Positions 1 through 64,000 of a stretch of 64,000 bases of DNA are shown here, piece by piece. Made by a program: the position numbers and the translations under genes. Source of the DNA: Desulfuromonadales bacterium (lineage in GTDB: Bacteria > Desulfobacterota > Desulfuromonadia > Desulfuromonadales > Syntrophotaleaceae). Position 1 is the first letter of the stretch; every line of letters begins with the position of its first letter. The stretch is from contig JASKKK010000006.1 in the NCBI GenBank assembly GCA_030154185.1, positions 5,056-69,055 of the forward strand. Reading direction: 5' to 3'. The notes under the pieces were generated by a model. It was not told where the DNA came from and searched no databases. It saw only the letters and a list, made by a program, of their open reading frames with translations.

Positions 1-22
1 TACTCTTGCTGATCGCAGTGTC

Positions 23-406
23 GTGGAGGGAGAGGTTTTTCTCAGCCTTTACGAAGCTCATCGTCAGGGACCGCAGCGGGTCGGCGAACTTCTGAACGGC
101 AAGGACGATTTCCTACCGGTAAAAACCGAAAATGGGACCCTGCATCTGAATGTGGCGAACATTATCAAGGCTCAGACCCCGGAAGAAGAGGAAATGCACG
201 ACCTGATGATTCTCGGGAAAAAGTACAACGTGGAAGTCCATACCCTGTGCGAGGAAAGAATCGCCGGCGATATTTTTGTCGACCTTCCCCAGGACCGCAG
301 CAGGGTGAGCGATTATCTCAACCAGCCGCACCGTTTTGTCACCGTCATTGTCCCCGGCAGCGTCGTTTATGTCGCCCGCCGATTTATCCTTTCGGTGCAG
401 GATTAA
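23..406 (+). CDS. hypothetical protein, possibly 5'-truncated by the window edge
   Basis: 127-aa ORF (GTG at 23). The same frame stays open back to base 2. No family recognised by eye. Confidence 0.4.
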   Translation: MEGEVFLSLYEAHRQGPQRVGELLNGKDDFLPVKTENGTLHLNVANIIKAQTPEEEEMHDLMILGKKYNVEVHTLCEERIAGDIFVDLPQDRSRVSDYLNQPHRFVTVIVPGSVVYVARRFILSVQD

Positions 407-582
407 ACTTAGACTAAAGTCCGCACTGCGCTTTACGCTCCGGCTTCTGCAATCCACCGCCAAAAGCTCCAATCTCTGCCCTCCGCGGTTTCACACCGTG
501 CACGAACCTCGGAACCGATTGGCAGACATATAAAAAAAGCTCCGCCATATGACGAAGCTTTTTTAAACGATGTTTGTCTTTG

Positions 583-1419
583 TCATCCTTTATCCCAGAC
601 CACCCGGTTGACCTTGAGATCCGCATCGCGTTGCACGGTGCGATGGTAATTAACGGCAGGATTGCCGAACAACATCACGTAAACGATCTCGTGGGACTCG
701 GGGATACCGAGCCTGGCGCCGAGTCCGGGATTCATGTCGACCATGGCCCATTTGGCCAAGCCGTCCCACAGGGTGCCCAACCCCATGGTCGCAGCCATCA
801 TTTCAAAAGTGGTCATGGCTATAAACCCGTCGGCCGTCGGGGTCGGTGCCTTGGCGTCGACGGATACGATCAACAGGTGGGGAGCCTTGCGAAAAAGAAT
901 ATCCGCTCCCTTGTCCCAGGCCCGCAGGATGCCGCCGTAAAATTCCTTGCCTTTGGGCAGTCTCTCTTCCTCGACCATTTTTCGAACGCCTTCCATGGTA
1001 GCGGCTTTGACCTGCTCCATGGTCTGCTGGTCTTCAACCACCGTGAACAGAACCTTGCGGGCATTGACCCCGGTGGGAGCATGGGTGGCGATTCTGAGCA
1101 GTTTTTCGATGGTCGCCGGATCGACGGGCTCGCGTTTAAATCTCCGGATCGAACGACGTCCTTTGATGAGGGTTTCCATCTGACCGGGTTCGGGGAAATG
1201 TCCGTCGACAGGCAGGCTGTCTGCAGGTTTCAAACCGAAAATACCGAGGGCCGCCGTGGGGCAAACCGCAAGGCAATGCTGACACTCGATGCATTTTTCC
1301 GCCTTATCTTCCCCCACGTAAGGCACGCCCTGATCCATCACCAGAACATTTAACGGGCAATCCCGGACGCACTGTTCGCAGCGGGTGCATTTTTCGCTGT
1401 CTATCACCAAATCGAGCAT
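583..1419 (-). CDS. ferredoxin-domain / nitroreductase-family fusion protein
   Basis: Two 4Fe-4S motifs at the N-terminus (CTRCEQCVRDCP, CIECQHCLAVCP), followed by a nitroreductase-like core (RRSIRRFK, HAPTG). Confidence 0.8.
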   Translation of the reverse strand: MLDLVIDSEKCTRCEQCVRDCPLNVLVMDQGVPYVGEDKAEKCIECQHCLAVCPTAALGIFGLKPADSLPVDGHFPEPGQMETLIKGRRSIRRFKREPVDPATIEKLLRIATHAPTGVNARKVLFTVVEDQQTMEQVKAATMEGVRKMVEEERLPKGKEFYGGILRAWDKGADILFRKAPHLLIVSVDAKAPTPTADGFIAMTTFEMMAATMGLGTLWDGLAKWAMVDMNPGLGARLGIPESHEIVYVMLFGNPAVNYHRTVQRDADLKVNRVVWDKG

Positions 1420-1514
1420 GCCATCCTCCTTAGGACATTTCGGCGTTCATGTTTGCAACATTTTTAGCATGGTGACGCGTCTGGGACAAGCGCATAAAGC
1501 CCTCTCCTCCCGGA

Positions 1515-1525
1515 GGGGGGGGGGG
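1515..1525. repeat. G11 homopolymer inside an imperfect hairpin, intergenic
   Basis: Read directly: ccctctcctcccgga-GGGGGGGGGGG-agaggg, between the ORFs ending at 1560 and starting at 1419. Confidence 0.9.
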
Positions 1526-1559
1526 AGAGGGAACCTAGCCGGGAGGACGTCTGCCTTAT

Positions 1560-2234
1560 TCAGAACGATCGGGTGCGCCGCGGAGGCCGGCGACCGAGAA
1601 ACCATCCGAGCCACAACACCCCGACTCCGGCAAAAAACCAGCGCAGAATATTATTGCGCCACAAATAACGGTTTTCCTCCTTGAGGGCGGCAATTTTCTG
1701 CAGATGTTGCTGGTTTTCCCGCTGCAGACGATCACGTTCGGCTATGGTTTCAGTGATATTCTCAGCCCCTTCCCTGAGCTGTTCATACTCACCTCTGACC
1801 TTCTGCAGTTCCGCCTCCGTACGCTGAAGCATGGTTCGGGTTTCATCCTGCAAAGCCTGCAGCTCCTGATTCTTCTCGGTCAACTCGGCCATTTTTTTCT
1901 GCAGGACGGTTTGCTCATTTTGCAGGCGTGCGGAGATGACGGCATGAGGCTCCTGGCGTGTCACATACTGTTTGAGGATAAAACCTTCGGTACCGTCCGC
2001 CGCACGAACCTTGAAGTAGCTCTCGCCGTCTTCGATAATTTCGATCCTGGCCGGGCTGGCCAGAGATTTGAGAATCTTGTATTGATTGCCCGGACCGCGT
2101 CTCAGGGTCACGGCGATCTCGTCACTGATCCAGGCGGCCCGAGCAGTGGAAAGATTGCCGCATAACAACAGAATCGTCATCATCAGAGGCAACACCCGTT
2201 TTAAAACGTGGCTTGCGGTACCGGGGGAAACCAT
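1560..2234 (-). CDS. SH3-domain / coiled-coil protein with C-terminal membrane anchor (YgiM-like)
   Basis: ORF 1560..2351. Met40 (2234) is preferred because it gives the signal peptide ..MMTILLLCGNLSTARA. Contains an SH3b-like segment, a long Q/E/L-rich heptad region and a terminal hydrophobic helix WFFAGVGVLWLGWFLG. Confidence 0.55.
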   Translation of the reverse strand: MVSPGTASHVLKRVLPLMMTILLLCGNLSTARAAWISDEIAVTLRRGPGNQYKILKSLASPARIEIIEDGESYFKVRAADGTEGFILKQYVTRQEPHAVISARLQNEQTVLQKKMAELTEKNQELQALQDETRTMLQRTEAELQKVRGEYEQLREGAENITETIAERDRLQRENQQHLQKIAALKEENRYLWRNNILRWFFAGVGVLWLGWFLGRRPPRRTRSF

Positions 2235-2347
2235 ACTTAGGTAGCGGCGAACCCAGATGGCCGGTTCCCTTCCTGCCCAAAAGGGGGGTAAGGTGGGAGA
2301 TATCCGTGGGGTCGGTACCGATATGCCGGGCCTGGTTGCAGGTCTTT

Positions 2348-2554
2348 TCATAATTTCTCCACACTTTTGTGAGACAGGCGAATTGCCGTCATGTCATGCG
2401 TTTGCTCGCGATCAGCCCCGGTGGCATCGGCAACGGCCTTGCGCAGAGATGGTCGTCCATAATCGTCACCGTAACCTACCTGTCCCGCCAACGCCGCCAG
2501 AGCCATAAGCGCACCGCAAGCCATCACCACCAGAACACGCCAAATCCCCTTCAT
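2348..2554 (-). CDS. small exported hypothetical protein
   Basis: Met64 of ORF 2348..2743 gives the signal-like MKGIWRVLVVMACGALMALAALA. No homology recognised. Confidence 0.3.
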   Translation of the reverse strand: MKGIWRVLVVMACGALMALAALAGQVGYGDDYGRPSLRKAVADATGADREQTHDMTAIRLSHKSVEKL

Positions 2555-3066
2555 TGTACATCCACCTCTCGTCAATCGAAACATCATATCAAAACCGGCC
2601 TCACGCCCGTTCCGCAATTTTAAACGCCAAGGTTCAAGGAAAACCGCCAGGCAACTCCGATGGCTCCATGATCCGAGTGAGAAATCGAACGGGCGAGAGA
2701 TATTTTCAGTATGGGGAATAGGCATGAGCAAAGCCCGCACCAACTTTTCCCCACCACGGGAAATGAATGCGCCGGCGCAAAAACACCTGGCATGAGACGC
2801 AGAAAAAGACGCGTCTGCTTTTACCTAACCGTCACCAGCCAGATATATCTTTGCAGAAAAGGGTCTTAAAGACCTTCCTGCAATGCAGGATGGGTTGGGG
2901 ACCGGCCGGAGAATCAGAAAAAAAGGTCGCAAGAGAGGCGTTTTGTCGTCAATTGGCAACAGAAAGAAGGAGCGCTTGTGCAAAACGCCCCGGAAGAAAA
3001 AAGAAATCCCGGGATATCGCCCTTTTGGGGCCAACACATCCTGTCGTTTTCTGGAGACAAAGTGCT

Positions 3067-4422
3067 TCAGGTCTTTTTAAACAGACTCGGTACGATATGA
3101 TGACGTCCGAGAAGCTTGTAGAATTCCGTACGATTGCGGCCCGCAAGCCGTGCGGCATGGGCCACATTGCCACGGGTAAGCTGCATCAGGCGCACCAGAT
3201 AATCTTGTTCGAACTGCCGACGGGCTTCGCTGAAGGTGGGAATCTTTTCGACATTTTCGTGGATGGCATCCGCCACCAGCGAAGCCGAAATCAACGAGGT
3301 CGTGGAAAGAGCCAGCCCCTGTTCGATCACGTTGATAAGTTGGCGGACATTGCCCGGCCAGGATGCCGACACCAGGGCATCCATGGCTTCGGGTGCAAAC
3401 CCGGTCACTTTTTTCCCGCTGCGGGCGGCGAACTTCTGCAGAAAATGACCCGCCAGCAGGGGAATATCTTCGCGTCTTTCCGACAGGCCGGGCAACTCCA
3501 GAGCCACGACATTGAGACGATAATAAAGATCTTCGCGGAAACGTTCGGCGGCGATTTCCTCTTCGAGATTGCGATGTGTTGCAGAAATAATGCGAACATC
3601 GACAGCACAACTGGTGACGGACCCGACCGGCCGCATCTGCTTTTCCTGCAGCACGCGCAACAGTTTGACCTGCAGAGGCAGAGGCATATCGCCGATCTCG
3701 TCAAGAAAAAGGGTCCCTCCTTCCGCCGAGCGGAAAAGCCCGGGATAATCCTTCATGGCTCCCGTAAAAGCCCCTTTGGTGTGACCGAACAATTCCGATT
3801 CGAGCAGGGTATCCGGAATAGCGCCGCAATTGACGGCCACAAAAGGCTTCTCGGCGCGGGCACTGGCACGATGAATAGCGCGCGCAATCAGTTCCTTGCC
3901 GGTGCCGCTCTCCCCGCGAATCAAGACCGCCGCGTCGCTCTCGGCGGCCAGTCGGGCCTTGGCCAAAAGATCTTCCATGACCGGACTTTTGGTAATGATT
4001 TCGCTACGCCACGACTCTTCACCCTGTACGCTCTGTTCGGCGCCTCCGCCCGACATCCTCAGGGCGCGCTGGACTTCCTCCAGCAGGGCTTTGCTGTCCA
4101 GGGGCTTGGTCAGAAAACTGAACACGCCCCGCCGGGTCGCATCGACAGCATCGGGAATGGAACCGTGAGCGGTCAGGATGATAACCGGCAAAGATGCCTG
4201 GCGGGTGCGAATGGCATCGAACAAAGCCATACCGTCCATCCCTGCCATACGCAGGTCGGTTATTACCAGATGGGGCCGCACGGCCGGGATCTTGGCCAGG
4301 GCTTCTTCCCCGCTCTCGGCAATGTTGACATCGTATCCGGCACCGCGCAACCGTATTGACAATAGGCGCAGCAGATCGGTGTCGTCATCTACCAACAGCA
4401 GTCGCTGTTTTTTCTCTTCCAT
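3067..4422 (-). CDS. sigma-54-dependent response regulator (NtrC family, GlrR/QseF-like)
   Basis: Receiver domain (LLLVDDD..DLRMAGMDG), AAA+ sigma-54 interaction domain (GESGTGKE, GAFTGA, ESELFGH) and a C-terminal HTH. By eye it aligns end to end with E. coli GlrR (..TAHGSIPDAV..GVFSFLTKP.., ..GNVxHAARxAGRNRTEFYKLL). Confidence 0.9.
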   Translation of the reverse strand: MEEKKQRLLLVDDDTDLLRLLSIRLRGAGYDVNIAESGEEALAKIPAVRPHLVITDLRMAGMDGMALFDAIRTRQASLPVIILTAHGSIPDAVDATRRGVFSFLTKPLDSKALLEEVQRALRMSGGGAEQSVQGEESWRSEIITKSPVMEDLLAKARLAAESDAAVLIRGESGTGKELIARAIHRASARAEKPFVAVNCGAIPDTLLESELFGHTKGAFTGAMKDYPGLFRSAEGGTLFLDEIGDMPLPLQVKLLRVLQEKQMRPVGSVTSCAVDVRIISATHRNLEEEIAAERFREDLYYRLNVVALELPGLSERREDIPLLAGHFLQKFAARSGKKVTGFAPEAMDALVSASWPGNVRQLINVIEQGLALSTTSLISASLVADAIHENVEKIPTFSEARRQFEQDYLVRLMQLTRGNVAHAARLAGRNRTEFYKLLGRHHIVPSLFKKT

Positions 4423-4455
4423 TCATATCCTCAGGTTGTCGCCAGAGCCTCCGAG

Positions 4456-4974
4456 TCACTTTTCTCTCTGGCGAAGAATTTTTTCGATATCTTCCAGAGC
4501 CTGCAGTTTATCCTGCAACTCGCGATTGTCGGTCTCCAGCTTCCGGGCCCGCTGCAGAACCTGATCGCGCTCTCCGACAAGCTCCAGTTGCTCTTTGAGC
4601 TGATCTTCCAGCAGGGATGTCAGGGAAAGCAATGTCGCCCCCCCTTTATCCTGTCGACGAAAATCGATCAGCAAATCGAGTGCCAGTTTGCGATCTACAG
4701 GTGGACGTCCGGGTTGGGAAGCCAGAGCCACAAGCTGAAAAAGAGCATTGTCGTCGGGCTTGCGATTGAAGTCCTTGCGCAACCTCACGATTTCCCTGTC
4801 GATCTTTGCAGGGCTCAAGGTACCGGCCTTGCGGTAATAATCCAGAACCGTTGCGGGTTCGATCCCCTCGCCCGGCAGCTGCGGCCAGGAGACCTTCGGA
4901 AAGCCAGCGCAGCCGGAGAGGAAAAGCCCCAGAAACAATCCAATTGCTATTCCAGCCTTGTGTCTTGGCATCAT
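4456..4974 (-). CDS. lipoprotein with coiled-coil C-terminus (positional analogue of YfhG/QseG)
   Basis: Lipobox LFLSGC. Sits between the kinase and regulator genes. 4-nt overlap with the kinase stop. C-terminus is E/L/Q-rich and helical. Confidence 0.6.
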   Translation of the reverse strand: MMPRHKAGIAIGLFLGLFLSGCAGFPKVSWPQLPGEGIEPATVLDYYRKAGTLSPAKIDREIVRLRKDFNRKPDDNALFQLVALASQPGRPPVDRKLALDLLIDFRRQDKGGATLLSLTSLLEDQLKEQLELVGERDQVLQRARKLETDNRELQDKLQALEDIEKILRQREK

Positions 4975-6416
4975 GTCTTTGCCTCCTGAGCCGAAAGCGG
5001 CAGTGTCACCCTGAAACAGGCACCCCCCAGCGAGCTCTCAAGAACCTCGATGCTGGCGCCATGATCACGTACGTATTCCTGCACGATGGACAAACCGATT
5101 CCTGTCCCCTGAACGGGTCCCACCAATGGAGCCGAACCCTGGTAAAAAGGTTTGAAAATCTCTTCCCGCTCGCTTTCCGGAATGCCCGGACCCGAATCGG
5201 ACACTTCAAGAAGAGCCTGGTGATCCTGTCGGCAAAGGGAAACACGAATAATGCCTCCCACAGGGGTATATTTGACGGCGTTGGAAAGCAGATTGTCCAC
5301 CACGTTGCGTAATCGCTCCCGGTCTCCGAAAAGTTGCAGCGGCTCCAATTCGAGTGTGAGATCGAGATTTTTTTTAAGCATGGCAGGCCTCTGCGTCGCG
5401 GCGACCCCCTCAATCAGACGGGAAAAATCGATACTGCCGCCGCGAAATGTGGAAATCTTGGCCTGCACTCGGCTGAAACCGAGGAGGTTATCGATAAGCT
5501 TATGCAGTTGCAATCCGTTCTTACGCAATATCCAGGCAATCTCCCGTTGCTGGTCGTTGAGTGGTCCGACCTCTTCCTCGACCAGTAATTCCGTACCTTC
5601 GCGGATGGATGCCAGGGGCGTTTTTAACTCATGAGAAACATGGGAGATAAACTTGCTTTTTTCCTTTTCCACTGCATTAAGGCGCTGCCGCAACCAGTCG
5701 AGACGCGTCCCCAGAAAACGTAGATCGTCCGGGCCGCCAACCGTGATGGGCGAGGTAAAATCCCCTTCGCCCAGACCGGTGATACCGCGGTTGATCTGCC
5801 GGATCGGATTGGTGATGCGCTGTGCAAAAAAGATGGCGAACAGAGCGGTTACCGGAACCAGCAGCACCGCCAGCCAAAGCAGTATCCTGCGCGCTCGGGT
5901 AGTCGAAGACCGCAGGGCGTCGACCTCGTGGACGATAAGCTCCTGACTTTCGTCATACAGACCCCGTGCCAGATTGTTGAGTTCTTCGAACCCCTCCAGA
6001 AAAGCTTCATTGTCGCCTGCATCGCGACCGTTGCTGCGCAAATCGGCATAGAGCTGTTTTTCCCCCTCGGCCAGACGCCGCAGACGCCGCAACTGATCCC
6101 GCTTCAGGGGCAGGTTGCCGAGATGTTCGACCGAAAGCGCAAACTCTTTATGCTTTTCTTCGATCCCTGCCAGCAATTCACCGGCCTGCAGCACCTGATA
6201 CTGACGAGCGCGGCGCTCCAGAGCCAGCAGTTGCTCGACCAGATTGCGGCTTTCCTGAATCACGTTGACGGACCGATAGACGGCCTGAGAGCCCCGTCGC
6301 GCCAAGCGATCCAGGAAAAACTCGGCATTGATCATGGCCAGGTTGAACGGTAGCGCCACCATGGCAAAACCGATCAGCACCAGGGCAAGAAACGATTTTG
6401 GACGAAATAGGTGCAT
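4971..6416 (-). CDS. HAMP-domain sensor histidine kinase (GlrK/QseE-like)
   Basis: Two TM segments flank a ~150-aa periplasmic region. HAMP domain, H-box SHELKTPLASI, N box DNLLSNAVKYTP, G boxes DSGPGIP and GTGIGLSIV. Confidence 0.85.
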   Translation of the reverse strand: MHLFRPKSFLALVLIGFAMVALPFNLAMINAEFFLDRLARRGSQAVYRSVNVIQESRNLVEQLLALERRARQYQVLQAGELLAGIEEKHKEFALSVEHLGNLPLKRDQLRRLRRLAEGEKQLYADLRSNGRDAGDNEAFLEGFEELNNLARGLYDESQELIVHEVDALRSSTTRARRILLWLAVLLVPVTALFAIFFAQRITNPIRQINRGITGLGEGDFTSPITVGGPDDLRFLGTRLDWLRQRLNAVEKEKSKFISHVSHELKTPLASIREGTELLVEEEVGPLNDQQREIAWILRKNGLQLHKLIDNLLGFSRVQAKISTFRGGSIDFSRLIEGVAATQRPAMLKKNLDLTLELEPLQLFGDRERLRNVVDNLLSNAVKYTPVGGIIRVSLCRQDHQALLEVSDSGPGIPESEREEIFKPFYQGSAPLVGPVQGTGIGLSIVQEYVRDHGASIEVLESSLGGACFRVTLPLSAQEAKT

Positions 6417-6447
6417 AGTCCGCCATTCCCAGACTGTCGGCTGCAGA

Positions 6448-7779
6448 TCAAACCGGCAGCGGCCAGTCGGTCTGGTAACCTTCGGGATAGAAATTCTCCC
6501 GCGTGCGATTGAAATACCCGTACTGCAACCGGGGAATACGCCGCTTCAAACGGTCCAGCATCTCCACCATCCCGAGCCCCTCGTCTTCGATCCCCATGAC
6601 CCGGCAATACAGTTCGGGATCGATACTCAGGTTGCGCATCTGGATCAGATCGACGCCGGCTTCCTCGATCAGGTCACCCAGGGCCGACACTTCCTCCAGT
6701 CGATCGTTCAACCCCGGGAACACCAGGTAATTGATCATGGTGAACAGGCCATGCCTTTTGGCCCGCCGCAGCGATTCGCGAACCTGCTCCAGGGTATAAC
6801 CGCAGGGACGATGGTAGGCGTCATAAAAACGATCCTGTACCGAATTCATCGATACCCGAATGGAATCGATACCGGCCTGCGCCAGACGATCGACGGCATC
6901 GGGATCGGAGGCGTTGGAATTGAAATGGATCGTCCCCTTGTCCGTGCGACGCCGCATTTCCCGCACCGCGTCACAGATGGTATCGGCCTGCAGAATAGGG
7001 TCCCCCTCGCAGCCCTGCCCGAAGGATACGATGGCCTTTTCCGCCCGCTCCAGATGAGGCACGGCGATCTGGCATAGTTCCTCAACCTTCGGCACGAACG
7101 TAATGCGTTCCTGGCTGGAAGGACAGCATTCGGGAGCTTCCTGCAGGGAAATGCAGCCCAGACAGCGGGCATTGCAGACCGGCGAGGTCGGCAGCGGCGC
7201 CTCCCAGCGACGGAAGAACAGGTTCTTGGCGGCGAAACAGTGGTAGTCCAAGGCGCAGCGGGCCAACTGCTCGAGCAATCGGTTGTCCGGGTGGGCCCGC
7301 AACAGTTTCCTGACCAGAGGATCGAGCTTGCGATCGTCAAAATGATCCGGCTGCCACTGGGTGTTACGGTCGACGCGCACGGCGGCAGCGTAAAACCGCT
7401 CCTCCTCGACGCACCAGCCAACGGCGGTATAAGACCACAAAGGCAGTTGAATCTGTTTGTCGCCGTAAGCCGCAGCCGGCAACAGGGTTCGGGTATAGCC
7501 CGGCGTCAGAAAAGCGGAAACCGCCTGAGCCTTGCCGCCGCCGAAATGGCGCGGCAGTTTGCGCAAGGTGACCGTACGCTCGCCGCCATCGTCGAATCCG
7601 ATCGGCGGTGTATCGGGAATGGTGAAAAGACGACTCCCCGCCGGCAGGGGAATCAGTTCTTCAGGGCGGGGAGGTCTGATCCGAGCTCCGTTCATACCGA
7701 CCATCAGCAGATCGGGATGTTCAAAAACTTCACCGGAGGCGTCCGCCACTACGGCGAGAATGGTCTTTTTACGTTTCAT
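6448..7779 (-). CDS. radical SAM protein, function unknown
   Basis: CNARCLGC (CX3CX2C) cluster motif in the middle of the protein. Start taken at Met52 (MKRKKTILAVV) of ORF 6448..7932. Only 31 nt upstream of the kinase gene. Confidence 0.75.
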   Translation of the reverse strand: MKRKKTILAVVADASGEVFEHPDLLMVGMNGARIRPPRPEELIPLPAGSRLFTIPDTPPIGFDDGGERTVTLRKLPRHFGGGKAQAVSAFLTPGYTRTLLPAAAYGDKQIQLPLWSYTAVGWCVEEERFYAAAVRVDRNTQWQPDHFDDRKLDPLVRKLLRAHPDNRLLEQLARCALDYHCFAAKNLFFRRWEAPLPTSPVCNARCLGCISLQEAPECCPSSQERITFVPKVEELCQIAVPHLERAEKAIVSFGQGCEGDPILQADTICDAVREMRRRTDKGTIHFNSNASDPDAVDRLAQAGIDSIRVSMNSVQDRFYDAYHRPCGYTLEQVRESLRRAKRHGLFTMINYLVFPGLNDRLEEVSALGDLIEEAGVDLIQMRNLSIDPELYCRVMGIEDEGLGMVEMLDRLKRRIPRLQYGYFNRTRENFYPEGYQTDWPLPV

Positions 7780-7921
7780 GCAGTAAAAATCCTTTTTTTG
7801 TCGATGCGGTAACCACTTAGACCGGTAAGCATAACACAGGACCCCCTCCGGAGGGAATAGTTCCCATCGTCGCTGAATTTTACCCTTTCCTCCGCAATCA
7901 TCCTTCGCTATGCTGGCGGCC

Positions 7922-9619
7922 ATGCGCGTCATACTGACTACCCTTCACAGCAAATTCGTTCACACCAGCCTTGCCCTGCCGCTGCTGGCCGCTTACTGCC
8001 GGCATCCGGGCCGGACCCTGCTGATTCGCGAATACACCGTTCACGAACCGAAGGAAACAGTACTGGCCGCCCTGCTGGCAGAGCAACCCGACGTGGTGGC
8101 GTTTTCCGTGTATCTCTGGAATCGTGCCGCCACCCTGGAACTGGCCGACGCCCTGGCTGTCGCTCGCCCCGGTCTGCGTGTAATCCTGGGGGGCCCCGAA
8201 ATCTCTTTCGACGGGCCCGAGCTGTTCGAACGTCACCCCGCCATCGACGCCGTGGTTCACGGCGAAGGTGAAATTCCGTTGAAGGCGTTACTCGACTCCT
8301 GGCAGCAGGGAAATCAACCCCATGGCGTGGCACGTGTCAGCTGGCGAAACGATCAGGGCGTCATGACCGCCCCCGATGGTCCGCCGCTTCAAAACCTCGA
8401 CGACATCCCCTCGCCTTTTCCCCTCGGCCTGGTCGACCTGTCGCGCGGTCTGGTTTATCTGGAAACGAGCCGCGGCTGCCCCTATCGCTGTGCATTCTGC
8501 ATGAGCGCCCTCGACGCCAGCGTGCGATCCTATTCGATGCAGCGCATCCGGGCCGATCTGCTCTGGCTTATACGGCATGAGGTCCCCTGCATCAAGCTGG
8601 TGGATCGCACCTTCAACTACGACGCCGCCCGGGCCCGCGACATATTCCGATTCATCATGGAAAACAACCGCGTCAGCAAGTTCCATTTCGAGATTGGCGC
8701 GCATCTGCTGGACGACGCGACCCTTACACTGCTGAAGCAGGTGCCGCCCGAAATGTTTCAGTTTGAAATCGGGGTGCAGTCCACTCTGCCCAAAACCCTT
8801 GAAGCCATCCGCCGGGAAACCTCGCTGGAACAGCTCGAAACCAACGTCCAGCGCCTACGGGACACAGGGCGCATCCACCTGCATCTCGACCTGATCGCCG
8901 GCTTGCCGGGGCAGGGGCTCACATCGTTTCTACGATCGGTCGATCGGGTCATGGCCCTGCGCCCCCACCATCTGCAACTGGAGCCGGTTAAACTCCTGCC
9001 GGGATCCCCTTTGCGCCGCGATGCCGCCGCCTCGGGCCTGCGCTTCGATCCCCATCCCCCCTATACGGTTCTGACCACCCCCGACCTGACTTTCGAGGAA
9101 CTGGAACGCTTGCGCGGCATCAGCCGCCTGCTGGATTTGACATGGAATTCCGAACGCCTGCAGGAATTCCTTGAGCAGTTGACCGTTCCGTACGGAGGCC
9201 TGTCGGAGGCCCTGGGCGCCCTGGAACGGTTCTGGCGCCGCCACGGACTGTTTCGCCGGTTGCTGTCCCAGCGGAGCCTGTTCGAGGAGTGCTGGAATTT
9301 CCTCCGATGCGAGAGCCCCCAGGAATACCGCCAGATATTGCAGGAAGCCCTGGCACGCGACTTCGCCCGAATCGAACGCGTAGCTCCGGCCAAAGCCCCC
9401 GAGTTCCTGAATCTCGATTTGCAATCGGACGAGGTGCAACGCGTTCGGGAACGGGTGCGCCTCGAAACCGATCGCATCAAAGGGCAAGGCATCAAACTGC
9501 AACATCTCGCCTGTGTGTTCTTCCATATCCCCGGCAGGGAAAACCAGCGAACGGTTCTGTTGTTCGTGTACCTGACCCGTCCGGGAGCGACCATGCAGGT
9601 CAAACAGATCGCATTATGA
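7922..9619 (+). CDS. B12-binding-domain radical SAM protein (DUF4080-type C-terminus)
   Basis: N-terminal Rossmann-like cobalamin-binding region (MRVILTTLHSKFVHTSLALP..VVAFSVYLWN). Radical SAM motif ETSRGCPYRCAFC. The start could be 7910 or 7922. Confidence 0.8.
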   Translation: MRVILTTLHSKFVHTSLALPLLAAYCRHPGRTLLIREYTVHEPKETVLAALLAEQPDVVAFSVYLWNRAATLELADALAVARPGLRVILGGPEISFDGPELFERHPAIDAVVHGEGEIPLKALLDSWQQGNQPHGVARVSWRNDQGVMTAPDGPPLQNLDDIPSPFPLGLVDLSRGLVYLETSRGCPYRCAFCMSALDASVRSYSMQRIRADLLWLIRHEVPCIKLVDRTFNYDAARARDIFRFIMENNRVSKFHFEIGAHLLDDATLTLLKQVPPEMFQFEIGVQSTLPKTLEAIRRETSLEQLETNVQRLRDTGRIHLHLDLIAGLPGQGLTSFLRSVDRVMALRPHHLQLEPVKLLPGSPLRRDAAASGLRFDPHPPYTVLTTPDLTFEELERLRGISRLLDLTWNSERLQEFLEQLTVPYGGLSEALGALERFWRRHGLFRRLLSQRSLFEECWNFLRCESPQEYRQILQEALARDFARIERVAPAKAPEFLNLDLQSDEVQRVRERVRLETDRIKGQGIKLQHLACVFFHIPGRENQRTVLLFVYLTRPGATMQVKQIAL

Positions 9620-10024
9620 TGTACGCCCTTTCATTATCCGGAAAAACCGTCTTTTACTACCACCTTCCCGAACTTTTCTTTTGATTCAGGCATTCGTCTG
9701 ACCTTGCAAGCTTCCAACTCTGTGTTACTTTTTTCAATATGGCCAAAGTGCTGGGAACCTACGCGTCCGCAGGTATTCAGCTTTCGAATTTCAACACATT
9801 AAAACAACGGTTTACCGAAAATCCTTCAAAACCGTCAAGCTCTTCTTGGACAACCCTGATCTTGTCAGGGCCGAATGTTCATGTCTCGAATGTGTTCCAA
9901 ATGAGGCCGACCTGGCTTTCGGCAAAAAAAGGAGGCATAACCTGTTTTCACGCGGTTGTTTGGCTCCCGGGAGGGTTCCCGGACGGTTGGACAACCTTTC
10001 ATGCTGAACATGGAGGTAAGGACA

Positions 10025-10798
10025 ATGAAAAGATGGAGCGTGTTGTTTCTCGCAATGTTCGTGTTGTGTGCGGGCCTGACTTCAACAGCTCAAGCCAAGA
10101 TCGAGGTCGAAGGCGATGTTTATGTGGGCATCTGGGACAAGTACATCTGGCGCGGATTCGACCAGAGCGGCAGCAAACCCACCATCCAGGGCGGCATCGA
10201 TTTGAGCACCCACGGATGGACCCTGAGCTACTGGGGCAACTGGCAGCTGAGTGAGGACAAGGAAGAAGGTTACGAATCGGGTGAAAGCAACGAAACCGAT
10301 ATCATCCTGACCTACAGCCATGACGTCACCGACTGGCTGAACGTTACCGTTGGCGATATCTGGTACGCCATCGACTTCGGTACCAAGGACGACCTCAATC
10401 GCGACGGTTCGGTCGATACCAACGAGGTCTTCGGCATTTTCAGCTTCGACACCCTGCTCTCCCCCAGCGTCAAGATCGCCTGGGACTGGGACAAGGCTGA
10501 TGAAGACGGCCTCTACTTCACCTTCGACATCGGCCACACCTTCGATTTGAGCCAGTGGGTACCCAAAACCGCCCTCAACCTGGCTGCCGAGCTTTCCTAC
10601 AACCTGCACAGCGATTACCTGGTAGGCGACTATGCCGGTTTCCACGATTACGAACTTTATGTCAGCCTCGACTACGCTCTGACCGATCAGCTGACTCTGA
10701 GCCCGACTTTCTGGTTCACCTCGCCGATCTGCAGCGCGGCCAAAGACACCATCGATACGGAAACCACCGGCGCCATCAACCTGACATTCGCGTTTTGA
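10025..10798 (+). CDS. outer-membrane beta-barrel protein, TorF/Gcw_chp-like putative porin (module A)
   Basis: SD ggagg at 10012. Signal peptide MKRWSVLFLAMFVLCAGLTSTAQA. Motif YIWRGFDQSGSKPTIQGGIDL. Alternating beta-strand pattern. C-terminal ..INLTFAF. Confidence 0.7.
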   Translation: MKRWSVLFLAMFVLCAGLTSTAQAKIEVEGDVYVGIWDKYIWRGFDQSGSKPTIQGGIDLSTHGWTLSYWGNWQLSEDKEEGYESGESNETDIILTYSHDVTDWLNVTVGDIWYAIDFGTKDDLNRDGSVDTNEVFGIFSFDTLLSPSVKIAWDWDKADEDGLYFTFDIGHTFDLSQWVPKTALNLAAELSYNLHSDYLVGDYAGFHDYELYVSLDYALTDQLTLSPTFWFTSPICSAAKDTIDTETTGAINLTFAF

Positions 10799-11014
10799 AC
10801 GTACAGGTTTGACAGTCTTCGGACGTACCAAAGCTACGGACATACAGTAGCATAAAGGAACTTTCCCAAGACGACCTTGTTATTGTTAACTTGTGCTACA
10901 GGCGGGGAGGCCTCCTCCCCGCCTCCACAGTTTGACCGGCCCCTTCGGTGCCGGCCAGGCAACAACCCAAGGCAACCCCAAAACTCCGCACACCGAAACG
11001 GCAGGAGGATCATC

Positions 11015-12124
11015 ATGAGAAAAGCACTTTCGGGAACCGCGCTTTTCGGCATCCTGGGCCTGGTCGCCATCGGCCTGGCCCTGGCACCGGGCTGCGGTAA
11101 AGCAAAAAAAGAAACATTGCGCATTACCTGCTGGGGAGGCTACGCCAAGCCGTATGTAGCCGACTTCCAGCAGCTGATCAAAGAAAAGCACAATATCGAC
11201 GTGGAAGTCCAAATCACCAACCCCACCGACCAGGACGAGTTTTTCATGGCGGTGAAAGACAATACGGCCGATCTCATATCGCCTCCCATCGAGTTGCCGA
11301 AGACTCCGCGATTCTATGCTTATTCGGCGGAAACCCCCTATCTGCAACCGGTCGACGTCGAAAACATCCCCAATCTCAAAAACATGATGCCGGTATTCCG
11401 CGACGATACAACTCCCATCTTCGCCGGAAAACGCTACGGCGTCCCCTACAATTGCGGACCTTACGGGCTGGCTTACAATGCCGACGTCATCGATGCAGCA
11501 CCGACCACGTGGAACATCCTGTGGGAGCCCCGATATGCCGGGAAGTACACCATAAACAACAACTTCCCCAAGGTTAACGTCTGGATCACCGCCCTGGCTC
11601 TCGGCTACGGGTATGACGATATTTTCGATATCGCACGTCTCGACAGGGAAAAGGTGCAGCGACAGCTCAACGTTCTGGCCAAAAATGCCAAAAGCCTGTG
11701 GGATGGAGCCGCCAACCCGGATGAATTCCCCGAACTGTCCCTGGCCACGACCTGGGGCTTTGCAGCGCAGCAGGCCAACCTGAAAGGCGGCAACTGGCTG
11801 CTGGCCAGTCCCAAGGAAGGCGGCACGGCATGGATCGATTGCTGGTACATCGGCGTCGGCGCCGAGGGTATAACCAAGACCCTGGCCGAAGAATGGATCA
11901 ACTTCATGCTCGATCCGGCCCGCCAGGCCGACGTGGTCAAGTCCCAGGGTGTTTCTCCGGTCATCGCCGACGTGGGGGACCTGCTCGATGCCAAGGACAA
12001 GGCCATGTTCCACGTAGGGGATGAAGCATACTTCAAGACCGTTGCATTATGGAGGGTCATGAGCGAGGAGACGGAAGAGGCATTCAACAACATGTGGGAG
12101 GAGGCCAAAACACACAGAGAGTAG
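11015..12124 (+). CDS. PotD/PotF-like periplasmic solute-binding lipoprotein, orphan (module A)
   Basis: SD aggagg at 11003. Signal ending ..LALAPGC. PotD-like blocks (W..LW.P.Y.G, PKEGGTAWIDCW, INFMLDP). No permease or ATPase adjacent. Confidence 0.8.
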   Translation: MRKALSGTALFGILGLVAIGLALAPGCGKAKKETLRITCWGGYAKPYVADFQQLIKEKHNIDVEVQITNPTDQDEFFMAVKDNTADLISPPIELPKTPRFYAYSAETPYLQPVDVENIPNLKNMMPVFRDDTTPIFAGKRYGVPYNCGPYGLAYNADVIDAAPTTWNILWEPRYAGKYTINNNFPKVNVWITALALGYGYDDIFDIARLDREKVQRQLNVLAKNAKSLWDGAANPDEFPELSLATTWGFAAQQANLKGGNWLLASPKEGGTAWIDCWYIGVGAEGITKTLAEEWINFMLDPARQADVVKSQGVSPVIADVGDLLDAKDKAMFHVGDEAYFKTVALWRVMSEETEEAFNNMWEEAKTHRE

Positions 12125-12232
12125 ATTCGGGCAACATCTCCAACAAACAATTCTTGTTCAAGAAATGACGCACAGGGCATCCCGAGAACAGCACACTCAC
12201 CCTGTGGTTCACCCGAGACATGGAGGTGTCAC

Positions 12233-14494
12233 ATGCAACTCAAGTCAAAACTGTTTTACGGCATAATTTTTGGCCTGGCTCTGGCTTTTACAGCCAGCCT
12301 GGCCGGAGCTGTCGCCATCCGCGACGTCAAACCGGGCGAGGACGTATTCGATTACGTGAGCCGGATCAACGGCCAGTTTGATCAAACCCTTTATCAGCAG
12401 GTGGTCGGTGCCGCCAACTCCTTCAAGGAAGGGGACGAGGCCATCGGCGTGGCGGCCGACAACGACGCCACCCGCGAGAACGCCCGCAAATTGCTGGCCA
12501 ACACCAAAATCAAGGATCTGATGGCCAAGCCCCTGTTTGTGGACGCCCAGTACGACCTCATCACCAATACCACCGACATGGCCCAGTACAACAAGGTCAG
12601 GGACTGGACCCTGGGCGAATTGAAGGATTTCCTTCTCACCAAGTCCGAGGCTCAGATCAAGGGTATCATGTACGGGCTGCACAGCGATATCATCGCCAAC
12701 GTGGTCAAAATGATGTCCAACGAGGAGCTGACCCGCATCGGTCAGACGGTTTTCAACCCTCTGCCCGGCTCCAAGATCGGCGCCAAGGGTTATCTGAGCG
12801 CCCGCATCCAGCCCAACTCGCCGACGGATAATGTCGACGACATCGTCTGGCAGGTTTTCGACGCCTACTCCTATGGCGTTGGCGACATCGTCGTCGGTAC
12901 CAACCCCGTCGACAGCGAAGCAGCCAATATCGAGAACATCGAACTGGCCCTGCGCGACGTCATGCAGACTTTCGGCGTCGACAAGTACAACCCCTGGTGC
13001 GTGCTCTCGCACATCGACGTACAGGCCGAGGTCGAAAAGAACAACCCCGGCTCCACCGCTATCTGGTTCCAGAGTCTGGCCGGGGTGGTCGACGCCAACA
13101 AGACCTTCGACCTGACGCTGGAAAAGATGATGAATTATGCCAGCATGCGCAACGGCAAATACGGTCTCTACCATGAAACCGGCCAGGGTGCCGACTTCAC
13201 CAACGGTCACGCCAAGGGCTTCGACATGGTCGTTCACGAATCCCGCAAGTACGGCTTCGCCCGCGCCCTCAAGCAGCAGGTGGCGGCCGCCCAGATCGAC
13301 GGTCAGGGTGCCTGGTGCCATGTCAACGACGTGGCCGGCTTCATCGGGCCCGAGGTCTTCAAGACTCGGGAACAGCTGGTCCGCTGCTGCCTGGAAGACA
13401 TCGCCATGGGCAAGCTGCACGGCCTGATCATCGGCCTCGACATCTGTTCGACCCTGCACATGCCCGTCACCCTGGACGATCTCGACTGGTGCCAGGATCA
13501 GATCGCTCCGGCCAACCCCGGATACCTGATGGCCTTGCCGACCAAAAACGACCCGATGCTCAGCTACCTGACCACCGCCTTCCAGGACCATGTCCGGCTG
13601 CGCGAGAAGTTCGGCTACAAAGTCAACGACGACATGTGGAATTTCTTTAAGAAAATCGAAGTCATCGACGACAATGGCAAGCCGACGGAACACTTCGGCG
13701 ACCCGATCTGGGTCTATTACCAGTACCGCCTGGCCAAGGGTGACACCCGCAGCATGAAGGAAATCTACGCCGAAGGCCAACAGAAGGTCGAGGAAGTCCA
13801 GGCTCGCGGTGTGCCCCTGGCCATCGGCTACGGCGAAAACATATGGGATCTGGAGCCGAAGACCGACAAGCAGATCCACGACCTGTATAACGACGCCAAG
13901 ATCAGCCTGTGGGCCGAATTCACCCCGGAATTCATCGCCTCCATCCCCAACGCCGTAACCGTGCAGACCAAATCGGCCGACCGGGAAGACTATGTGGCGC
14001 ACCCGAGCACCGGCGAGGAATTCAATGATGCTTCCGTGGCCACCCTGGAGAAACTGCGGGCCAGCTGGGGCGGCAAGGCCCCGGACGTGCAGGTCATCAT
14101 TTCCGACGGTCTGAACGCCAAGGCCCTCATGGACGAAGATCACCTCATGCCCTTCATGGAAGAGCTGAAGGATCAGCTTGCCAAAGCCGGCTGGACCCTG
14201 GCCAAAGAAAACATCGTGGTCACCAGCGGCCGGGTGCGCGCCGGTTACCGGGCCGGCGAAACCCTGTTCACCGATCCCGACAGCACCCCGAAGGCCATCG
14301 TCCACATCATCGGCGAACGCCCGGGCAGCGGCCATCATGCCTATTCGGTCTACCTGACCCGTCTGGCTCCCGTCACCTGGTCCGCCGAGGGTGCCGACCA
14401 TGATGTGACCAAGGTCATCTCCGGCATTTCCAACACCGGTCTCGACCCGCGCAAAGCGGCACGTCAGGCCGTAAGACTGCTGCAGGAAATGTAA
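12233..14494 (+). CDS. fused EutB-EutC ethanolamine-ammonia-lyase-like enzyme with N-terminal signal peptide/anchor (module A)
   Basis: SD ggaggtg. N-terminus MQLKSKLFYGIIFGLALAFTASLAGAVAI. EutB blocks SARIQPN, GVGDIVVGTNPV, LYHETGQGA, VAGFIGPE, LEDIAMGKLHG. EutC blocks PDVQVIISDGLNAKA, GRVRAG, IIGERPGSGHH. Confidence 0.85.
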   Translation: MQLKSKLFYGIIFGLALAFTASLAGAVAIRDVKPGEDVFDYVSRINGQFDQTLYQQVVGAANSFKEGDEAIGVAADNDATRENARKLLANTKIKDLMAKPLFVDAQYDLITNTTDMAQYNKVRDWTLGELKDFLLTKSEAQIKGIMYGLHSDIIANVVKMMSNEELTRIGQTVFNPLPGSKIGAKGYLSARIQPNSPTDNVDDIVWQVFDAYSYGVGDIVVGTNPVDSEAANIENIELALRDVMQTFGVDKYNPWCVLSHIDVQAEVEKNNPGSTAIWFQSLAGVVDANKTFDLTLEKMMNYASMRNGKYGLYHETGQGADFTNGHAKGFDMVVHESRKYGFARALKQQVAAAQIDGQGAWCHVNDVAGFIGPEVFKTREQLVRCCLEDIAMGKLHGLIIGLDICSTLHMPVTLDDLDWCQDQIAPANPGYLMALPTKNDPMLSYLTTAFQDHVRLREKFGYKVNDDMWNFFKKIEVIDDNGKPTEHFGDPIWVYYQYRLAKGDTRSMKEIYAEGQQKVEEVQARGVPLAIGYGENIWDLEPKTDKQIHDLYNDAKISLWAEFTPEFIASIPNAVTVQTKSADREDYVAHPSTGEEFNDASVATLEKLRASWGGKAPDVQVIISDGLNAKALMDEDHLMPFMEELKDQLAKAGWTLAKENIVVTSGRVRAGYRAGETLFTDPDSTPKAIVHIIGERPGSGHHAYSVYLTRLAPVTWSAEGADHDVTKVISGISNTGLDPRKAARQAVRLLQEM

Positions 14495-14502
14495 TCTCGA
14501 CC

Positions 14503-14528
14503 GGGTCGCCGGGCTCTCCCGGCGACCC
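14503..14528 (+). other. perfect 11-bp GC hairpin immediately after the EutBC stop
   Basis: gggtcgccggg-ctct-cccggcgaccc. No U-tract follows. Confidence 0.6.
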
Positions 14529-14665
14529 GACAGCAACATGTGTCACCAACAGGAGGCGTAACGGTCACAGCATCGCCGTTGCGCCTTTCTTTTCCCCATG
14601 CCTATCTGCTTTCCCTATATCTTTACCCCCGCCATACGGAACCGGGGTCAGAAAGAAACGGTCGC

Positions 14666-15508
14666 ATGAACCATAATCTTCCCCCAGCACCACCACCGGA
14701 GACCGGTCCGCCGCCCCCACAGGATAAACGCCCCGGCCTGATCCGCGACGTCTTTCATAAAACACATCTGTGGGCCCATGCTCTGGTTATCAGTCGCTTC
14801 TACCGCTTCGGCGAAACCGGCAATCTCATGTATACCGTCGGCAAGAGCATCCTCGAGGGCGCGGTTCTGTACACCATGTTCAGCATGGCCCAGACCGAAT
14901 ACAAGGTCGCCGCCGTGCTGGGAGTCATGACCAAATATATCTATCCGGGCATTACCTTCGTCAGCAGCGTAAAAGTCTCTTCCTTTGTCGATCATCTGGA
15001 AAGATTTCCCGACAAAACCCTGCAACTCCAGAAACTCGTCGGAGGCGTCATTCTGGTCGGCATCGGCCAGGCTCTCGGCGCCCTGATGCTGCTGTTTTGC
15101 TATCCACCGTTTTTCAGGGTCTGCTTCGACAGCATGGGAATCAGCCGGTATCTGCTCGTTGGACTCTATCTCCTGCATCATATTTTCGACGGTTCGGCAC
15201 AGGTTGCCGAGGGAAGAATCTGGTTCAAACTCATCGAAATCAAATTGCGCCATGGCAATCTGAGACACATTTCGGAGAATTTCTGGGGCATCCATGCCAT
15301 GAGTCAGAACGTCCAGCTCATACTCGGTCTGATTCTGCTCTGGGGAACCACTCTGATCACGGGATTGTTCATAAACCGTCTCGATGCCGGCACCATGTGG
15401 ACGATCGTCCTGACGGGAACCCTTTTGACCGCCACCTCAAAATTCTGTCTGCCTATCGCATGGCACCTGCGCCTGCGCCATGAAACGAAGATGGACTCAC
15501 CCTCCTGA
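14666..15508 (+). CDS. polytopic membrane protein, unrecognised family (module A)
   Basis: Met43 of ORF 14540..15508. Pro-rich N-terminus followed by several hydrophobic helices. Paralogue at 41720..42565. Confidence 0.6.
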   Translation: MNHNLPPAPPPETGPPPPQDKRPGLIRDVFHKTHLWAHALVISRFYRFGETGNLMYTVGKSILEGAVLYTMFSMAQTEYKVAAVLGVMTKYIYPGITFVSSVKVSSFVDHLERFPDKTLQLQKLVGGVILVGIGQALGALMLLFCYPPFFRVCFDSMGISRYLLVGLYLLHHIFDGSAQVAEGRIWFKLIEIKLRHGNLRHISENFWGIHAMSQNVQLILGLILLWGTTLITGLFINRLDAGTMWTIVLTGTLLTATSKFCLPIAWHLRLRHETKMDSPS

Positions 15509-15614
15509 GCCATGGTGAAATCCCCCCATTTGGGGGATGGTTTTATATTCAGGTATCTGCTAGAAATAAGTCCAGGTAGCAGGAAATATAAAGAATCTGC
15601 TATTCACACAATTT

Positions 15615-15785
15615 GACAAGGGACGGGTGCTTAAGAAGCCTAACAGGGAAGACGGTGTAAATCCGTCGCGGTCCCGCCGCTGTAACCGGTGACGATGGCC
15701 ATATGATGCCACTTTTCGTACTCACGAAAGGGAAGGCGTGGCCGGCAGAATGACCCGGAAGCCAGAAGACCTGCCTGCCCCGCAT
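15615..15785 (+). promoter_or_regulatory. cobalamin riboswitch (leader of the cob operon)
   Basis: Conserved elements read directly: gggtgc..aacagggaagacggtgtaaatccgtcgcggtcccgccgctgtaacc..gccac..gggaaggc..B12 box agccagaagacctgcc. Confidence 0.85.
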
Positions 15786-15867
15786 ACGTGCTGTTGTGAC
15801 CTTCGAGGATTGAGGACCGACATTTCGTGCACGTGTGCAGATCGTTGGCTGGCGGATAAAAAACGGT

Positions 15868-15905
15868 ATCCCCGGAGCTTATGGCTCCGGGGATTTTTCT
15901 TTTTG
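15868..15905 (+). terminator. intrinsic terminator (riboswitch expression platform)
   Basis: atccccggagc-ttat-ggctccgggga followed by tttttcttttt, 12 nt before the first cob gene start. Confidence 0.7.
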
Positions 15906-15917
15906 AGGGAGGTAACC

Positions 15918-17114
15918 ATGCATCTGCCGATTCATCTATCCATCCGGGGAAGGCTTTGTCTGCTGATCGGCAAAGGCGACCTGATTCAGTCCCTCATCCC
16001 CCGGCTGAGCAGCCATGGCGCACAGCTGCGATGCATGGATATCCGGCAACGCTCCTATCGAAGAGAAGATCTCGAAGGCGCCTTTCTGGTCATTTCGGAC
16101 ACCGGGGACCCGACCCTCAACAGTCGGGTGGCCAACGATGCCCGCGATGCCGGCATACTTGTGATGCGTGGCGACCGGCCCTCCGCCGGAGACTTCACTC
16201 TGCCCATATTGCAAGCTGCCGGCTCCTCTCCCGGCATCCAGGCGTGTTTTCAGACCAAGGAGGGCAGCGAAGTCAACCTCCCCGGCAAAGTCTCCCTGAT
16301 CGGAGCCGGCCCCGGAGATCCCGGCCTGCTCACGGTCAAGGGAGCCGCCTGCCTTCAAACAGCCGACGTCGTTCTGTTCGATGCCATCGCCAACCCTTTG
16401 TTGGTGACGCGCTACGCCCCGCATGCCGAAAAAATCGACGTCGGCAAACGCAAAGGCAACTGCAGATACAGCCAGGAAGATATTATCCGACTTATGCTCG
16501 ATCTGGCGCGCCAGGGGCGCAATGTTGCGCGCCTCAAAGGGGGCGATCCAACCATTTTCGGACGTGGCGGCGAAGAGGCCCGTGCCCTGTTCGAAGCTGG
16601 CATCCCCTTTGAAATCGTACCGGGCGTTAGTTGCGTGGCCGCCGTACCGGCTTATGCAGGCATCCCTATCACCGATCGTGAATTCGGCTCGTCCTTCGGG
16701 GTCTACACCATTCATAAAAAGGGGGGAATCTGCCTTAACGAAGAACAATGGCGACGCATGGCTCAAGGTCCCGACACCCTGGTGCTGCTGATGGGTAAAA
16801 CCATGCTCGCTACGGCAGCCGAAAAGCTGATCCGCCACGGGCGTCCGGCTTCCACTCCCGTAGCCCTCATCACCGATGGCACGACCAGGAAACATAAACG
16901 TTTTCTCGGCACCCTGGCCACCATTGTCGATATCGTAGAGAAAAACGCCGACGGCAGCGAGGGCCCGGGTCTGATCGTAGTCGGTGGAGTGATTTCGGCA
17001 TTTTCGAGCATGGAATGGTTCCGTCCGGAGCCGGAGGCTGATCTTTCCGCTGCAACCGGTCAGGAAACAGCTTTCGCCATTTTAAACCGCCTTATGGAAG
17101 GGATCGCAGCATGA
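15918..17114 (+). CDS. cobA: uroporphyrinogen-III C-methyltransferase with short CysG/SirC-like N-terminal domain
   Basis: Start is Met61 of ORF 15738, downstream of the terminator, with SD gagggagg. SUMT blocks VSLIGAGPGDPGLLT, GGDPTIFGRGGEE, VPGVS. Confidence 0.85.
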   Translation: MHLPIHLSIRGRLCLLIGKGDLIQSLIPRLSSHGAQLRCMDIRQRSYRREDLEGAFLVISDTGDPTLNSRVANDARDAGILVMRGDRPSAGDFTLPILQAAGSSPGIQACFQTKEGSEVNLPGKVSLIGAGPGDPGLLTVKGAACLQTADVVLFDAIANPLLVTRYAPHAEKIDVGKRKGNCRYSQEDIIRLMLDLARQGRNVARLKGGDPTIFGRGGEEARALFEAGIPFEIVPGVSCVAAVPAYAGIPITDREFGSSFGVYTIHKKGGICLNEEQWRRMAQGPDTLVLLMGKTMLATAAEKLIRHGRPASTPVALITDGTTRKHKRFLGTLATIVDIVEKNADGSEGPGLIVVGGVISAFSSMEWFRPEPEADLSAATGQETAFAILNRLMEGIAA

Positions 17115-17734
17115 ACGGTGCCCAGGTTTTTCTCATACGTCATGGTGACACAGGGGACGCCCTTAAAGGACGTTTTGTCGGACGTCAGGACGTGCCCCTC
17201 AGTCCCCTGGGCCGACGACAGGCTTCTGCTTTGGCCCGCTGCTCCTTTCTGCAAAACTGTCGGGAAGCTTTCTGCAGTCCCATGCTTCGGGTACGGGAGA
17301 CCCTGGGGCTCTCGGGACTCGACCTGGTCTGTCGACAGGATGAGGATCTTCGGGAAATCGATTTCGGACGCTGGGAGGCTCTCTCATTTGCGGAAATTTC
17401 CCGCGACTATCCCCTTGAAGTTGACCGCTGGGCGCGCCTTGAACGGGATTTCCGGTTTCCCGACGGCGAGGCTTACACCGACTTTTTGCATCGTATTCAA
17501 AAAGCAGCGGAACGTATCGCCCGCACCGCGGCATCTCAAAACGAACCGGTTGCCGTTTTCGCCCACGGTGGCGTCATACGCGCTCTGATCTGCCAGTGGC
17601 TCGGTCTTCCGGCCAAACATTACCTGCTGTTCGAAATCGATCACGCTTCGATTTCCGCGGTGCGCCTGTTCGGCGACCAGGGGGTGCTGATGCGCCTCAA
17701 CGATCTTGCTCACCTTCAGGAGGAAAGAGCATGA
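17111..17734 (+). CDS. cobC: alpha-ribazole phosphatase (histidine phosphatase family)
   Basis: RHG motif (FLIRHGDT). ATGA overlap with the upstream gene. cob operon context. Confidence 0.75.
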
Positions 17735-18282
17735 ATCGCATGATCCTGATCACGGGCGGCGCCCGCAGCGGAAAAAGCGCGTACGCCCAGCAAATGGCCG
17801 AGGACCTGCCCGGACCGCGCACCTATGTGGCGACCTGCCCGGTGACCGATCCCGAGATGGCCGGACGTGTCCGCACACACCGGATGGCCCGCGCCGAAAA
17901 AAACTGGCGGACACTGGAAGAACCGCTCGACCTGCCCGGGGTCCTGACCCGTGCGGGAGACTGCCCGACGGTGCTGGTCGACTGTCTTACCCTCTGGATC
18001 AACAACCTCATGTTCCGGGCCGCAAACAACGGGCAAGCCCTGACGGAAGAGGATGTACGGCAGCATTGTCAGGCCGTCATCGGCGCCGTGCGACAACATC
18101 CGGGCACCGTCATCTTCGTCTCGGGGGAGGTCGGCCTGGGCATCGTTCCGGAAAACCGCGAAGCACGACTGTTTCGGGATCTTCTGGGACGCTGCAATCA
18201 GATTATCGCCGCCGCTGCAGGACAGGTCACCCTGGTGGCCTGCGGCTTGCCCATGCACCTCAAACAGGAGATAACCCCATGA
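17731..18282 (+). CDS. cobU: adenosylcobinamide kinase / adenosylcobinamide-phosphate guanylyltransferase
   Basis: [14 protein letters not shown]-loop. Start at 17731 overlaps the cobC stop. Confidence 0.85.
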
Positions 18283-19349
18283 GTCTGCTCCAGAACACCC
18301 TCGCCGGCATCAAACCCCAGGATCAGGACATCCGTCGTCAGGCCAAGGATCGTCTCGACCGGTTGACCATGCCTCACTGGGCTCTCGGGCGTCTGCTCGA
18401 TCTGGCCCTCGACCTGGCCGGCATGACCGGCTCTCTGAAGCCTCCTGTAGACCGTCGGATTATCGTGACCATGGCCGGCGATCACGGCGTTGCGGCCGAA
18501 GGTGTAAGTGCTTTCCCACGAGAAGTCACCGGCCAGATGGTGGCCAATATCGCTGCCGGCGGCGCCGGTATCAATGCTCTGGCGCGGGTCGCCGACGCAC
18601 AGGTGCAGGTGGTGGACATGGGTGCGGCCTGTGATCTCTCGGCCCTGGCCGACGACGGCAGCATTCTCTCAAGGCGCATCGCACCCGGCACGGCGAACAT
18701 GGCACGGGGAGCGGCCATGAGCAGGGATCAGGCCGTGCACTGCCTGGAGACCGGCATCGAGATCGCAAACCTCTTCGCAGCCGAAGCCGAACTTTTCGGC
18801 ACCGGCGAAATGGGTATAGCCAATACGACTCCTAGCAGTGCCATCGTGGCGGTTCTGACCGGGGCCACGGCCGAAGAGGCCACGGGGTGCGGAACCGGCA
18901 TCGATGACGAACGACGCAAGCACAAGATCGACGTCATCGAACAGGCGTTGCAGGTCAATCGTCCCGACCCTCACGACGGTCTCGATGTGCTGACCAAAGT
19001 CGGCGGCTTCGAAATCGGCGGACTGGCCGGACTGATCCTTGGTGCCGCCGCCCTGCGCAAGCCGGTCATCATCGACGGATTCATCAGCACTGCCGCCGCC
19101 TTGCTGGCCCAATCCCTGGCACCGGCGTCGGCGGACTACATGATCGCCGCACACCACAGTATCGAACAGGGGCATCAACTGGCCCTGGCGCGTCTCGGCA
19201 AAAAACCGCTCCTCGACCTCGACTTCCGCCTCGGCGAGGGAACCGGGGCGGCCCTGGCCATGAATCTGGTGGAAGGAGCCAAACGCATTCTCACTGAAAT
19301 GGCGACCTTCGATGAAGCCGCTGTCTGCAAAGGAAACGGCAAGGCATGA
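18279..19349 (+). CDS. cobT: nicotinate-nucleotide--dimethylbenzimidazole phosphoribosyltransferase
   Basis: Internal Met of ORF 17706..19349. CobT blocks [27 protein letters not shown]. Confidence 0.9.
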
Positions 19350-20092
19350 AAGGACTGTTCGCCGCCTTCGGGTTTCTCACGGTGCTGCCCCTTCCCGGAA
19401 GCTGGCTGGGCGACGAGAACGATCTCGCCCGCAGCTCGGCCTGGTTTCCGCTGGTGGGAGGCCTGATCGGCCTGTCCGCCGCATTTGTCGACCTGGGGCT
19501 GGGTATGGTGCTGCCGCCCATGGTCGTCAGCACCGTCACGGCACTGGTCCTGCTGGCATCTTCCGGCGGGTTGCATATGGACGGACTGGCCGATTCGGCC
19601 GATGGATTTTTCAGCTCCCGCAGCCGCGAACGCATGTTGGAAATCATGCGCGACAGCCGCAGCGGCCCGATGGGCGTCATGGCCATCTGCGCCATGTTGC
19701 TGCTGAAAACGGCAACTTTGGCTTCGGTGCCGACGCCCTTGCGCTTCTCCACCATCGTCCTCATGCCGCTGGCGGGACGCACCGCCCTGACGGTCAGCCT
19801 GGCCGCAACCCCTTACGCGCGCCGCACCGGCGGCCTGGCAGGGGTTTTCCGTCCCGGCGGGGTTCACCCGCTGCTGGCCGCAGCGACCCTGATGGCATCA
19901 GGATGGATGCTGCAGAGCCATGCGGGCCTGATCGCGGCCATGGCGTCACTGACGGTCACTCTGCTGCTGGCGGGCTACAGCAAAAGAAAAATCGGCGGTT
20001 TTACCGGAGACACTCTCGGCGCAACCTGCGAGCTGACGGAACTGATCCCGGCCCTGGTTTCGGCCGCCGTCGGCCATATTGGTGTTATTTAG
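19346..20092 (+). CDS. cobS: adenosylcobinamide-GDP ribazoletransferase (cobalamin synthase)
   Basis: Membrane protein starting [17 protein letters not shown], with HMDGLADSADG. Confidence 0.85.
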   Translation: MKGLFAAFGFLTVLPLPGSWLGDENDLARSSAWFPLVGGLIGLSAAFVDLGLGMVLPPMVVSTVTALVLLASSGGLHMDGLADSADGFFSSRSRERMLEIMRDSRSGPMGVMAICAMLLLKTATLASVPTPLRFSTIVLMPLAGRTALTVSLAATPYARRTGGLAGVFRPGGVHPLLAAATLMASGWMLQSHAGLIAAMASLTVTLLLAGYSKRKIGGFTGDTLGATCELTELIPALVSAAVGHIGVI

Positions 20093-20327
20093 AGAAATAA
20101 GTCCGAGGACAAAGGACAAGAAGCCTCTGTCTTATAAGACCTATAGGACATATGGGGCGTATGGAAACAAAACCTCAGCTACGGATGACCGACGATAAAG
20201 CGGAAAACTGAGCGCAGCGAATCTTTTACGACTGTCCGGCGATAGCTCGACCCCGCGGTGTTGAGATCGAAATACCGGGCACCAAATATCAAAAACAAAA
20301 GTACTGAACCATGAAGGATATAAGACC

Positions 20328-22922
20328 ATGACCGAATCCGGCAACTGGCGTCACGGAGGCCATCTTCGACAACTGGCCATAACTGCCGGGCTGAACCCCG
20401 AGGCCTTGCTCGATTTTTCAGCCAACATCAACCCACTGGGTCCACCCGAATGGCTGCGTTCCCGCATCAGCGGCTCCATCAGCTCCCTGGTTCACTACCC
20501 TGATCCCGAAGGGCAGGCACTGATCGATGCCGCTTGCCGTCGTTACAGTGTAAATGCTGAGGAAGTCCTTATCGGCAACGGCTCCACCGAGTTGTTTTAC
20601 CTGCTGCCTCAGGCTCTCGAAGTTCGGCATGCCTTGATTCCCGTTCCGAGCTACGTCGATTATGCGACCGCGGCAGGCATCGCGGGGCTCACAATCCACA
20701 CCCTGCCACTTGCGGCCGGCAACGGATTCTGTCTCGATTTCGAAGCCCTCGAAACCGCCCTCAAGGAACTGAGGGACACCCCTGTCATGGTGCCTTTAGG
20801 CCAGCCCAACAATCCCACCGGTCGCAGCTTCGACGCCCGACGGTTGCGGCATCTGGCCCGCCGGTTCCCAAAAGCAACCTTTGTCGTCGACGAAGCCTTT
20901 GCCGATTTTGTTGAAAATTTCGACAGTCTCACCGTCAATCGTCCGGCCAATGTCGTGGTGATGCTGTCCCTGACCAAGATTTTCGCCATCCCCGGGCTGC
21001 GTCTCGGAGTGGCCGTCGCTGCGCCCTCCACCGTGCGGAAAGTCAAATCCCTGCAGCCCCCCTGGTCGGTCAACACCATTGCGCAGAGGGTTGGAGAAGC
21101 CGCCCTGCTCGATACCGCATACACACAGCAAACGCGAGCCGCCGTTTCAACCCTGCGGGAAGAGCTGCGATGTCACCTTGAGCAGGTTCCCTTCCTGACC
21201 GTTTTCCCGGGGGAAGCCAACTTCCTGCTGGTGCGTTGTGACCGCACCTCGCTGGACGCCCGCACTCTGGCCGGCCGTCTGCTCAAGCGCGGGCTTGCCA
21301 TCCGGGTCTGCGACAACTTCGACGGTCTGGACGAGCGGTTCTTCCGTGTCGCGGTACGCACCGAGCCGGAAAACCGTAAACTGGTGGAAGCTCTGAGCCA
21401 GGAACTTTTCATGGCGCCCCTGGTCAAAACCCGCCGCCACACTCCGGCCATCATGTTTCAGGGAACCAGCTCCAATGCCGGCAAAAGCGTCCTGGCAGCC
21501 GCTTTGTGCCGCATCATGCTGCAGGACGGCTACCGCGTGGCGCCTTTCAAAGCGCAGAACATGTCCCTCAACTCCTTCGTCACCCGCGACGGAGGCGAGA
21601 TGGGACGCGCCCAGGTCGTGCAGGCCCAGGCCGCACGCCTCGATCCGGACGTACGCATGAATCCCATCCTCCTCAAACCGAACAGCGACACGGGCAGCCA
21701 GGTGGTGCTGTGCGGCAAGCCGATCGGCAACATGAAGGTCATGGACTATTTTCGCTACAAGTCAGAAGCCTTCGAGCGGGTCAAGGAAAGTTACGACGAT
21801 TTGGCCGCCGACCATGACGCCATCGTACTGGAAGGCGCCGGCAGCCCTGCGGAGGTCAATCTCAAAGCGCACGATATCGTCAACATGAAAATGGCCCTTT
21901 TCGCTCAAGCACCTGTCCTGCTGGTCGGCGATATCGATCGCGGCGGCGTGTTCGCCTCCTTTGTCGGATCCATGGAAGTTCTGTCGGAACGCGAACGCGC
22001 ACAGATTGCGGGATTCGTCGTCAACCGCTTCCGCGGACAGCCCGACCTGCTCAAGGATGCCCTCGACTATACCCTGCAACACACCGGTCGGCCGATCCTC
22101 GGTGTGGTCCCCTATCTGAAGGATCTGGGATTGCCCGAAGAGGATTCCGTCGGGTTCAAGGAAGGACTGTTCGACGATGCGCGCCCGGCCGAAGATGCCG
22201 TCGATATCGCGGTCCTCGACTTGCCGCATATCTCCAATTTCACCGACCTCGAACCCCTGCGTCTCGAACCGGATGTTCGACTGCGCACGGTGCGCCGCAT
22301 CCAGGATCTCGGCCATCCGGATGCCGTCATCCTGCCGGGGAGCAAAAACGTCATCGGCGACCTTACCTTTTTGCGGGCCGTCGGCTTCGACCGCAGCCTG
22401 GAAAACCTGGCAGCCGAAAGCCGCTGCGAAATCATCGGTATCTGCGGCGGCTATCAGATCCTCGGACGTTCTATCAGCGACCCCCACGGCATCGAATCCC
22501 CGGGTACCGACCTGGTCGGCCTCGAACTGCTCCCGGTGGACACGGTGCTGGAGGAGGACAAGACCCTCATACGCACCGAGGCACGCCATCGGATTTCAGG
22601 CATAAAACTGCACGGCTACGAAATTCACCACGGCCAAAGCCGCGCCGATCAACTGCCGCCCGCCCTGATCGGAAGCGACGGCAACGGTCTGGGAGCCTGC
22701 CGCGGCGACGGTCTGGTGTGGGGCAGCTATCTTCACGGTCTGTTCGATGCCGACGCCTTCCGTCGCTGGTTTATCGACCGCCTGCGCCAGCGCAAAGGGC
22801 TCCGGCCCGTCGGCAAAGTTCAAACCCGTTACGACCTTGAGCCGGCCTTTGAACGCCTCGCCGACACCGTGCGGCAGAGTCTCGACATCCCTGCCATTTA
22901 CCGCCTCATGGGATTGCGATGA
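20328..22922 (+). CDS. cobQ: fusion: threonine-phosphate decarboxylase (CobD) + cobyric acid synthase (CobQ/CbiP)
   Basis: N-terminal half is aminotransferase class I/II-like ([12 protein letters not shown]). C-terminal half is CobQ ([13 protein letters not shown].., GATase domain ICGGYQILG) in one 864-aa ORF. Confidence 0.85.
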
Positions 22923-23863
22923 CCGTCGAAATGCAGATACTGGCCGCCATCGGCCTCGATATGCTCTGGGGGGATCCCCGCCGACTCCCCCACCCCGTCA
23001 AGGGCATGGGTCGCCTGGCCGTGGCGCTCGAACGGCCGCTGAGAAAACGTATGGCAAGCCCGCGCCTGGCCGGCATCGTCACGGCTTTCCTCGTAATCGT
23101 CGTAACGACGGCGACAGCTGCCGCACTTCTGACCGCGGCCTACCGTCTGCATCCGTGGGTTGGAGATGCGCTGAGCATCCTGTTGTTGTCAACCTGCCTG
23201 GCAACGCGCGACCTGGCCGCTCACGCCTGGCAGGTCTTCAGTGCTCTGCGCCTGGGCAACCTGGGACAAGCCCGGGAGCGCGTCGGCCGGATGGTCGGTC
23301 GCGACACCGACAAACTGGATCAGGGCGGAGTCGTGCGCGCCGCGGTGGAAAGCGTGGCGGAAAATACCGTCGACGGAGTCACCGCCCCCCTGTTCTGGGC
23401 AGTCCTTCTCGGCCCCGTCGGTGCCCTGGCTTACAAGGCCGCCAGCACCCTCGACTCGACATTCGGCTACAAAAACGAGCGATATCTGCACTTCGGCTGG
23501 GCCTCGGCGCGTCTCGACGATGTTCTCAATTATCTGCCGGCACGGTTGACCCTGCCCCTGACCGTAGCAGCCGCAGCCCTGCTCGGCCTGCGCCCCGGAA
23601 ATACCTGGCGCACCGCCCTGCGCGATTGGGACAAACACGCCAGCCCCAATTCCGGATGGAGCGAAGCCGCTACGGCAGGAGCCTTGGGGGTCCAACTCGG
23701 CGGACCGGTGTACCGCCAGGGAAACCTCACCGACATGCCGCTTTTCGGCGAGTCCGGCGAAGTTCCGGCACCACGGCATATCCAGAAGGCGGTGCGGTTG
23801 ATGCTGCTCACTTCGCTGCTGGCAGCGTTGGCTTTTATCGGGGTGCGCTGGATGGTCTGGTAA
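22919..23863 (+). CDS. cbiB: adenosylcobinamide-phosphate synthase
   Basis: [15 protein letters not shown] motif. Membrane protein. ATGA overlap with the upstream gene. Confidence 0.85.
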
Positions 23864-23887
23864 GGCCCCGAGGCCCGAGGCCCGAGG
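23863..23887. repeat. tandem aggccc(c)g heptamer x3 directly after the cbiB stop
   Basis: Read directly: aggccccg aggcccg aggcccg agg. Confidence 0.8.
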
Positions 23888-23978
23888 AAAAATTTTCCGT
23901 TTTTATGATCCGTAAGTCCATAGGTCCTATGGGACCCATGAGGCCAAAGCATCGACAAACTTCGAAAGGTTGACAGCC

Positions 23979-24509
23979 ATGAGCCACAAACCACGCATCC
24001 TCATCTTTACCGGCGACGGCAAAGGCAAAACCACCGCCGCCATGGGTATGGTCCTGCGAGCCAGCAGCCACGGCATGCGGATCAAGGTCGTGCAGTTTCT
24101 TAAATCCGATACCGGCAGTGGCGAGATAACGGCTCTGCAAAAACTTCCTGGGGTTGAATTCGTGCGCCGCGGGCTGGGGTTCGTGCCGAGACGCAGGGAC
24201 GATCCGCAATTCGCCGAACACCGTCGCGTTGCCGAAGAAGGGCTGGTCCTGGCCCGGGAAGCGATCCGGTCCGAAAAATTCGACCTGGTGATAATGGACG
24301 AAATCTGCGGTGCCATCGCCGCCGGGTTGCTTGAAGAACAGGAGGTTGTCGACCTATTGAGCCAGGCGCCTGCCGGACTGCGCCTGGTTCTGACCGGCCG
24401 CCATGCGACAAACACCTTGATCGAGCTGGCCGACACCGTCACCGAAATGCGCTGCATCAAGCACGGTCTCCAGCAGGGTCGAGCGGCCCAGAAAGGCGTG
24501 GAGTTCTGA
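23979..24509 (+). CDS. cobO: cob(I)yrinic acid a,c-diamide adenosyltransferase
   Basis: FTGDGKGKTTAA P-loop and DEI..A motif. ATG at 23979 preferred over TTG at 23970. Confidence 0.85.
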   Translation: MSHKPRILIFTGDGKGKTTAAMGMVLRASSHGMRIKVVQFLKSDTGSGEITALQKLPGVEFVRRGLGFVPRRRDDPQFAEHRRVAEEGLVLAREAIRSEKFDLVIMDEICGAIAAGLLEEQEVVDLLSQAPAGLRLVLTGRHATNTLIELADTVTEMRCIKHGLQQGRAAQKGVEF

Positions 24510-24511
24510 CC

Positions 24512-25897
24512 ATGAGTTGTCCGAGACTGGTCATAGCCGGCACCTCCAGCGGCGTCGGCAAAACCTCCCTGACCCTGGGACTTACGGCAGCGCTGTGTCG
24601 TCGGGGTCTGCAGGTCCAGACATTCAAGGTCGGTCCCGATTTTCTCGACCCCACCTGGCTGTCGTTGGCCAGCGGACGTCCCTGCATCAACCTCGATGGC
24701 TGGATGTGCGGCAAGACATATGTGCGGGAACGGTTTGCCAAAGCTACTGTCGATGCCGATATCGCCATCATCGAGGGTGTCATGGGATTGTTCGACGGTG
24801 CCGCTCCCTGCAACGCCGAGGGCAGCACCGCCGAAATCGCCCGCTGGCTCGACGCTCCGGTACTGCTGGTGGTCAACGCACACGGCATGGCCCGCAGTCT
24901 GGCAGCATTGGTAAAAGGTTATGCGGAATTCGATCCCGACCTGCATCTGGCCGGGGTTATCGCCAACCGTTGCGGCTCACCGCGCCACACCACATGGCTT
25001 TCCGATGCCCTCAACGCAGCCGGGATGCCACCACTGGCCGGTGCCGTTCGACGGGATTCCCTGCCGCCTTTGCCCAGCCGTCATCTCGGCCTGGTGACCG
25101 CCGACCGGCAGAATCTCTCCATATCGGCTCTGGCCGATATGGCCGATGCCATCGAACAACATCTCGATTTGACCCGCATTCTCGCCTTGGGTCAAAACAT
25201 AGCACCAAAGCACGTGGCTGCCCCCCCCGATGCCTTGCCGGTTGCCGAAAATCGAAAGGTCCGCATCGGTTTGGCTTACGATGAAGCCTTTCACTTCTAC
25301 TATCCGGACAACCTGCAGGCGCTGGAAGATGCCGGGGCGAGCCTGGTGCGTTTTTCTCCGTTGCATGACCGCTCTGTGCCCGCTGGCCTGGACGCCCTGA
25401 TTTTCGGCGGCGGCTATCCCGAGGAATACGCTCCGGACCTTGAAGCCAACAGCGACATGCGTCGCGCCGTTGCGGCTTTCGTATCTGCCGGTCATCCGGT
25501 TTACGCCGAATGCGGCGGACTCATGTATCTGTCCGAAGGCATCGAACTGCGCGATGGCTCCCGTCACGACATGGTCGGGGCCCTGCCCTTTGGCACCCGG
25601 ATGTTGGCAACACGCAAGCGCCTCGGCTACACCGAGGTCAGGCAGTTGGAAAAAGGCCCCTTCGGCGATGCCGGCACCTGTCTGCGCGGCCATGAATTCC
25701 ATTATTCCGAAATAGTCGACCAAACCTCCACCGGCACCTCGGATGCCGCCTGGCAGGTTCGTTACCGTCGTAGCTCGGATCCGGTTATGGAAGGTTATCG
25801 GCGCGGCAATGTGTTCGCCAGTTACGTCCACATCCATTTTGCCTGCCGCCCGGGCGCGGCCGAGGCTTTTGTCGATTTTTCCCGAGGAGACCGATGA
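24512..25897 (+). CDS. cbiA: cobyrinate a,c-diamide synthase
   Basis: VIAGTSSGVGKTS.., GPDFLDP, and a C-terminal GATase with ECGGLMYL. Confidence 0.85.
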   Translation: MSCPRLVIAGTSSGVGKTSLTLGLTAALCRRGLQVQTFKVGPDFLDPTWLSLASGRPCINLDGWMCGKTYVRERFAKATVDADIAIIEGVMGLFDGAAPCNAEGSTAEIARWLDAPVLLVVNAHGMARSLAALVKGYAEFDPDLHLAGVIANRCGSPRHTTWLSDALNAAGMPPLAGAVRRDSLPPLPSRHLGLVTADRQNLSISALADMADAIEQHLDLTRILALGQNIAPKHVAAPPDALPVAENRKVRIGLAYDEAFHFYYPDNLQALEDAGASLVRFSPLHDRSVPAGLDALIFGGGYPEEYAPDLEANSDMRRAVAAFVSAGHPVYAECGGLMYLSEGIELRDGSRHDMVGALPFGTRMLATRKRLGYTEVRQLEKGPFGDAGTCLRGHEFHYSEIVDQTSTGTSDAAWQVRYRRSSDPVMEGYRRGNVFASYVHIHFACRPGAAEAFVDFSRGDR

Positions 25898-26559
25898 AAC
25901 CGTTGATTCATGAATTACTGGCCGATCCTTTGAGTGGCGAACAGATCGAATGGCGCTCCATGGCCATTATCGACCGGGAAGCGCCGCCCCACAATTTCAC
26001 GCCAGAACAATGGCCGGTGGTAAGGCGCATGGTCCACACCACCGCCGATTTTTCACTGCTTGACCTGGTGCGCTTTTCGCCCGATGCCATCGATGCCGCC
26101 TGCCATGCACTAAAAGCCGGCGCGTCGATCTACGCCGATTCGAACATGATCCGCGCCGGACTCTCCAAGGCCCGCCTGCAGCGGGTCTGCCCGGACTACA
26201 AGGCGGAATCGATCCTTTGCCATGTGGCGGACACCGACGTCGCCGGCCAGGCGCGACAAAGCTCCCTGCCACGTTCCCTGTTCGCCGTGCGCAAAGCGGC
26301 GGCCAACCTGCAAGGCGGTATCGCGGTATTCGGCAACGCCCCCGTCGCCCTGCTGGAGCTCAACCGTCTGATTATGGAAACCGGCCTGCGCCCGGCCCTG
26401 ATCATCGGCATGCCGGTCGGTTTCGTTCACGTGGTGGAAAGCAAGCAGGAGCTGATGGACATGGGCGTGCCCTACATCACCATCGAGGGACGCCGCGGCG
26501 GCTCCCCGCTGGCGGTCAGTGTGGTGCATGCGCTGTGCGAGTTGGCGCTTCGGTCTTGA
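25894..26559 (+). CDS. cbiC: precorrin-8X / cobalt-precorrin-8 methylmutase
   Basis: VHTTADF and GNAPVAL blocks. Overlapping start/stop with cbiA. Confidence 0.85.
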   Translation: MKPLIHELLADPLSGEQIEWRSMAIIDREAPPHNFTPEQWPVVRRMVHTTADFSLLDLVRFSPDAIDAACHALKAGASIYADSNMIRAGLSKARLQRVCPDYKAESILCHVADTDVAGQARQSSLPRSLFAVRKAAANLQGGIAVFGNAPVALLELNRLIMETGLRPALIIGMPVGFVHVVESKQELMDMGVPYITIEGRRGGSPLAVSVVHALCELALRS

Positions 26560-26701
26560 AGTCCAAGGTCCAGGGAGATTGTGATTTTTGCCTTGCTTTG
26601 ACAGTCAAGTCCCCTGTGACGCAGCCCCGCGGTGTTGGTTGATTTCCAAATGATCCAATAAAACCGAGCACCACTCATCCAACACGAAAGGAGGTGATTG
26701 C

Positions 26702-26803
26702 ATGAAGCAGCAGCGCAAGGAAGTCATCGCCTACCGCAAATCCTGCGCGGCGAACGGTACCGGTCTTTCCCATTACATTCTGATGGACAAGAAGACCACC
26801 TAG
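26702..26803 (+). CDS. 33-aa peptide MKQQRKEVIAYRKSCAANGTGLSHYILMDKKTT, candidate radical-SAM-modified precursor
   Basis: Not in the ORF track (too short). Strong SD aaaggaggtga with 7-nt spacing to the ATG. Lies directly upstream of the SPASM radical SAM gene. A hairpin follows the stop. Confidence 0.45.
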   Translation: MKQQRKEVIAYRKSCAANGTGLSHYILMDKKTT

Positions 26804-26949
26804 TTTTCAGAGGGAAGATATCCGTTTCCCGGATGAAAACGTAAAACCGCGGGGCGCTTCCGGGCGCTCCGCACCTAAAACCGAACCCAGTTACATACCG
26901 CCGTTTTTGTGCGGAGCTGATAACCATATCGACCATTGGGAGAAACTCC

Positions 26950-28365
26950 ATGAATGAGACGAATGCTTTCGCCAACAAGGCCTCCTCGCGGGGCATCCAC
27001 TTCAACACCGGCAACGGTCCGAGCCTGCTGCCGGTCAACATCGACCATCCCGACTATATCGCCCTGCTCGATCCCGACGCGGCTTTCTGGTCCTTGATCC
27101 AGAAGGACAAACTGGGTGAGGCCCTGAGCAGCGAAAGTACTTTCATGCAGCAGTTTCTCAGCCGCCGGGACGAGTTCCTGACTGAGATCGACGCCCTGCG
27201 CTTCGGCCTGAAACCCTCGGCGGTCTACTTCAACCCCACCGACCGCTGCAACCTCAACTGTTCCTACTGCTACATCCCGGAAGAGATGCGCAGCGAAGGC
27301 AAGACCATGACTCCGGACGAGTTGATCAAATCCCTGGGCATCCTCAAGGAGTATTTCAAGACCACCGTGCCCGAGGGCCTCAAGCCGCAGATCATCTTCC
27401 ACGGCGCCGAACCGATGATGGCTCGCGAAGCCGTCTTCGCCGGCATCGATGCCTATCTGGACGATTTCCGGTTCGGCGTGCAGACCAACGGCACCCTGCT
27501 CGACGACGAAGCTATCGCCTTCCTCACCGAGCGCAATATCGGCATCGGCCTGTCCCTCGACAGCCACCTCGACGACATCTGTACCCGCACCCGCAAAACC
27601 TGGGACGGAGACAGCGTCTTCGGCCACGTCGTCAAGGCCATGAACAAGCTCAAAGACTACGCCAACTTCAATGTCATCTGCACCGTAACCCAGGAAAACA
27701 TGGACAAGCTGGTGGAGATGGTCGACTTCTTCCATGAGCAGGAAGTACCCATCTGCATGCTGAACCAGGTGCGCTGTACCCGCCAGGGCGCCCGAGATAT
27801 CAAACCCCTGGACCATGAAATGGCCGAGCATTACTTCAAAGCCCTCGACCGCACCTACGAACTGTATCAGAAAACCGGTCGCAAGCTGGTGGTGGCCAAC
27901 TTCGCCAATATCCTCGTCGGCGTCGTCGCACCTGCCGCCCGCCGACTGATGTGCGACATCTCTCCCTGCGGCGGCGGCCGCTGCTTCTTCGCTTTGTCCG
28001 CCTCCGGCGATCTGTTCCCCTGCAGCGAATTCGTCGGAGTCGAACGCTTCAAGGGCGGCAACCTGTTCACCGACGACATCGACGCCGTCCTGCAGACCGA
28101 ACCCTTCCGCGCCGTCACCGAACGCGTGGTGGAAAATATCGATCCCTGCAAACGCTGCGCGGTGCGCCACTTCTGCGGCTCGCCCTGCCCGGCGGAAGCC
28201 CATGAGATGAACGGCGGCCAGAACGTTCCCGGTGCCTTCTGCGAACTCTACGAAGAACAGGTACGTTACGCCCTGCGTCTCATCGCCGACGGCAAAGAAG
28301 AGGCCTATCTGTGGGACGAATGGGATGCGGATACCACCACCAGCATCGATCTGACGTCGTTGTAA
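26950..28365 (+). CDS. radical SAM / SPASM-domain peptide-modifying enzyme
   Basis: CNLNCSYCY (CX3CX2C). C-terminal Cys-rich SPASM region (CDISPCGGGRCFF..GDLFPCSEF..CKRCAVRHFCGSPCP). Confidence 0.85.
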   Translation: MNETNAFANKASSRGIHFNTGNGPSLLPVNIDHPDYIALLDPDAAFWSLIQKDKLGEALSSESTFMQQFLSRRDEFLTEIDALRFGLKPSAVYFNPTDRCNLNCSYCYIPEEMRSEGKTMTPDELIKSLGILKEYFKTTVPEGLKPQIIFHGAEPMMAREAVFAGIDAYLDDFRFGVQTNGTLLDDEAIAFLTERNIGIGLSLDSHLDDICTRTRKTWDGDSVFGHVVKAMNKLKDYANFNVICTVTQENMDKLVEMVDFFHEQEVPICMLNQVRCTRQGARDIKPLDHEMAEHYFKALDRTYELYQKTGRKLVVANFANILVGVVAPAARRLMCDISPCGGGRCFFALSASGDLFPCSEFVGVERFKGGNLFTDDIDAVLQTEPFRAVTERVVENIDPCKRCAVRHFCGSPCPAEAHEMNGGQNVPGAFCELYEEQVRYALRLIADGKEEAYLWDEWDADTTTSIDLTSL

Positions 28366-28370
28366 AGGTT

Positions 28371-28416
28371 CGGGGCCAAAGGCCCGAGGTTCGCGGGACA
28401 CGGGACGCGAAAACCC
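28371..28416. repeat. intergenic repeat, half copy (ggccaaaggcccgagg..ttcgcgggacacgggacgcgaaaaccc)
   Basis: Matches 33413-33459 and 30793-30830 by eye. Confidence 0.7.
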
Positions 28417-28710
28417 GTTAAGTGCACAAAACAAATCATCTTTGTTTTTAAGGTTTCTACTCAACAAAAACGCATGAGCCCGCAACGCAGGAGAGCAATA
28501 ATTTGCAGGTTGGCAATCAAATGTCAAAAGTGGGGGAGGTCCGAAGATACCACCTACGGCTCTTATCGGCATATCGGCGGCAACTTCCGCTCCCCCGCCG
28601 CGACAGCCATCCCGCCCCGAAGGGGAAGGTATTTTTTGCTTACCTTGGATATTTAGCCTGCATCGTTCATGGGGCTAGTCTCAACCTGAATATTGGGAGA
28701 AATGACCAAT

Positions 28711-29586
28711 ATGGCCCGTCTTTTTAAAGTCACTGTCTGGCTGTTTCCGGTATTGCTGGCCGGTTGCATAACCGGAACGCCCGAAATGACAGCCGAAAAG
28801 GATCCATCCATGTGCAACAAACCGCCCGCCATCGTACTGGTAGCCTTCGGCACCACCTCGGACAGAGGCCGGGAAGTCTTCGACGTCATCGAAGAAGCGG
28901 CACATAAACGCTACCCGGAGCACGATATCTTCCTGGCCTTTACCTCCCGGACGGTGGTCGACCGTCTGCGCCAGCGCGGGGTGATGGTGCATAACCTACC
29001 GGAAACCCTGGCCCGACTGCAGGCCGAAGGTTACACACAGGCCATCCTCCAATCGCTGATGATCGTTCCGGGGCAAAAAGACGCCGAGATCGCCCGGTTT
29101 TCGACCGGCACGTTGCAGGTTGCTTACGGCCAACCACTTATGGCCTGTGCCGACGATATCCGTGACACCGTCGAAGCCGTCCGCAGGGACATCGCCACCG
29201 GCCGGCCCACGGTTTTCGTAACCCATGGCAACAGCAAGTACCCGCAATACAACCGGGCGTTGCTCGCTTTTGCCTCCGCCGTCGAGAACCGCTTTGCTAC
29301 GGCTGTTACCTGCAGTGTGGAAGGCGAACCGGGCCTTGACAAACTCGGTCTTGCCCGGCAGTGGGCCGAGGAAGCGGGTGCCGTGCATTTCGTGCCGCTG
29401 ATGCTGGTGGCCGGCGATCATATCGAAAACGATGTCCTCGGCGACGAGTCCGACTCCTGGAAAAATCTCATCGGCGTCTCCACCGCCAGTTGCGCAACGC
29501 CTCTGGGCTACAATCCGGCCATACTCGAGATCTTCTTCCGGCACCTTGATGCGGCCAGGGCGGCTTTGCAGGCAACGGAAGGGTAA
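28711..29586 (+). CDS. cbiK: sirohydrochlorin cobaltochelatase CbiK, lipoprotein form (alternative cytoplasmic start at 28810)
   Basis: MARLFKVTVWLFPVLLAGC lipobox. CbiK core IVLVAFGTTS..HG..MLVAGDH. An internal ATG at 28810 with aaaagga 7 nt upstream would give MCNKPPAIVLVAFGT. Confidence 0.8.
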   Translation: MARLFKVTVWLFPVLLAGCITGTPEMTAEKDPSMCNKPPAIVLVAFGTTSDRGREVFDVIEEAAHKRYPEHDIFLAFTSRTVVDRLRQRGVMVHNLPETLARLQAEGYTQAILQSLMIVPGQKDAEIARFSTGTLQVAYGQPLMACADDIRDTVEAVRRDIATGRPTVFVTHGNSKYPQYNRALLAFASAVENRFATAVTCSVEGEPGLDKLGLARQWAEEAGAVHFVPLMLVAGDHIENDVLGDESDSWKNLIGVSTASCATPLGYNPAILEIFFRHLDAARAALQATEG

Positions 29587-29591
29587 AACGC

Positions 29592-30788
29592 ATGTACCGG
29601 TCTATTCTGCTTTTGTCCATACTCGCTTCTCTGGCCATGGGTTCGCTGATTCCGATGCACGCTCAGGCGGCGGACGCCTCCCAATCTGCCGCAGAGGTTT
29701 CCGCTTCACGAGCGGAAAAGGTTCAGGCCGAGGGAGAGCGCGGCCGCGCCCTGGAACGCGCCCACCGAGAGACAAAAGCGCGTCCCTCGCCCTACGCCTC
29801 CTGGAAGCGGAAACTTTCTTTCTGGCCCCGCAAAACCGTGTTGCTGGTGGAGCTGGCTCTCTTCATTACCGTCGGCATTCTCATCGGCCAGGTGCTTGAA
29901 GTTGCTGGGTGGATCGGTGTGCTTTCCGTGCTTGCCTGGCCCCTGATCCGCTTGGGGCGCCTGCCCCGTGCTGCAGCACCGGCTTTCATCATGGCCTTTC
30001 AGTCGGGAGCGGTGGCCAACAGCATGCTGGTTTCTTATCGGGACGAGGGAACGCTCAACAATCGACACCTGTACACCTCCGTACTGGTGGTGTCCTGCAT
30101 TTCCCTGTTTGCCCATCTGCCGACCTTTATCGTGCCGCTGGGCTTTGCCTTCGGCTGGGCGGCCACCGGTGCCCTGTTCGGCGTCCGGCTGGCCGCCATT
30201 GCGCTGGAAATCGTCCTGGTGCTGATGGTATCCAGCTGGCTCGGCAGGCGGTGGCGGGAAGACCGGAGCCTGTTTGACCAGCCCTTGCGATACCTGGGTG
30301 AGGATGGCCGCCACCCGGTCAGGATCCCGTTCTTCAGCGTCGATTTCTGGAGGCGGGTATGGAAACGTTCCCGCCGCACCATCCGCCGGCTGCTCTTGTA
30401 TGTGCTGCCGACATTCGTGGTCATGGCCCTGCTGGAGCAGTTCAAGGTTTTCCAAAGCCTGGCGGCCTGGTTGCCGGGTCTGTTCAAACCGGCCTTTCTG
30501 CCTAGCCAGGCGGTGGCCATTATTCCGGCTCAGGCGGTCAACATGTACAACGGCGCCATCGCCGCGGCCAACTTCGTCGACGCCGGCAGCCTGACCATCA
30601 AGCAAGCTGTCACCGTCATTCTGCTCGGTTCGGTCATCACCGCCCCGCTACGCACCCTGCGCCATGCACTGCCGACCTATCTGGCCACCCTCGGCGCGAG
30701 ACCCGGCGCGGTCATGGCGATAAGCGCCCAGGCGCTGCGGGTCACTTTTGTACTGCTCTGTACCTGGGTGATGGTGATGGTTTGGTAA
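29592..30788 (+). CDS. polytopic membrane protein with signal peptide; possibly nucleoside-recognition (FeoB gate-like) transporter domain
   Basis: Signal MYRSILLLSILASLAMGSLIPMHAQA, then a charged region, then about 8 hydrophobic helices. Family assignment is tentative. Confidence 0.55.
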   Translation: MYRSILLLSILASLAMGSLIPMHAQAADASQSAAEVSASRAEKVQAEGERGRALERAHRETKARPSPYASWKRKLSFWPRKTVLLVELALFITVGILIGQVLEVAGWIGVLSVLAWPLIRLGRLPRAAAPAFIMAFQSGAVANSMLVSYRDEGTLNNRHLYTSVLVVSCISLFAHLPTFIVPLGFAFGWAATGALFGVRLAAIALEIVLVLMVSSWLGRRWREDRSLFDQPLRYLGEDGRHPVRIPFFSVDFWRRVWKRSRRTIRRLLLYVLPTFVVMALLEQFKVFQSLAAWLPGLFKPAFLPSQAVAIIPAQAVNMYNGAIAAANFVDAGSLTIKQAVTVILLGSVITAPLRTLRHALPTYLATLGARPGAVMAISAQALRVTFVLLCTWVMVMVW

Positions 30789-30792
30789 CGAC

Positions 30793-30880
30793 AGGCCAAA
30801 GGCCCGAGGCCCGCAGGACGCGGAAACCTTGTCATCGTTTCGCCTTTCAGGATAGGGGCGATCCTTGTGATCGTCCTTCG
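30793..30880. repeat. intergenic repeat, full copy A
   Basis: 35-nt core ttcaggataggggcgatccttgtgatcgtccttcg (30846-30880) is 33/35 identical to 33476-33510. The upstream half is related to 28371-28416. Confidence 0.8.
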
Positions 30881-30941
30881 GGGAAAAACAGATCGCTCTG
30901 TCCATTGACCGGGGCGAATAAAAGATTCGCCCCTACAAGGA

Positions 30942-31721
30942 ATGATTGATATGACCATCAAAACAAAAAATTGCCAACCCGGCCATTTCTATGCCGTCGG
31001 TGTGGGGCCCGGCGCTCCCGACCTGATCACCCTGCGCGCCGCCGGTCTTATCGAATCCGCCGATACGGTGATCGTGCCGCGCTCGGAACTGGCCGGCGAG
31101 AGTCTCGCTTTACTGACCATCCGCGACCTGATCGACGAGCAGGAAGTGATCGAGCATGTCTATCCCATGAAACGCGATTCTTCCCGAACCCGTTCCTGCT
31201 GGGCGGAAGTAGCGGCGGAAGTGGCGGCACGAGTCAGTGCGGGGCTGGCAGTGGTCCAGGTCACCATCGGCGATCCGATGGTTTACAGCACCAGCTCCTA
31301 CCTTCTCGAAAGCCTTGTCGACCTGCTGCCAGCCGAATGCATTCATGTGGTTCCCGGCATCAGCGCATTTCAGGCAACGGCCTCCGTACTCGGCGAACCC
31401 TTGACCCTGCAGGAGGACCGTTTGAACATCATGCCCGCCACCGACATGGACGCTGTGGCCCGAGCTTTGGAATGCTGCGAAACGCTGGTCCTGTATAAGG
31501 TCGGACCGCGCCTGCGACAACTCGGCGCCTTGCTTGAATCCCGCAACCTCCTCGATCGGGCGCGCCTGGCCTGCTATGTCGAGCAGCAAGGCAGGGAGGC
31601 GATCTTCCGTAACTTCCGCGATGCCCTGGCCGACGACAGCCACGGCTACATGTCGACGGTGGTCGTGCGCCTCGGACGCCGCTCCTGGGAACAGACGCCT
31701 TCGATGGGAAAGGTTGTCTGA
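30942..31721 (+). CDS. cbiL: cobalt-factor-II / precorrin-2 C20-methyltransferase
   Basis: FYAVGVGPGAPDLITLRA, GDPMVYST and VPGISAF. The start could be 30942 or 30951. Confidence 0.8.
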   Translation: MIDMTIKTKNCQPGHFYAVGVGPGAPDLITLRAAGLIESADTVIVPRSELAGESLALLTIRDLIDEQEVIEHVYPMKRDSSRTRSCWAEVAAEVAARVSAGLAVVQVTIGDPMVYSTSSYLLESLVDLLPAECIHVVPGISAFQATASVLGEPLTLQEDRLNIMPATDMDAVARALECCETLVLYKVGPRLRQLGALLESRNLLDRARLACYVEQQGREAIFRNFRDALADDSHGYMSTVVVRLGRRSWEQTPSMGKVV

Positions 31722-31723
31722 GC

Positions 31724-32776
31724 ATGGGCGGCCTGCATAATGGATTCACCACCGGTGCCTGTGCCGCAGCAGCGGCCAAAGCCGCCGCCGGACTGTTGGC
31801 CGGGTGGACGATGCACGAAGCGGTAACCATTCCCCTGCCGGACGGTACGCGGGAATCGCTGCCCCTGGCCTATGCCCGCACTTTGCCCGACGGAGCGGAA
31901 GCGGCCGTATGCAAACAGGCCGGCGATGATCCGGATGTCACCGACGGGGCCCTGGTCATCGCCCGTATCGCATGGAAGAAAAGCGACATCGCGTTTCATG
32001 CGGGCGAAGGGGTCGGCATCATCACCAAACCGGGGCTGGCCCTGCCCCCTGGGGAACCTGCCATCAACCCCGGGCCGCGACGCATGATCGAAGCGGCGGT
32101 GCGCGAAGTGACGGATCGCGGCCTGCATATTACCGTCGCCGTTCCCGCCGGAAAAGAACTGGCCGCCCGAACCTTCAATCCCCGCCTGGGAATCGAGGGC
32201 GGAATATCGGTCCTCGGCACCACCGGCAGAGTGCGGCCATTCAGCCTTGAAGCAGTCCGCAAAACCATGGAATGCGCCTACGACGTGGCCATGGCCGCAA
32301 ACATCCGGTATCCCGTCCTGGTGCCCGGGCATATCGGCGAACGGGCTGCACGCCGGCACTTTCGCTTGCAGGACGAGCAGGTGGTGGAGGCCGGCAACGA
32401 ATGGGGGTTCATGATCGACCTGACGGCACGCAAACCGCCTGCAGCCCTGCTGGTGCTGGGACATCCGGGCAAGCTCGCCAAACTTTCCCTGGGCCACTGG
32501 GATACCCATTCGCGTCGGTCCGCCAGTCCGGTCCCCTCCGTCAGGAAACTCGCCGCCCAGGTCCTTGACTTTCCGATTCCCGAAGCAACCACCGTGGAAG
32601 GCGTGTTTGCAGACCTGAATCCCGAACAGCAAAAAAGCCTCGGCGATGCACTGGCCAGAGCGGTTCAGATTGCCATCAGCCATCGCCTCAACTATCGGAT
32701 GCCGGTTTCAACCTTGCTCATCAACCTGGCCGGCGACCTCCTCGGTTCCTGCGGAGATTTGACACCATGGCAATAA
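31724..32776 (+). CDS. cbiD: cobalt-precorrin-5B (C1)-methyltransferase
   Basis: GFTTGACAAAAAKAA N-terminus and GGISVLGTTG. Confidence 0.9.
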   Translation: MGGLHNGFTTGACAAAAAKAAAGLLAGWTMHEAVTIPLPDGTRESLPLAYARTLPDGAEAAVCKQAGDDPDVTDGALVIARIAWKKSDIAFHAGEGVGIITKPGLALPPGEPAINPGPRRMIEAAVREVTDRGLHITVAVPAGKELAARTFNPRLGIEGGISVLGTTGRVRPFSLEAVRKTMECAYDVAMAANIRYPVLVPGHIGERAARRHFRLQDEQVVEAGNEWGFMIDLTARKPPAALLVLGHPGKLAKLSLGHWDTHSRRSASPVPSVRKLAAQVLDFPIPEATTVEGVFADLNPEQQKSLGDALARAVQIAISHRLNYRMPVSTLLINLAGDLLGSCGDLTPWQ

Positions 32777-33411
32777 CAGACAGACCCATCATCATCGTGG
32801 GATGCGGTCCCGGAAGCCCCGAATACCTGACGGATGCCGCCCGACATGCAGTAGAACATGCCGGACTGTTGATCGGTGCCGACCGCCTGCTGGATCTGTT
32901 TCCGGATGCGAAAGCCGAGAGAATTGCCGTTGGGGCGGATATCTCCGCCGTTCTGCATACTATGGAAATCCGCCTGGGAAAAACGCCCATGGTAGTGCTG
33001 GTCACCGGCGATCCCGGCATGCACAGCCTGGCCCGTCCGGTGCTGCGTCATTTCGGACGCGCCTTGTGCCGCATCATCCCTGGTGTCAGCTCGGTGCAGG
33101 CCGCCTTTGCCGCCGCCGGCGTCGACTGGATGAACGCCCGCATCCTCAGCGCCCACAAAACGGTACCGGACATCGATCCCCGGGAACTCGCACCGGTCGA
33201 CAAAATCGCCGTGCTGGCCGGCTCGCCGGCCGCCCTGCGCTGGATTGCCGAACTGGCGGAGCGCCTCGCGCCACGCTGGATTTTTGTCTGTGAAGAACTG
33301 ACCCTTCCCGGCGAAACCGTCACCAAGGTTAGCGCGGAAATGCTGGCGAGAATGGAAGCCAGCCCCAGAACCGTGGTGCTGTTGCTGCGCCCCGGCGTAT
33401 GGGATGTTTAG
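32767..33411 (+). CDS. cbiE: cobalt-precorrin-7 (C5)-methyltransferase
   Basis: IIIVGCGPGSPEYLT, GDPGMHS and IPGVSSVQ. No fused CbiT domain. Confidence 0.8.
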   Translation: MAITDRPIIIVGCGPGSPEYLTDAARHAVEHAGLLIGADRLLDLFPDAKAERIAVGADISAVLHTMEIRLGKTPMVVLVTGDPGMHSLARPVLRHFGRALCRIIPGVSSVQAAFAAAGVDWMNARILSAHKTVPDIDPRELAPVDKIAVLAGSPAALRWIAELAERLAPRWIFVCEELTLPGETVTKVSAEMLARMEASPRTVVLLLRPGVWDV

Positions 33412-33412
33412 G

Positions 33413-33510
33413 GGCGAGGACAAAGACCCGAGCTTCGCGGGACGCGGGACGCGAAACCCTTGTATCGCCTCACCCTTCAGGGTAGGGGCGATCCTTGTGA
33501 TCGCCCTTCG
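33413..33510. repeat. intergenic repeat, full copy B
   Basis: See 30793-30880. Core at 33476-33510. The gggacgcgggacgcgaaaccc part matches 28390-28416. Confidence 0.8.
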
Positions 33511-33594
33511 CTCAACCCGTTTCACTCCTCGGCACGTTTCACGGGATGCCGTTTTAGCATAGAAAAAGCCAATCACCCGCAAGGAGAAAAAAAT

Positions 33595-34353
33595 ATGAAC
33601 GTCTACTTCATCGGCGCAGGGCCCGGCGATCCCGAGCTCCTCACTCTCAAGGCCAAACGCCTGCTGAACCGCTGTCCGATCTGCATCTTCGCCGGCTCCC
33701 TGGTCAACCCGGCGGTGCTCGACCACCTGCCGGCAGATGCCGAACGTTACGATTCGGCCCTCATGAGCCTGGATGAAATCACGGTCCTGTTTCAACTCGC
33801 CCGACAGCGTGACATGGACGTGGTAAGGCTGCACTCCGGCGACCCCTCCATTTACGGCGCCATCCGCGAACAGATGAATGAACTCGACCGGCTCGGCATA
33901 GGCTACGAAGTCGTCCCCGGCGTAAGTTCCTTTCAGGCGGCGGCCGCCACCCTGTGCACGGAACTGACCGCGCCGGAAATCTCGCAGACCATCATCCTGA
34001 CCCGCACCGCCGGACGCACGCCCATGCCTGAGGACCAGGACCTGCTGAAACTGGCCCAAAGCAATGCGACCCTGTGCATTTTCCTGTCGGCGCATAAAAT
34101 CGCCGAGGTGGCATCCACACTGGCCGAGTCCTACGGCAGCCAGTGCCCTGTGGCGGTGGTCTACCATGCTTCCTGGCCCGACCAGCTGGTACTGCGCGGC
34201 ACATTGGCCGATATCGGTGAACAGGCGGAAGCCGCCGGGATCACCAAAACCGCCATGATCGTCGTAGGATGGGCCCTGTCCCGGAACATTCCGGTTTCCA
34301 AACTTTACGACGCTGGTTTTTCTCACGAATTCCGTCAGGCCAAATCGTCATGA
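33595..34353 (+). CDS. cbiF: cobalt-precorrin-4 C11-methyltransferase
   Basis: SD aaggag. MNVYFIGAGPGDPELLT, SGDPSIYGA and VPGVSSFQ. Confidence 0.9.
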   Translation: MNVYFIGAGPGDPELLTLKAKRLLNRCPICIFAGSLVNPAVLDHLPADAERYDSALMSLDEITVLFQLARQRDMDVVRLHSGDPSIYGAIREQMNELDRLGIGYEVVPGVSSFQAAAATLCTELTAPEISQTIILTRTAGRTPMPEDQDLLKLAQSNATLCIFLSAHKIAEVASTLAESYGSQCPVAVVYHASWPDQLVLRGTLADIGEQAEAAGITKTAMIVVGWALSRNIPVSKLYDAGFSHEFRQAKSS

Positions 34354-35180
34354 GCGTCGCTCTCGTTTCCTTCTCGGCAGAAGGGCTGGATACAGCTCGC
34401 AGATTGAGTCCCCACCTGCACGGTGCCGAAATCCATGTGCACAAATGCGTCGGACAGGTGCCGGATGCGAGACTTTTTTCCCGCGTGATGGATCTGACCC
34501 GGGAACTCTTCGACCATTGCAGGGGCATCGTCTATATCGCACCAAGCGGCGTGGCGGTACGCGCCATCGCTCCGCTGATCGAGCACAAGTTCCGTGATCC
34601 GGCGGTGGTCGTCGTCGATGTTCTCGGGCGCTGGGCCGTGAGCCTTTTATGCGGTCACGAAGGAGGCGCGAACGACCTGACCCTGCACATCGCCAATGTG
34701 CTTGAGGCCGAACCGGTCATCACCACGACCTCGGAAGCAGCAAAAAATCTCATCGTCGGGGTCGGCTGTCGCCGCGGCACCCCGGCGGACGACATCATGA
34801 CGGCGGTCAGGGAAAGTCTGGCAACGGCAGGGCATCGCCCCGAGGAGGTGCGACTGCTTGCTTCGGCAGACCTCAAGGCCGACGAAGCCGGCCTGCTGGA
34901 GGCTGCCCATCTTCTTAACATTCCTCTACGGTTTGTTTCCGGCGCCGAGATTCGCGCCTGCGACCGTAATTTCAACGCATCCGCTTTTGTTCAGGACAAG
35001 GTCGCTTTGCCGGCCGTGGCCGAACCTGCCGCCCTGCTGGCGGGAAGGAGGACCCGATTAATACTTCCGAAAACCATCATCAAAAGTGTCACAGTGGCCA
35101 TCTCGCGGGAAAACTTTTCGTGGTCGGTATCGGCCCCGGAAACCGCCTCGACCGAACCCGCCGGGCCGAGCAGGCCATAG
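34350..35180 (+). CDS. cbiG: cobalt-precorrin-5A hydrolase
   Basis: ATGA overlap with cbiF. CbiG blocks IAPLI..K..DPAVVVVD and VGVGCRRG. Confidence 0.8.
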   Translation: MSVALVSFSAEGLDTARRLSPHLHGAEIHVHKCVGQVPDARLFSRVMDLTRELFDHCRGIVYIAPSGVAVRAIAPLIEHKFRDPAVVVVDVLGRWAVSLLCGHEGGANDLTLHIANVLEAEPVITTTSEAAKNLIVGVGCRRGTPADDIMTAVRESLATAGHRPEEVRLLASADLKADEAGLLEAAHLLNIPLRFVSGAEIRACDRNFNASAFVQDKVALPAVAEPAALLAGRRTRLILPKTIIKSVTVAISRENFSWSVSAPETASTEPAGPSRP

Positions 35181-35836
35181 CGAAGAGTCAGGTCGTTGCC
35201 GGATACCACCTGTACCTGGATCACATCGCCGATCTCATATCCGGCAAGGAACGCATCGCTTCGGGAATGATGCAGGAGACCGAGCGCTGTCGCGCGGCGT
35301 TGCAACGGGCGGCGGCAGGAGCCGTGGTCGCTCTGGTGTCTTCGGGGGACCCCGGCGTGTACGGTATGGCAGGGCTGGCGCTGGAAATGGCGGCGGCCGA
35401 AGGTTTCGATGTGCCGATCGACATCATACCGGGCATCTCCGCGGCCAATTCCGCGGCAGCGCGGCTTGGCGCTCCGCTGATGCTCGACTACGCCTGCATC
35501 AGCCTCAGCGACCTGCTGGTATCCTGGGAATCCATCTGCGACCGCCTGGCGGCACTCGCTGCCGCCGATCTGGTGGTGGCTCTGTACAATCCGCGCAGCA
35601 AAAAACGCATCCGGCAACTTGAAGAGGCCGTGGCCATCATGCAGCGCCATCGCAGCGACAACACACCGGTCGGTATCGTTACCGCCATTGGCGAAACGGA
35701 CGAGCAGGTCGTTCTGACCACCCTTGGCCGTCTGCTGGAAGCCGATGTCGGCATGCGCAGCACGGTCATTATCGGCAACAGTACCTCGCTGTGTCTCGAT
35801 GACCGGCTGATCACCCCGAGGGGTTACCGGTTATGA
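35120..35836 (+). CDS. cbiH: cobalt-factor-III / precorrin-3B C17-methyltransferase
   Basis: GTG start gives MVGIGPG. SGDPGVYGMAG and IPGISAA. 61-nt overlap with cbiG. Confidence 0.85.
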   Translation: MVGIGPGNRLDRTRRAEQAIAKSQVVAGYHLYLDHIADLISGKERIASGMMQETERCRAALQRAAAGAVVALVSSGDPGVYGMAGLALEMAAAEGFDVPIDIIPGISAANSAAARLGAPLMLDYACISLSDLLVSWESICDRLAALAAADLVVALYNPRSKKRIRQLEEAVAIMQRHRSDNTPVGIVTAIGETDEQVVLTTLGRLLEADVGMRSTVIIGNSTSLCLDDRLITPRGYRL

Positions 35837-36594
35837 TCCTGCTCCTCGGCGGTACGAGTGAAACGGCGCCGCTGACGCGGGCCCTGCTGGAAGCCGGCCA
35901 CCAGGTACTGGTATCGACCGCCACGGATGCGCCGCTGAAGCTCCCGGAGCATCCCCGGCTGAAACGCCGCCATGGCCGACTCGACCGGCATGCCATGATC
36001 GCATTGATGCTGCGCTGCGAAATAAGGGTGCTGCTCGATGCCACCCATCCTTATGCGGCCCAGGCCCAGGATCAGGCGCGGCAGGCGGCTGCCGAGCTGG
36101 GTCTGCCGTATCTGCGCTGGGAAAGACCCCCTTCCGATTTCGACGGATATGCGGTCACCTGGGCGGAAAACCATCGACACGCGGCGCAGTTGGCCTGCGC
36201 GAACGGGCGGCCGGTACTGCTGACCACCGGTTCCAGGCACCTGGAGTCCTATGTAAGCCGGGCTCGCCTGACCGACGTCCGGTTACGCGCCAGGGTTCTG
36301 CCCCACGACGAGTCCCGCCGTGCTGTGGAACAGGCCGGCCTGGCACCCGAGGAAGTGATCTGGGGGCAGGGGCCTTTTTCCGTCGAGAGTAACCGCGAAC
36401 ACATCCGTCGACACGAAATCGGCGTGCTGGTCACCAAAGACAGCGGCAGGGCCGGGGGCGTGCCGGCCAAACTGAAAGCGGCACAGCTCGAACAGTGTAT
36501 CGTTGTCGTCGTCCGCCGCCCCTCCACCTCCGGTTCGTCACCGCGATTTGACGATCTGACGAAACTGCGCACCTTCCTTGCAGACGAGCTTTAA
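35833..36594 (+). CDS. cbiJ: cobalt-precorrin-6A reductase
   Basis: MILLLGGTSE..DATHPYA..VTKDSG blocks. ATGA overlap with cbiH. Confidence 0.8.
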   Translation: MILLLGGTSETAPLTRALLEAGHQVLVSTATDAPLKLPEHPRLKRRHGRLDRHAMIALMLRCEIRVLLDATHPYAAQAQDQARQAAAELGLPYLRWERPPSDFDGYAVTWAENHRHAAQLACANGRPVLLTTGSRHLESYVSRARLTDVRLRARVLPHDESRRAVEQAGLAPEEVIWGQGPFSVESNREHIRRHEIGVLVTKDSGRAGGVPAKLKAAQLEQCIVVVVRRPSTSGSSPRFDDLTKLRTFLADEL

Positions 36595-37119
36595 ACCCCA
36601 CCCTCGTTTCTGACAAACCAGTATTTTCCCAACAGTTGAGGCATCACCCCCCTGCTTTATCCCCCCAATTGGTGATCGAAATTCCCCTCCGTTGGGGGAT
36701 ACTCCCGACTTCCCATCATGAGGTATTTTAGTTCACGGATGGTAAGACAGTTGTTCTTCGGAGTTCGCTATAAAGGCGTTCTGAAACGTCCGTTCCAGAA
36801 ATTCCGCAGAGCAATCTCCTAGGTAGCCGCCGTATCCTTTTTCTCAGGATCTGGGACGACATGCCATGAGCCGGTTGACAACGAACATGCTTAAAAAGTT
36901 CAAAGCAATAGCCGACGAAAAATTCCGCTGTCGCATTTTTGCATGGCTTTGCCATCTTCCTTTCTTTGCCTTTCCGCACCCGCCTGCTATGACGGCAACT
37001 TCGTCCCGGAGCGCATTTCTCGCCCGGGCCTTTGCATGCCTTATCTCGGAACGGTTGTTCTCTGGATGGACCGGAAGAATATCCGTTCCTTTTTCATCCT
37101 TTTATGGAGGTACATCATT

Positions 37120-37893
37120 ATGAAGAAGTGGAGTGTTTTACTGGTCTCCGTCTTTCTGCTGGCCGCCGGCTTCGTCAGCTCGGCCCAGGCGAAGATCGAA
37201 GTCGAGGGCGATGTCTACGTCGGCCTCTGGGACAAGTACATCTGGCGCGGATTCGACCAGAGCGGCAGCAAGCCCACCATCCAGGGCGGCATCGATTTGA
37301 GCACCAACGGGTGGACCCTGAGCTACTGGGGCAACTGGCAGCTTAGCGAGGACAAGGAAGAAGGCTACGAATCGGGCGAAAGCAACGAAACCGATATCAT
37401 CCTGACCTACAGCCATGACGTCACCGACTGGCTGAACGTTACCGTTGGCGATATCTGGTACGCCATCGACTTCGGCACCAAGGACGGCCTCAACCGCGAC
37501 GGTTCGGTCGACACCAACGAGGTCTTCGGCATTTTCAGCTTCGACACCCTGCTCTCCCCCAGCGTCAAGATCGCATGGGACTGGGACAAAGCTGATGAAG
37601 ACGGCCTCTACTTTACCTTCGACATCGGCCACACCTTCGACCTGAGCCAGTGGGTACCCAAAACCGCTCTCAACCTGGGTGCCGAGCTTTCCTACAACCT
37701 GCACAGTGATTACCTGGTGGGCGACTATGCCGGTTTCCACGATTACGAACTTTATGTCAGCCTCGACTACGCTCTGACCGATCAGCTGACCCTGAGCCCG
37801 ACTTTCTGGTTCACCTCGCCGATCTGCAGCGCGGCCAAAGACACCATCGATACGGAAACCACCGGTGCCATCAACCTGACCTTCGCCTTTTAA
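37120..37893 (+). CDS. outer-membrane beta-barrel protein, TorF-like putative porin (module B)
   Basis: Mature part differs from 10025..10798 at only 4 residues by my count (I/L, H/N, D/G, A/G). The signal peptide is diverged. Confidence 0.7.
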   Translation: MKKWSVLLVSVFLLAAGFVSSAQAKIEVEGDVYVGLWDKYIWRGFDQSGSKPTIQGGIDLSTNGWTLSYWGNWQLSEDKEEGYESGESNETDIILTYSHDVTDWLNVTVGDIWYAIDFGTKDGLNRDGSVDTNEVFGIFSFDTLLSPSVKIAWDWDKADEDGLYFTFDIGHTFDLSQWVPKTALNLGAELSYNLHSDYLVGDYAGFHDYELYVSLDYALTDQLTLSPTFWFTSPICSAAKDTIDTETTGAINLTFAF

Positions 37894-37933
37894 TCGATAG
37901 GCAAGTTCAGGCCTGAGAAACACCAGAACTCTG

Positions 37934-37975
37934 ACGGGGCGAGAGGCTGTTCAAACACCCCTCGCCCCGTTTTCC
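37934..37975 (+). terminator. intrinsic terminator/attenuator after porin B
   Basis: acggggcgag..loop..ctcgccccgt followed by tttt. Confidence 0.6.
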
Positions 37976-38068
37976 GCGAAAAGCCGGATGGCCAGCGGAC
38001 AGGTTAACGAAAATCGCAAATCACTGTTCACCGCTTTCCTGAAACCGACACTTGTCAGGAGGAACGTC

Positions 38069-39187
38069 ATGAAAAAAACCTTGTGGGGAGCCGTTTCCGC
38101 CACTGCCGCGATTGTGGCTGCCGGCGCCCTGTTGCTAACCCCGGCCTGCAGCAAAAAAGCAGAGCTGCAAGAAGAAACCCTGCGCATCACCTGCTGGGGC
38201 GGCTATGCCAAACCCTACGTTGAGGACTTCCAGCAACTGGTCAAGGACAAGTACAACGTCGATGTGAACGTTGAGATATACAACCCCACAGACCAGGACG
38301 AGTTCTTCCAGGCAGTCAAGGAGAATACTGGGGATCTGATCTCTCCACCCATCGAACTGCCCAAGATTCCGCGGTTCTATTCCTATCAGGAAGGCAAAGA
38401 ATACCTGCAGCCGGTGGATGTCAACAACATCCCCAACCTGGCCAAAATGATGCCGGTATTCCGTAATGACCAGACGCCTTTCTACAACGGCGTTCGCTAC
38501 GGCGTGCCCTACAACTGCGGCCCCTACGGGCTGGCCTACAATCTTGACAAGGTCTCGACCGAACCCAACTCCTGGAACGTGCTGTGGTCCCCGATGTATG
38601 CCGGACAGTACACCATCAACAACAACTTCCCCAAGGTGAATGTCTGGATTTCCGCCCTGGCTCTGGGCTACGGCTACAAGGACATCTTCGACATCAACCG
38701 GCTCGATCGCGCCAAAGTTCAGGAAAAGCTCAACGTTCTGGCCAAAAACGCCAAGAGCCTCTGGGACGGCGCAGCTAATCCGGATGAATTCCCGGAACTG
38801 TCTCTGGCGACGACCTGGGGCTTCGCCGCCCAGGCTGCCAACCTTAAAGGCGGCAACTGGCGTCTGGCCACTCCCGCCGAAGGCGGTACGGCCTGGATCG
38901 ACTGCTGGTACCTCGGCGCAGGCGCCAAAGGCATGACCAAAACCCTGGCTGAAGAATGGATCAACTTCATGCTCGAACCCGAGCGCCAGGCCGACGTCGT
39001 GAAATCGCAAGGCGTATCCCCTGTCATGGCCGACACCGGCGACATCCTCAACGACGAGGAAAAAGCCATGTTCCACGTAGGCGACGAAGCCTACTTCAAA
39101 TCCGTTGCCCTGTGGCGGGTTCTCAGCGAAGAGACCGAACAGGCGTTCAACGAAATGTGGGAAACAGCAAAACAGCAGCGGAATTAA
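38069..39187 (+). CDS. PotD/PotF-like solute-binding lipoprotein, orphan (module B)
   Basis: SD aggagg at 38057. Signal ..LLLTPAC. Collinear paralogue of 11015..12124. Confidence 0.8.
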   Translation: MKKTLWGAVSATAAIVAAGALLLTPACSKKAELQEETLRITCWGGYAKPYVEDFQQLVKDKYNVDVNVEIYNPTDQDEFFQAVKENTGDLISPPIELPKIPRFYSYQEGKEYLQPVDVNNIPNLAKMMPVFRNDQTPFYNGVRYGVPYNCGPYGLAYNLDKVSTEPNSWNVLWSPMYAGQYTINNNFPKVNVWISALALGYGYKDIFDINRLDRAKVQEKLNVLAKNAKSLWDGAANPDEFPELSLATTWGFAAQAANLKGGNWRLATPAEGGTAWIDCWYLGAGAKGMTKTLAEEWINFMLEPERQADVVKSQGVSPVMADTGDILNDEEKAMFHVGDEAYFKSVALWRVLSEETEQAFNEMWETAKQQRN

Positions 39188-39300
39188 AACCTGCGGATGT
39201 CCCGTCATCGGGAGCATCCCGTATTTTTCACCCATGCTCCGCCTGCGGAGATAGCCGCAGAGCGGATGGCATCCCCATCTAACGAGACGGAGGTAAACGC

Positions 39301-41568
39301 ATGTTCAAAAAGGGGAAACTCGCAGCTGGCATTACCGGTGCTCTGGTAATGACCTTCCTGGCCAGTCTGGCCGGGGCCGTCACCATCGGGAGCGTCAAGC
39401 CCGGTGAAGACGTCATGCAGTATATCACGCGCACCAAGGGCAAATTCGACCAAACACTCTATCAGAAGGTCATCGGCGCCGCCAACGCTTACAAGGAAGG
39501 CGACGAAGGTCTCGGCGTGGCGGCAGACAACGAACTGTCCCGCGAAAACGCCCGCAAACTGCTGGCCAACACCAAAATCAAGGACATTAACAACAATCCG
39601 CTGTTTGTGGACGGACAGGAAAAACTGATCCGCCGCACCACGGACAAGGCCGCGTACAACAAGGTCAAGAACATGACCATGGGCCAGTTGAAAAACTTCC
39701 TGCTCACCCAGCCCGAGGCCGAAATCAAGGCCATCATGGGCGGTCTGCACAGCGATGTCATCGGCTCCGTGGTCAAACTGATGTCCAACGACGAACTGAT
39801 CCGCGTCGGCAGCAAGATCTTCAACACCCTGCCCGGATCCAACATCGGTGCCAAGGGCTACCTCAGCGCCCGTATTCAGCCCAACTCGCCCACCGACAAT
39901 CCGGAAGACATCCAGATGCAGGTACTGGACGGCTTCTCCTATGCCGTCGGCGACATCGTCATCGGTACCAATCCGGTCGACAGCCAGCTTGAAGCCACCC
40001 TGCGCGTTCAGAACGCCCTGAAGGAAATCGTGACCGCGTTTGAACTCGAAGATACGGTGCCCTGGTGCGTTCTGGCCCACATCGACGGTCAGGCCGCCGC
40101 TGAAAAAGAAGAGCCCGGCTCCACCGCCATCTGGTTCCAGAGCCTCGCCGGCACCGAAAGCGCCAACAAGACCTTCGACCTGACCATCCAGAAGATGATC
40201 GATTACGCCAAAATGCGTAAGGGTCCCTACGGCCTCTATTTCGAAACCGGTCAGGGCGCCGACTACACCAACGGTCACGGCCACGGTTTCGACATGGTCG
40301 TTCACGAATCCCGCAAATACGGTTTCGCCCGTGCTCTGAAACAGGAAATCGCCAAGACCAAGGGCGTTCCCGAAGACGAAGTCTGGCTGCACCTGAACGA
40401 CGTGGCCGGTTTCATCGGTCCCGAGGTATTCAAAACCCGCGAGCAGCTGGTACGCTGCTGCCTCGAAGACATCGTCATGGGTAAACTGCACGGCCTGGTG
40501 CTGGGCCTCGACATCTGCTCCACCCTGCACATGCCCGTCACCCTCGACGACCTCGCATGGTGCCAGGACCAGATCGCTCCGGCCAACCCGGCCTACCTGA
40601 TGGCCCTGCCCACCCGTAACGACCCGATGCTCAGCTACCTGACCACCGGTTTCCAGGACCATGTCCGCCTGCGTGAGAAGTTCGACTTCAAAGTCAACGA
40701 CGCCATGTGGGACTTCTTCAAGAAAATTGAAGTCATCGACGCCAACGGCCAACCGACCGAACATTTCGGCGACCCGGCATGGGTTTACTTCAAGTTCCGT
40801 CAGGCCAAAGGCGACACCCGCTCCTTCGACGTTATCTATGCCGAAGGCAAAAAAGCCATCAAGAACGTTCAGAACCGTGGTGTCGATATCGCTGTCGGCT
40901 ACGGCGAGAACATCTGGGATCTGGAACCGGTCACCAACAAGCGCATCCACGATCTGTACGACGATGCCAAAATCAGCCTGTGGGCCGAATTCACCCCGGA
41001 ATTCATCAACTCCATCCCCAACGCCGTAAGCATCAAGAGCCAGGCCCACGATCGTGAAAACTACATCTCGGCTCCGGCCACCGGTGAAAAGCTGTCCGCT
41101 TCCGCCGTGGCCACTCTGGACAAACTGGCCGCCTCCTGGGGCAATAAAGTCCCCGATGTGCAGATTGTGATCTCCGACGGCCTGAATGCCAAGGCGATCA
41201 TGGACGACGGTCACCTGATGCCTTACCTGAACGAACTGAAAAAACAGTGCAAAAAAGCAGGCCTGACCCTGTCCGACAAGAACATCGTCGTGACCGGCGG
41301 CCGCGTTCGCGCCGGCTACAATGCAGGGGAAGTACTGTACGGCAAAGCCGGCAGCGCTCCCAAAGCCGTGGTTCACATCATCGGCGAACGCCCGGGCAGC
41401 GGCCATCATGCCTTCTCTGCCTACCTGGTTAAAGTCAAGCCGAGCACCTGGGCCAAAGCCGGCTCGGTCGACCATGACCAGTCCAAGGTTCTGTCCGGCA
41501 TTTCCGACACTGGCCTGGTTCCCGCCGAAGCGGCCCGCCAGACGGTTAAGCTGCTGATGGAAATGTAA
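39301..41568 (+). CDS. fused EutB-EutC ammonia-lyase-like enzyme with N-terminal signal peptide/anchor (module B)
   Basis: SD ggaggt. MFKKGKLAAGITGALVMTFLASLAGAVTI. Same EutB and EutC blocks as the module A copy. Confidence 0.85.
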   Translation: MFKKGKLAAGITGALVMTFLASLAGAVTIGSVKPGEDVMQYITRTKGKFDQTLYQKVIGAANAYKEGDEGLGVAADNELSRENARKLLANTKIKDINNNPLFVDGQEKLIRRTTDKAAYNKVKNMTMGQLKNFLLTQPEAEIKAIMGGLHSDVIGSVVKLMSNDELIRVGSKIFNTLPGSNIGAKGYLSARIQPNSPTDNPEDIQMQVLDGFSYAVGDIVIGTNPVDSQLEATLRVQNALKEIVTAFELEDTVPWCVLAHIDGQAAAEKEEPGSTAIWFQSLAGTESANKTFDLTIQKMIDYAKMRKGPYGLYFETGQGADYTNGHGHGFDMVVHESRKYGFARALKQEIAKTKGVPEDEVWLHLNDVAGFIGPEVFKTREQLVRCCLEDIVMGKLHGLVLGLDICSTLHMPVTLDDLAWCQDQIAPANPAYLMALPTRNDPMLSYLTTGFQDHVRLREKFDFKVNDAMWDFFKKIEVIDANGQPTEHFGDPAWVYFKFRQAKGDTRSFDVIYAEGKKAIKNVQNRGVDIAVGYGENIWDLEPVTNKRIHDLYDDAKISLWAEFTPEFINSIPNAVSIKSQAHDRENYISAPATGEKLSASAVATLDKLAASWGNKVPDVQIVISDGLNAKAIMDDGHLMPYLNELKKQCKKAGLTLSDKNIVVTGGRVRAGYNAGEVLYGKAGSAPKAVVHIIGERPGSGHHAFSAYLVKVKPSTWAKAGSVDHDQSKVLSGISDTGLVPAEAARQTVKLLMEM

Positions 41569-41587
41569 AACCTCCTTCCCTGTGATA

Positions 41588-41622
41588 GACCCGGGGGCCT
41601 TTCGGCCCCGGGTCACCTTTTT
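41588..41622 (+). terminator. GC hairpin plus T-tract after EutBC B (attenuator/terminator)
   Basis: gacccgggggcc-tttc-ggccccgggtc followed by acctttttcc. Confidence 0.5.
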
Positions 41623-41719
41623 CCCCGCCTTGCCAGTTCTCCGGCCCCCTGCCGTTGGTCGGATTCCTGGACACTTCGAACAGTTAACAGCCCGGGCCGC
41701 TTTTAGCGGCCCGGACTTT

Positions 41720-42565
41720 ATGCGAAACAGACCGGGATCCCCTATGCCTGAGCCAAGCCTGAAAACCGTCGTCGTGAATCGAGATCCCTCACCGCGCCCT
41801 CTCTGGCGGGATGTGGTTCACAAAACCACCCTCTGGTTTCACGCCATGGGGCTGAGCCCGTATTATCGCTATGGCGAGATCGGAAACCTGTTGTACACTT
41901 TTGGAAAGAGCATTCTTGAAGGGGCGGTGCTCTATACCATGTTTTCGATGGCCCAGTCCGAATTCAAGGTTGCTGCGATCCTCGGCGTGCTGACCAAGTA
42001 TTTTTACCCGGGCATCACCTTTATCAGCAACGTCAAGGTTTCTTCTTTCGTCGATTACCTGGAAAGGTACACAGATACCAGAACCCAGGTTCGTCGTTTG
42101 ATACGCGCCATGGCCCTGGTAGGAGGAGGACAGGCTTTGGGCGCTATTTTGTTGGTGCTGTGCTATCCTCCCTTTTTTACCAGTCTGTTCGGCACGAGTG
42201 CAGCCGGACGCTACGTGTTGATCGCTCTGTACCTGTTGCACCATATCTGCGACGGATCGGCCCAGGTGGCGGAAGGGCGCATATGGTTCAAACTGATTGA
42301 AATCAAACTGCGTAACGGACGACTGCAGCGGATATCCGAAAATTTCTGGGGCATACACGCCATGAGCCAGAACATTCAGTTGTTCGCCGGGCTGATACTG
42401 CTCTGGGCGGCGACGCTGGTCACCGGCCTGTTTCAGGATCATCTCGGCCATACCGTCATGTGGGGCATCGTATCATGCGGCACACTGCTGACCGCTTTTT
42501 CCAAGTTCAGCCTGCCGCTGGCCTGGAAAATGTCACTGCACCGTCAGGAGCACGAGGGAGAATGA
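41720..42565 (+). CDS. polytopic membrane protein, unrecognised family (module B)
   Basis: Paralogue of 14666..15508 (shared YRFGE.GNL.YT.GKSILEGAVLYTMFSMAQ, DGSAQVAEGRIWFKLIEIKLR). The start could be 41720 or 41744. Confidence 0.6.
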   Translation: MRNRPGSPMPEPSLKTVVVNRDPSPRPLWRDVVHKTTLWFHAMGLSPYYRYGEIGNLLYTFGKSILEGAVLYTMFSMAQSEFKVAAILGVLTKYFYPGITFISNVKVSSFVDYLERYTDTRTQVRRLIRAMALVGGGQALGAILLVLCYPPFFTSLFGTSAAGRYVLIALYLLHHICDGSAQVAEGRIWFKLIEIKLRNGRLQRISENFWGIHAMSQNIQLFAGLILLWAATLVTGLFQDHLGHTVMWGIVSCGTLLTAFSKFSLPLAWKMSLHRQEHEGE

Positions 42566-43338
42566 CAGAAACACCGATACTCCAGATTGAGAAACTCGAT
42601 TTCGGCATCGGCGGCCATGCCATCCTCAAGGATATCAATTGCCGGTTTGCCGCCGGAGCCATTCACGGTTTGATCGGACCTAACGGGTCGGGCAAGAGCA
42701 CTCTGCTGCGTAATATATGCCGCATCTGGGAACCGCAAAACGGCCGGGTGATGATCGAAGGCAGGGATGCCGGCCGTCTGCCGCGGAAATCTCTCAGCCA
42801 GATCGTGACCCTGGTGCAGCAGGATACGCGTCTCGATTTTTCCATTCTGGTCTCGGATTACGTCGCCATGGGACGCCATCCGCATCTGAAGCGCCTGCAA
42901 TGGCTGCGCAGACGCGACATGGATATTATCGATCAGGCTCTGGCCGTGACCGGAACCGAGATTTTTCGCAACAGGCTCATCAACGAGTTATCCGGAGGAG
43001 AAGCGCAGTTGGTCAGTCTGGCAAGAGCCCTGGCCACCGAGGCACCGATCATTTTGCTCGATGAACCGACCAGCGCTCTGGACATCCTGCACAAGCTCGA
43101 AATCATGGATCTGCTCTGCGATCTTCGAACCGCCGGCAAGACTATCATCATAAGCATCCACGATCTCGACCTTGCAAGACGTTACTGCGACACCGTGACT
43201 TTGCTGCAACAAGGGCGCGTCCATTACCACGGCATGGCCGAGGAAGGCTTTGCCGAACAACGCATCAAGGAGGTTTTCCATGTCGGCGTGGAAGAAATCG
43301 CATCCGAACATGGCGTCTCGCTGTTGTTCTACCGTTAA
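42562..43338 (+). CDS. ABC transporter ATPase, FecE/BtuD (iron-siderophore/cobalamin) type
   Basis: Walker A GPNGSGKST, signature LSGGE, Walker B ILLDEP. ATGA overlap with the upstream membrane protein gene. Confidence 0.85.
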   Translation: MTETPILQIEKLDFGIGGHAILKDINCRFAAGAIHGLIGPNGSGKSTLLRNICRIWEPQNGRVMIEGRDAGRLPRKSLSQIVTLVQQDTRLDFSILVSDYVAMGRHPHLKRLQWLRRRDMDIIDQALAVTGTEIFRNRLINELSGGEAQLVSLARALATEAPIILLDEPTSALDILHKLEIMDLLCDLRTAGKTIIISIHDLDLARRYCDTVTLLQQGRVHYHGMAEEGFAEQRIKEVFHVGVEEIASEHGVSLLFYR

Positions 43339-44383
43339 ACAAATTCTCGCAGGCTTCATATGGGCCGGACTGCTGACAATACTTCTCGGCGGAACCGCCA
43401 TGGCGGCGGAAAAGGCTCGCGGAGCCCGAAAATTCCCCCTGGAGATGGATGCCCTGATGGGAGCATTGAGCGATACCCATCGGCCGGCAGCGGTTTCCGT
43501 GCAGGGTTTCCCCCGTACCGTCAGCTACCGATTCGTTCGTTATGATTTCGCTTCGGACCGCATGTCTGAAGAAACCCGTTCGGTGACCCTGGCGCATCAA
43601 CCGCAGCGTATCATCCCTCACTCCATCGGGTTGACGGAAATTCTCTGGGCCATCGTGCCTCATGAACGCCTGATCGCCGTTCACAAAAGCTGTAAAGACC
43701 GGCAGTTTTCCTTTCTCGCGCCGCTGCTGCCGAAAGACCTGCCCACCTATGGCACCGACGATGCCGAAATCGTCATCGGCTACCGTCCCGACCTGGTCTT
43801 GACGTCTTTCTATTCCAACGAAAATTTTCTGCATCAGTTGCAGACGGCCCATGTACCCCTGGCGCAATTCGGATTCTTCGATGATCTCGAGTCGATCAAG
43901 GAACAGATCCTTCTGGCCGGACGCCTGACCGGCGAGGAAGCATCGGCACAACGCCTGGTCAGCGTCATGAACGAAAAGCTGCGCGACATTCAGACCGCGG
44001 TGCGACAGCGACGCGAAAAGATGAGCAAACCGCCGTCCGTTCTGTATTACGACAACATGGCTTATGTAGCAGGGGCCGGTACCACTTTCGACAGCATGTG
44101 CCGGGCTCTTGGGGTCGTCAATATCGCCGCCGCCAAGGGAATCCGCAATTTCAAGCAGATCGACTACGAAACCCTGTTGCAGTGGAACCCGGACGTGATC
44201 ATCGTGCCGGAGGAAAGCACATTCGATCGACAGCTTTACAATCAGGAAATCCTGGCGACGGCCCGCGCGGTCAGGCAGAAAAACATTCGCAAGATGCCGA
44301 CCGTCTATCTTCTGAGTTCATCGCAATATCTGATTGCCAGCATCAACTACCTGGCGGGACTGCTTTATGAATCGTCGTTCTGA
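43310..44383 (+). CDS. periplasmic binding protein, BtuF/FhuD (cluster A/type 8) class
   Basis: Signal-like ..AGLLTILLGGTAMA. PBP blocks (RIIPHSIGLTEIL, YRPDLVL, WNPDVIIV). Start uncertain (43280 or 43310). Confidence 0.7.
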   Translation: MASRCCSTVKQILAGFIWAGLLTILLGGTAMAAEKARGARKFPLEMDALMGALSDTHRPAAVSVQGFPRTVSYRFVRYDFASDRMSEETRSVTLAHQPQRIIPHSIGLTEILWAIVPHERLIAVHKSCKDRQFSFLAPLLPKDLPTYGTDDAEIVIGYRPDLVLTSFYSNENFLHQLQTAHVPLAQFGFFDDLESIKEQILLAGRLTGEEASAQRLVSVMNEKLRDIQTAVRQRREKMSKPPSVLYYDNMAYVAGAGTTFDSMCRALGVVNIAAAKGIRNFKQIDYETLLQWNPDVIIVPEESTFDRQLYNQEILATARAVRQKNIRKMPTVYLLSSSQYLIASINYLAGLLYESSF

Positions 44384-45422
44384 TCGTCGCCACTATGTCA
44401 TTACCGGTATCGTTGCCAGTTCGGCGGCCGTGGTACTGTTGCTGGGCGGTATTTTTCTGTCGATCCGCATCGGACCGTGGGAAATCGGCCTGCAGGATAT
44501 CGGACGGATCCTGGCAGCCAAGATTCTGCACATGAACATGTCCAGCGATCCGGCCCTGGAAGCCATCGTCTGGCTGGGAAGGGTGCCGCGCACCCTGACG
44601 GGAGTACTGGTCGGTTTCGCACTGGGCGCCGCCGGCACCATCATGCAAGGCATATTCAAAAACCCCATGGCCAGCCCGGGAGTCATTGGCACCAGTTCCG
44701 GTGCGGCTCTTGGTGCGGTCACCGCCATCTACATCGGCATGGCGGCCACCAGCATCTACGCGGTGCCGTCTTTCGCCATTCTTTTTGCATTTCTGTCGAT
44801 GCTGATCGTGCTGGGCATCGCCACAAGCGGCGGACTGACCTCTCGCTACACTCTGCTGCTGGCCGGCATCGCTTTCAATGCCATATTCAGCGCCCTGACC
44901 TCTCTGGTCATCGTACTGTCGACGGACCAGTTCGAAATGGCCCGGCAGATTGTCGGCTGGTTGATGGGCGACCTGACCAATCGCAGCTGGCAGCATGTCC
45001 ACATCGTCCTCATCATCACCCTGGTCGGCACCTTGTGGTCGTTGCTGTTCGCTCGCGATCTCAACATCATCATGCTGAACGAAGAAATAGCCGCCAACCT
45101 CGGTGTCAACGTGACCTTGTCCCGCAACATGCTGCTGTTTTTGGCAGCGCTGCTGACCGGGGGCGCCATCGCCGTGTCGGGCGCCATCGGTTTCGTCGGC
45201 CTCATCGCGCCGCATATCATGCGCAGCTTCATCGGTTCGGATAATCGCCTGCTGATTCCCGCCGCCGGGGTGCTGGGTGGCGCACTGGTCGTCTATTCCG
45301 ACTGCGTGGTCAGGGTCTGGGGTGGCGGCGGTCTGCGCATCGGCGTATTGACTGCCCTGCTCGGCGGTCCGTTCTTTCTCTATCTGATCATCCGCGACCG
45401 TCGCAAATTCGTCTTTTTCTGA
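44367..45422 (+). CDS. FecCD/BtuC-family ABC permease
   Basis: About 9-10 TM helices. Blocks PRTLTGVLVGFALGAAGTIMQG and GAIGFVGLIAPHI. Confidence 0.85.
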   Translation: MNRRSDRRHYVITGIVASSAAVVLLLGGIFLSIRIGPWEIGLQDIGRILAAKILHMNMSSDPALEAIVWLGRVPRTLTGVLVGFALGAAGTIMQGIFKNPMASPGVIGTSSGAALGAVTAIYIGMAATSIYAVPSFAILFAFLSMLIVLGIATSGGLTSRYTLLLAGIAFNAIFSALTSLVIVLSTDQFEMARQIVGWLMGDLTNRSWQHVHIVLIITLVGTLWSLLFARDLNIIMLNEEIAANLGVNVTLSRNMLLFLAALLTGGAIAVSGAIGFVGLIAPHIMRSFIGSDNRLLIPAAGVLGGALVVYSDCVVRVWGGGGLRIGVLTALLGGPFFLYLIIRDRRKFVFF

Positions 45423-45481
45423 ATCCCGTTCCGTCCGTCGGCATCCGGTCGACGGACGATATCGCTGGAGGCAACACTGTC

Positions 45482-46534
45482 ATGAGCTATAACGCCAACG
45501 ACGATTCTTCGCCTGTCGAAACATCTTCCGCGGAAACCTTCCGCAGCAAGATTCAAAAAGTCGAGGAAGAAATCGGCAAAGTCATCATCGGACAGGATCG
45601 CATGATCGAAGCCATCATCTGCACCCTGCTGGCGCAAGGCCACGTCCTGCTTGAGGGCGTACCGGGCCTCGCAAAAAGCCTGACGGTCGGCACCTTCGCC
45701 CGAACGATCGGGGGCGAATACAAACGCATCCAGTTCACGCCGGACAAGCTGCCCAGCGACATTACCGGTACCACTGTCTTCAACCAGGCCACAGGCACCT
45801 TCACTTTTCACCAGGGACCGGTGTTCTGCAACATATTGCTGGCCGATGAAATCAACCGCGCCGCACCGAAAGTCCAGTCGGCGCTGCTCGAAGCGATGCA
45901 GGAAAAACGGGTCAGTATCGACCGCGATCAATACCAGTTGCCCGATTTGTTCATGGTACTGGCGACCATGAACCCGGTGGAACAACTCGGCACCTATCCC
46001 CTGTCGGAGGCCCAGCTCGACCGCTTCATCGCCAAGGTCAACCTCACCTATCCTCCCAAGGAATTCGAAGAGGAATTGCTCCGGAAAAAAAGCACCAACT
46101 TCGAAGAAATTCGAAATGCCGTGCCCTGCCTGCTGCAACCGGATGAAGTCGTCGCCATGCAGCATCATGTGGCCGATCACATAACCGTTTCCCCGACAGT
46201 CGTCGCCTATATACTCGATATCTGCCGGCGAACGCGGCCTGATGCTGCCGAAGCGCCCGCAAGCATCCGCAATTACGTCTCTGTGGGCGTTTCGCCACGA
46301 GCCGGCGAACACCTCATCGCCTATTGCAAAGGCTTTGCTTTCCTGCGAGGCCGCGATTACGTAGCCTTCGAGGATGTCGATGCCTGCGTCCCTCAGGTGT
46401 TGGGCCATCGCATGATACTCAGTGACGCGGCATGCCTGGAAGGCATCCGCACGGAGATGCTGCTGCAGGATATCATCAGCACGGTTGTTCCCCGTGCCGG
46501 AAACCAAAATTCGCGGAGCCTGTCCGACTCATGA
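45482..46534 (+). CDS. MoxR-family AAA+ ATPase
   Basis: GHVLLEGVPGLAKS Walker A, LLADEINRAAPKVQSALLEAMQE. Confidence 0.9.
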   Translation: MSYNANDDSSPVETSSAETFRSKIQKVEEEIGKVIIGQDRMIEAIICTLLAQGHVLLEGVPGLAKSLTVGTFARTIGGEYKRIQFTPDKLPSDITGTTVFNQATGTFTFHQGPVFCNILLADEINRAAPKVQSALLEAMQEKRVSIDRDQYQLPDLFMVLATMNPVEQLGTYPLSEAQLDRFIAKVNLTYPPKEFEEELLRKKSTNFEEIRNAVPCLLQPDEVVAMQHHVADHITVSPTVVAYILDICRRTRPDAAEAPASIRNYVSVGVSPRAGEHLIAYCKGFAFLRGRDYVAFEDVDACVPQVLGHRMILSDAACLEGIRTEMLLQDIISTVVPRAGNQNSRSLSDS

Positions 46535-47394
46535 AACCGCCGTATTTATTCAACATTCAACTCAAACATCCGCCCCGCAGCCAAATGTCCGGTGACTGGG
46601 CAGGACTCGACAAGGGGACCGGATACGAATTCTGGGGACTGCGCAAATACCTGCCGGGCGACAGCTGGAGCCGCATCGATTGGAAAGCTCGCGCCCGCAG
46701 CGGCGAGTTGTATGTGCGCGAATTTCTCAAAGACAGTGCCTACAATCTGCTGCTGATCTGCGATGTCAGCCCGTCCATGCATTTCGGACGAAAATTCGGA
46801 ATGTTACAAGACCTCGTCATCTCACTGGCCTATGCCGCGCTGCACTCCAACAACCCCTGCGGATTACTGCTGTTTGCCGACAGGGTGTTGACCTGGCATC
46901 CGCCCAGTGCCGCGCCGCAGCAGTTTTCCCGAATCGTTACCGCCCTGGAGCAGGCCCCCGTCATGAAAAGCCGACAAACCCGACTGGCTCCGGCGCTGAA
47001 TTTCATGATGAATCGCCTGTCCTCCTGTCTGGGGGTGATCATCTCCGATTTTCATACAGATTTGGAGAACCTGAGGGGATTGATGGATGCAGCAGACAGC
47101 CGTCTGCCCGCGCATGAATTGGTTGCTCTGCACGTTCTGGAAGAATCCGAATATCGCCTGACCGGCATCGAGGATGGTCTTCTGACTCTCAGGGACATGG
47201 AGTCGGGGCATCAGATGCCTCTCGACCTGTCCCGCAAAGAAGAATTCAACGCCCTGCTGCGCGCAGCCAGAGAAAAAAACATCAGGACCCTGGCCGGAGC
47301 AGGCATCGACTCGGCGGTTCTACCGGTAGGAGCCGCGGATATTCAAGCTCGCGTCAATACCCTGTTTGCCCGACGCCTGGCGGCCAGGGTCTGA
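46531..47394 (+). CDS. DUF58 domain protein
   Basis: GLRKYLPGDSWSRIDWKARARSGELYVREF. ATGA overlap with the moxR-like gene. Confidence 0.8.
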   Translation: MKPPYLFNIQLKHPPRSQMSGDWAGLDKGTGYEFWGLRKYLPGDSWSRIDWKARARSGELYVREFLKDSAYNLLLICDVSPSMHFGRKFGMLQDLVISLAYAALHSNNPCGLLLFADRVLTWHPPSAAPQQFSRIVTALEQAPVMKSRQTRLAPALNFMMNRLSSCLGVIISDFHTDLENLRGLMDAADSRLPAHELVALHVLEESEYRLTGIEDGLLTLRDMESGHQMPLDLSRKEEFNALLRAAREKNIRTLAGAGIDSAVLPVGAADIQARVNTLFARRLAARV

Positions 47395-47425
47395 GCCGCC
47401 CATATCAAGACCAAGGAAAGTTTCG

Positions 47426-49180
47426 ATGAAAAACCGTTCATATCATGCCCTGAAGACATTGGCAAAACGGCGCGATCACATTTCTGCAGGCAGCCGGTTT
47501 GCCCTTGCCCTGTTTTTTGTCCTGCTGTCGGTTTCCTCACCCTCCGCAGCCCAGCCCCTGCCGACCCTCGGGGATGCCGTAAGGCAGGAATCCGGCGGCG
47601 AAATGCTCCCCCCGGAAAAATCCGCGGAAAGCCTACCGGATTCGGCGGAAGCCAAACGCATCGCCTGCTTTGACCGCGTCTGGTCAGAGTATCAGGATGA
47701 TGTATGGTTTTACGGTGAAAACGGCCAGCGGGTCGTTCCTGCGATCAACCACGAATGGCTGGTGATACGTCTTGCCGAGGAAGCCGGCGGGGCAGACGGT
47801 TTCTCTCCGGCGGGAAGCGAAAGACGCGCTCCGTCTTTCGATAGCTTCAACAAACAATACGCATATTATTTTTCCCACTATCTGCACGAAGCGTCCCTGG
47901 CCCCCGCCATGGCTGCCTATCGATTGCGGCGTGACATGTCAAAAGAGGCCTTCAATACTCTGATGACCCGTTTGCGGCAGGATCCCGAGGTGATGTACGT
48001 TCACCCGTCCTGGAAAATCCGCGACAAACTTTATGCACCTCTCGAACGTATCGACCTTACATGGAAACCGGCTGCCGACATGCGCGAACGCGATGCACTG
48101 CTGCAAGCTGTCGGAGCCTACGCCGACGAGGATACAGCCATGTCCAGGCAGCATCAGGTTTCCATCGCTCCCTGCCGGAAGAGCGTCTGGCAGGCAGCCA
48201 ACCTGCTGGCCGACGACATAAACGTCATGCAAGCCCGACCAGTCCTCATGCCCCTGGTACCGCCGGTCGGCGTACGTTTTGATCTCGCCCTGAACGGAGC
48301 GACTCCCGGCACCGCCATTCCGTTCACCTTCGAAATACGTTTCACCGAACGGGTCAAGATCGAGTCGAGCACCATCGCCAATCTGAATCTCAAACCGGGC
48401 GGTATTTTCCGCAATCTGTACGACATCCACTATGACGAACCATTGAGTGCCATCGATGTCAATCGCAGTCCGATCCGTATCACCGGCTACATCAAGATCT
48501 ACGCCACCGGTGAATACAGCATTCCCGGCATACCGGTCTACTACACGGACAGCGACGCCCCTCAAAGCAAAGTGCAACTGATAAAAACCAGCGAGATCCC
48601 CGTACGCATCGCTGCCATGATTCCTGAGCAGCAAAGCGGATTCGAATTGCAGGCAGGGGATCCCGATCCTCTTCCCGCAGTAGAGGCGACCGGCACCGGA
48701 AAAGCCAAAGCTCATTCCGCTTACCTGATCGTAACGGGAGTGATTCTTATCGGGCTGGTATCCGGTTTGTCCTTTTTCTTCTGGCGTAATCGGCGCCTGC
48801 AGGTTACCAAATCGGAAAACAACACCCTTGGGCGTTATCACGACAAAATACTGGCCGCCGCAAATGCCGCGCGTCAGCATCCCGGCTTTCCGGAATTTTC
48901 CGCTATTGGCAACGCCTTGAAACACTATCTGGCCGAGTTCGCCGACCTGGGACCTGACCAGCGCGGCGGAAGCCACGTATCTTTCTACCGCCGCATCGAA
49001 TCCGCGTTGCCACCGGCGTCCCGCACGACCGCTGCCGCACTGCTGGCCGACATCGATGCCATAATCGCTCGCGGCACCGCTGCCGCCCTGCCGGGCGATC
49101 TTCCGGACCGCGTCGTTGATCTGGTGGAAACACTGCAACACCATGCTGATAACAAAGGGGAATCCCCCCGGAAGCACTGA
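47426..49180 (+). CDS. exported protein with single C-proximal TM helix (BatD-like position)
   Basis: Signal ..ALALFFVLLSVSSPSAA. TM helix AYLIVTGVILIGLVSGLSFFFW near residue 450. No family confidently recognised. Confidence 0.5.
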   Translation: MKNRSYHALKTLAKRRDHISAGSRFALALFFVLLSVSSPSAAQPLPTLGDAVRQESGGEMLPPEKSAESLPDSAEAKRIACFDRVWSEYQDDVWFYGENGQRVVPAINHEWLVIRLAEEAGGADGFSPAGSERRAPSFDSFNKQYAYYFSHYLHEASLAPAMAAYRLRRDMSKEAFNTLMTRLRQDPEVMYVHPSWKIRDKLYAPLERIDLTWKPAADMRERDALLQAVGAYADEDTAMSRQHQVSIAPCRKSVWQAANLLADDINVMQARPVLMPLVPPVGVRFDLALNGATPGTAIPFTFEIRFTERVKIESSTIANLNLKPGGIFRNLYDIHYDEPLSAIDVNRSPIRITGYIKIYATGEYSIPGIPVYYTDSDAPQSKVQLIKTSEIPVRIAAMIPEQQSGFELQAGDPDPLPAVEATGTGKAKAHSAYLIVTGVILIGLVSGLSFFFWRNRRLQVTKSENNTLGRYHDKILAAANAARQHPGFPEFSAIGNALKHYLAEFADLGPDQRGGSHVSFYRRIESALPPASRTTAAALLADIDAIIARGTAAALPGDLPDRVVDLVETLQHHADNKGESPRKH

Positions 49181-49206
49181 GCTTTCCCCCGTAAAGAGGC
49201 TTTCTG

Positions 49207-50319
49207 ATGCCTGAGTTCGAACTGCAATACCCGCTGGTCCTGATGCTGTTGCTGCCGGCCCCCTTGTTTCTGGTGCTGCGGCGACGCACTCGACACAAGC
49301 TGCCGTTTCCGGCCATGATGCCGGAAATGCGTCGCCTGCGTCCGGGGTTCTGGAAACGTTACTATAACGGCATCTTTTTCAGCCTGGTCTATCTGTGTCT
49401 GATCGTGAGTCTGGCCAACCCCGGTTATTCCAAAGAAACGGTGGAAGACTTTATCGAATCCAAATGGCTGTTTCTGGCGCTCGACCTGTCCGGCTCCATG
49501 AAGCGGCCGATCAGCCGCTTCTCGGACCAGACCCTGGGGGATCTCGCCCTGGACGGCATCCGCTCGTTTATCGACATGCGCCGCAGCGAAGACTATATCG
49601 GCCTGGTGGCTTTTTCCAGCTACGCCAAGCTTCTGGCTCCCCTGACCTTTGACAAGGATCTTCTCAAGACCAAACTCGAACTGGTACGCAGTAAAAACCA
49701 CTCCCGCATATACCGGGAACTCGGTGCCGGCGGAGGCACCAACGCCTCCGAGGCGGTCTGGCTGTCTCTATCCGCCTTCTTTTCCATGCTGCCGGAGGAA
49801 AACCGATTAAGTGTCGAACAGATAGCCGGCATGCGCGAGTTTCTGCTGGGCGAACCGGCCGCTTTGCTCGACATCCCGCAAAAAATACGCCATGCCGGGC
49901 TGGGTACGGGTATGGCTGTCATCCTCTTTACCGATGGACGTATCGAACCGACCATACGCGCTCATGAACGTCGCGGCGGACTGCCGAACCTGGTCAACAT
50001 CATTACCCTGATGAAGGCGGTAGGCGTCCGCTTTTACATCATTTCGGTGGGAGGAGAAGTCGACGAAGCGGTGCAAAAGGCCATGGAGCCTAAAGCCGGC
50101 GAGCCGACCGTCGGTCGAATATTCGTGACCTCGCGGGGCCTGGATCGGCAGCAGATCGAGGAGGTCTACCGAGAGATAGATATTCTGGAAACCAACCGCA
50201 ACCTGACCCGCATCACTCTTCAGCCGCGGTGGCTGCGTCGTCCCCTGCTGGTTTTCGGGTTCGGACTCATGATCCTGCATCTGATTCTGCGCAGCCTGCC
50301 GCGACTTAGAAAACTGTGA
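49207..50319 (+). CDS. VWA-domain membrane protein (BatA-like)
   Basis: N-terminal TM helices. MIDAS motif LDLSGSM. GGTN. Confidence 0.8.
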   Translation: MPEFELQYPLVLMLLLPAPLFLVLRRRTRHKLPFPAMMPEMRRLRPGFWKRYYNGIFFSLVYLCLIVSLANPGYSKETVEDFIESKWLFLALDLSGSMKRPISRFSDQTLGDLALDGIRSFIDMRRSEDYIGLVAFSSYAKLLAPLTFDKDLLKTKLELVRSKNHSRIYRELGAGGGTNASEAVWLSLSAFFSMLPEENRLSVEQIAGMREFLLGEPAALLDIPQKIRHAGLGTGMAVILFTDGRIEPTIRAHERRGGLPNLVNIITLMKAVGVRFYIISVGGEVDEAVQKAMEPKAGEPTVGRIFVTSRGLDRQQIEEVYREIDILETNRNLTRITLQPRWLRRPLLVFGFGLMILHLILRSLPRLRKL

Positions 50320-50408
50320 AAAAGTCATGAACAGATGCACGGCGAAAGAAGCTTGTCCCGAACAGGCGTGAAAATTTAACGTTCTGCAATGATTGCGAGG
50401 AATGAACC

Positions 50409-51209
50409 ATGTTCAACGTCACAGACATGCTGCAAAAAAACAGACGCGCCGTCATCGGCGTTTTGCTCTTCGTTTTTACAGGAGCCTTGGCGCTGCTGAT
50501 CATCGGTGGCGTCGGCTACCGAAACCATGCCCGGCAATACGATGCCCGCCAGCAGTTGAACTCGCGACTGGCCCGTATGCCGCAGGCCGGAGACCATCGC
50601 GCCAATATCGCTGAACTGGAGCACGTAATCGCCGAGGCAAAGGAACTCGACATTCACCTGCCGGAAGCGGCATACTCCCGCCTTTGGCATAAATGGCAGC
50701 TGGCCGTGCAGGATTTCAAACAGATCATTGCGGTCCTCAACAACCGATATCTGGCTGCCGAACAACGGCAACAGCTGCATACGTTCCATGAACGGTTGCT
50801 CGCCCTGCGCGACGACTGCGCTGCGGGCCTGGAGACCACCGACAGCCAGTCCATGTCGCTGCGCTGGAAACTGCACAACCTGAAAGGCAACGTTTCGGTC
50901 ATGTTGGCCTACAGCGTTCTCAGTTTTGAGCAGGACGGTCGCAAGGCGGCTAAATTCCTGTCCGATGCGGTTGACGATTATAAGACCTCCATCGAGCTTG
51001 TCGATCAAGCCTGCAGTTCCTCCCTGGAGAGATCCCTGCCGAGATGGAACATGGAACTGATTGTCGGTCTTGGCGAGTACCGCAAAATAGGACTCAGTGA
51101 AGTCCGTCAGGAAAACATGTCCGAGGTTCAGGAGCAGCTCGAAGCCTTCATTCCGGAGGTGGCAGGCTTCGCTCCCGGCGTTCCTCTCGAAACCCGGGTC
51201 GAAAAATAG
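50409..51209 (+). CDS. membrane-anchored helical hypothetical protein
   Basis: One N-terminal TM helix (AVIGVLLFVFTGALALLIIGGV), then helical repeats. Sits in the position of BatC-type proteins. Confidence 0.5.
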   Translation: MFNVTDMLQKNRRAVIGVLLFVFTGALALLIIGGVGYRNHARQYDARQQLNSRLARMPQAGDHRANIAELEHVIAEAKELDIHLPEAAYSRLWHKWQLAVQDFKQIIAVLNNRYLAAEQRQQLHTFHERLLALRDDCAAGLETTDSQSMSLRWKLHNLKGNVSVMLAYSVLSFEQDGRKAAKFLSDAVDDYKTSIELVDQACSSSLERSLPRWNMELIVGLGEYRKIGLSEVRQENMSEVQEQLEAFIPEVAGFAPGVPLETRVEK

Positions 51210-51216
51210 AGGTACC

Positions 51217-52239
51217 ATGAAATTCTCTCATTCCGAGTATTTCTGGCTGCTATTGATACTCATCCCCATCGGCTGGCGCGTACTTTCCACCGAGCGCTTT
51301 CTCGACCGCCTGCGACGGCATTTCAGGGCCGACATAAACGGCAGATCCCCATGGAGGCTGACCGGCCGCTGCCTGCTGCCATTGCTCGCCCTGACTTGTC
51401 TCGCAACGGCTCTGGCGGGTCCCCGGATCATGGTCATGCGTGCCGGCGATATCAGCGACAATCTTGTCATTGCCGTAGGCATCGACGTGAGCAAATCGAT
51501 GCTTGCCGAGGATGTGGTTCTGGAAAAACGGTCCAGAGATGAAGAAATGCCCCTTTCCAACCGCCTGAATGCCGCCCGGCGATTCGCCCTGACGCTTTTT
51601 GAGCACCTCGACGGAGAAAAAGTCGGTTTGTTCTTTTTTGCCCGAAACGGCATCGAAGTCGTATCCCCGACCCGCGATGTCGGTTTCCTGCGCTATATGA
51701 CCACCCATACCGACCTCGGCGACCTGACGGAATCCGGCAGCAACCTGATAGCAGCCATAGACAGCGGCATGATGATGGTCGACAGCCAACGGAACATACC
51801 GGCGAAAGCCGTCATCATTGTCACCGATGGCGAAGATACGGAAAACGACCGGCCGGCCATACTGCAAACCCTGTCGCGCGATTTCGGCGCCCAGACGCCC
51901 GTTTTTACCGTCGGTGTCGGCCGGACCAATGATGTTTTCATCCCCATCCGTCGCAAAGGCTCCGCCGACATCGACGGCTTTTACATGGACAATCAGGATA
52001 TTCCGCTCAAAACCCGCCAGGTTCCCCAGACCCTCGAAGAAATCTCTGCGGCCACCGGCGGAACGTACTTCGATCTCGACCGGAACAGCCCCGCCAAAGT
52101 GGTAGACAAGCTCATGCAGAAAATCGCCACGACGACAGCCGAGCCTGTGGACCTTCCGCCCCGCCGTGCGCCTTTTGACCTGTCCCCCCTGTTTCTTCTC
52201 GCCAGTCTGATTTTTTATATCCCCTTTATACTTTTATGA
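51217..52239 (+). CDS. VWA-domain membrane protein (BatB-like)
   Basis: Met41 of ORF 51097. TM helices at both ends. MIDAS motif IDVSKSM. Confidence 0.8.
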   Translation: MKFSHSEYFWLLLILIPIGWRVLSTERFLDRLRRHFRADINGRSPWRLTGRCLLPLLALTCLATALAGPRIMVMRAGDISDNLVIAVGIDVSKSMLAEDVVLEKRSRDEEMPLSNRLNAARRFALTLFEHLDGEKVGLFFFARNGIEVVSPTRDVGFLRYMTTHTDLGDLTESGSNLIAAIDSGMMMVDSQRNIPAKAVIIVTDGEDTENDRPAILQTLSRDFGAQTPVFTVGVGRTNDVFIPIRRKGSADIDGFYMDNQDIPLKTRQVPQTLEEISAATGGTYFDLDRNSPAKVVDKLMQKIATTTAEPVDLPPRRAPFDLSPLFLLASLIFYIPFILL

Positions 52240-52479
52240 AGATTCGGGGGCCGAAAAGGGTGCCAGAAACCCTGAAAACTTAAAAAACCACACTGTTTGC
52301 AAACCCCCACCCCCTTGTTTTTCGTCGTGTTTTCAAACACTTGGAGTGCAATAAAAATAATTAACATTAACCGAAAAGCGTATACCTCATCCGATATTGA
52401 ACTTTCGTTCTATTTTGTGCTATAAATTATCCAATCTGAAAAGCTCTTTGACATCAACATCAGCGATTGACGCAAAACT

Positions 52480-52580
52480 ACCAATCTCCGAGCCTCGCTG
52501 CCTACTGGGAAGGTCCCTATGGCGACAGGCCGACGGGTTCCGCTGGAAACAGCGGCGCCTCCCACCCTTGGAAAGGAGAT
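52480..52580 (+). promoter_or_regulatory. candidate Moco/Tuco (molybdenum/tungsten cofactor) riboswitch
   Basis: Contains aatCTCCGAGCCtcgctGCCTactGGGAAGGtCC...GCCTCCCACCcttGGAAAGGAGa. From memory these are the strings conserved in the Moco RNA motif. Lies 50 nt upstream of the AOR start. Confidence 0.5.
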
Positions 52581-52629
52581 TTTACCCGGAACCATTCCAG
52601 AAAGTGAAAGATTGGGAGGAAGTACAAGA

Positions 52630-54360
52630 ATGGACAAAATTTTGCGTGTAAACATGACGGACCTCACCTGCAAAGTTGAGCCCGTCCCCGCCGAGTTCGC
52701 CACCCTGGGTGGTCGTGCCCTGACCTCCACCATCGTGGCCGCGGAAGTGCCCCCGACCTGCCACGCCCTCGGCCCCAACAACAAACTGGTTTTCGCTCCC
52801 GGCATGCTGTCCGGCACCCCGGCTGCCAACTCCGGGCGCATGTCTGCCGGCGCCAAAAGCCCGCTGACCGGCACCATCAAGGAATCCAACTCCGGCGGCA
52901 CCACTGCACAGCAGTTCGCCAAAATGGGCATCAAAGCCATGATCGTCGAAGGCATGCCCAAGGATGACAAATGGTATCGCCTGCACGTCACCATGGACGG
53001 CGTTACCTTTGAAGACGCTTCCGGCCTGGTCGGCAAGCAGAACTTCGACGTCATCGACGCCATGAACGAGAAATACGACAAGAAGATCGGCGTCATGACC
53101 ATCGGCCTCCCCGGTGAAAACCGCCTGGCCTCAGCCAACATTTCGGTAAAGGACCCCGACCAGAAAATCCGCTCTCATGGTCGCGGCGGCCTCGGCGCCG
53201 TTATGGGTTCCAAACAGATCAAGTGCATCACCGTTGACGCCGCCGGCGCCGGCAAAGTCGAAATCGGCGACCCCGAGAAGTTCCGCGCCGCCGCCAAAGT
53301 GTTCGCCAAGGGTATGCTCGACCACCCCGTCAGCGGCGAAGGTCTGCCCACTTACGGCACCAACGTCCTGATCAACATCCTCAACGAAGCTGGCGGTCTG
53401 CCGACCAAAAACTTCAAGTACGGAACCTGCGAACACCACGACAAGGTCTCCGGCGAAACCATGTACGACACCATCGTCAAGCGCGGTGGCAAGCACAAGC
53501 ACGGCTGCCATGCCGGTTGTATCATTCAGTGCTCCCAGGAATACGTTGACGAGTCCGGCGCTTACATCACCTCCGGTTTCGAATACGAAACCGTCTGGGG
53601 CCTGGGCATCAACTGCCTGATCGAAAACCTCGACGACTGCGCCCGCATCGACAACGCCATGGACAACATCGGCATCGACTCCATCGAAGGTGCCGTGCTG
53701 ATCGCTGTCGCCATGGAAGCCGGCGTTATACCCTGGGGTGACGGCAAGGAAACCCTGCGCGTCATGAACGAGGAAATCGGCAAGTGTACTCCTCTCGGAC
53801 GCATCCTCGGCAACGGCACCGCATCCGTCGGCCAGGCTTACGGCCTGACCCGCGTACCGGTCGTTAAGGGCCAGGGCATCCCGGCTTACGACCCCCGTTC
53901 GGTCAAGGGTATCGGCATTACCTACGCTACCTCGACCCAGGGTGCCGACCACACCGCCGGTTACTCCATCGCCACCAACATCCTCAAGGTCGGTGGCTTT
54001 GTCGACCCCCTCCAGAAGGAAGGCCAGGTCGAACTGTCCCGCAACCTGCAGATCGCTACCACCGCTGTCGACAGCACCGGTATGTGTCTCTTCGTAGCCT
54101 TCCCCTGCCTCGACATCCCCGAAGTCATGCCCGCACTGGTAGACATGTGCGCTGCCCGCTTCGGCGTCGAAATGAGTGTCGACGATTTCGTCGGCATGGG
54201 CTCCAAGATCCTGAAAATGGAGAAGGAGTGGAACACCAAGGCCGGCTTCACCAACGAAGACGACCGTCTGCCCGAGTTCTTCGAGCTCGAGCCGATTCCG
54301 CCTCACAATGTCGTCTGGGATTTCACCGGCGAGGAAATCGACGAACTCTGGAACTTCTAA
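52630..54360 (+). CDS. aor: tungsten-type aldehyde:ferredoxin oxidoreductase
   Basis: SD gggagga. MDKILRVNMTDL.. N-terminus resembles Pyrococcus AOR. SAGAKSPLTG, GLPGEN and cluster/pterin blocks. Confidence 0.9.
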   Translation: MDKILRVNMTDLTCKVEPVPAEFATLGGRALTSTIVAAEVPPTCHALGPNNKLVFAPGMLSGTPAANSGRMSAGAKSPLTGTIKESNSGGTTAQQFAKMGIKAMIVEGMPKDDKWYRLHVTMDGVTFEDASGLVGKQNFDVIDAMNEKYDKKIGVMTIGLPGENRLASANISVKDPDQKIRSHGRGGLGAVMGSKQIKCITVDAAGAGKVEIGDPEKFRAAAKVFAKGMLDHPVSGEGLPTYGTNVLINILNEAGGLPTKNFKYGTCEHHDKVSGETMYDTIVKRGGKHKHGCHAGCIIQCSQEYVDESGAYITSGFEYETVWGLGINCLIENLDDCARIDNAMDNIGIDSIEGAVLIAVAMEAGVIPWGDGKETLRVMNEEIGKCTPLGRILGNGTASVGQAYGLTRVPVVKGQGIPAYDPRSVKGIGITYATSTQGADHTAGYSIATNILKVGGFVDPLQKEGQVELSRNLQIATTAVDSTGMCLFVAFPCLDIPEVMPALVDMCAARFGVEMSVDDFVGMGSKILKMEKEWNTKAGFTNEDDRLPEFFELEPIPPHNVVWDFTGEEIDELWNF

Positions 54361-54383
54361 GAGTCACGCTGATATGCAATACC

Positions 54384-54418
54384 GGTGGGCACCCCTCAGG
54401 GGGTGCCCACTCTTTTTA
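54384..54418 (+). terminator. intrinsic terminator after aor
   Basis: ggtgggcaccc-ctca-gggggtgcccac followed by tcttttta. Confidence 0.7.
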
Positions 54419-54475
54419 TCTGCCCTTCACATTCCATTGCATAGCATTTTTCAACGCTCGACATACAGGTGCCGC

Positions 54476-54700
54476 ATGAAAATTACTGTTAAACTCTTTG
54501 CAGGATTTCGTGACAACCGTTTCAAGGCCGCCGAGCAGGAATATCCTGACGCCGCCACCGTCGGCGATATTCTTACGGCTCTCGACATCAAAGGTCCGGA
54601 GCTTGGCGTCGCGCTGATAAACGGTCGCCATGTACCGCCTGAACATGTCCTGGAAGACGGACAGACCCTGTCCCTTTTCCCAAAGGTCGGAGGCGGTTAA
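54476..54700 (+). CDS. MoaD/ThiS-family ubiquitin-like sulfur carrier (C-terminal GG)
   Basis: 74 aa, MKITVKLFAGFRD...FPKVGGG. Confidence 0.7.
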   Translation: MKITVKLFAGFRDNRFKAAEQEYPDAATVGDILTALDIKGPELGVALINGRHVPPEHVLEDGQTLSLFPKVGGG

Positions 54701-54767
54701 TTTTCTCTATAACTGCTTGAATAAACTTTACAACTCGACAAAATCGCGTTAATTTAATCTTGTATAC

Positions 54768-54920
54768 ATCCGACGGTGCCTCAGGGCCTAACAGGGAAGA
54801 GGGGTGAGACTCCCCCGCGGACCCGCCACTGTAAGCGAGGACGAGAGATCAATCAGCCACTGGCATCAACGCTGGGAAGGCGATCTCGAGAATGATTCGC
54901 AAGCCAGTATACCTGCCGAT
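54768..54920 (+). promoter_or_regulatory. cobalamin riboswitch (leader of the btuB-like gene)
   Basis: ggtgcc..aacagggaagaggggtgagactcccccgcggacccgccactgtaag..gccactgg..ctgggaaggc..B12 box agccagtatacctgcc. Downstream, ctcctcttc (55027-55035) can pair with the SD aagaggag (55057-55065). Confidence 0.85.
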
Positions 54921-55074
54921 TCGGATCCCCCACATCATCTTCCCCGGGCCATGGGAAGGTGGGCTGAAGCGGCCATCGCTGTTGCAGGTGCGCATATTTA
55001 ATGCAGCCACATGCATGCAACCGTGCTCCTCTTCCTGCTCCCTCCAGCCTGGGCGCAAAGAGGAGTTTTTCTTT

Positions 55075-57015
55075 ATGGTTAAGATCCCGTCTTTGGCCCT
55101 GATCGGCATGCTGATGCTACCCTTTTCCGCATCTGCCATCACCTCTGAACTTACCTCCCTCGAACCGGTTGTCGTAACGGCAACCAAGCTGGAAACCCCG
55201 GTAAGTGAAATTGCAAGTTCGGTGACAGTCATCACCGCCGAAGAAATTGAAAACAGACAGCCCACCAGTGCCCTCGATGTATTGCGCACCGTCCCGGGAT
55301 TGGATGTCGTGCGTCAGGGCGGCCTCGGTCAGCAGACCTCGGTGTTTTTGCGCGGTGGCAATTCGACGCACACCCTTGTGCTTGTAGATGGGATCGAAAT
55401 GAATGACCCGGCCAACCCAGGGCGCTCTTTTGATTTTGCCACACTTGGCACGGACAACATCGAACGCATCGAGATCGTCCGAGGCCCCGGCAGCACGCTT
55501 TACGGTTCGGATGCCATTGGTGGGGTAATCAACATCATTACTCGAAAAGGGTCCGGCAAACCAACTATCACCCTCTCTGCCGAAGGTGGCAGCTTCGAGA
55601 CCCATCAGGAAAAGTTTTCCTTGAGGGGCGGCAACGATCTCTGGAATTACTCGCTGGCTGCCTCCTTCATAGAATCGAACGGGATATCCGCAGCCGATGA
55701 AAGATACGGGAACTCGGAACGTGACGGATACGACCGCACCTCCGTATCGTCCCGCATCGGAATCACCCCCACAACCAACTTCGATCTCGACTTTTTCCTG
55801 CGCTATTTTGACTCCGAAGCCGATCTGGACACCTTTGCCGGTCCGTTTGGCGACGACCCCAACAACACCTTCGATTCGGAGGCTCTTTTCCTACGTCTGC
55901 AGGGCCGGTTGTTCTTGCTGGATGACTTATGGGAGCAGAAGCTTGGCTTCGCCCTGAGCGACTACGACAGAGAGAACCGCGACGAGACCGATGCCCTTCA
56001 CCCCTTTGACAGCAGCCTGACGACCTACGATGGGCGCTTGTACAAAGTCGACTGGCAGCACAATCTGTATCTGCACCCGACCAACACCCTGACAGTCGGC
56101 ATAGAGTACGAAAAAGAAGAAGCCGAGAATACATCCCAATACTTCTATGAGAATCCTCTCTGGAACACCAACGACAAGTTCGACAAGAAAAGTGTGGAGA
56201 CGACCGGATACTACGTTCAGGACCAAGTCAAACTCTGGCAGGATTTCATTACCACGGTTGGACTGCGGGTCGACGACCATGAGGAATTCGGCGCACGTTT
56301 GACATACCGCATTACCAGCAGCTATCTGTTCCGCCAGACCGGAACGCGCATCAAAGGCACTTATGGAACAGCTTTCAAGGCACCGACCCTGGCCCAACTC
56401 TATGAGAATTCCACTTACGTTCTCGGAAATCCCGACCTGACCCCGGAAAAGAGCCGCGGCTGGGATATCGGCATCGAGCAGGGCTTTTGGGATAACCGGG
56501 CGTCTTTTGGGGTCACCTACTTCGAAAATCATTTCGAGGACCTCATTAATACCTTTTACAACCCGCTTAGTTTTAAGTCCGAATATGAAAACATAGACGA
56601 GGCCCAGTCAAAAGGCATAGAGATTGTCGCATCCGTGCGCCCGGTAGACGACCTTACCTTCTCTGCCAGCTACACCTACACCGATACGGAAAACCGCACC
56701 ACCGGAGAGAGACTGTTGCGTCGCCCGCTTCACAAATACAATCTCAATGTCAATTACCGCTTTCTTGATCGCGCCAACGCCAACCTCGATATTTTCTATT
56801 TTGGCGAACGCGAGGACCTCGACCTCTACGATTGGACCGAAACCAAAACCCTTGGCGCCTATACCGTGGTCAATCTGGCCCTTTCCTACGAAATCAGCGA
56901 ACATTTCCGAATTCACGGCCGAGTGGAAAACTTGTTCGACGAGAAATACGAAGAGGTCAATGGCTTCGGCACCCCCGGCATCGCGGGATACGCAGGCGCA
57001 AGCCTGACATTTTAA
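55075..57015 (+). CDS. btuB: TonB-dependent receptor, BtuB-like (cobalamin)
   Basis: Signal MVKIPSLALIGMLMLPFSASA. TonB box region EPVVVTATK. Plug and barrel. C-terminal ..YAGASLTF. Riboswitch upstream. Confidence 0.8.
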   Translation: MVKIPSLALIGMLMLPFSASAITSELTSLEPVVVTATKLETPVSEIASSVTVITAEEIENRQPTSALDVLRTVPGLDVVRQGGLGQQTSVFLRGGNSTHTLVLVDGIEMNDPANPGRSFDFATLGTDNIERIEIVRGPGSTLYGSDAIGGVINIITRKGSGKPTITLSAEGGSFETHQEKFSLRGGNDLWNYSLAASFIESNGISAADERYGNSERDGYDRTSVSSRIGITPTTNFDLDFFLRYFDSEADLDTFAGPFGDDPNNTFDSEALFLRLQGRLFLLDDLWEQKLGFALSDYDRENRDETDALHPFDSSLTTYDGRLYKVDWQHNLYLHPTNTLTVGIEYEKEEAENTSQYFYENPLWNTNDKFDKKSVETTGYYVQDQVKLWQDFITTVGLRVDDHEEFGARLTYRITSSYLFRQTGTRIKGTYGTAFKAPTLAQLYENSTYVLGNPDLTPEKSRGWDIGIEQGFWDNRASFGVTYFENHFEDLINTFYNPLSFKSEYENIDEAQSKGIEIVASVRPVDDLTFSASYTYTDTENRTTGERLLRRPLHKYNLNVNYRFLDRANANLDIFYFGEREDLDLYDWTETKTLGAYTVVNLALSYEISEHFRIHGRVENLFDEKYEEVNGFGTPGIAGYAGASLTF

Positions 57016-57165
57016 CCAAAACCCATGCGTCCGGCATTCAAGACGTTGATTCCGACACACCGGGATGCGAGACGCAGCCGAGCGACCACCTCCGGACCTG
57101 GGATTTCCAGTCCGGAGGATGGTCCCCATATCCGGAAGCGCTGTAAAAAGGCGAGTATCGCTGTC

Positions 57166-58071
57166 ATGTTGTCTCAGGAAACGTTTTTCTACTGGATCAT
57201 TCTTTCCCTCGGCATCCACGTCGCCGCCCTGAGCTTCTGCCCGCCCCCCGCAACCTGGACCGCACCCAGGCCGGGACCGATTACCGTGGATCTGCTTTAC
57301 GGACCGGGCGGGAGCGAAAAAAAGCAACCGGGCGAGACCGCAGGCTCCGACGGCCCCGGAAGCGAGCCCCTTGCCCCTACAACTGCGCACAAGCAACCGG
57401 TTGCGCCAGCAGCTCCTGATAAAATTGAGCACCCGGAGGCACTCCCGACCGTACCAGAACCGCAGGAAAAGGCTGTTCCCAAAACATCCGCGCCGGTACC
57501 CGTAGAAAAACCGGTACCTGTAGAAAAACCGGCCCCCGAAAAGAAACCGCCCCCCCCCTCAACGGTCCCTGCAGAAGAAGTGGCTGATATACCGGAAACG
57601 CCAACACCAGCCACGGCAACCGATGCAGGCAACGAAAGCCAGGACGGTCAAGCCACTGCTGTCCAAGGCTCTTCCATCGAGGAAGCTCCCTCATACGGTC
57701 CCGCTCATGGGGCAGGCAAGGCCTTGGCCCCCGGGCACGGCACGTCCACCGGCAGCGGCTTCGGACACGGCGAGTCCGGAGGAGGAGGCATTCGCGCCAC
57801 GCCGCTCGGCTACGGTGAAAATCCGCCCATGCCCTATCCGCGCACTGCCCGGCGCAGAGGCTGGGAAGGTGAAGTGTTGTTGCGGGTAGACGTTTCCGCC
57901 GCAGGCACCGTTACCGATATCCAGCTGGAAAAATCCAGCGGTTACCGTATCCTGGACAATACAGCCCGCAGGGAGGTGTTCAACTGGCGATTCAGTCCTG
58001 CAAGCCGCAATGGTAAACCCAGGGCGGATACGGTACTGGTCCCCGTACATTTCAAACTTCATCAGCGTTGA
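57166..58071 (+). CDS. tonB: TonB family energy transducer
   Basis: N-terminal TM helix, Pro/Glu/Lys-rich spacer (EKPVPVEKPAPEKKPPPP), C-terminal TonB domain (YPRTARRRGWEGEVLLRVDV). Confidence 0.8.
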   Translation: MLSQETFFYWIILSLGIHVAALSFCPPPATWTAPRPGPITVDLLYGPGGSEKKQPGETAGSDGPGSEPLAPTTAHKQPVAPAAPDKIEHPEALPTVPEPQEKAVPKTSAPVPVEKPVPVEKPAPEKKPPPPSTVPAEEVADIPETPTPATATDAGNESQDGQATAVQGSSIEEAPSYGPAHGAGKALAPGHGTSTGSGFGHGESGGGGIRATPLGYGENPPMPYPRTARRRGWEGEVLLRVDVSAAGTVTDIQLEKSSGYRILDNTARREVFNWRFSPASRNGKPRADTVLVPVHFKLHQR

Positions 58072-58089
58072 CACAAAGCTGCCAAACCC

Positions 58090-58128
58090 AAAACGGCCGG
58101 ATTCCTTCTTGGAATCCGGCCGTTTTTA
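58090..58128. terminator. bidirectional intrinsic terminator between convergent genes
   Basis: aaaacggccggattcc-ttct-tggaatccggccgtttttaaa. Confidence 0.65.
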
Positions 58129-58144
58129 AACGCGTAAAGCGTTA

Positions 58145-58636
58145 TCAAAATATCGCAGCCAGACGTTCATAGGACTTTTTAAGACGACTCGCAAGCGCCA
58201 TAAGGATCGTCCGATAGAGCTTCATCCCCGCCGCAGGGTAATCCTCGAATAACTGCCGGAATTCGTCTCGCCCTATGACCGCCAGAGAGACATCCTCCAG
58301 GGCAACGACACTTACGGCCCGAGGGCTCTGATCAAGAAAAGAGAGTTCCCCGACAACAGCGCCAGGCCCGAATACCGCTACCACAACCTGCTTACCGGGA
58401 AATTCGGTATCTTTTTTCGCCTCGAGGTGGCCGGATAAAATAAGTGCAAGATAGTTTCCCGCCTGGCTTTCCTGCCAGAGGGTTTCCCCGGCTGCAACCT
58501 GACGCCCCTTGAGATAAGGCAAAAGGTGCTTAAGCTCTTCCGAGCTGAAGATATGCAGTCCCTCAAGGTTTGCCGCCATCTCAGGGGACAGCTGCTGCAA
58601 GACCTCCCCGGAACTACCGGAATTCACAACAGTCAC
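58145..58636 (-). CDS. cyclic-nucleotide-binding domain protein
   Basis: cNMP-binding fold (..FGPGAVVGELSFLDQSPRAVSVVA..). GTG start overlaps the mlaC stop by 4 nt. Confidence 0.7.
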   Translation of the reverse strand: MTVVNSGSSGEVLQQLSPEMAANLEGLHIFSSEELKHLLPYLKGRQVAAGETLWQESQAGNYLALILSGHLEAKKDTEFPGKQVVVAVFGPGAVVGELSFLDQSPRAVSVVALEDVSLAVIGRDEFRQLFEDYPAAGMKLYRTILMALASRLKKSYERLAAIF

Positions 58637-59271
58637 GCCTCTTGCCCCTCCACCGTTGCATCCGCGTCGGCCTGAGCCGCCTGCAATTCGCGGATCTTAT
58701 CTTCAAGACGCTTGAGGAGTCCGTCAAAACCTTCCTGACGAATAATTTCGTTATAGCTGCTGCGATAATTGCTGACCAGGCTGACTTCTTCGACAATGAC
58801 ATCGTAAACCAGCCACTCATCCCCTTTGAGTCGCACGCGGTAACTTACGGGAATTTCCTTGTTGGCAACAACGACGGTATCGACCTGGCCACGGCTGCCG
58901 CGTATCTCTTCTCCGACGTATTCAACCCGTTCATCCTGGTAGGTGTAATTACGGATTCTGTTGCGATAAGTGTCTTCCAGCAATTGGGAAAACAAATCGA
59001 CAAAGCGCGCCCGCTGAGCGGGGGAGGCATTTCTCCAGTTAATCCCCAGAGTGCGCTGGGACATGGCGTTGAAATCAAACTTGGAGCGAACCAGAACTTC
59101 CACCTGGTCTAGAATAGCTTCCTGGGAAAGGTCCTCATTACGCAAAACTTCGATAATCTTGTCGAGAGTCACCCGCAGTTGTTCCGTCGGGCCGGGGACG
59201 GCCATGGCCGTCCCTCCCCGGACGCATATCGCAACCATCAGGACACACAGCAGAAAATATCTGACTTTCAT
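58633..59271 (-). CDS. mlaC: MlaC/Ttg2D phospholipid-binding periplasmic protein
   Basis: Signal peptide. Toluene-tolerance family blocks (FDFNAMSQRTLG..W, LVYDVIVEEVSLV.NYR). Confidence 0.8.
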   Translation of the reverse strand: MKVRYFLLCVLMVAICVRGGTAMAVPGPTEQLRVTLDKIIEVLRNEDLSQEAILDQVEVLVRSKFDFNAMSQRTLGINWRNASPAQRARFVDLFSQLLEDTYRNRIRNYTYQDERVEYVGEEIRGSRGQVDTVVVANKEIPVSYRVRLKGDEWLVYDVIVEEVSLVSNYRSSYNEIIRQEGFDGLLKRLEDKIRELQAAQADADATVEGQEA

Positions 59272-59282
59272 TGCCGTACTCC

Positions 59283-60137
59283 TTATTTCTTGATCTTGCC
59301 GTCGCGGTACTGCTCATAGGCATTCCGCACATACATATAGGGGTCGAGAGCTTCCTGCTTGACACTTTCGTAAGTGTCCTTGTCGAGAGAAAGGTCGTTC
59401 TCCTTATCCAAGGCGGTCAGGCCGACGCGTTCGGCAGGCTTCATTTCGACATAGTGCAGGGGATCCATGAAAAAATCGCCAACCATACCCACCGTGTCCC
59501 GGGCATTGGAGGGACCGAAAATCGGCCAAACGATATAAAATCCGGAACCGACTCCGTAATTGCCAAGGGTCTGGCCGAAGTCTTCTTCTTTTTTGTCGAG
59601 ATCGAACCAGGCCTTGGCCGGATCGAACAATCCGCCAATTCCCAGTGTTGAATTGATGACTAAACGGCCAAGTTCGGTGCCAGCATCCTGAAACTTGAGC
59701 TGCAGCAGGGAGTTGGCAAACCGAACGGGTGTGCCAATGTTGGAAAAAAAATTAGACACCGACTCGCGTGCCGGCTCGGGAACGACCCTGAACCCCCGCG
59801 CAATGGGCTTGAAGAGATAAAAATAGAGTTTGTCGTTGACCCAGAACATACCACGGTTAAAAGGTTCGATAGGATCAGAGATTTGCAGCGTCTCGACTTC
59901 ACCATTGGTAAAATCGTCGTCGTACGTGAAGTCGTCGTTCGTGAAGTCGTCGTCAACAGCATAGTTCTGCGATTCACCTGCTAGCTCACCGGCATCATTC
60001 TCGGCAATCGCGCTTGCGGCAGCTTCGTTAACTGCCGGAGCTGAAGAAACGGAGGACTCGTTGACTGCCGAGACACACCCGGCTGACAGCAGCCCTGAAA
60101 TGGTTGCCAACAGCAAAAACATCATGAAGCGTCGCAT
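59283..60137 (-). CDS. mlaA: MlaA/VacJ outer-membrane lipoprotein
   Basis: Lipobox LLSAGC. DPIEPFNRGMFWVND, INSTLGIGGLFDPA. Confidence 0.85.
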   Translation of the reverse strand: MRRFMMFLLLATISGLLSAGCVSAVNESSVSSAPAVNEAAASAIAENDAGELAGESQNYAVDDDFTNDDFTYDDDFTNGEVETLQISDPIEPFNRGMFWVNDKLYFYLFKPIARGFRVVPEPARESVSNFFSNIGTPVRFANSLLQLKFQDAGTELGRLVINSTLGIGGLFDPAKAWFDLDKKEEDFGQTLGNYGVGSGFYIVWPIFGPSNARDTVGMVGDFFMDPLHYVEMKPAERVGLTALDKENDLSLDKDTYESVKQEALDPYMYVRNAYEQYRDGKIKK

Positions 60138-60159
60138 GATATCACCCTCCAGTTCTATT

Positions 60160-60606
60160 TCATTTTTTCTCGAAAATATATTTGCTCACAAGTTTTTCGA
60201 TATTAATCGCAGACTCGGTCTCGAAGATTTCGCCGCCAGGCTGAATATAATCGTCCATCCCGCCGGGGGACACCTCGACATACTTGTCGCCGATAATACC
60301 GGAGGTACGAATGGACGCGATGCTGTCTTCCTGCAGTTTCACGTTGGCATCGATATCCATTCCCAGCACCGCTTCGTATCTTTCGGGATCGAGGGCAATA
60401 CGCGAAACAGTGCCGATCTTAACCCCCGCCAACTCGACAACCGCCCCCTCCTTAAGACCGGAAACGGATCCGAACCGCGCATTTACAAGGTAAGTCTTAT
60501 CCCCTAACAGATCGACATCGCCGAGCTTTACGGAAAGATAGGCGAAACAGATGAAGCCGGCCACCAGAAAAACTCCAACAGCCATCTCAACGTTAAACCT
60601 CTTCAT
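60160..60606 (-). CDS. mlaD: MlaD (MCE-domain) protein
   Basis: Met20 of ORF 60160..60663. TM helix, then MCE domain (GLKEGAVVELAGVKIG.V). Confidence 0.8.
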   Translation of the reverse strand: MKRFNVEMAVGVFLVAGFICFAYLSVKLGDVDLLGDKTYLVNARFGSVSGLKEGAVVELAGVKIGTVSRIALDPERYEAVLGMDIDANVKLQEDSIASIRTSGIIGDKYVEVSPGGMDDYIQPGGEIFETESAINIEKLVSKYIFEKK

Positions 60607-61393
60607 AGCAAAACCGTTCCTCTCTTTCACTGGAATAGATCGGCCCCATGGTCTCTTCGACAAAAGCTCGGATCACCGGGTGATCGGAAAGCTGAAACTG
60701 CTCGGGAGACATGTTGCCGAGAATCCGCCCATCGTGGATAAGTGCCACGTAATCGGCCAATTTGAAGATTTTAGGCACATCGTGACTGACAATGACAGCG
60801 GAATATTTGAGTTTTTTCTGGGTCTTGTGAAACAGCCGGTATATTTCGTTGCTTTTGCTGACGTCCAAACCGGTGGTCGGTTCATCGAAAAACACGATAC
60901 GCGGCTTCATCACCAGCGCCCGCGCAAGACCGACACGCTTTTTCATACCGCCACTGAGTTGAGCGGGAAATTTCCCCTCCATCCCGGCAAGATCCATGAG
61001 AGAAAGCTTTTCTTCTACATTTTCCCGGATCACCGCTTCGCTGGCATCGGTTCGTTCGCGCAACGGCAAGGCAACATTATCGTAAACATTCATGGAATCG
61101 AACAAAGCGACATTCTGGAACAGAACCCCGAAATCCTTACGAATCTCCTTCAGCTGCCGCTTGTTCATCCGGGACAAATCCCGTCCATAAACCAAAACCT
61201 GGCCACTGTCGGGCTTGAGCAATCCCAACATATGCTTGAGGATAACGCTTTTACCCTGCCCGCTGGGACCCACGATAACCGTTGTGGTACCTTCATGCAC
61301 AACCAGGTTAACCTTTTTGAGAACCTGTTGCTTACCGAAAGATCGTTCCACATCGATCAATTCTATGGCTGTTTTCGTTTTTTCCTGAGTCAT
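60593..61393 (-). CDS. mlaF: MlaF ABC ATPase
   Basis: Walker A GPSGQGKS, LSGGMKKR, VFFDEPT. Confidence 0.9.
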   Translation of the reverse strand: MTQEKTKTAIELIDVERSFGKQQVLKKVNLVVHEGTTTVIVGPSGQGKSVILKHMLGLLKPDSGQVLVYGRDLSRMNKRQLKEIRKDFGVLFQNVALFDSMNVYDNVALPLRERTDASEAVIRENVEEKLSLMDLAGMEGKFPAQLSGGMKKRVGLARALVMKPRIVFFDEPTTGLDVSKSNEIYRLFHKTQKKLKYSAVIVSHDVPKIFKLADYVALIHDGRILGNMSPEQFQLSDHPVIRAFVEETMGPIYSSEREERFCYEEV

Positions 61394-61515
61394 TGAATCG
61401 CCCTTGCAATGCCGGCGCTTTCTGCTTAGCCATCCCTTTGATGTTTTTTGGCGAAAGCATCAAATATGATCCCCGGCGACCTGGTTTTTTTGACGGCTAT
61501 CCCCCGACGGCGGGA

Positions 61516-62325
61516 TTACATCATAATGGCACTGAGCAGATAATCCCAAACCAGGATCGCCACGGACGACAGGACTACGGCGTCGGTGGTCACCCGGCTC
61601 ACGCCTTCGGCTCCGAAACCGCCGGAACGTTCAAGGTGCAGAAAATATCCCTTGGATGCACCGATCCAGATAATCAGCAATCCGAAAACCAGCGATTTGA
61701 CCAGCCCCATCTCCACGTCGTTCCAGACCACGCTCGCATACATCTGCTGAAAATAAGCTCCCTTGTTGACCCCCAGCATGGCGACACCGACCAGGTAGCC
61801 CCCGACAATCCCGGCCATATCGAAAATGGCCGTAAGCAGGGGCACGGACAGAATCCCGGCAACGAATTTGGGAGCCATAAGATATTTATAAGGATCGATC
61901 GCCATGCATTCGAGAGCATCGATCTGCTCCGAATTCCGCATAATCCCGATTTCGGCGCAGATTGCCGAACCGGCCCGGCCAACCACCATGAGAGCCGCGA
62001 TGACAGGCCCGAGTTCGCGGATGAGACTCAAGGCCACGGCCGCGCCGAGCAAGCCCTCGGAACCGAATTTGCGCAGGGTATAATAGCCCTGCAATGCCAG
62101 CACCATTCCGGTGAAGGAACCGGTGAAAAGGATGACAAACGTGGAACGGGAGCCTATAAAATGAATCTGCCGAACAATGGGACCGAGCTTGTAAGGCGGA
62201 CGCAACACATTCAACAAACAGGCGGCAAGAAAAATCCCCATACGACCGGCCTGTTCGAGATAAAACAGAAACTCACCGCCCAGCTTTTGAAAAAATCGCC
62301 CAAGAGCCTGGACCAACCACATCAT
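61516..62325 (-). CDS. mlaE: MlaE ABC permease
   Basis: MlaE blocks RELGPVIAALMVVGRAGSAI.AEIG.M...EQIDAL. Confidence 0.9.
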   Translation of the reverse strand: MMWLVQALGRFFQKLGGEFLFYLEQAGRMGIFLAACLLNVLRPPYKLGPIVRQIHFIGSRSTFVILFTGSFTGMVLALQGYYTLRKFGSEGLLGAAVALSLIRELGPVIAALMVVGRAGSAICAEIGIMRNSEQIDALECMAIDPYKYLMAPKFVAGILSVPLLTAIFDMAGIVGGYLVGVAMLGVNKGAYFQQMYASVVWNDVEMGLVKSLVFGLLIIWIGASKGYFLHLERSGGFGAEGVSRVTTDAVVLSSVAILVWDYLLSAIMM

Positions 62326-62941
62326 ATTGGAACAATCCCTTCTGAAAGCGGCAGCTTGACTGCATCACTACTTAGGTTACCCAAAGAAAAGCAATCACCC
62401 AAGTTCCCGCCCGACGGATAAAATTCTCTTCATTACTTCCGGCTATTCTTTGTTCAAGCTGGACATACTAGCACATGTTTTTCAAAAAATACACATCCTT
62501 TAAGATATCAAAATCCTTGAAATGACACTTCTTTGAAAGCCCGGTTTTCCTTTTTAATTGTATACGATTACCAGGCCATGACATTTTTTTTTTGCATTTT
62601 CACTTCAAGCCCATTAGTATACCCTTTGCCTCACCAGCCGAAAAGTGCGATGCCGTATTCTTGCGTCCGAGCAAGGAGCCTCGAACTCAAGCTGGTGCAC
62701 CTTCGTGTCGGCCCCCCTTTTCGACCTGAATGATATCGCGCTCCAACCCGGCAAACCGACGTCGTGCGCCGTACTATGGAGTCAGGCCTGGATTTTTCGT
62801 CCAGGCCACATTGGGGCGTTTTCGCATCCGGCCCCATCCCGACTTCGGCACATGCTTTGCGAAACTGTGTCTGATTTCGGAAACGGGCCGTTTTACCGCT
62901 GCACATACCAGCACAACCCGCAATCAGAGGATATCAGTACC

Positions 62942-63613
62942 ATGCCTTTGAAAGATCTGATCCGCAGTGCCGTCGGGCGTAAACTTTTCATGGCCATCAC
63001 CGGTTTCATACTGTTTGGCTTCGTTGTCGCCCATCTGCTCGGCAACCTGTCCATCTATCTGGGCGCCAACGGCATCAACGCCTACGCCGAACATCTGCAT
63101 CAACTCGAGCCCCTGCTATGGGTATTCCGCATTGGCCTGCTTGTTGCCTTTGGGCTGCATGTTTTTTTCGGCAGCATACTTACCCTTGAAAACTGGAAAG
63201 CACGGCCGATCGTCTACAAACGCAAGAAACATCAACGCAGCACCCTGGCCGGTCGTACCATGATCTACACCGGTCTGTTGCTGACCTTGTTCATAGTTTT
63301 CCATCTACTGCATTTCACATTTCGCCTGATCGGGCCAGAGACCGAGATCCTGGCCGGCGGTCTCCCGAATGTTTTCCTCATGGTACTCGAAAGTTTTCGA
63401 CAGGTCGGCTTCGCGCTGGCATACCTGGTGGCCATGACCATATTGTTCTTCCATCTCAGCCATGGCTTTGCCAGTCTGTTCCAGACTACCGGTCTCAACA
63501 ACGATGTGGCTTTACCCTGGCTGGAACGTCTGAGCCGTGCCATTGCGGTTGCACTGGCGGCGGGGTTCGTATCCATTCCGGTTCTGATTTTCTTTGGCCT
63601 TGTAATAAAGTAG
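62942..63613 (+). CDS. frdC: succinate dehydrogenase/fumarate reductase dihaem cytochrome b subunit (b558 family)
   Basis: Met100 of ORF 62645. [35 protein letters not shown] and five TM helices with conserved His. Confidence 0.8.
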
Positions 63614-63623
63614 GGAGTTTACT

Positions 63624-64000
63624 GTGATACTCGACGGCAAATGCCCAACCGGCCCCCTGGCGGACAAATGGGACAACCACCGCCAGAACCTTAAACTGGT
63701 CAATCCGGCCAACAAACGAAAGTACAAAGTAATCGTCGTCGGCACCGGTCTCGCCGGCGCTTCCGCCGCCGCCACCCTGGGCGAACTGGGTTATCGCGTG
63801 GATGCGTTCTGCTACCAGGACAGTCCCCGCCGTGCTCATTCCATCGCCGCCCAGGGGGGCATCAATGCGGCCAAAAACTACCAGAACGACGGCGACAGCA
63901 TTTTCCGTCTGTTTTTCGACACGATCAAGGGGGGCGACTTCCGGGCACGGGAGGCCAACGTCTATCGCCTGGCCCAGATCAGCAATGCCATCATAGACCA
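63624..64000 (+). CDS. frdA: fumarate reductase/succinate dehydrogenase flavoprotein subunit, 3'-truncated by the window edge
   Basis: Not in the ORF track (no stop before the edge). SD agggag, GTG at 63624. Translates to [62 protein letters not shown]. Confidence 0.85.

Follow-up and report, generated by a model that had tools for sequence, protein, structure and literature searches.

CbpA and CbpB, a conserved short peptide and its radical SAM/SPASM partner in cobalamin operons and behind cobalamin riboswitches: a probable module of corrinoid supply

Known families and their nearest relatives

The closest described systems are the peptide family TIGR04164 (cobo_pep, CbpA) and the enzyme family TIGR04163 (rSAM_cobopep, CbpB), which are already known as a family and have been defined by bioinformatics only; the initial annotation held that no product or function had been established for them, and in the searchable literature we likewise found no study of product, chemistry, phenotype or any other aspect of function. 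The pair considered here, encoded in the window (the whole 64,000-nucleotide stretch of a Desulfuromonadales genome that was analysed, contig JASKKK010000006.1), consists of full members of both families with no difference in membership, and its gene order and cob context are those that the family names imply. CbpA matches the full 25-position TIGR04164 profile with 65.1 bits (E 2.8e-18; NCBIfam HMM), 30 bits over the curated equivalog cut-off of 35, and CbpB matches positions 2-428 of the 428 in TIGR04163 with 778.5 bits, the curated equivalog cut-off being 375, so that both family names, as the initial annotation had proposed them, were borne out. The description of the small ORF as unannotated, on the other hand, was wrong for public records: the exact sequences of both window proteins are public, that of the peptide as MDK2847090.1, "modified peptide precursor CbpA" is the JGI/NCBI name for members of its cluster, and NCBI/JGI Cbp names already stand on the same 90% clusters, the orthologues of Syntrophotalea (Pelobacter) carbinolica, Pcar_3203 (CbpA) and Pcar_0479 (CbpB), among them.

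Beyond its own family, CbpB is surrounded by enzymes that act on peptides or proteins, this being true of all 25 of its best NCBIfam neighbours among radical SAM families. The maturase of SCIFF (CteA/CteB, ScfA/ScfB) is the nearest in structure, since CteB is both the best PDB sequence match to CbpB (117 bits) and its best fold match (Foldseek E 5.6e-18 over about 465 columns, including the N-terminal domain). CteB has the same three domains (RRE, radical SAM and SPASM) as CbpB, in which the RRE is predicted, and SCIFF likewise forms an approximately two-gene, housekeeping-like cassette around a highly conserved short peptide without known physiological role. SCIFF differs in having six Cys where CbpA has one, and in being clostridial and without a link to B12; its model, TIGR03974, gives CbpB 104.4 bits, below the cut-off of 425. 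The anaerobic sulfatase-maturating enzyme anSME, which acts on sulfatase proteins, is the second-best match in both fold and sequence and shares with CbpB two SPASM clusters and four Cys ahead of a CX2CX5CX3C block. Its model, TIGR03942, scores 119.8 bits on CbpB against a cut-off of 349.45, and it has no counterpart of the CbpB N-terminal domain, since the alignment starts at about residue 92 of CbpB (anSME residue 6). The CbpA sequence C-x-[A/P/T]-x-G recalls the sulfatase motif C/S-x-P/A-x-R, but an invariant Gly replaces the Arg and the motif itself is not matched.

The best non-self NCBIfam match of CbpB is the ranthipeptide maturase PapB (NF047865; 132.5 bits, cut-off 340), and the maturase of quinohaemoprotein amine dehydrogenase, QhpD, scores 96.6 bits (cut-off 453). 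Thioether bonds from Cys to a side chain are the products of PapB, which forms them within CX3D/E motifs, and of QhpD; in CbpA the spacing C-x3-G is invariant, but no conserved Asp/Glu acceptor follows the Cys. The sub-threshold scores of PapB (132.5 bits), DynA (129 bits) and anSME (119.8 bits) are not separable from one another. A match to a well-characterised non-peptide family had been singled out beforehand as a check, and CbpB reaches the NCBIfam cut-off of none.

A further parallel is offered by PqqA/PqqE and MftA/MftC, in which, as in CbpA/CbpB, a SPASM radical SAM enzyme has a very small and highly conserved peptide as its partner, and whose distribution and conservation resemble primary metabolism rather than natural-product pathways. 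PQQ, however, needs PqqB/C/D/F and mycofactocin MftB/D/E/F, none of which accompanies cbpAB; no tailoring gene cluster of either type was found beside the pair in 81 loci, and the top NCBIfam matches of CbpB include neither PqqE nor MftC. Nor does cbpAB look like a classical RiPP natural-product cluster: when all ORFs of 80 loci were clustered across loci, no leader protease, dedicated exporter or immunity gene was found to be conserved beside it. The neighbours that did cluster were only cob, cbi, btu and cobalt-transport genes, with an Asn-synthase-like gene in five loci.

The locus in the window

A B12 riboswitch had been reported ahead of the gene string that holds cbpA and cbpB, and one is present at the head of the operon, 11 kb upstream of cbpA (Table 1). 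The same-strand string behind it begins with a cysG-like gene, cobC, cobU, cobT, cobS, cobD-cobQ, cbiB and cobA and continues through cbiA, cbiC, cbpA, cbpB and cbiK to cbiJ; the whole string, cbpA and cbpB included, is probably co-transcribed. The 33-codon ORF between cbiC and cbiK, the strong Shine-Dalgarno sequence at 7-nt spacing before it and the GC hairpin 3' of it were all recovered as initially described. CbpA is short, basic and lysine-rich, and its conserved unit is made up of a VIAxRK segment, which we propose to be the recognition strand, and the core that follows.

Table 1. Coordinates of cbpA, cbpB and associated features in the window
Feature	Position	Strand	Basis
Cobalamin riboswitch aptamer	15608..15792	+	Rfam RF00174, 115.9 bits, E 2.3e-28
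cbiC, 5' flank of cbpA	25894-26559	+	flanking gene
Shine-Dalgarno GGAGG, 7 nt 5' of cbpA ATG	26690..26694	+	direct sequence reading
cbpA, 33-aa precursor peptide MKQQRKEVIAYRKSCAANGTGLSHYILMDKKTT, pI 9.9 (ATG at 26702, stop 26801-26803)	26702..26803	+	TIGR04164 match
CbpA conserved unit VIAYRKSCAANGTGLSHYIL, residues 8-27 (VIAxRK, then core CxxxGxGLSHY)	26723..26782	+	74-sequence conservation
First stem-loop of cbpA-cbpB spacer	26803..26840	+	in both MFE and centroid folds
10-bp GC hairpin GCGGGGCGCTTCCGGGCGCTCCGC, no U-tail, between cbpA and cbpB	26849..26872	+	fold
cbpB, 471-aa radical SAM/SPASM peptide maturase	26950..28365	+	TIGR04163, Pfam, AF2 model, PDB folds
RRE-like N-terminal domain of CbpB (predicted), ~residues 24-88	27019..27213	+	AF2 secondary structure, fold alignment
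CX3CX2C (C100/C104/C107) for SAM-cleaving [4Fe-4S] cluster	27247..27270	+	motif reading
SPASM region, nine Cys (335, 340, 345, 358, 400, 403, 409, 413, 431)	27952..28242	+	motif reading, CteB/anSME alignment
cbiK, 3' flank of cbpB	28693-29586	+	flanking gene

The gap between the two genes is 146 nt in the window, and the spacer, taken as 153 nt, is more strongly folded than its shuffled counterparts (z = -2.35). Its GC hairpin lacks a U-tail and does not appear among the terminator calls, and a function as intrinsic terminator was discarded on these grounds; no second copy of the hairpin sequence exists in the window. Comparable hairpins of other sequence were found in 39 of 47 spacers of at least 60 nt from other phyla (z < -2), and the hairpin is absent at short spacers (29 of 76 loci). 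We propose that it stabilises the transcript or partly terminates it, which would raise the ratio of peptide to enzyme. A paper on P. carbinolicus places the multicopy element Pcar_R2002 inside the cbpA-cbpB spacer, a caveat on the hairpin reading in that organism.

The enzyme agrees in both motifs and Pfam domains (Radical_SAM PF04055 and SPASM PF13186) with its first description as a 471-aa radical SAM protein with CX3CX2C and a Cys-rich C-terminal SPASM domain. C100, C104 and C107 are invariant in 38 homologues. The SPASM signature is complete (C345-x7-G-x4-C358; C400-x2-C403-x5-C409-x3-C413; C431), and eight of the nine Cys are invariant in the 38-sequence alignment, the ninth, C345, being a consensus residue that is absent from the invariant and the at least 90% lists. 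Judged from their number and spacing, the nine Cys could suffice to ligate two auxiliary [4Fe-4S] clusters fully. They form the pattern of anSME and SuiB rather than that of the open Aux I site of CteB, an observation that tells against the main reading given below; because of them, a CteB-type open site is not implied for CbpB, and they neither require nor exclude one.

The AF2 model of CbpB (pLDDT 77.7, pTM 0.82; residues 1-23 of low confidence) points to an RRE-like, peptide-binding N-terminal domain at about residues 24-88, in which three beta-strands precede the helices (strands and helices at residues 27-85). Only the RRE-bearing CteB, TigE and SuiB align with this region (456-496 columns), whereas the anSME alignments comprise 381-397 columns and begin at anSME residue 6; the phmmer alignment of CbpB with CteB starts at residue 53. 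The isolated N-terminal 90 residues gave no Pfam or RRE HMM match, and the RRE-like assignment is for that reason a prediction.

Distribution, B12 linkage and conservation

At least 589 species genomes contain CbpB relatives; the loci examined are the best 80 of these, with 58-92% identity and from more than 10 phyla. In them cbpAB is tied to cobamide metabolism in two independent ways, by membership in B12 operons or by standing alone behind a cobalamin riboswitch of its own. About 40 of the 80 loci adjoin cob, cbiMNQO, cbiX or btuFCD genes. Many cob operons carry the pair between cbiC and cbiK/cbiX, in some loci it heads operons of the cobT-cobS-cobC-cobU or btuFCD type, and it is also found in operons with nucleotide-loop, salvage or btu genes only; one locus adjoins an AcsV-like corrinoid reductive activase.

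Among the 39 loci without detectable nearby cob genes, 36 have a cobalamin riboswitch directly 5' of cbpA. With four further loci and the cultured Desulfomonile tiedjei, in which cbpA and cbpB stand alone behind their own cobalamin riboswitch, this arrangement amounts to 41 loci, the end of the aptamer lying a median of 180 nt from the core codons of cbpA. A tRNA, a TPP riboswitch or genes on the opposite strand delimit some of the two-gene cassettes, and in one locus (L005) a riboswitch precedes cbpA and a second, separate one follows cbpB. No riboswitch was found at two loci with intact upstream DNA (L039 and L075, the latter also with no detectable B12 gene nearby), nor at L053, where the contig ends about 330 nt upstream of cbpB.

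Retention of the small ORF upstream of orthologous radical SAM genes had been set beforehand as a test, and cbpA lies directly 5' of cbpB on the same strand in all 75 loci with enough upstream DNA; the two genes thus co-occur strictly in the loci examined. The near-invariant core across these loci reads [VI]IAxRKxCxxxGxGLSHY[IV][LM], a stretch of about 20 contiguous conserved residues, in which 74 unique sequences show no variation at R, C, G(+4), G(+6), L and H. All synonymous codons are in use for the invariant core in the same 74 sequences, and the entropies at the three codon positions are 11.9, 7.2 and 29.6 bits, respectively, a pattern which indicates that CbpA is translated and under strong purifying selection. 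Among individual residues, Tyr11 was discarded as a modification site, its position being variable (Y/F/I/T/H/R/Q/C/L/S/V), and Thr20 and Ser23 are unlikely as essential sites, position +5 being T/A/V/I and Ser being replaced by Ala in three sequences.

The unit appears to be autonomous, as judged from three cases (L035, P0121 and P0122) in which it is present twice as a whole (23 aa), in tandem within one ORF. In an exhaustive search of 1.84 billion representatives, every protein with the motif was 29-134 aa long and carried it at its C-terminus, and in no case was it fused to larger domains or proteins.

Proposed role in corrinoid supply and competing readings

The data favour a role of CbpA/CbpB in corrinoid supply. 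Their near-invariance across phyla, and their placement under a B12 riboswitch of their own, make a part in B12 supply probable, and we hold it somewhat better than an even bet that they constitute a self-contained module under B12 repression, with CbpA as the substrate of CbpB and the modified product serving corrinoid supply. The chemistry and the role are inferred, the chemistry from distant relatives (PapB, DynA and anSME). When adenosylcobalamin is scarce, the riboswitch would permit transcription or translation of cbpAB, and the hairpin 3' of cbpA would hold the peptide message in excess over that of cbpB, so that CbpA would act as a stoichiometric substrate or product and not as a catalyst. 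The RRE-like domain of CbpB may bind CbpA by its VIAxRK segment, which would join the domain as an additional beta-strand, upon which the SAM cluster would generate a 5'-deoxyadenosyl radical that abstracts a hydrogen atom in the CxxxGxGLSHY core, and the two SPASM clusters would help to install a modification centred on the one Cys, which is invariant. The likeliest product would be a thioether ring within the peptide, as formed by CteB, PapB and QhpD; second in line is formylglycine, to which anSME converts Cys, on account of the C-x-[A/P/T]-x-G context of the Cys in CbpA.

Since no exporter or protease accompanies the pair, the small, basic, modified CbpA would presumably remain cytoplasmic, and it may act at a step common to de novo synthesis and salvage of corrinoids. 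We assign slightly less than an even chance to the claim that modified CbpA is a hitherto unrecognised, widely conserved component of cobamide metabolism, either a ribosomally made carrier of corrinoids or cobalt or a cofactor derived from the peptide, on which producers and salvagers alike would depend when B12 is limiting. Our preferred guess is that it serves incomplete corrinoids or cobalt as carrier or chaperone, with the invariant His as a ligand; the roles of chaperone, carrier or metallophore for CbpA are speculation. A chaperone purely for cobalt insertion was down-weighted, because the cassette also occurs alone and in operons with nucleotide-loop, salvage or btuFCD genes only, outside those for the corrin ring.

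Several competing readings may be weighed against this module of corrinoid supply. It is unlikely that CbpA gives rise to a small peptide-derived cofactor, as PqqA (with PqqE) does to PQQ and MftA (with MftC) to mycofactocin, with CbpB cross-linking or oxidising the GLSHY region and housekeeping peptidases freeing a redox-active or metal-binding molecule, to be used, for example, in the reduction of Co(II) to Co(I) before adenosylation. The conservation of peptide and enzyme across phyla is cofactor-like, the pairing of a tiny peptide with a SPASM radical SAM enzyme is as expected, the hairpin 3' of the peptide gene would then reflect a high demand for substrate, and the locus beside an AcsV-like activase would find a place. 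However, no protease and no PqqB/C/D-like or MftB/D/E/F-like gene stands alongside the pair, many cassettes are strictly of two genes, conservation extends over about 20 contiguous residues and not merely two reacting ones, and the element that is duplicated is the whole 23-aa unit and not a short core.

Tetrapyrrole-modifying SPASM radical SAM enzymes exist, namely AhbD, AhbC and NirJ, which act on sirohaem-derived tetrapyrroles. By analogy, and given the position of the pair between cbiC and cbiK/cbiX in many cob operons, CbpB might act on a tetrapyrrole or corrinoid intermediate, with CbpA as scaffold, activator or covalent carrier rather than sole substrate. We regard this as improbable, in view of the 25 peptide- or protein-modifying families that are its best neighbours, the predicted RRE-like domain, the strict pairing with a peptide, and the occurrence of the pair in stand-alone cassettes and in operons restricted to the nucleotide loop or salvage.

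Export of the product stands little chance. Metal-binding RiPPs are known, methanobactin being one, and a cobalt or corrinoid scavenger ("cobaltophore" or "corrinophore"), or else a RiPP with antimicrobial or signalling function that B12-starved cells produce, could be imagined; B12-repressed expression would suit a scavenging molecule, and some loci adjoin transporter genes like btuF/btuC/btuD or cbiMNQO. Yet there is no conserved signal peptide, leader protease, dedicated exporter or immunity gene beside the pair, near-invariance over more than 10 phyla is not what one expects of antimicrobial or signalling RiPPs, and the peptide is short, lysine-rich and basic.

An equally slim prospect is that the module lies outside B12 supply, as a regulator or as a B12-sparing device like riboswitch-controlled metE/nrd, where cbpAB would take the place of a B12-dependent process, or modulate it, whenever the cofactor runs short. 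A stand-alone gene behind a B12 riboswitch is typical of B12-independent isozymes, and many cassettes stand alone behind a riboswitch of their own, far from cob genes. About half of the loci, that of the window included, are nevertheless inside cob/cbi/btu operons, which would be unusual for isozymes, and no known B12-dependent reaction could plausibly be replaced by a peptide maturase. Lastly, that cbpA is a chance ORF or a regulatory upstream ORF of irrelevant peptide sequence, as its mere 33 codons in a 390-nt gap between annotated genes might suggest, is refuted as far as computation reaches by an HMM score 30 bits over the TIGR04164 cut-off, an amino-acid core invariant although all synonymous codons occur, retention in 75 of 75 loci and the strong Shine-Dalgarno sequence.

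From the perspective of cobamide metabolism, what is new here comprises the breadth of the family over at least 589 species, the pairing in 75 of 75 loci, the stand-alone riboswitch cassettes, the spacer hairpin and the CteB/anSME-like architecture; of the stand-alone riboswitch arrangement, the inter-cistronic hairpin and the tandem-unit variants no description was found anywhere. It is customary to regard the anaerobic route to B12, like corrinoid salvage, as fully catalogued, while a widespread module, with a peptide core about as conserved as a cofactor precursor, stays unstudied. The system is small (33 aa and one enzyme) and cultured hosts exist, Syntrophotalea carbinolica and Desulfomonile tiedjei, so that the question is directly testable. 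Should the modified peptide prove to carry corrinoids or cobalt, or to be a new cofactor of peptide origin, B12 biosynthesis and salvage would gain a component, and the anaerobic pathway a missing player; it would also give radical SAM-modified peptides a new housekeeping role in physiology, and could matter for engineered B12 production in anaerobes.

A conserved peptide gene strictly paired with a radical SAM enzyme

The initial annotation had placed a 33-codon ORF with a good Shine-Dalgarno sequence between cbiC and cbiK, followed by a GC hairpin and a 471-aa radical SAM protein with a CX3CX2C motif (here C100/C104/C107) and Cys-rich SPASM domain, in a B12 operon headed by a riboswitch; all of these elements were confirmed. 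The ORF (cbpA) and the enzyme gene (cbpB) form part of a same-strand string comprising a cysG-like gene, cobC, cobU, cobT, cobS, a cobD-cobQ fusion, cbiB, cobA, cbiA and cbiC, then cbpA, cbpB, cbiK, a gene for a Gate-domain membrane protein, and cbiL, D, E, F, G, H and J. The family assignment made there also holds: CbpA reaches 65.1 bits with NCBIfam TIGR04164 (modified peptide precursor CbpA), for which the cut-off is 35, and CbpB reaches 778.5 bits with TIGR04163 (peptide-modifying radical SAM enzyme CbpB), for which it is 375. The runner-up matches of CbpB (PapB, 132 bits; DynA, 129; anSME, 120; SCIFF maturase, 104) fall far under the respective cut-offs and without exception belong to families that modify peptides or proteins.

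Relatives of CbpB occur in at least 589 species-level genomes. Loci were analyzed for the best 80 of these (58-92% identity, full length), which represent Desulfuromonadales, Desulfomonilales, Syntrophales, Acidobacteriota, Verrucomicrobiota, Planctomycetota, Chloroflexota/Dehalococcoidia, Elusimicrobia, Omnitrophota, Nitrospirae, Lentisphaerae and one Bacillota MAG. A CbpA ORF is conserved upstream of the enzyme gene in all 75 loci with enough upstream DNA, and its core, [VI][IV][AS]xR[KR]xCxxxGxGL[SA]H[YF][IV][LM], is close to invariant; across 74 unique sequences the R, C, both G, L and H show no substitution. All synonymous codons are used for these invariant residues, and summed entropy is 11.9, 7.2 and 29.6 bits at first, second and third codon positions, respectively. 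These features demonstrate selection on the peptide at the level of translation and its strict pairing with CbpB. The HMM score, the uniform conservation and the codon-level constraint exclude a spurious ORF; cbpA is a real gene. When 1.84 billion representative proteins were scanned exhaustively with HMMER, the motif was found only C-terminally, in proteins of 29-134 aa, with no fusion to a larger domain. Tandem units occur within one ORF in three cases, one in a locus listed in the table (L035) and two in the proteins P0121 and P0122. Since the whole unit of ~23 aa, VIAxRKxCxxxGxGLSHYILxxK, including its VIAxRK segment, occurs twice per ORF, it is autonomous and requires no long leader.

The spacer between cbpA and cbpB in the window (146 nt) contains two stem-loops and is more stably folded than its shuffled versions (z = -2.35), with no U-tail and no predicted terminator. 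Spacers of at least 60 nt are present in 47 of 76 loci, 39 of them with z below -2 (long-spacer medians: z -3.3, uninterrupted stem 11 bp), and their hairpins are unrelated in sequence and lack a U-tail; in the other 29 loci spacers are short and hairpin-less. Conservation of structure without conservation of sequence suggests that the hairpin is functional. Differential stability or partial termination would leave more peptide than enzyme mRNA, as expected if CbpA is consumed stoichiometrically. Two points qualify this reading: the 29 hairpin-less loci, and a multicopy element, Pcar_R2002, annotated inside this spacer in Pelobacter carbinolicus (Syntrophotalea carbinolica), a cultured relative (PMC3543383).

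Features of the window (unprefixed positions) and of loci around CbpB relatives (own coordinates)
Feature	Position	Strand	Remarks
cbpA, 33-codon ORF	26702-26803	+	product MKQQRKEVIAYRKSCAANGTGLSHYILMDKKTT
Shine-Dalgarno GGAGG		+	7 nt to cbpA ATG; sequence
Spacer stem-loop 1	26803-26840	+	folding
Spacer 10-bp GC stem	26849-26872	+	folding
cbpB, 471 aa	26950-28365	+	CX3CX2C, full SPASM Cys signature
Cobalamin riboswitch	15608-15792		heads same-strand cob string
CobD-CobQ fusion, 864 aa	20328-22922	+	one ORF
398-aa membrane protein	29592-30788	+	directly after cbiK; weak Pfam Gate (nucleoside recognition) match
cbiE	32767-33411	+	cob operon
Intergenic repeat	28361-28415; 30774-30880; 33405-33510		after cbpB; after Gate-domain gene; after cbiE
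~4.4-kb block, two copies	10088-14494; 37183-41568		flank cob operon
Fused EutB-EutC gene	12233-14494; 39301-41568		ends each block
Moco riboswitch	52474-52594		ahead of aldehyde:ferredoxin oxidoreductase gene
Aldehyde:ferredoxin oxidoreductase ORF	52519-54360		real start probably later
Second cobalamin riboswitch	54760-54933		ahead of TonB-dependent receptor gene, 54892-57015
Desulfomonile tiedjei cassette	9538-9742; 9826-9915; 10001-11416		riboswitch; cbpA; cbpB
L005 (Candidatus Solibacter MAG) riboswitch	5236-5428		before cbpA; own switch for cbpAB
L005 second cobalamin riboswitch	7592-7784		after cbpB, ahead of cobU-cbiA
L035 tandem CbpA units	about 5780-6000		one ORF
L039 (Bacillota MAG) activase gene	2723-4960	+	upstream of cbpAB
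Asparagine-synthase-like gene	L026 2277-3272; L034 2055-2978; L050 4951-5877; L051 324-1274		directly upstream of cbpA
Asparagine-synthase-like gene	L049 3977-4927		directly downstream of cbpB
Acido-Lenti-1 sRNA	L008 2920-2964; L052 5136-5181; L068 8616-8661, 10309-10354	opposite	near cbpAB
Group II intron domain	L014 7430-7535		just 3' of cbpB, Chthoniobacteraceae genome

Association with cobalamin riboswitches and cob genes

About half of the 80 loci have cob, cbi or btu neighbours, typically in the order cbiA-cbiC-cbpA-cbpB-cbiX-cbiMNQO-cbiD, beside cobU/cobT/cobS/cobC, or beside btuFCD-like genes. In 39 loci the flanking sequence, covered for up to 6 kb, is free of detectable cob genes, and 36 of these loci carry a same-strand cobalamin riboswitch directly upstream of cbpA; one of the three exceptions is truncated by a contig end. 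The complete genome of the cultured Desulfomonile tiedjei has such a cassette bordered by opposite-strand genes, and the 3' border of several others is a tRNA or TPP riboswitch. With D. tiedjei and four cob-adjacent loci, the riboswitch directly precedes cbpA in 41 cases. The median distance from aptamer end to CbpA core codons, 180 nt (40 of the 41, D. tiedjei left out), leaves no room for another gene. The recurrence of this riboswitch arrangement in both cob-less and cob-adjacent settings argues that cbpAB is a self-contained module, predicted to be under B12 repression inside or outside cob operons. The association with riboswitches and cob genes that these loci establish is a stronger link to B12 than operon membership alone. 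The stand-alone cassettes would suit a B12-sparing device, but the embedding of cbpAB in cob operons would not. The pair also lies inside operons of only nucleotide-loop, salvage or transport genes, and this gene content suggests that the module is unlikely to serve only cobalt insertion or ring synthesis.

Neighbouring genes and repeats

The riboswitch-less Bacillota locus L039 has, upstream of cbpAB, a gene for an AcsV/RamA-like corrinoid reductive activase with 2Fe-2S ferredoxin and CBS domains. Five loci from Planctomycetia, Elusimicrobia, Omnitrophota and Nitrospirae MAGs encode an asparagine-synthase-like protein (~316 aa; synthetase domain only, plus a C-terminal zinc ribbon) beside the pair. 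This could be an accessory peptide-modifying enzyme, a role thinkable because lasso cyclases belong to the same superfamily, or an amidating cob enzyme. Acido-Lenti-1 sRNA matches occur near cbpAB in three loci.

In the window, the duplicated ~4.4-kb block (72-94% identity) carries in each copy a solute-binding protein gene preceding the gene for a fused EutB-EutC ethanolamine ammonia-lyase. Two paralogous AdoCbl-dependent enzymes are thus encoded one on each side of the B12 operon, an arrangement also described for P. carbinolicus (PMC3543383). The intergenic repeat (about 55-105 nt, 60-83% identity) in three cob-operon gaps may represent a REP-like or a processing element. The 398-aa Gate-domain protein, which has no NCBIfam match, could be a cobalt or corrinoid transporter, a candidacy raised by the absence of cbiMNQO and the unclear cobalt uptake route in P. 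carbinolicus (PMC3543383). The operon contains cbiE but lacks cbiT; the annotation of the P. carbinolicus genome has a fused cbiET at a different site (Pcar_2739; PMC3543383). In the CobD-CobQ fusion, threonine-phosphate decarboxylase (CobD) spans residues 9-356 and cobyric acid synthase (CobQ) residues 374-861.

Enzyme architecture and the proposed role of the peptide

The AlphaFold model of CbpB (pLDDT 77.7, pTM 0.82) displays three domains: an N-terminal beta-beta-beta-alpha-alpha unit (residues 27-85), the radical SAM barrel and a SPASM region. The closest solved relative is CteB, the SCIFF thioether maturase, which aligns over ~465 columns, its RRE domain included; anSME, ChlB, TigE and SuiB follow. 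Alignments reach the N-terminal part only for enzymes that bear an RRE, from which we infer a putative RRE-like domain; a Pfam scan of the isolated part gave no match. In a 38-sequence alignment (mean identity 72%), eight of nine C-terminal Cys are invariant, as is C276 in the barrel, and C345 is a consensus residue only. By their number, the nine Cys would suffice for complete ligation of two auxiliary clusters, the situation in anSME and SuiB; the CbpB sequence is also compatible with an open Aux I site, as in CteB.

We propose that the RRE-like domain binds the VIAxRK strand of CbpA and that CbpB abstracts an H atom within the CxxxGxGLSHY core. The resulting modification would centre on Cys15, the only invariant nucleophile, most likely as an intramolecular thioether, with Cys-to-formylglycine a second choice owing to the C-x-[A/P/T]-x-G context. 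No conserved exporter, protease or immunity gene was found at the 80 loci or in D. tiedjei, for which reason the peptide, which is basic (pI 9.9), probably has an intracellular role. An attractive idea is that its invariant His might serve as axial ligand to an incomplete corrinoid, or bind metal. The degree of conservation would also suit a precursor of a small cofactor in the manner of PQQ or mycofactocin, but no tailoring or protease genes accompany cbpAB and conservation spans ~20 residues. Genomic context alone would allow CbpB to be a SPASM enzyme acting on tetrapyrroles, as AhbD and NirJ do, with CbpA as its helper; the families closest to CbpB, its RRE-like domain, and its salvage and stand-alone contexts all speak against this. 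Export of the product as a scavenger or antimicrobial is disfavoured by the missing export machinery and by conservation atypical of such products.

The family, and even this particular gene pair, is already catalogued: besides the NCBIfam entries, the exact proteins are public (MDK2847091.1 and MDK2847090.1, from a Desulfuromonadales MAG), CbpB and CbpA share 90% clusters with S. carbinolica WP_011340163.1 (Pcar_0479) and WP_081424992.1/Pcar_3203, and the 2012 P. carbinolicus genome paper gives the order cbiA, cbiC, hypothetical Pcar_3203, radical SAM Pcar_0479, cbiK (PMC3543383 supplement). As a discovery its novelty is consequently low. That genome annotation is the sole literature mention found; no functional study turned up in the full-text literature searched, which takes in only a minority of subscription papers, so that absence is not proof. 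The initial observation is thus confirmed and its interpretation supported: CbpA/CbpB is a true orphan, although comparison across genomes argues with unusual strength for its participation in cobamide metabolism.

What the first reader, a model, noticed from the sequence alone, without database searches (positions are those of the whole stretch)
37120..42565. Second copy of the module on the other side of the cob operon, with mosaic divergence (porin nearly identical, the rest diverged)
Genes at 37120-42565 repeat the order porin, binding protein, EutBC fusion, membrane protein. The mature porins differ at 4 residues by my count, and their DNA is near-identical from about 10100-10798 versus 37195-37893. 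The binding proteins, lyases and membrane proteins are much more diverged (roughly 70-80 % identical by eye, not computed). The upstream regions and signal peptides differ as well. This pattern suggests an old duplication with recent gene conversion of the porin gene only, or selection for two lyase/SBP specificities sharing one pore type. The two copies bracket the 21-kb B12 biosynthesis operon in direct orientation. That arrangement could allow recombinational loss or amplification of the cob cluster.
Basis: seen in the sequence. Interest (0 to 1): 0.7.

Follow-up and report, generated by a model that had tools for sequence, protein, structure and literature searches.

The report
Twin ethanolamine-lyase modules sharing one porin
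Two old copies of a four-gene ethanolamine-lyase module flank the vitamin B12 synthesis operon, only the mature part of their porin gene is repeatedly copied between them, and the lyase unexpectedly carries an export signal.

Summary
Module A (10025-15508) and module B (37120-42565) have the same gene order: TorF-type porin, PotD-like binding protein, fused EutB-EutC lyase, orphan membrane protein. They lie in direct orientation around a riboswitch-controlled cob operon.

Porin nucleotides 107-774 are 96.3% identical (dS 0.17, 4 amino-acid differences). The other coding DNA is 62-74% identical (dS 0.75 to saturated).

In relatives, the binding protein, lyase and membrane protein sort into ancient A and B orthogroups. 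The mature porin instead clusters by genome in at least three bootstrap-supported lineages. Its signal peptide still clusters by locus. In Syntrophotalea acetylenica the two porins are identical from nucleotide 64 to just past the stop codon.

The two-module layout was already published for S. carbinolica in 2012, where the mature porin pair is only 76% identical. The porin-restricted concerted evolution therefore appears new.

Outgroup genomes have one module and no cob operon at this site. S. acetylenica has a single cob gene between its modules.

By-product: every full-length fused EutBC examined carries an export signal, Sec-type in Desulfobacterota and twin-arginine in rhizobia. This predicts a periplasmic B12-dependent lyase.

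The parts
10025..10798 (+). Porin A: TorF/Gcw_chp family putative outer-membrane channel, 257 aa, signal peptide residues 1-24
   Evidence: PF09694 scores 37.5 bits (cut-off 24). TIGR02001 scores 47.1 against a 47.15 cut-off. The AF2 model is a 12-stranded barrel with pLDDT 90.5. Best Foldseek matches are PcoB, NanC and the KdgM-type VhGalP.
10131..10798 (+). Homogenised (gene-conversion) tract, A copy. The core is 96.3% identical to 37226-37893. An older shoulder of about 84% identity runs from about 10088.
   Evidence: 25 differences in 668 nt, dS 0.167, dN 0.006. Perfect-identity runs are 98, 74, 71 and 62 nt.
11015..12124 (+). SBP A: PotD/PotF-like periplasmic solute-binding protein, probable lipoprotein, with no cognate Pot-type permease or ATPase nearby
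   Evidence: PF13343 E=4e-49, with weak PotD/PotF/YdcS matches. A Cys conserved after the hydrophobic N-terminus is seen. No Pot-type ABC genes occur in the window.
12233..14494 (+). EutBC A: fused large and small subunits of ethanolamine ammonia-lyase, 753 aa, with a 26-residue Sec-type signal-like N-terminus (..SLAGA|VAIRDVKPGEDVF)
   Evidence: EutB E=2e-146 and EutC E=3e-35. The catalytic residues equivalent to E. coli R160, Q162, N193, E287 and D362 are present. The signal is conserved in all orthologues.
14666..15508 (+). TM A: orphan helical membrane protein, 280 aa
   Evidence: No Pfam or NCBIfam hit. About 120 homologues are all unnamed. The AF2 model has pLDDT 92.7. No significant PDB match was found: best E=0.14, to MFS-type transporters.
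15520..15538 (+). Terminator-like hairpin ATCCCCCCATTTGGGGGAT followed by a T-run. It closes module A.
   Evidence: It is conserved in S. acetylenica.
15608..15792 (+). Cobalamin riboswitch heading the cob operon
   Evidence: RF00174, 115.9 bits.
15917..36594 (+). cob/cbi operon. Genes recognised: cysG-like, cobC, cobU/T, cobS, cobD-cobQ, cbiB, cobO, cbiA, cbiC, a radical-SAM/SPASM gene, cbiK, a Gate-domain membrane protein, cbiL, cbiD, cbiE/T, cbiF, cbiG, cbiH, cbiJ.
   Evidence: Pfam scans and gene calls on L001 and L020. GC is 0.60-0.65, against 0.55-0.58 in the flanks.
36659..36700 (+). Conserved hairpin ATCCCCCCAATTGG..GGGGGAT, about 420 nt upstream of porin B
   Evidence: It is present at the same place in L012, L014, L016, L021, L029 and L030.
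37120..37893 (+). Porin B: paralogue of porin A with a B-type signal peptide
   Evidence: PF09694 scores 37.8 bits and TIGR02001 scores 47.9. The signal peptide groups with B-locus porins of other species, with weak support for that pairing (62%).
37226..37893 (+). Homogenised (gene-conversion) tract, B copy
38069..39187 (+). SBP B: 75% amino-acid identity to SBP A and 87-91% to B-locus orthologues
39301..41568 (+). EutBC B: 755 aa, 69% identical to EutBC A, with its own signal-like N-terminus (..SLAGA|VTIGSVKPGEDV)
   Evidence: There are 55 fixed A/B differences, including H314F next to the catalytic Glu.
41720..42565 (+). TM B: orphan membrane protein (alternative start 41744). Its stop codon overlaps the btuD start as ATGA.
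42562..45422 (+). BtuD/BtuF/BtuC-like ABC transporter (ABC_tran, Peripla_BP_2, FecCD), translationally coupled to module B
   Evidence: It follows the module directly in single-module genomes and in distant relatives.
45482..52239 (+). MoxR AAA+ ATPase, DUF58 and several VWA proteins. This set is conserved downstream of the module.

Best explanation
The window, from an uncultured Syntrophotalea-like member of the Desulfuromonadales, carries two ancient paralogous copies of a four-gene amino-alcohol (ethanolamine) lyase module. The duplication is older than the split of several Syntrophotalea species.

Since the duplication, the binding protein, the fused EutBC lyase and the membrane protein of each copy have evolved independently, probably because they are functionally specialised. 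The porin behaves differently. The segment encoding its mature part, from about codon 22-36 to the stop codon, is repeatedly overwritten from one copy to the other by homologous recombination (non-reciprocal gene conversion).

The tract ends where homology ends. On the 5' side this is the diverged signal-peptide and upstream DNA. On the 3' side it is the diverged intergenic DNA. Each event restores the homology needed for the next one, so the boundaries reproduce themselves. Conversion in the other three genes is presumably removed by selection. In the porin it is neutral or useful, and both modules keep the same channel even though that channel changes quickly between species.

What is shown: the duplication age, concerted evolution, the tract borders and recurrence. 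What is inferred: the recombination mechanism (RecA-type), the selective filter, and the substrates.
For: 1. Identity step at the porin: 96.3% against 62-74% elsewhere, P=1e-61.

2. Synonymous divergence drops in the tract. Porin dS is 0.167 and dN 0.006. The other pairs have dS from 0.75 to saturated and dN 0.18-0.27. No other recent tract exists: the lowest pS elsewhere is 0.32, and that trough appears in all three genomes analysed.

3. Trees. The mature porin clusters by genome: window A+B 100%, UBA6093 A+B 98%, UBA6812/NHSR12 A+B 100%. The first 36 porin codons cluster by locus (A-types 94%). SBP, EutBC and TM cluster by locus (A clades 100%, or 85% for EutBC; B clades 88-100%).

4. Between species the porin has the highest dN, 0.26-0.28 against 0.05-0.14. 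Constraint therefore cannot explain the within-genome identity.

5. A graded series of mature-porin pair identities: S. carbinolica 76%; UBA6812, NHSR12 and UBA6093 88%; the window species 94% and 98.3% in two strains; a sister lineage 97.4%; S. acetylenica 100%.

6. In S. acetylenica the 26 differences all lie in nucleotides 8-63. There are none from nucleotide 64 to about 11 nt past the stop codon.

7. B-locus porin alleles differ between strains of the window species. Some carry A-locus residues at positions 123 and 187.
Against: The direction of conversion and the number of events cannot be resolved. The B-locus differences between strains fit either short conversion patches or ordinary mutation after a single event.

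The mature porin of the window lineage is only 61-68% identical to that of congeners, whereas its A-locus signal peptide is 20-23 of 24 identical. Import of a foreign allele into one copy before conversion is therefore possible.

The pairing of the sister-lineage proteins (P0122 and P0259) to a single genome was not verified.

The selective-filter argument is an inference. No substrate data exist for either module.
Confidence: 0.88

Rival explanations
1. The porin pair is near-identical only because the porin is under much stronger purifying selection or codon constraint than its neighbours. No recombination is involved.
For: dN of the pair is very low, 0.006. Outer-membrane barrels do have constrained strands.
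Against: Synonymous sites are also homogenised: dS is 0.167 against 0.75 or more. Between species the porin is the fastest-evolving gene of the module, with dN 0.26-0.28. Paralogues cluster by genome. The S. acetylenica copies are identical at every nucleotide over about 690 nt.
Confidence: 0.02
2. Both porin loci were independently replaced by the same foreign porin allele through horizontal transfer and homologous recombination, rather than one copy converting the other.
For: The mature porin of the window lineage is 61-68% identical to congeners. Its A-locus signal peptide is 20-23 of 24 identical to theirs, and EutBC A is 81-91% identical to its A-locus orthologues. One allele, P0249, is a mosaic between two lineages. 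Its tree position next to an outgroup has 92% support.
Against: No donor closer than 65% exists among 5.8 billion proteins, apart from the lineage's own two clusters. The same A=B pattern recurs in at least four other lineages with different porin sequences, which would need paired imports each time. One import followed by conversion is simpler and falls under the main explanation.
Confidence: 0.07
3. The module was duplicated recently, and three of its four genes then diverged very fast.
For: None beyond the near-identity of the porin.
Against: The A and B forms of SBP, EutBC and TM each have orthologues at 77-91% identity in other species. The A/B split predates those species. dS between A and B is saturated or close to it.
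Confidence: 0.01
4. Functional rival, as proposed in the 2012 genome paper. The lyase is cytoplasmic. The binding protein and the membrane protein form an uptake system for ethanolamine or choline. The hydrophobic N-terminus of EutBC is only a membrane tether.
For: Aklujkar 2012 (PMC3543383) proposed uptake roles. AdoCbl enzymes need ATP-dependent cofactor care, which is absent from the periplasm. The membrane protein weakly resembles half of an MFS transporter (TM-score 0.45).
Against: The N-terminus has the full signal-peptide layout: a basic n-region, a variable hydrophobic core, small residues at -3 and -1, then a conserved mature start. This holds in all 118 full-length members among the top 120 hits. 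Rhizobial homologues carry a canonical (S/T)RR(D/E)LL twin-arginine motif at the same place. The charge bias predicts N-in, C-out. No eutA, eutH/eat or shell genes occur in the window. Choline cleavage is now attributed to the glycyl-radical enzyme CutC (background knowledge).
Confidence: 0.4

Closest known systems
eutBC1/eutBC2 clusters of Syntrophotalea (Pelobacter) carbinolica DSM 2380: Pcar_0493-0490 and Pcar_0469-0466 (Aklujkar et al. 2012, PMC3543383)
   Same: The four genes, the gene order and the direct orientation are the same. The cob operon lies between the copies. A btu-like ABC transporter, VWA genes, AOR and BtuB lie downstream. The two EutBC copies are about 70% identical. EutBC A of the window is 91% identical to the S. 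carbinolica protein P0002.
   Different: In DSM 2380 the mature porins are only 76% identical, so there is no mosaic there and the paper reports none. The paper does not mention an export signal on EutBC. The window comes from a different species: its porin is 65% identical to Pcar_0493.
Canonical eut operons of Salmonella and E. coli: EutB plus EutC, EutA reactivase, EutT, EutH and microcompartment shell proteins
   Same: The EutB and EutC domains are present, and all five substrate-binding or catalytic residues are conserved. Linkage to B12 supply is shared.
   Different: The subunits are fused into one polypeptide with an N-terminal export signal. There are no shell proteins, EutA, EutT or EutH in the window. 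The partners are instead a porin, an orphan SBP and an orphan membrane protein.
Concerted evolution of duplicated bacterial genes by gene conversion, for example tufA/tufB in enterobacteria and outer-membrane protein families in Neisseria and Helicobacter (background knowledge, not tested here)
   Same: Paralogues within a genome are more alike than orthologues. Synonymous sites are homogenised. Tract borders are sharp.
   Different: Only one sub-gene segment (the mature porin) of a four-gene repeat is homogenised, with the same borders in several species. The other three genes stay cleanly diverged.
Corrinoid reductive dehalogenases (RdhA), the known exported B12 enzymes (background knowledge)
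   Same: They are cobamide enzymes located outside the cytoplasm. The rhizobial EutBC fusions also carry twin-arginine signals.
   Different: RdhA enzymes are Tat substrates loaded with cofactor in the cytoplasm. The Desulfobacterota EutBC fusions have Sec-type signals without a twin-arginine motif, which implies cofactor loading after export. The chemistry also differs: EAL is an AdoCbl radical lyase.
Small 12-stranded outer-membrane channels: KdgM/NanC family and PcoB
   Same: The predicted 12-strand barrel has TM-scores of 0.52-0.55 (0.64-0.67 by target length) to NanC, VhGalP and PcoB. The protein ends in a C-terminal Phe.
   Different: Sequence identity is only 11-14%. The family is TorF/Gcw_chp (PF09694), which has no characterised substrate.

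Membership tests
Ethanolamine ammonia-lyase (EutB PF06751 + EutC PF05985) | Full-length EutB and EutC domains above the curated cut-offs | tested here: met
   EutB scores 488-495 bits and EutC 116-122 bits for both copies. NCBIfam EutB scores 651 bits against a 554 cut-off. EutC scores 90-95 bits, below its 230-bit equivalog cut-off.
Ethanolamine ammonia-lyase (EutB PF06751 + EutC PF05985) | Substrate-binding and catalytic residues (E. coli EutB R160, Q162, N193, E287, D362) | tested here: met
   They align to R191, Q193, N224, E315 and D403 of EutBC A. The same motifs are present in EutBC B. The residue list itself comes from background knowledge of the E. coli structures (3ABO series).
Ethanolamine ammonia-lyase (EutB PF06751 + EutC PF05985) | Two separate subunits located in the cytoplasm or a microcompartment | tested here: not met
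   It is a single polypeptide of 753-755 aa with a signal-peptide-like N-terminal extension of about 26 residues. The actual location cannot be tested here.
Ethanolamine ammonia-lyase (EutB PF06751 + EutC PF05985) | AdoCbl-dependent deamination of ethanolamine | not testable with these tools
   Only context is available: cob operon, cobO adenosyltransferase, AOR and btu genes. S. carbinolica grows on ethanolamine.
Canonical eut operon / Eut microcompartment | Shell proteins (EutK/L/M/N/S), EutA reactivase, EutH or Eat permease | tested here: not met
   None was found in Pfam scans of 47 window ORFs. The genome paper also reports no eutA.
TorF / Gcw_chp putative porin (PF09694, TIGR02001) | Family HMM above cut-off | tested here: met
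   PF09694 scores 37.5 and 37.8 bits against a cut-off of 24. TIGR02001 scores 47.1 (A, just under the 47.15 cut-off) and 47.9 (B).
TorF / Gcw_chp putative porin (PF09694, TIGR02001) | Signal peptide, beta-barrel and C-terminal aromatic residue | tested here: met
   The cleavage motif is AQA|K. The AF2 model is a 12-strand barrel with pLDDT 90.5. The protein ends in ..LTFAF.
TorF / Gcw_chp putative porin (PF09694, TIGR02001) | Channel activity and substrate | not testable with these tools
   No characterised member is known to me. The third paralogue in S. carbinolica lies next to an ammonium transporter.
PotD/PotF-type ABC substrate-binding protein | SBP_bac_6 / SBP_bac_8 fold | tested here: met
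   PF13343 E=4e-49 and 4e-47.
PotD/PotF-type ABC substrate-binding protein | Equivalog-level match and an adjacent cognate permease and ATPase | tested here: not met
   PotD, PotF and YdcS models score 24-60 bits against cut-offs of 582-725. The only ABC system nearby is BtuCDF-type with its own binding protein.
Concerted evolution by gene conversion | Paralogues cluster by genome while their flanks cluster by locus | tested here: met
   NJ trees with 500 bootstraps.
Concerted evolution by gene conversion | Reduced synonymous divergence confined to a tract with sharp borders | tested here: met
   dS is 0.167 inside the tract and 0.75 or more outside. The borders lie at gene nucleotides about 64-107 and at the stop codon.
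Concerted evolution by gene conversion | Non-reciprocal transfer shown directly (donor and recipient identified) | tested here: inconclusive
   The strain comparison (window against L001/L021) shows B-locus alleles that carry A-locus states. Mutation after one event fits equally well.
Sec or Tat exported protein | Tripartite signal peptide with a small-x-small cleavage motif (Sec), or an S/T-R-R-x-hydrophobic-hydrophobic motif (Tat) | tested here: met
   The Sec-type layout is present in all 118 full-length fused EutBCs among the top 120 hits. TRRDLL, SRRELL and SRRDLL motifs occur in three rhizobial homologues. This rests on manual motif reading, because no SignalP or TatP tool was available.

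The most novel reading that the evidence does not exclude
The fused EutBC proteins form a family of exported, periplasmic coenzyme-B12-dependent ethanolamine ammonia-lyases.

In this reading each module is a microcompartment-free way to deaminate ethanolamine, or a related amino alcohol, outside the cytoplasm. The substrate enters through the porin and is bound by the orphan binding protein.

The always-adjacent orphan membrane protein, the BtuFCD-like transporter and the MoxR/VWA set would shuttle or exchange the cobalamin cofactor across the inner membrane, in place of EutA.

The porin, as the shared entry gate of both modules, would be kept identical by gene conversion while it diversifies between species.
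Probability: 0.45. Interest if true: 0.85.

Novelty: new variant of a known kind. Interest (0 to 1): 0.6.

Why it matters
Three things would matter if these readings hold.

1. Selective gene conversion. This is an unusually clean natural case. Inside one four-gene repeat, a single sub-gene segment is homogenised again and again with the same borders, in at least three bootstrap-supported lineages plus S. acetylenica and a probable sister lineage. The neighbouring genes keep an ancient divergence. That makes it a good system for asking how selection and homology limits together shape conversion tracts.

2. Stability of the cob operon. The repeats flank the cob operon of a syntrophic fermenter. 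What lies between the modules varies among relatives: 21 kb of cob genes, one cob gene, or nothing. This bears on how B12 production is gained and lost in this group.

3. Location of the lyase. The export signals on the fused EutBC family predict a periplasmic AdoCbl enzyme. This is not described in the searchable literature. It would change how ethanolamine use, acetaldehyde containment and cobalamin trafficking are understood in Desulfobacterota and rhizobia.

Tried and rejected
The porin protein query gave 62 pattern hits but no tblastn-confirmed locus. An exact 36-nt porin pattern gave 0 hits. A population survey for hybrid (deletion or amplification) junctions was therefore impossible.
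- Biopython bootstrap trees timed out. They were replaced by my own NJ with 500 bootstraps.
- No promoter could be assigned. The sigma-54 consensus scan gave 30 hits against 32 expected, none upstream of either module. The sigma-70 scan gave nothing above shuffled expectation.
- Rfam found no riboswitch or other RNA family in front of either module. It found only the cob, btuB-like and Moco elements.
- The membrane protein stays unassigned. Pfam and NCBIfam gave no hit. Foldseek against the PDB gave no significant match, best E=0.14.
- I looked for older conversion tracts in SBP, EutBC and TM. The high-identity stretch in EutBC (13329-13680) has pS 0.32 and recurs in all three genomes analysed, so it reflects constraint and not conversion.
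- I tested whether single-module genomes are porin-mediated deletion products. Their genes are not A-type at the 5' end and B-type at the 3' end. They sit between the A and B clades, so this was rejected in favour of an ancestral state, though without a root.
- I tested whether a plasmid carries the module together with cob genes (a Campbell-integration idea). The plasmid search found only solitary rhizobial EutBC fusions.
- Literature searches for periplasmic, exported, fused or Tat-dependent EAL, and for the Pcar locus tags, returned nothing beyond Aklujkar 2012.

Full report
**1. What is in the window**

ORF listing, translation and family scans show two co-directional copies of a four-gene module.

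| Gene | Module A | Module B |
|---|---|---|
| TorF/Gcw_chp putative porin | 10025-10798 | 37120-37893 |
| PotD-like binding protein (SBP) | 11015-12124 | 38069-39187 |
| EutB-EutC fusion | 12233-14494 | 39301-41568 |
| Membrane protein (TM), no family hit | 14666-15508 | 41720-42565 |

- Between the modules lie a cobalamin riboswitch (15608-15792) and a complete anaerobic-type cob/cbi operon ending at 36594.
- Module A ends with a terminator-like hairpin (15520-15538).
- The stop codon of module B overlaps the start of a BtuD-like ATPase as ATGA.
- Downstream of module B come BtuF-like and BtuC-like genes, MoxR, DUF58 and VWA proteins. Next is a tungsten/Moco riboswitch with an aldehyde:ferredoxin oxidoreductase. 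Last is a second cobalamin riboswitch with a TonB-dependent receptor and TonB.
- Upstream of module A lie a B12-binding radical-SAM gene, a second radical-SAM gene and a histidine kinase with a sigma-54 activator.

**2. Check of the observation**

- A global alignment of the two modules shows 94-99% identity per 100 nt across the porin from about 10108 to 10790. Identity is 40-89% everywhere else.
- The porin genes are both 774 nt and align without gaps. Positions 1-106 hold 39 differences and positions 107-774 hold 25 (96.3% identity). Similarity stops at the stop codon.
- Nucleotide identity is 74.2% for SBP, 74.3% for EutBC and 61.7% for TM. Intergenic and upstream DNA is 40-47% identical.
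- The probability of 643 or more matches in 668 at the background rate is 1e-61.
- Nei-Gojobori estimates:

| Pair | dS | dN |
|---|---|---|
| Mature porin | 0.167 | 0.006 |
| SBP | 1.19 | 0.18 |
| EutBC | 0.75 | 0.23 |
| TM | saturated | 0.27 |

- No second recent tract exists. The lowest synonymous difference elsewhere is pS 0.32, in a trough of EutBC that all three genomes analysed share.

**3. Provenance and prior knowledge**

EutBC A occurs with an identical sequence on many JGI metagenome contigs. Its closest named relative is EutBC1 of Syntrophotalea (Pelobacter) carbinolica DSM 2380, at 91% identity.

The 2012 genome paper for that organism describes the same layout (PMC3543383). It reports:
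- duplicate fused eutBC genes 70% identical;
- duplicate binding proteins;
- duplicate multi-transmembrane proteins;
- duplicate unknown proteins, with a third paralogue next to an ammonium transporter;
- cob genes between the copies, and a corrinoid ABC transporter, VWA proteins, AOR and a cobalamin outer-membrane channel downstream.

The arrangement itself is therefore already known. The paper mentions neither unequal divergence among the four gene pairs nor a signal peptide on EutBC. In DSM 2380 the mature porins Pcar_0493 and Pcar_0469 are only 76% identical, so the mosaic is absent there.

**4. Age of the duplication and concerted evolution of the porin**

A scan of one genome per species with the membrane-protein pair returned 13 loci.

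- Three genomes carry both modules: UBA6812, UBA6093 and NHSR_12. In NHSR_12 both modules lie on one 1.76-Mb contig, 30.7 kb apart.
- SBP, EutBC and TM fall into A and B orthogroups. Window A is 77-90% identical to A-locus genes, window B is 80-91% identical to B-locus genes, and A against B is 62-77%.
- NJ trees with 500 bootstraps give the following:

| Segment | Clusters by | Support |
|---|---|---|
| SBP, EutBC, TM | locus | A clades 100% (85% for EutBC); B clades 88-100% |
| Mature porin | genome | window A+B 100%; UBA6093 A+B 98%; UBA6812+NHSR12 A+B 100% |
| First 36 porin codons | locus | A-types 94% |

- Between species the porin has the highest dN of the four genes, 0.26-0.28 against 0.05-0.14. 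Within genomes it has the lowest.
- In the other two-module genomes porin dS is 0.53-0.57, against 0.85-1.7 for the neighbouring genes.

This is the signature of concerted evolution by gene conversion confined to the mature-porin segment. It has occurred independently several times.

**5. Recurrence and sharp borders**

Cluster look-ups yielded more porin pairs. Mature-porin pair identity forms a series:

| Genome or lineage | Mature-porin pair identity |
|---|---|
| S. carbinolica DSM 2380 | 76% |
| UBA6812, NHSR12, UBA6093 | 88% |
| Window species, 249-kb-contig strain | 94% |
| Window | 98.3% |
| Sister lineage (pairing to one genome not verified) | 97.4% |
| S. acetylenica | 100% |

Signal peptides match at only 11-15 of 24 positions in every pair.

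DNA was recovered for S. acetylenica from the finished genome CP015518.1 and from two metagenome contigs. The two porin genes differ at 26 positions, all within nucleotides 8-63. They are identical from nucleotide 64 to about 11 nt past the stop codon. The rest of the modules is 45-86% identical per 100 nt.

The borders match those in the window. There, positions 64-106 are 84% identical and positions 107-774 are 96% identical.

Within the window species, porin A is identical in two strains. Porin B differs at 30 nucleotides between them, and at each such site one allele equals the A state. The strains are 99.2% identical at locus A and 97.6% at locus B. This fits either ongoing short-patch conversion or mutation after a single event, and I cannot separate the two.

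One allele, P0249, is a mosaic between two lineages. Recombination between strains therefore also acts on this gene.

**6. Why only the porin (inference)**

The tract ends where homology collapses: the signal-peptide and upstream DNA on one side, and the intergenic DNA on the other. Every event renews long perfect-identity runs (98, 74, 71 and 62 nt). These runs are the substrate for the next event, so the borders perpetuate themselves.

The other three genes contain stretches of up to 89% identity but show no conversion in any lineage. This suggests that conversion there is removed by selection because A and B have specialised. There are 12 fixed A/B differences in SBP, 55 in EutBC and 20 in TM. 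One of the EutBC differences, H314F, lies next to the catalytic Glu.

The porin model is a 12-stranded barrel (pLDDT 90.5) resembling NanC, KdgM-type porins and PcoB. Divergence between species is strongest in the predicted external loops. These are 50% identical with 13 gapped positions, against 66% for the strands. That pattern fits a fast-changing surface protein whose new variants are copied to both loci.

**7. One-copy and other states in relatives**

- Four genomes carry a single module: Desulfuromonas sp. CSMB_57, CSMAG_2380, 42485_Bin_1 and MFD01721.bin. Where the sequence is available, it lies between the upstream flank of module A (kinase, radical-SAM genes) and the downstream flank of module B (btuDFC, DUF58, VWA). 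No cob operon is present at this site.
- In unrooted trees these genomes attach between the A and B clades. Their genes are not A-like at the 5' end and B-like at the 3' end. They therefore look ancestral and not like recent deletions, although rooting is uncertain.
- S. acetylenica has both modules, but only one cob gene (the cobD-cobQ fusion) lies between them.
- The content between the repeats is thus evolutionarily labile. No state can be attributed to porin-porin recombination.
- The cob operon has a higher GC content than its surroundings, 0.60-0.65 against 0.55-0.58. This fits a separate origin.

**8. What the module does**

Both EutBC copies have full EutB and EutC domains and all five substrate-binding or catalytic residues of the E. 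coli enzyme. They are most likely active AdoCbl-dependent amino-alcohol ammonia-lyases. This fits growth of S. carbinolica on ethanolamine and the linked AOR for acetaldehyde.

Each copy unexpectedly starts with a signal-peptide-like extension of about 26 residues: a basic n-region, a hydrophobic core and AGA|V.
- This layout is present in all 13 orthologues and in all 118 full-length members among the top 120 database hits. The core sequence varies, while the -3/-1 pattern and the mature start are conserved.
- Rhizobial homologues at 60-62% identity carry a canonical twin-arginine motif (TRRDLL, SRRELL, SRRDLL) at the same position.

Two kinds of export signal on one enzyme family argue that the fused EutBC clade works in the periplasm.

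This fits the companions: an outer-membrane channel, and a periplasmic binding protein with no permease. It also fits the absence of EutA, EutH and shell genes.

In distant Desulfobacterota the conserved core is EutBC, the TM protein (about 50% identical), BtuD, BtuF, BtuC, MoxR and DUF58. That core may handle cofactor exchange for a Sec-exported apo-enzyme. The solitary Tat-type rhizobial genes lack these partners.

All of this is inference from sequence. No paper in the searchable library describes an exported EAL.

The membrane protein has a confident all-helical model (pLDDT 92.7) with no significant structural or family match.

**9. Verdict**

- The two-module layout is already published for a congener.
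- The porin-restricted, recurrent gene conversion with reproducible borders appears new.
- The predicted export of the lyase is the most novel reading that the evidence allows.

Noticed in passing
window 12233-12310 and 39301-39378; L025:6899-7010; L026 and L027 near 5900-6000: Every full-length fused EutBC examined has an N-terminal export signal. It is Sec-type in Desulfobacterota (all 118 full-length members among the top 120 hits). It is twin-arginine type ((S/T)RR(D/E)LL) in Sinorhizobium, Pararhizobium and Ensifer megaplasmid copies. This predicts a periplasmic B12-dependent lyase.
   Followed up: partly
L028:10533-12738; L029 and L030:1731-6001: In Syntrophotalea acetylenica only one cob gene (the cobD-cobQ fusion, 866 aa) lies between the two modules, where the window has a 21-kb operon. 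The two porin copies, identical over about 690 nt, are about 5.3 kb apart there.
   Followed up: partly
L013, L015, L017, L019 (whole loci): These genomes have a single module. Where the sequence is available, it carries the module-A upstream flank and the module-B downstream flank (btuDFC, DUF58, VWA), with no cob operon. This is probably the ancestral state.
   Followed up: partly
window 15520-15538 and 36659-36700: A G/C-rich palindrome occurs only twice in the window: ATCCCCCCATTTGGGGGAT, and an expanded form ATCCCCCCAATTGG..GGGGGAT. One copy lies just after module A and the other about 420 nt before module B, so they bracket the cob insert. Both positions are conserved in relatives, including S. 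acetylenica. They could be terminators or footprints of the insertion.
   Followed up: partly
window 30823-30880 and 33453-33510: A 58-nt direct repeat (83% identity) lies in two intergenic gaps inside the cob operon, before cbiL and before cbiF. Its function is unknown.
   Followed up: no
window 16001-36000 versus the flanks: The cob operon has a GC content of 0.60-0.65. The modules and flanks have 0.55-0.58. This suggests a separate, possibly horizontal, origin for the operon.
   Followed up: no
window 26950-28365 and 29592-30788: A radical-SAM/SPASM gene and a 398-aa membrane protein with a faint Gate (nucleoside-recognition) domain are embedded in the cob operon next to cbiK. They are candidates for lower-ligand or cobalt/corrinoid handling.
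   Followed up: no
window 52474-54360 and 54760-58071: A Moco/tungsten riboswitch precedes an aldehyde:ferredoxin oxidoreductase. A second cobalamin riboswitch precedes a TonB-dependent receptor and TonB. The whole 45-kb stretch reads as one ethanolamine, acetaldehyde and B12 supra-operon.
   Followed up: partly
L001 versus window 2232-24463; L021 versus window 35467-45564: Two strains of the window species are 99.2% identical at locus A but 97.6% at locus B. The exact EutBC A protein occurs in 47 index blocks, whereas the exact EutBC B protein occurs on a single contig. The B side is therefore more polymorphic.
   Followed up: partly
protein P0249 (porin cluster member): This porin allele has a sister-lineage signal peptide and C-terminal half, but a window-type N-terminal half. 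It is a mosaic produced by recombination between lineages.
   Followed up: no
L011:1-85 and L018:1-402: The MAG contigs end just upstream of SBP B, at the position of the porin gene. Short-read assemblies would break there if the porin is a near-identical repeat in those genomes too.
   Followed up: no
window 14666-15508 and 41720-42565; L023:10269-11069; L024:10395-11171: The orphan membrane protein always lies directly after the fused EutBC and before the BtuD-like ATPase, even in distant relatives at 50% identity. Its model is confident (pLDDT 92.7) but has no PDB or Pfam relative.
   Followed up: partly
window 7910-9619: A B12-binding radical-SAM protein with DUF4080 lies immediately upstream of module A. 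It is conserved there in two-module genomes and in three of the four single-module genomes. It may belong to the system.
   Followed up: no
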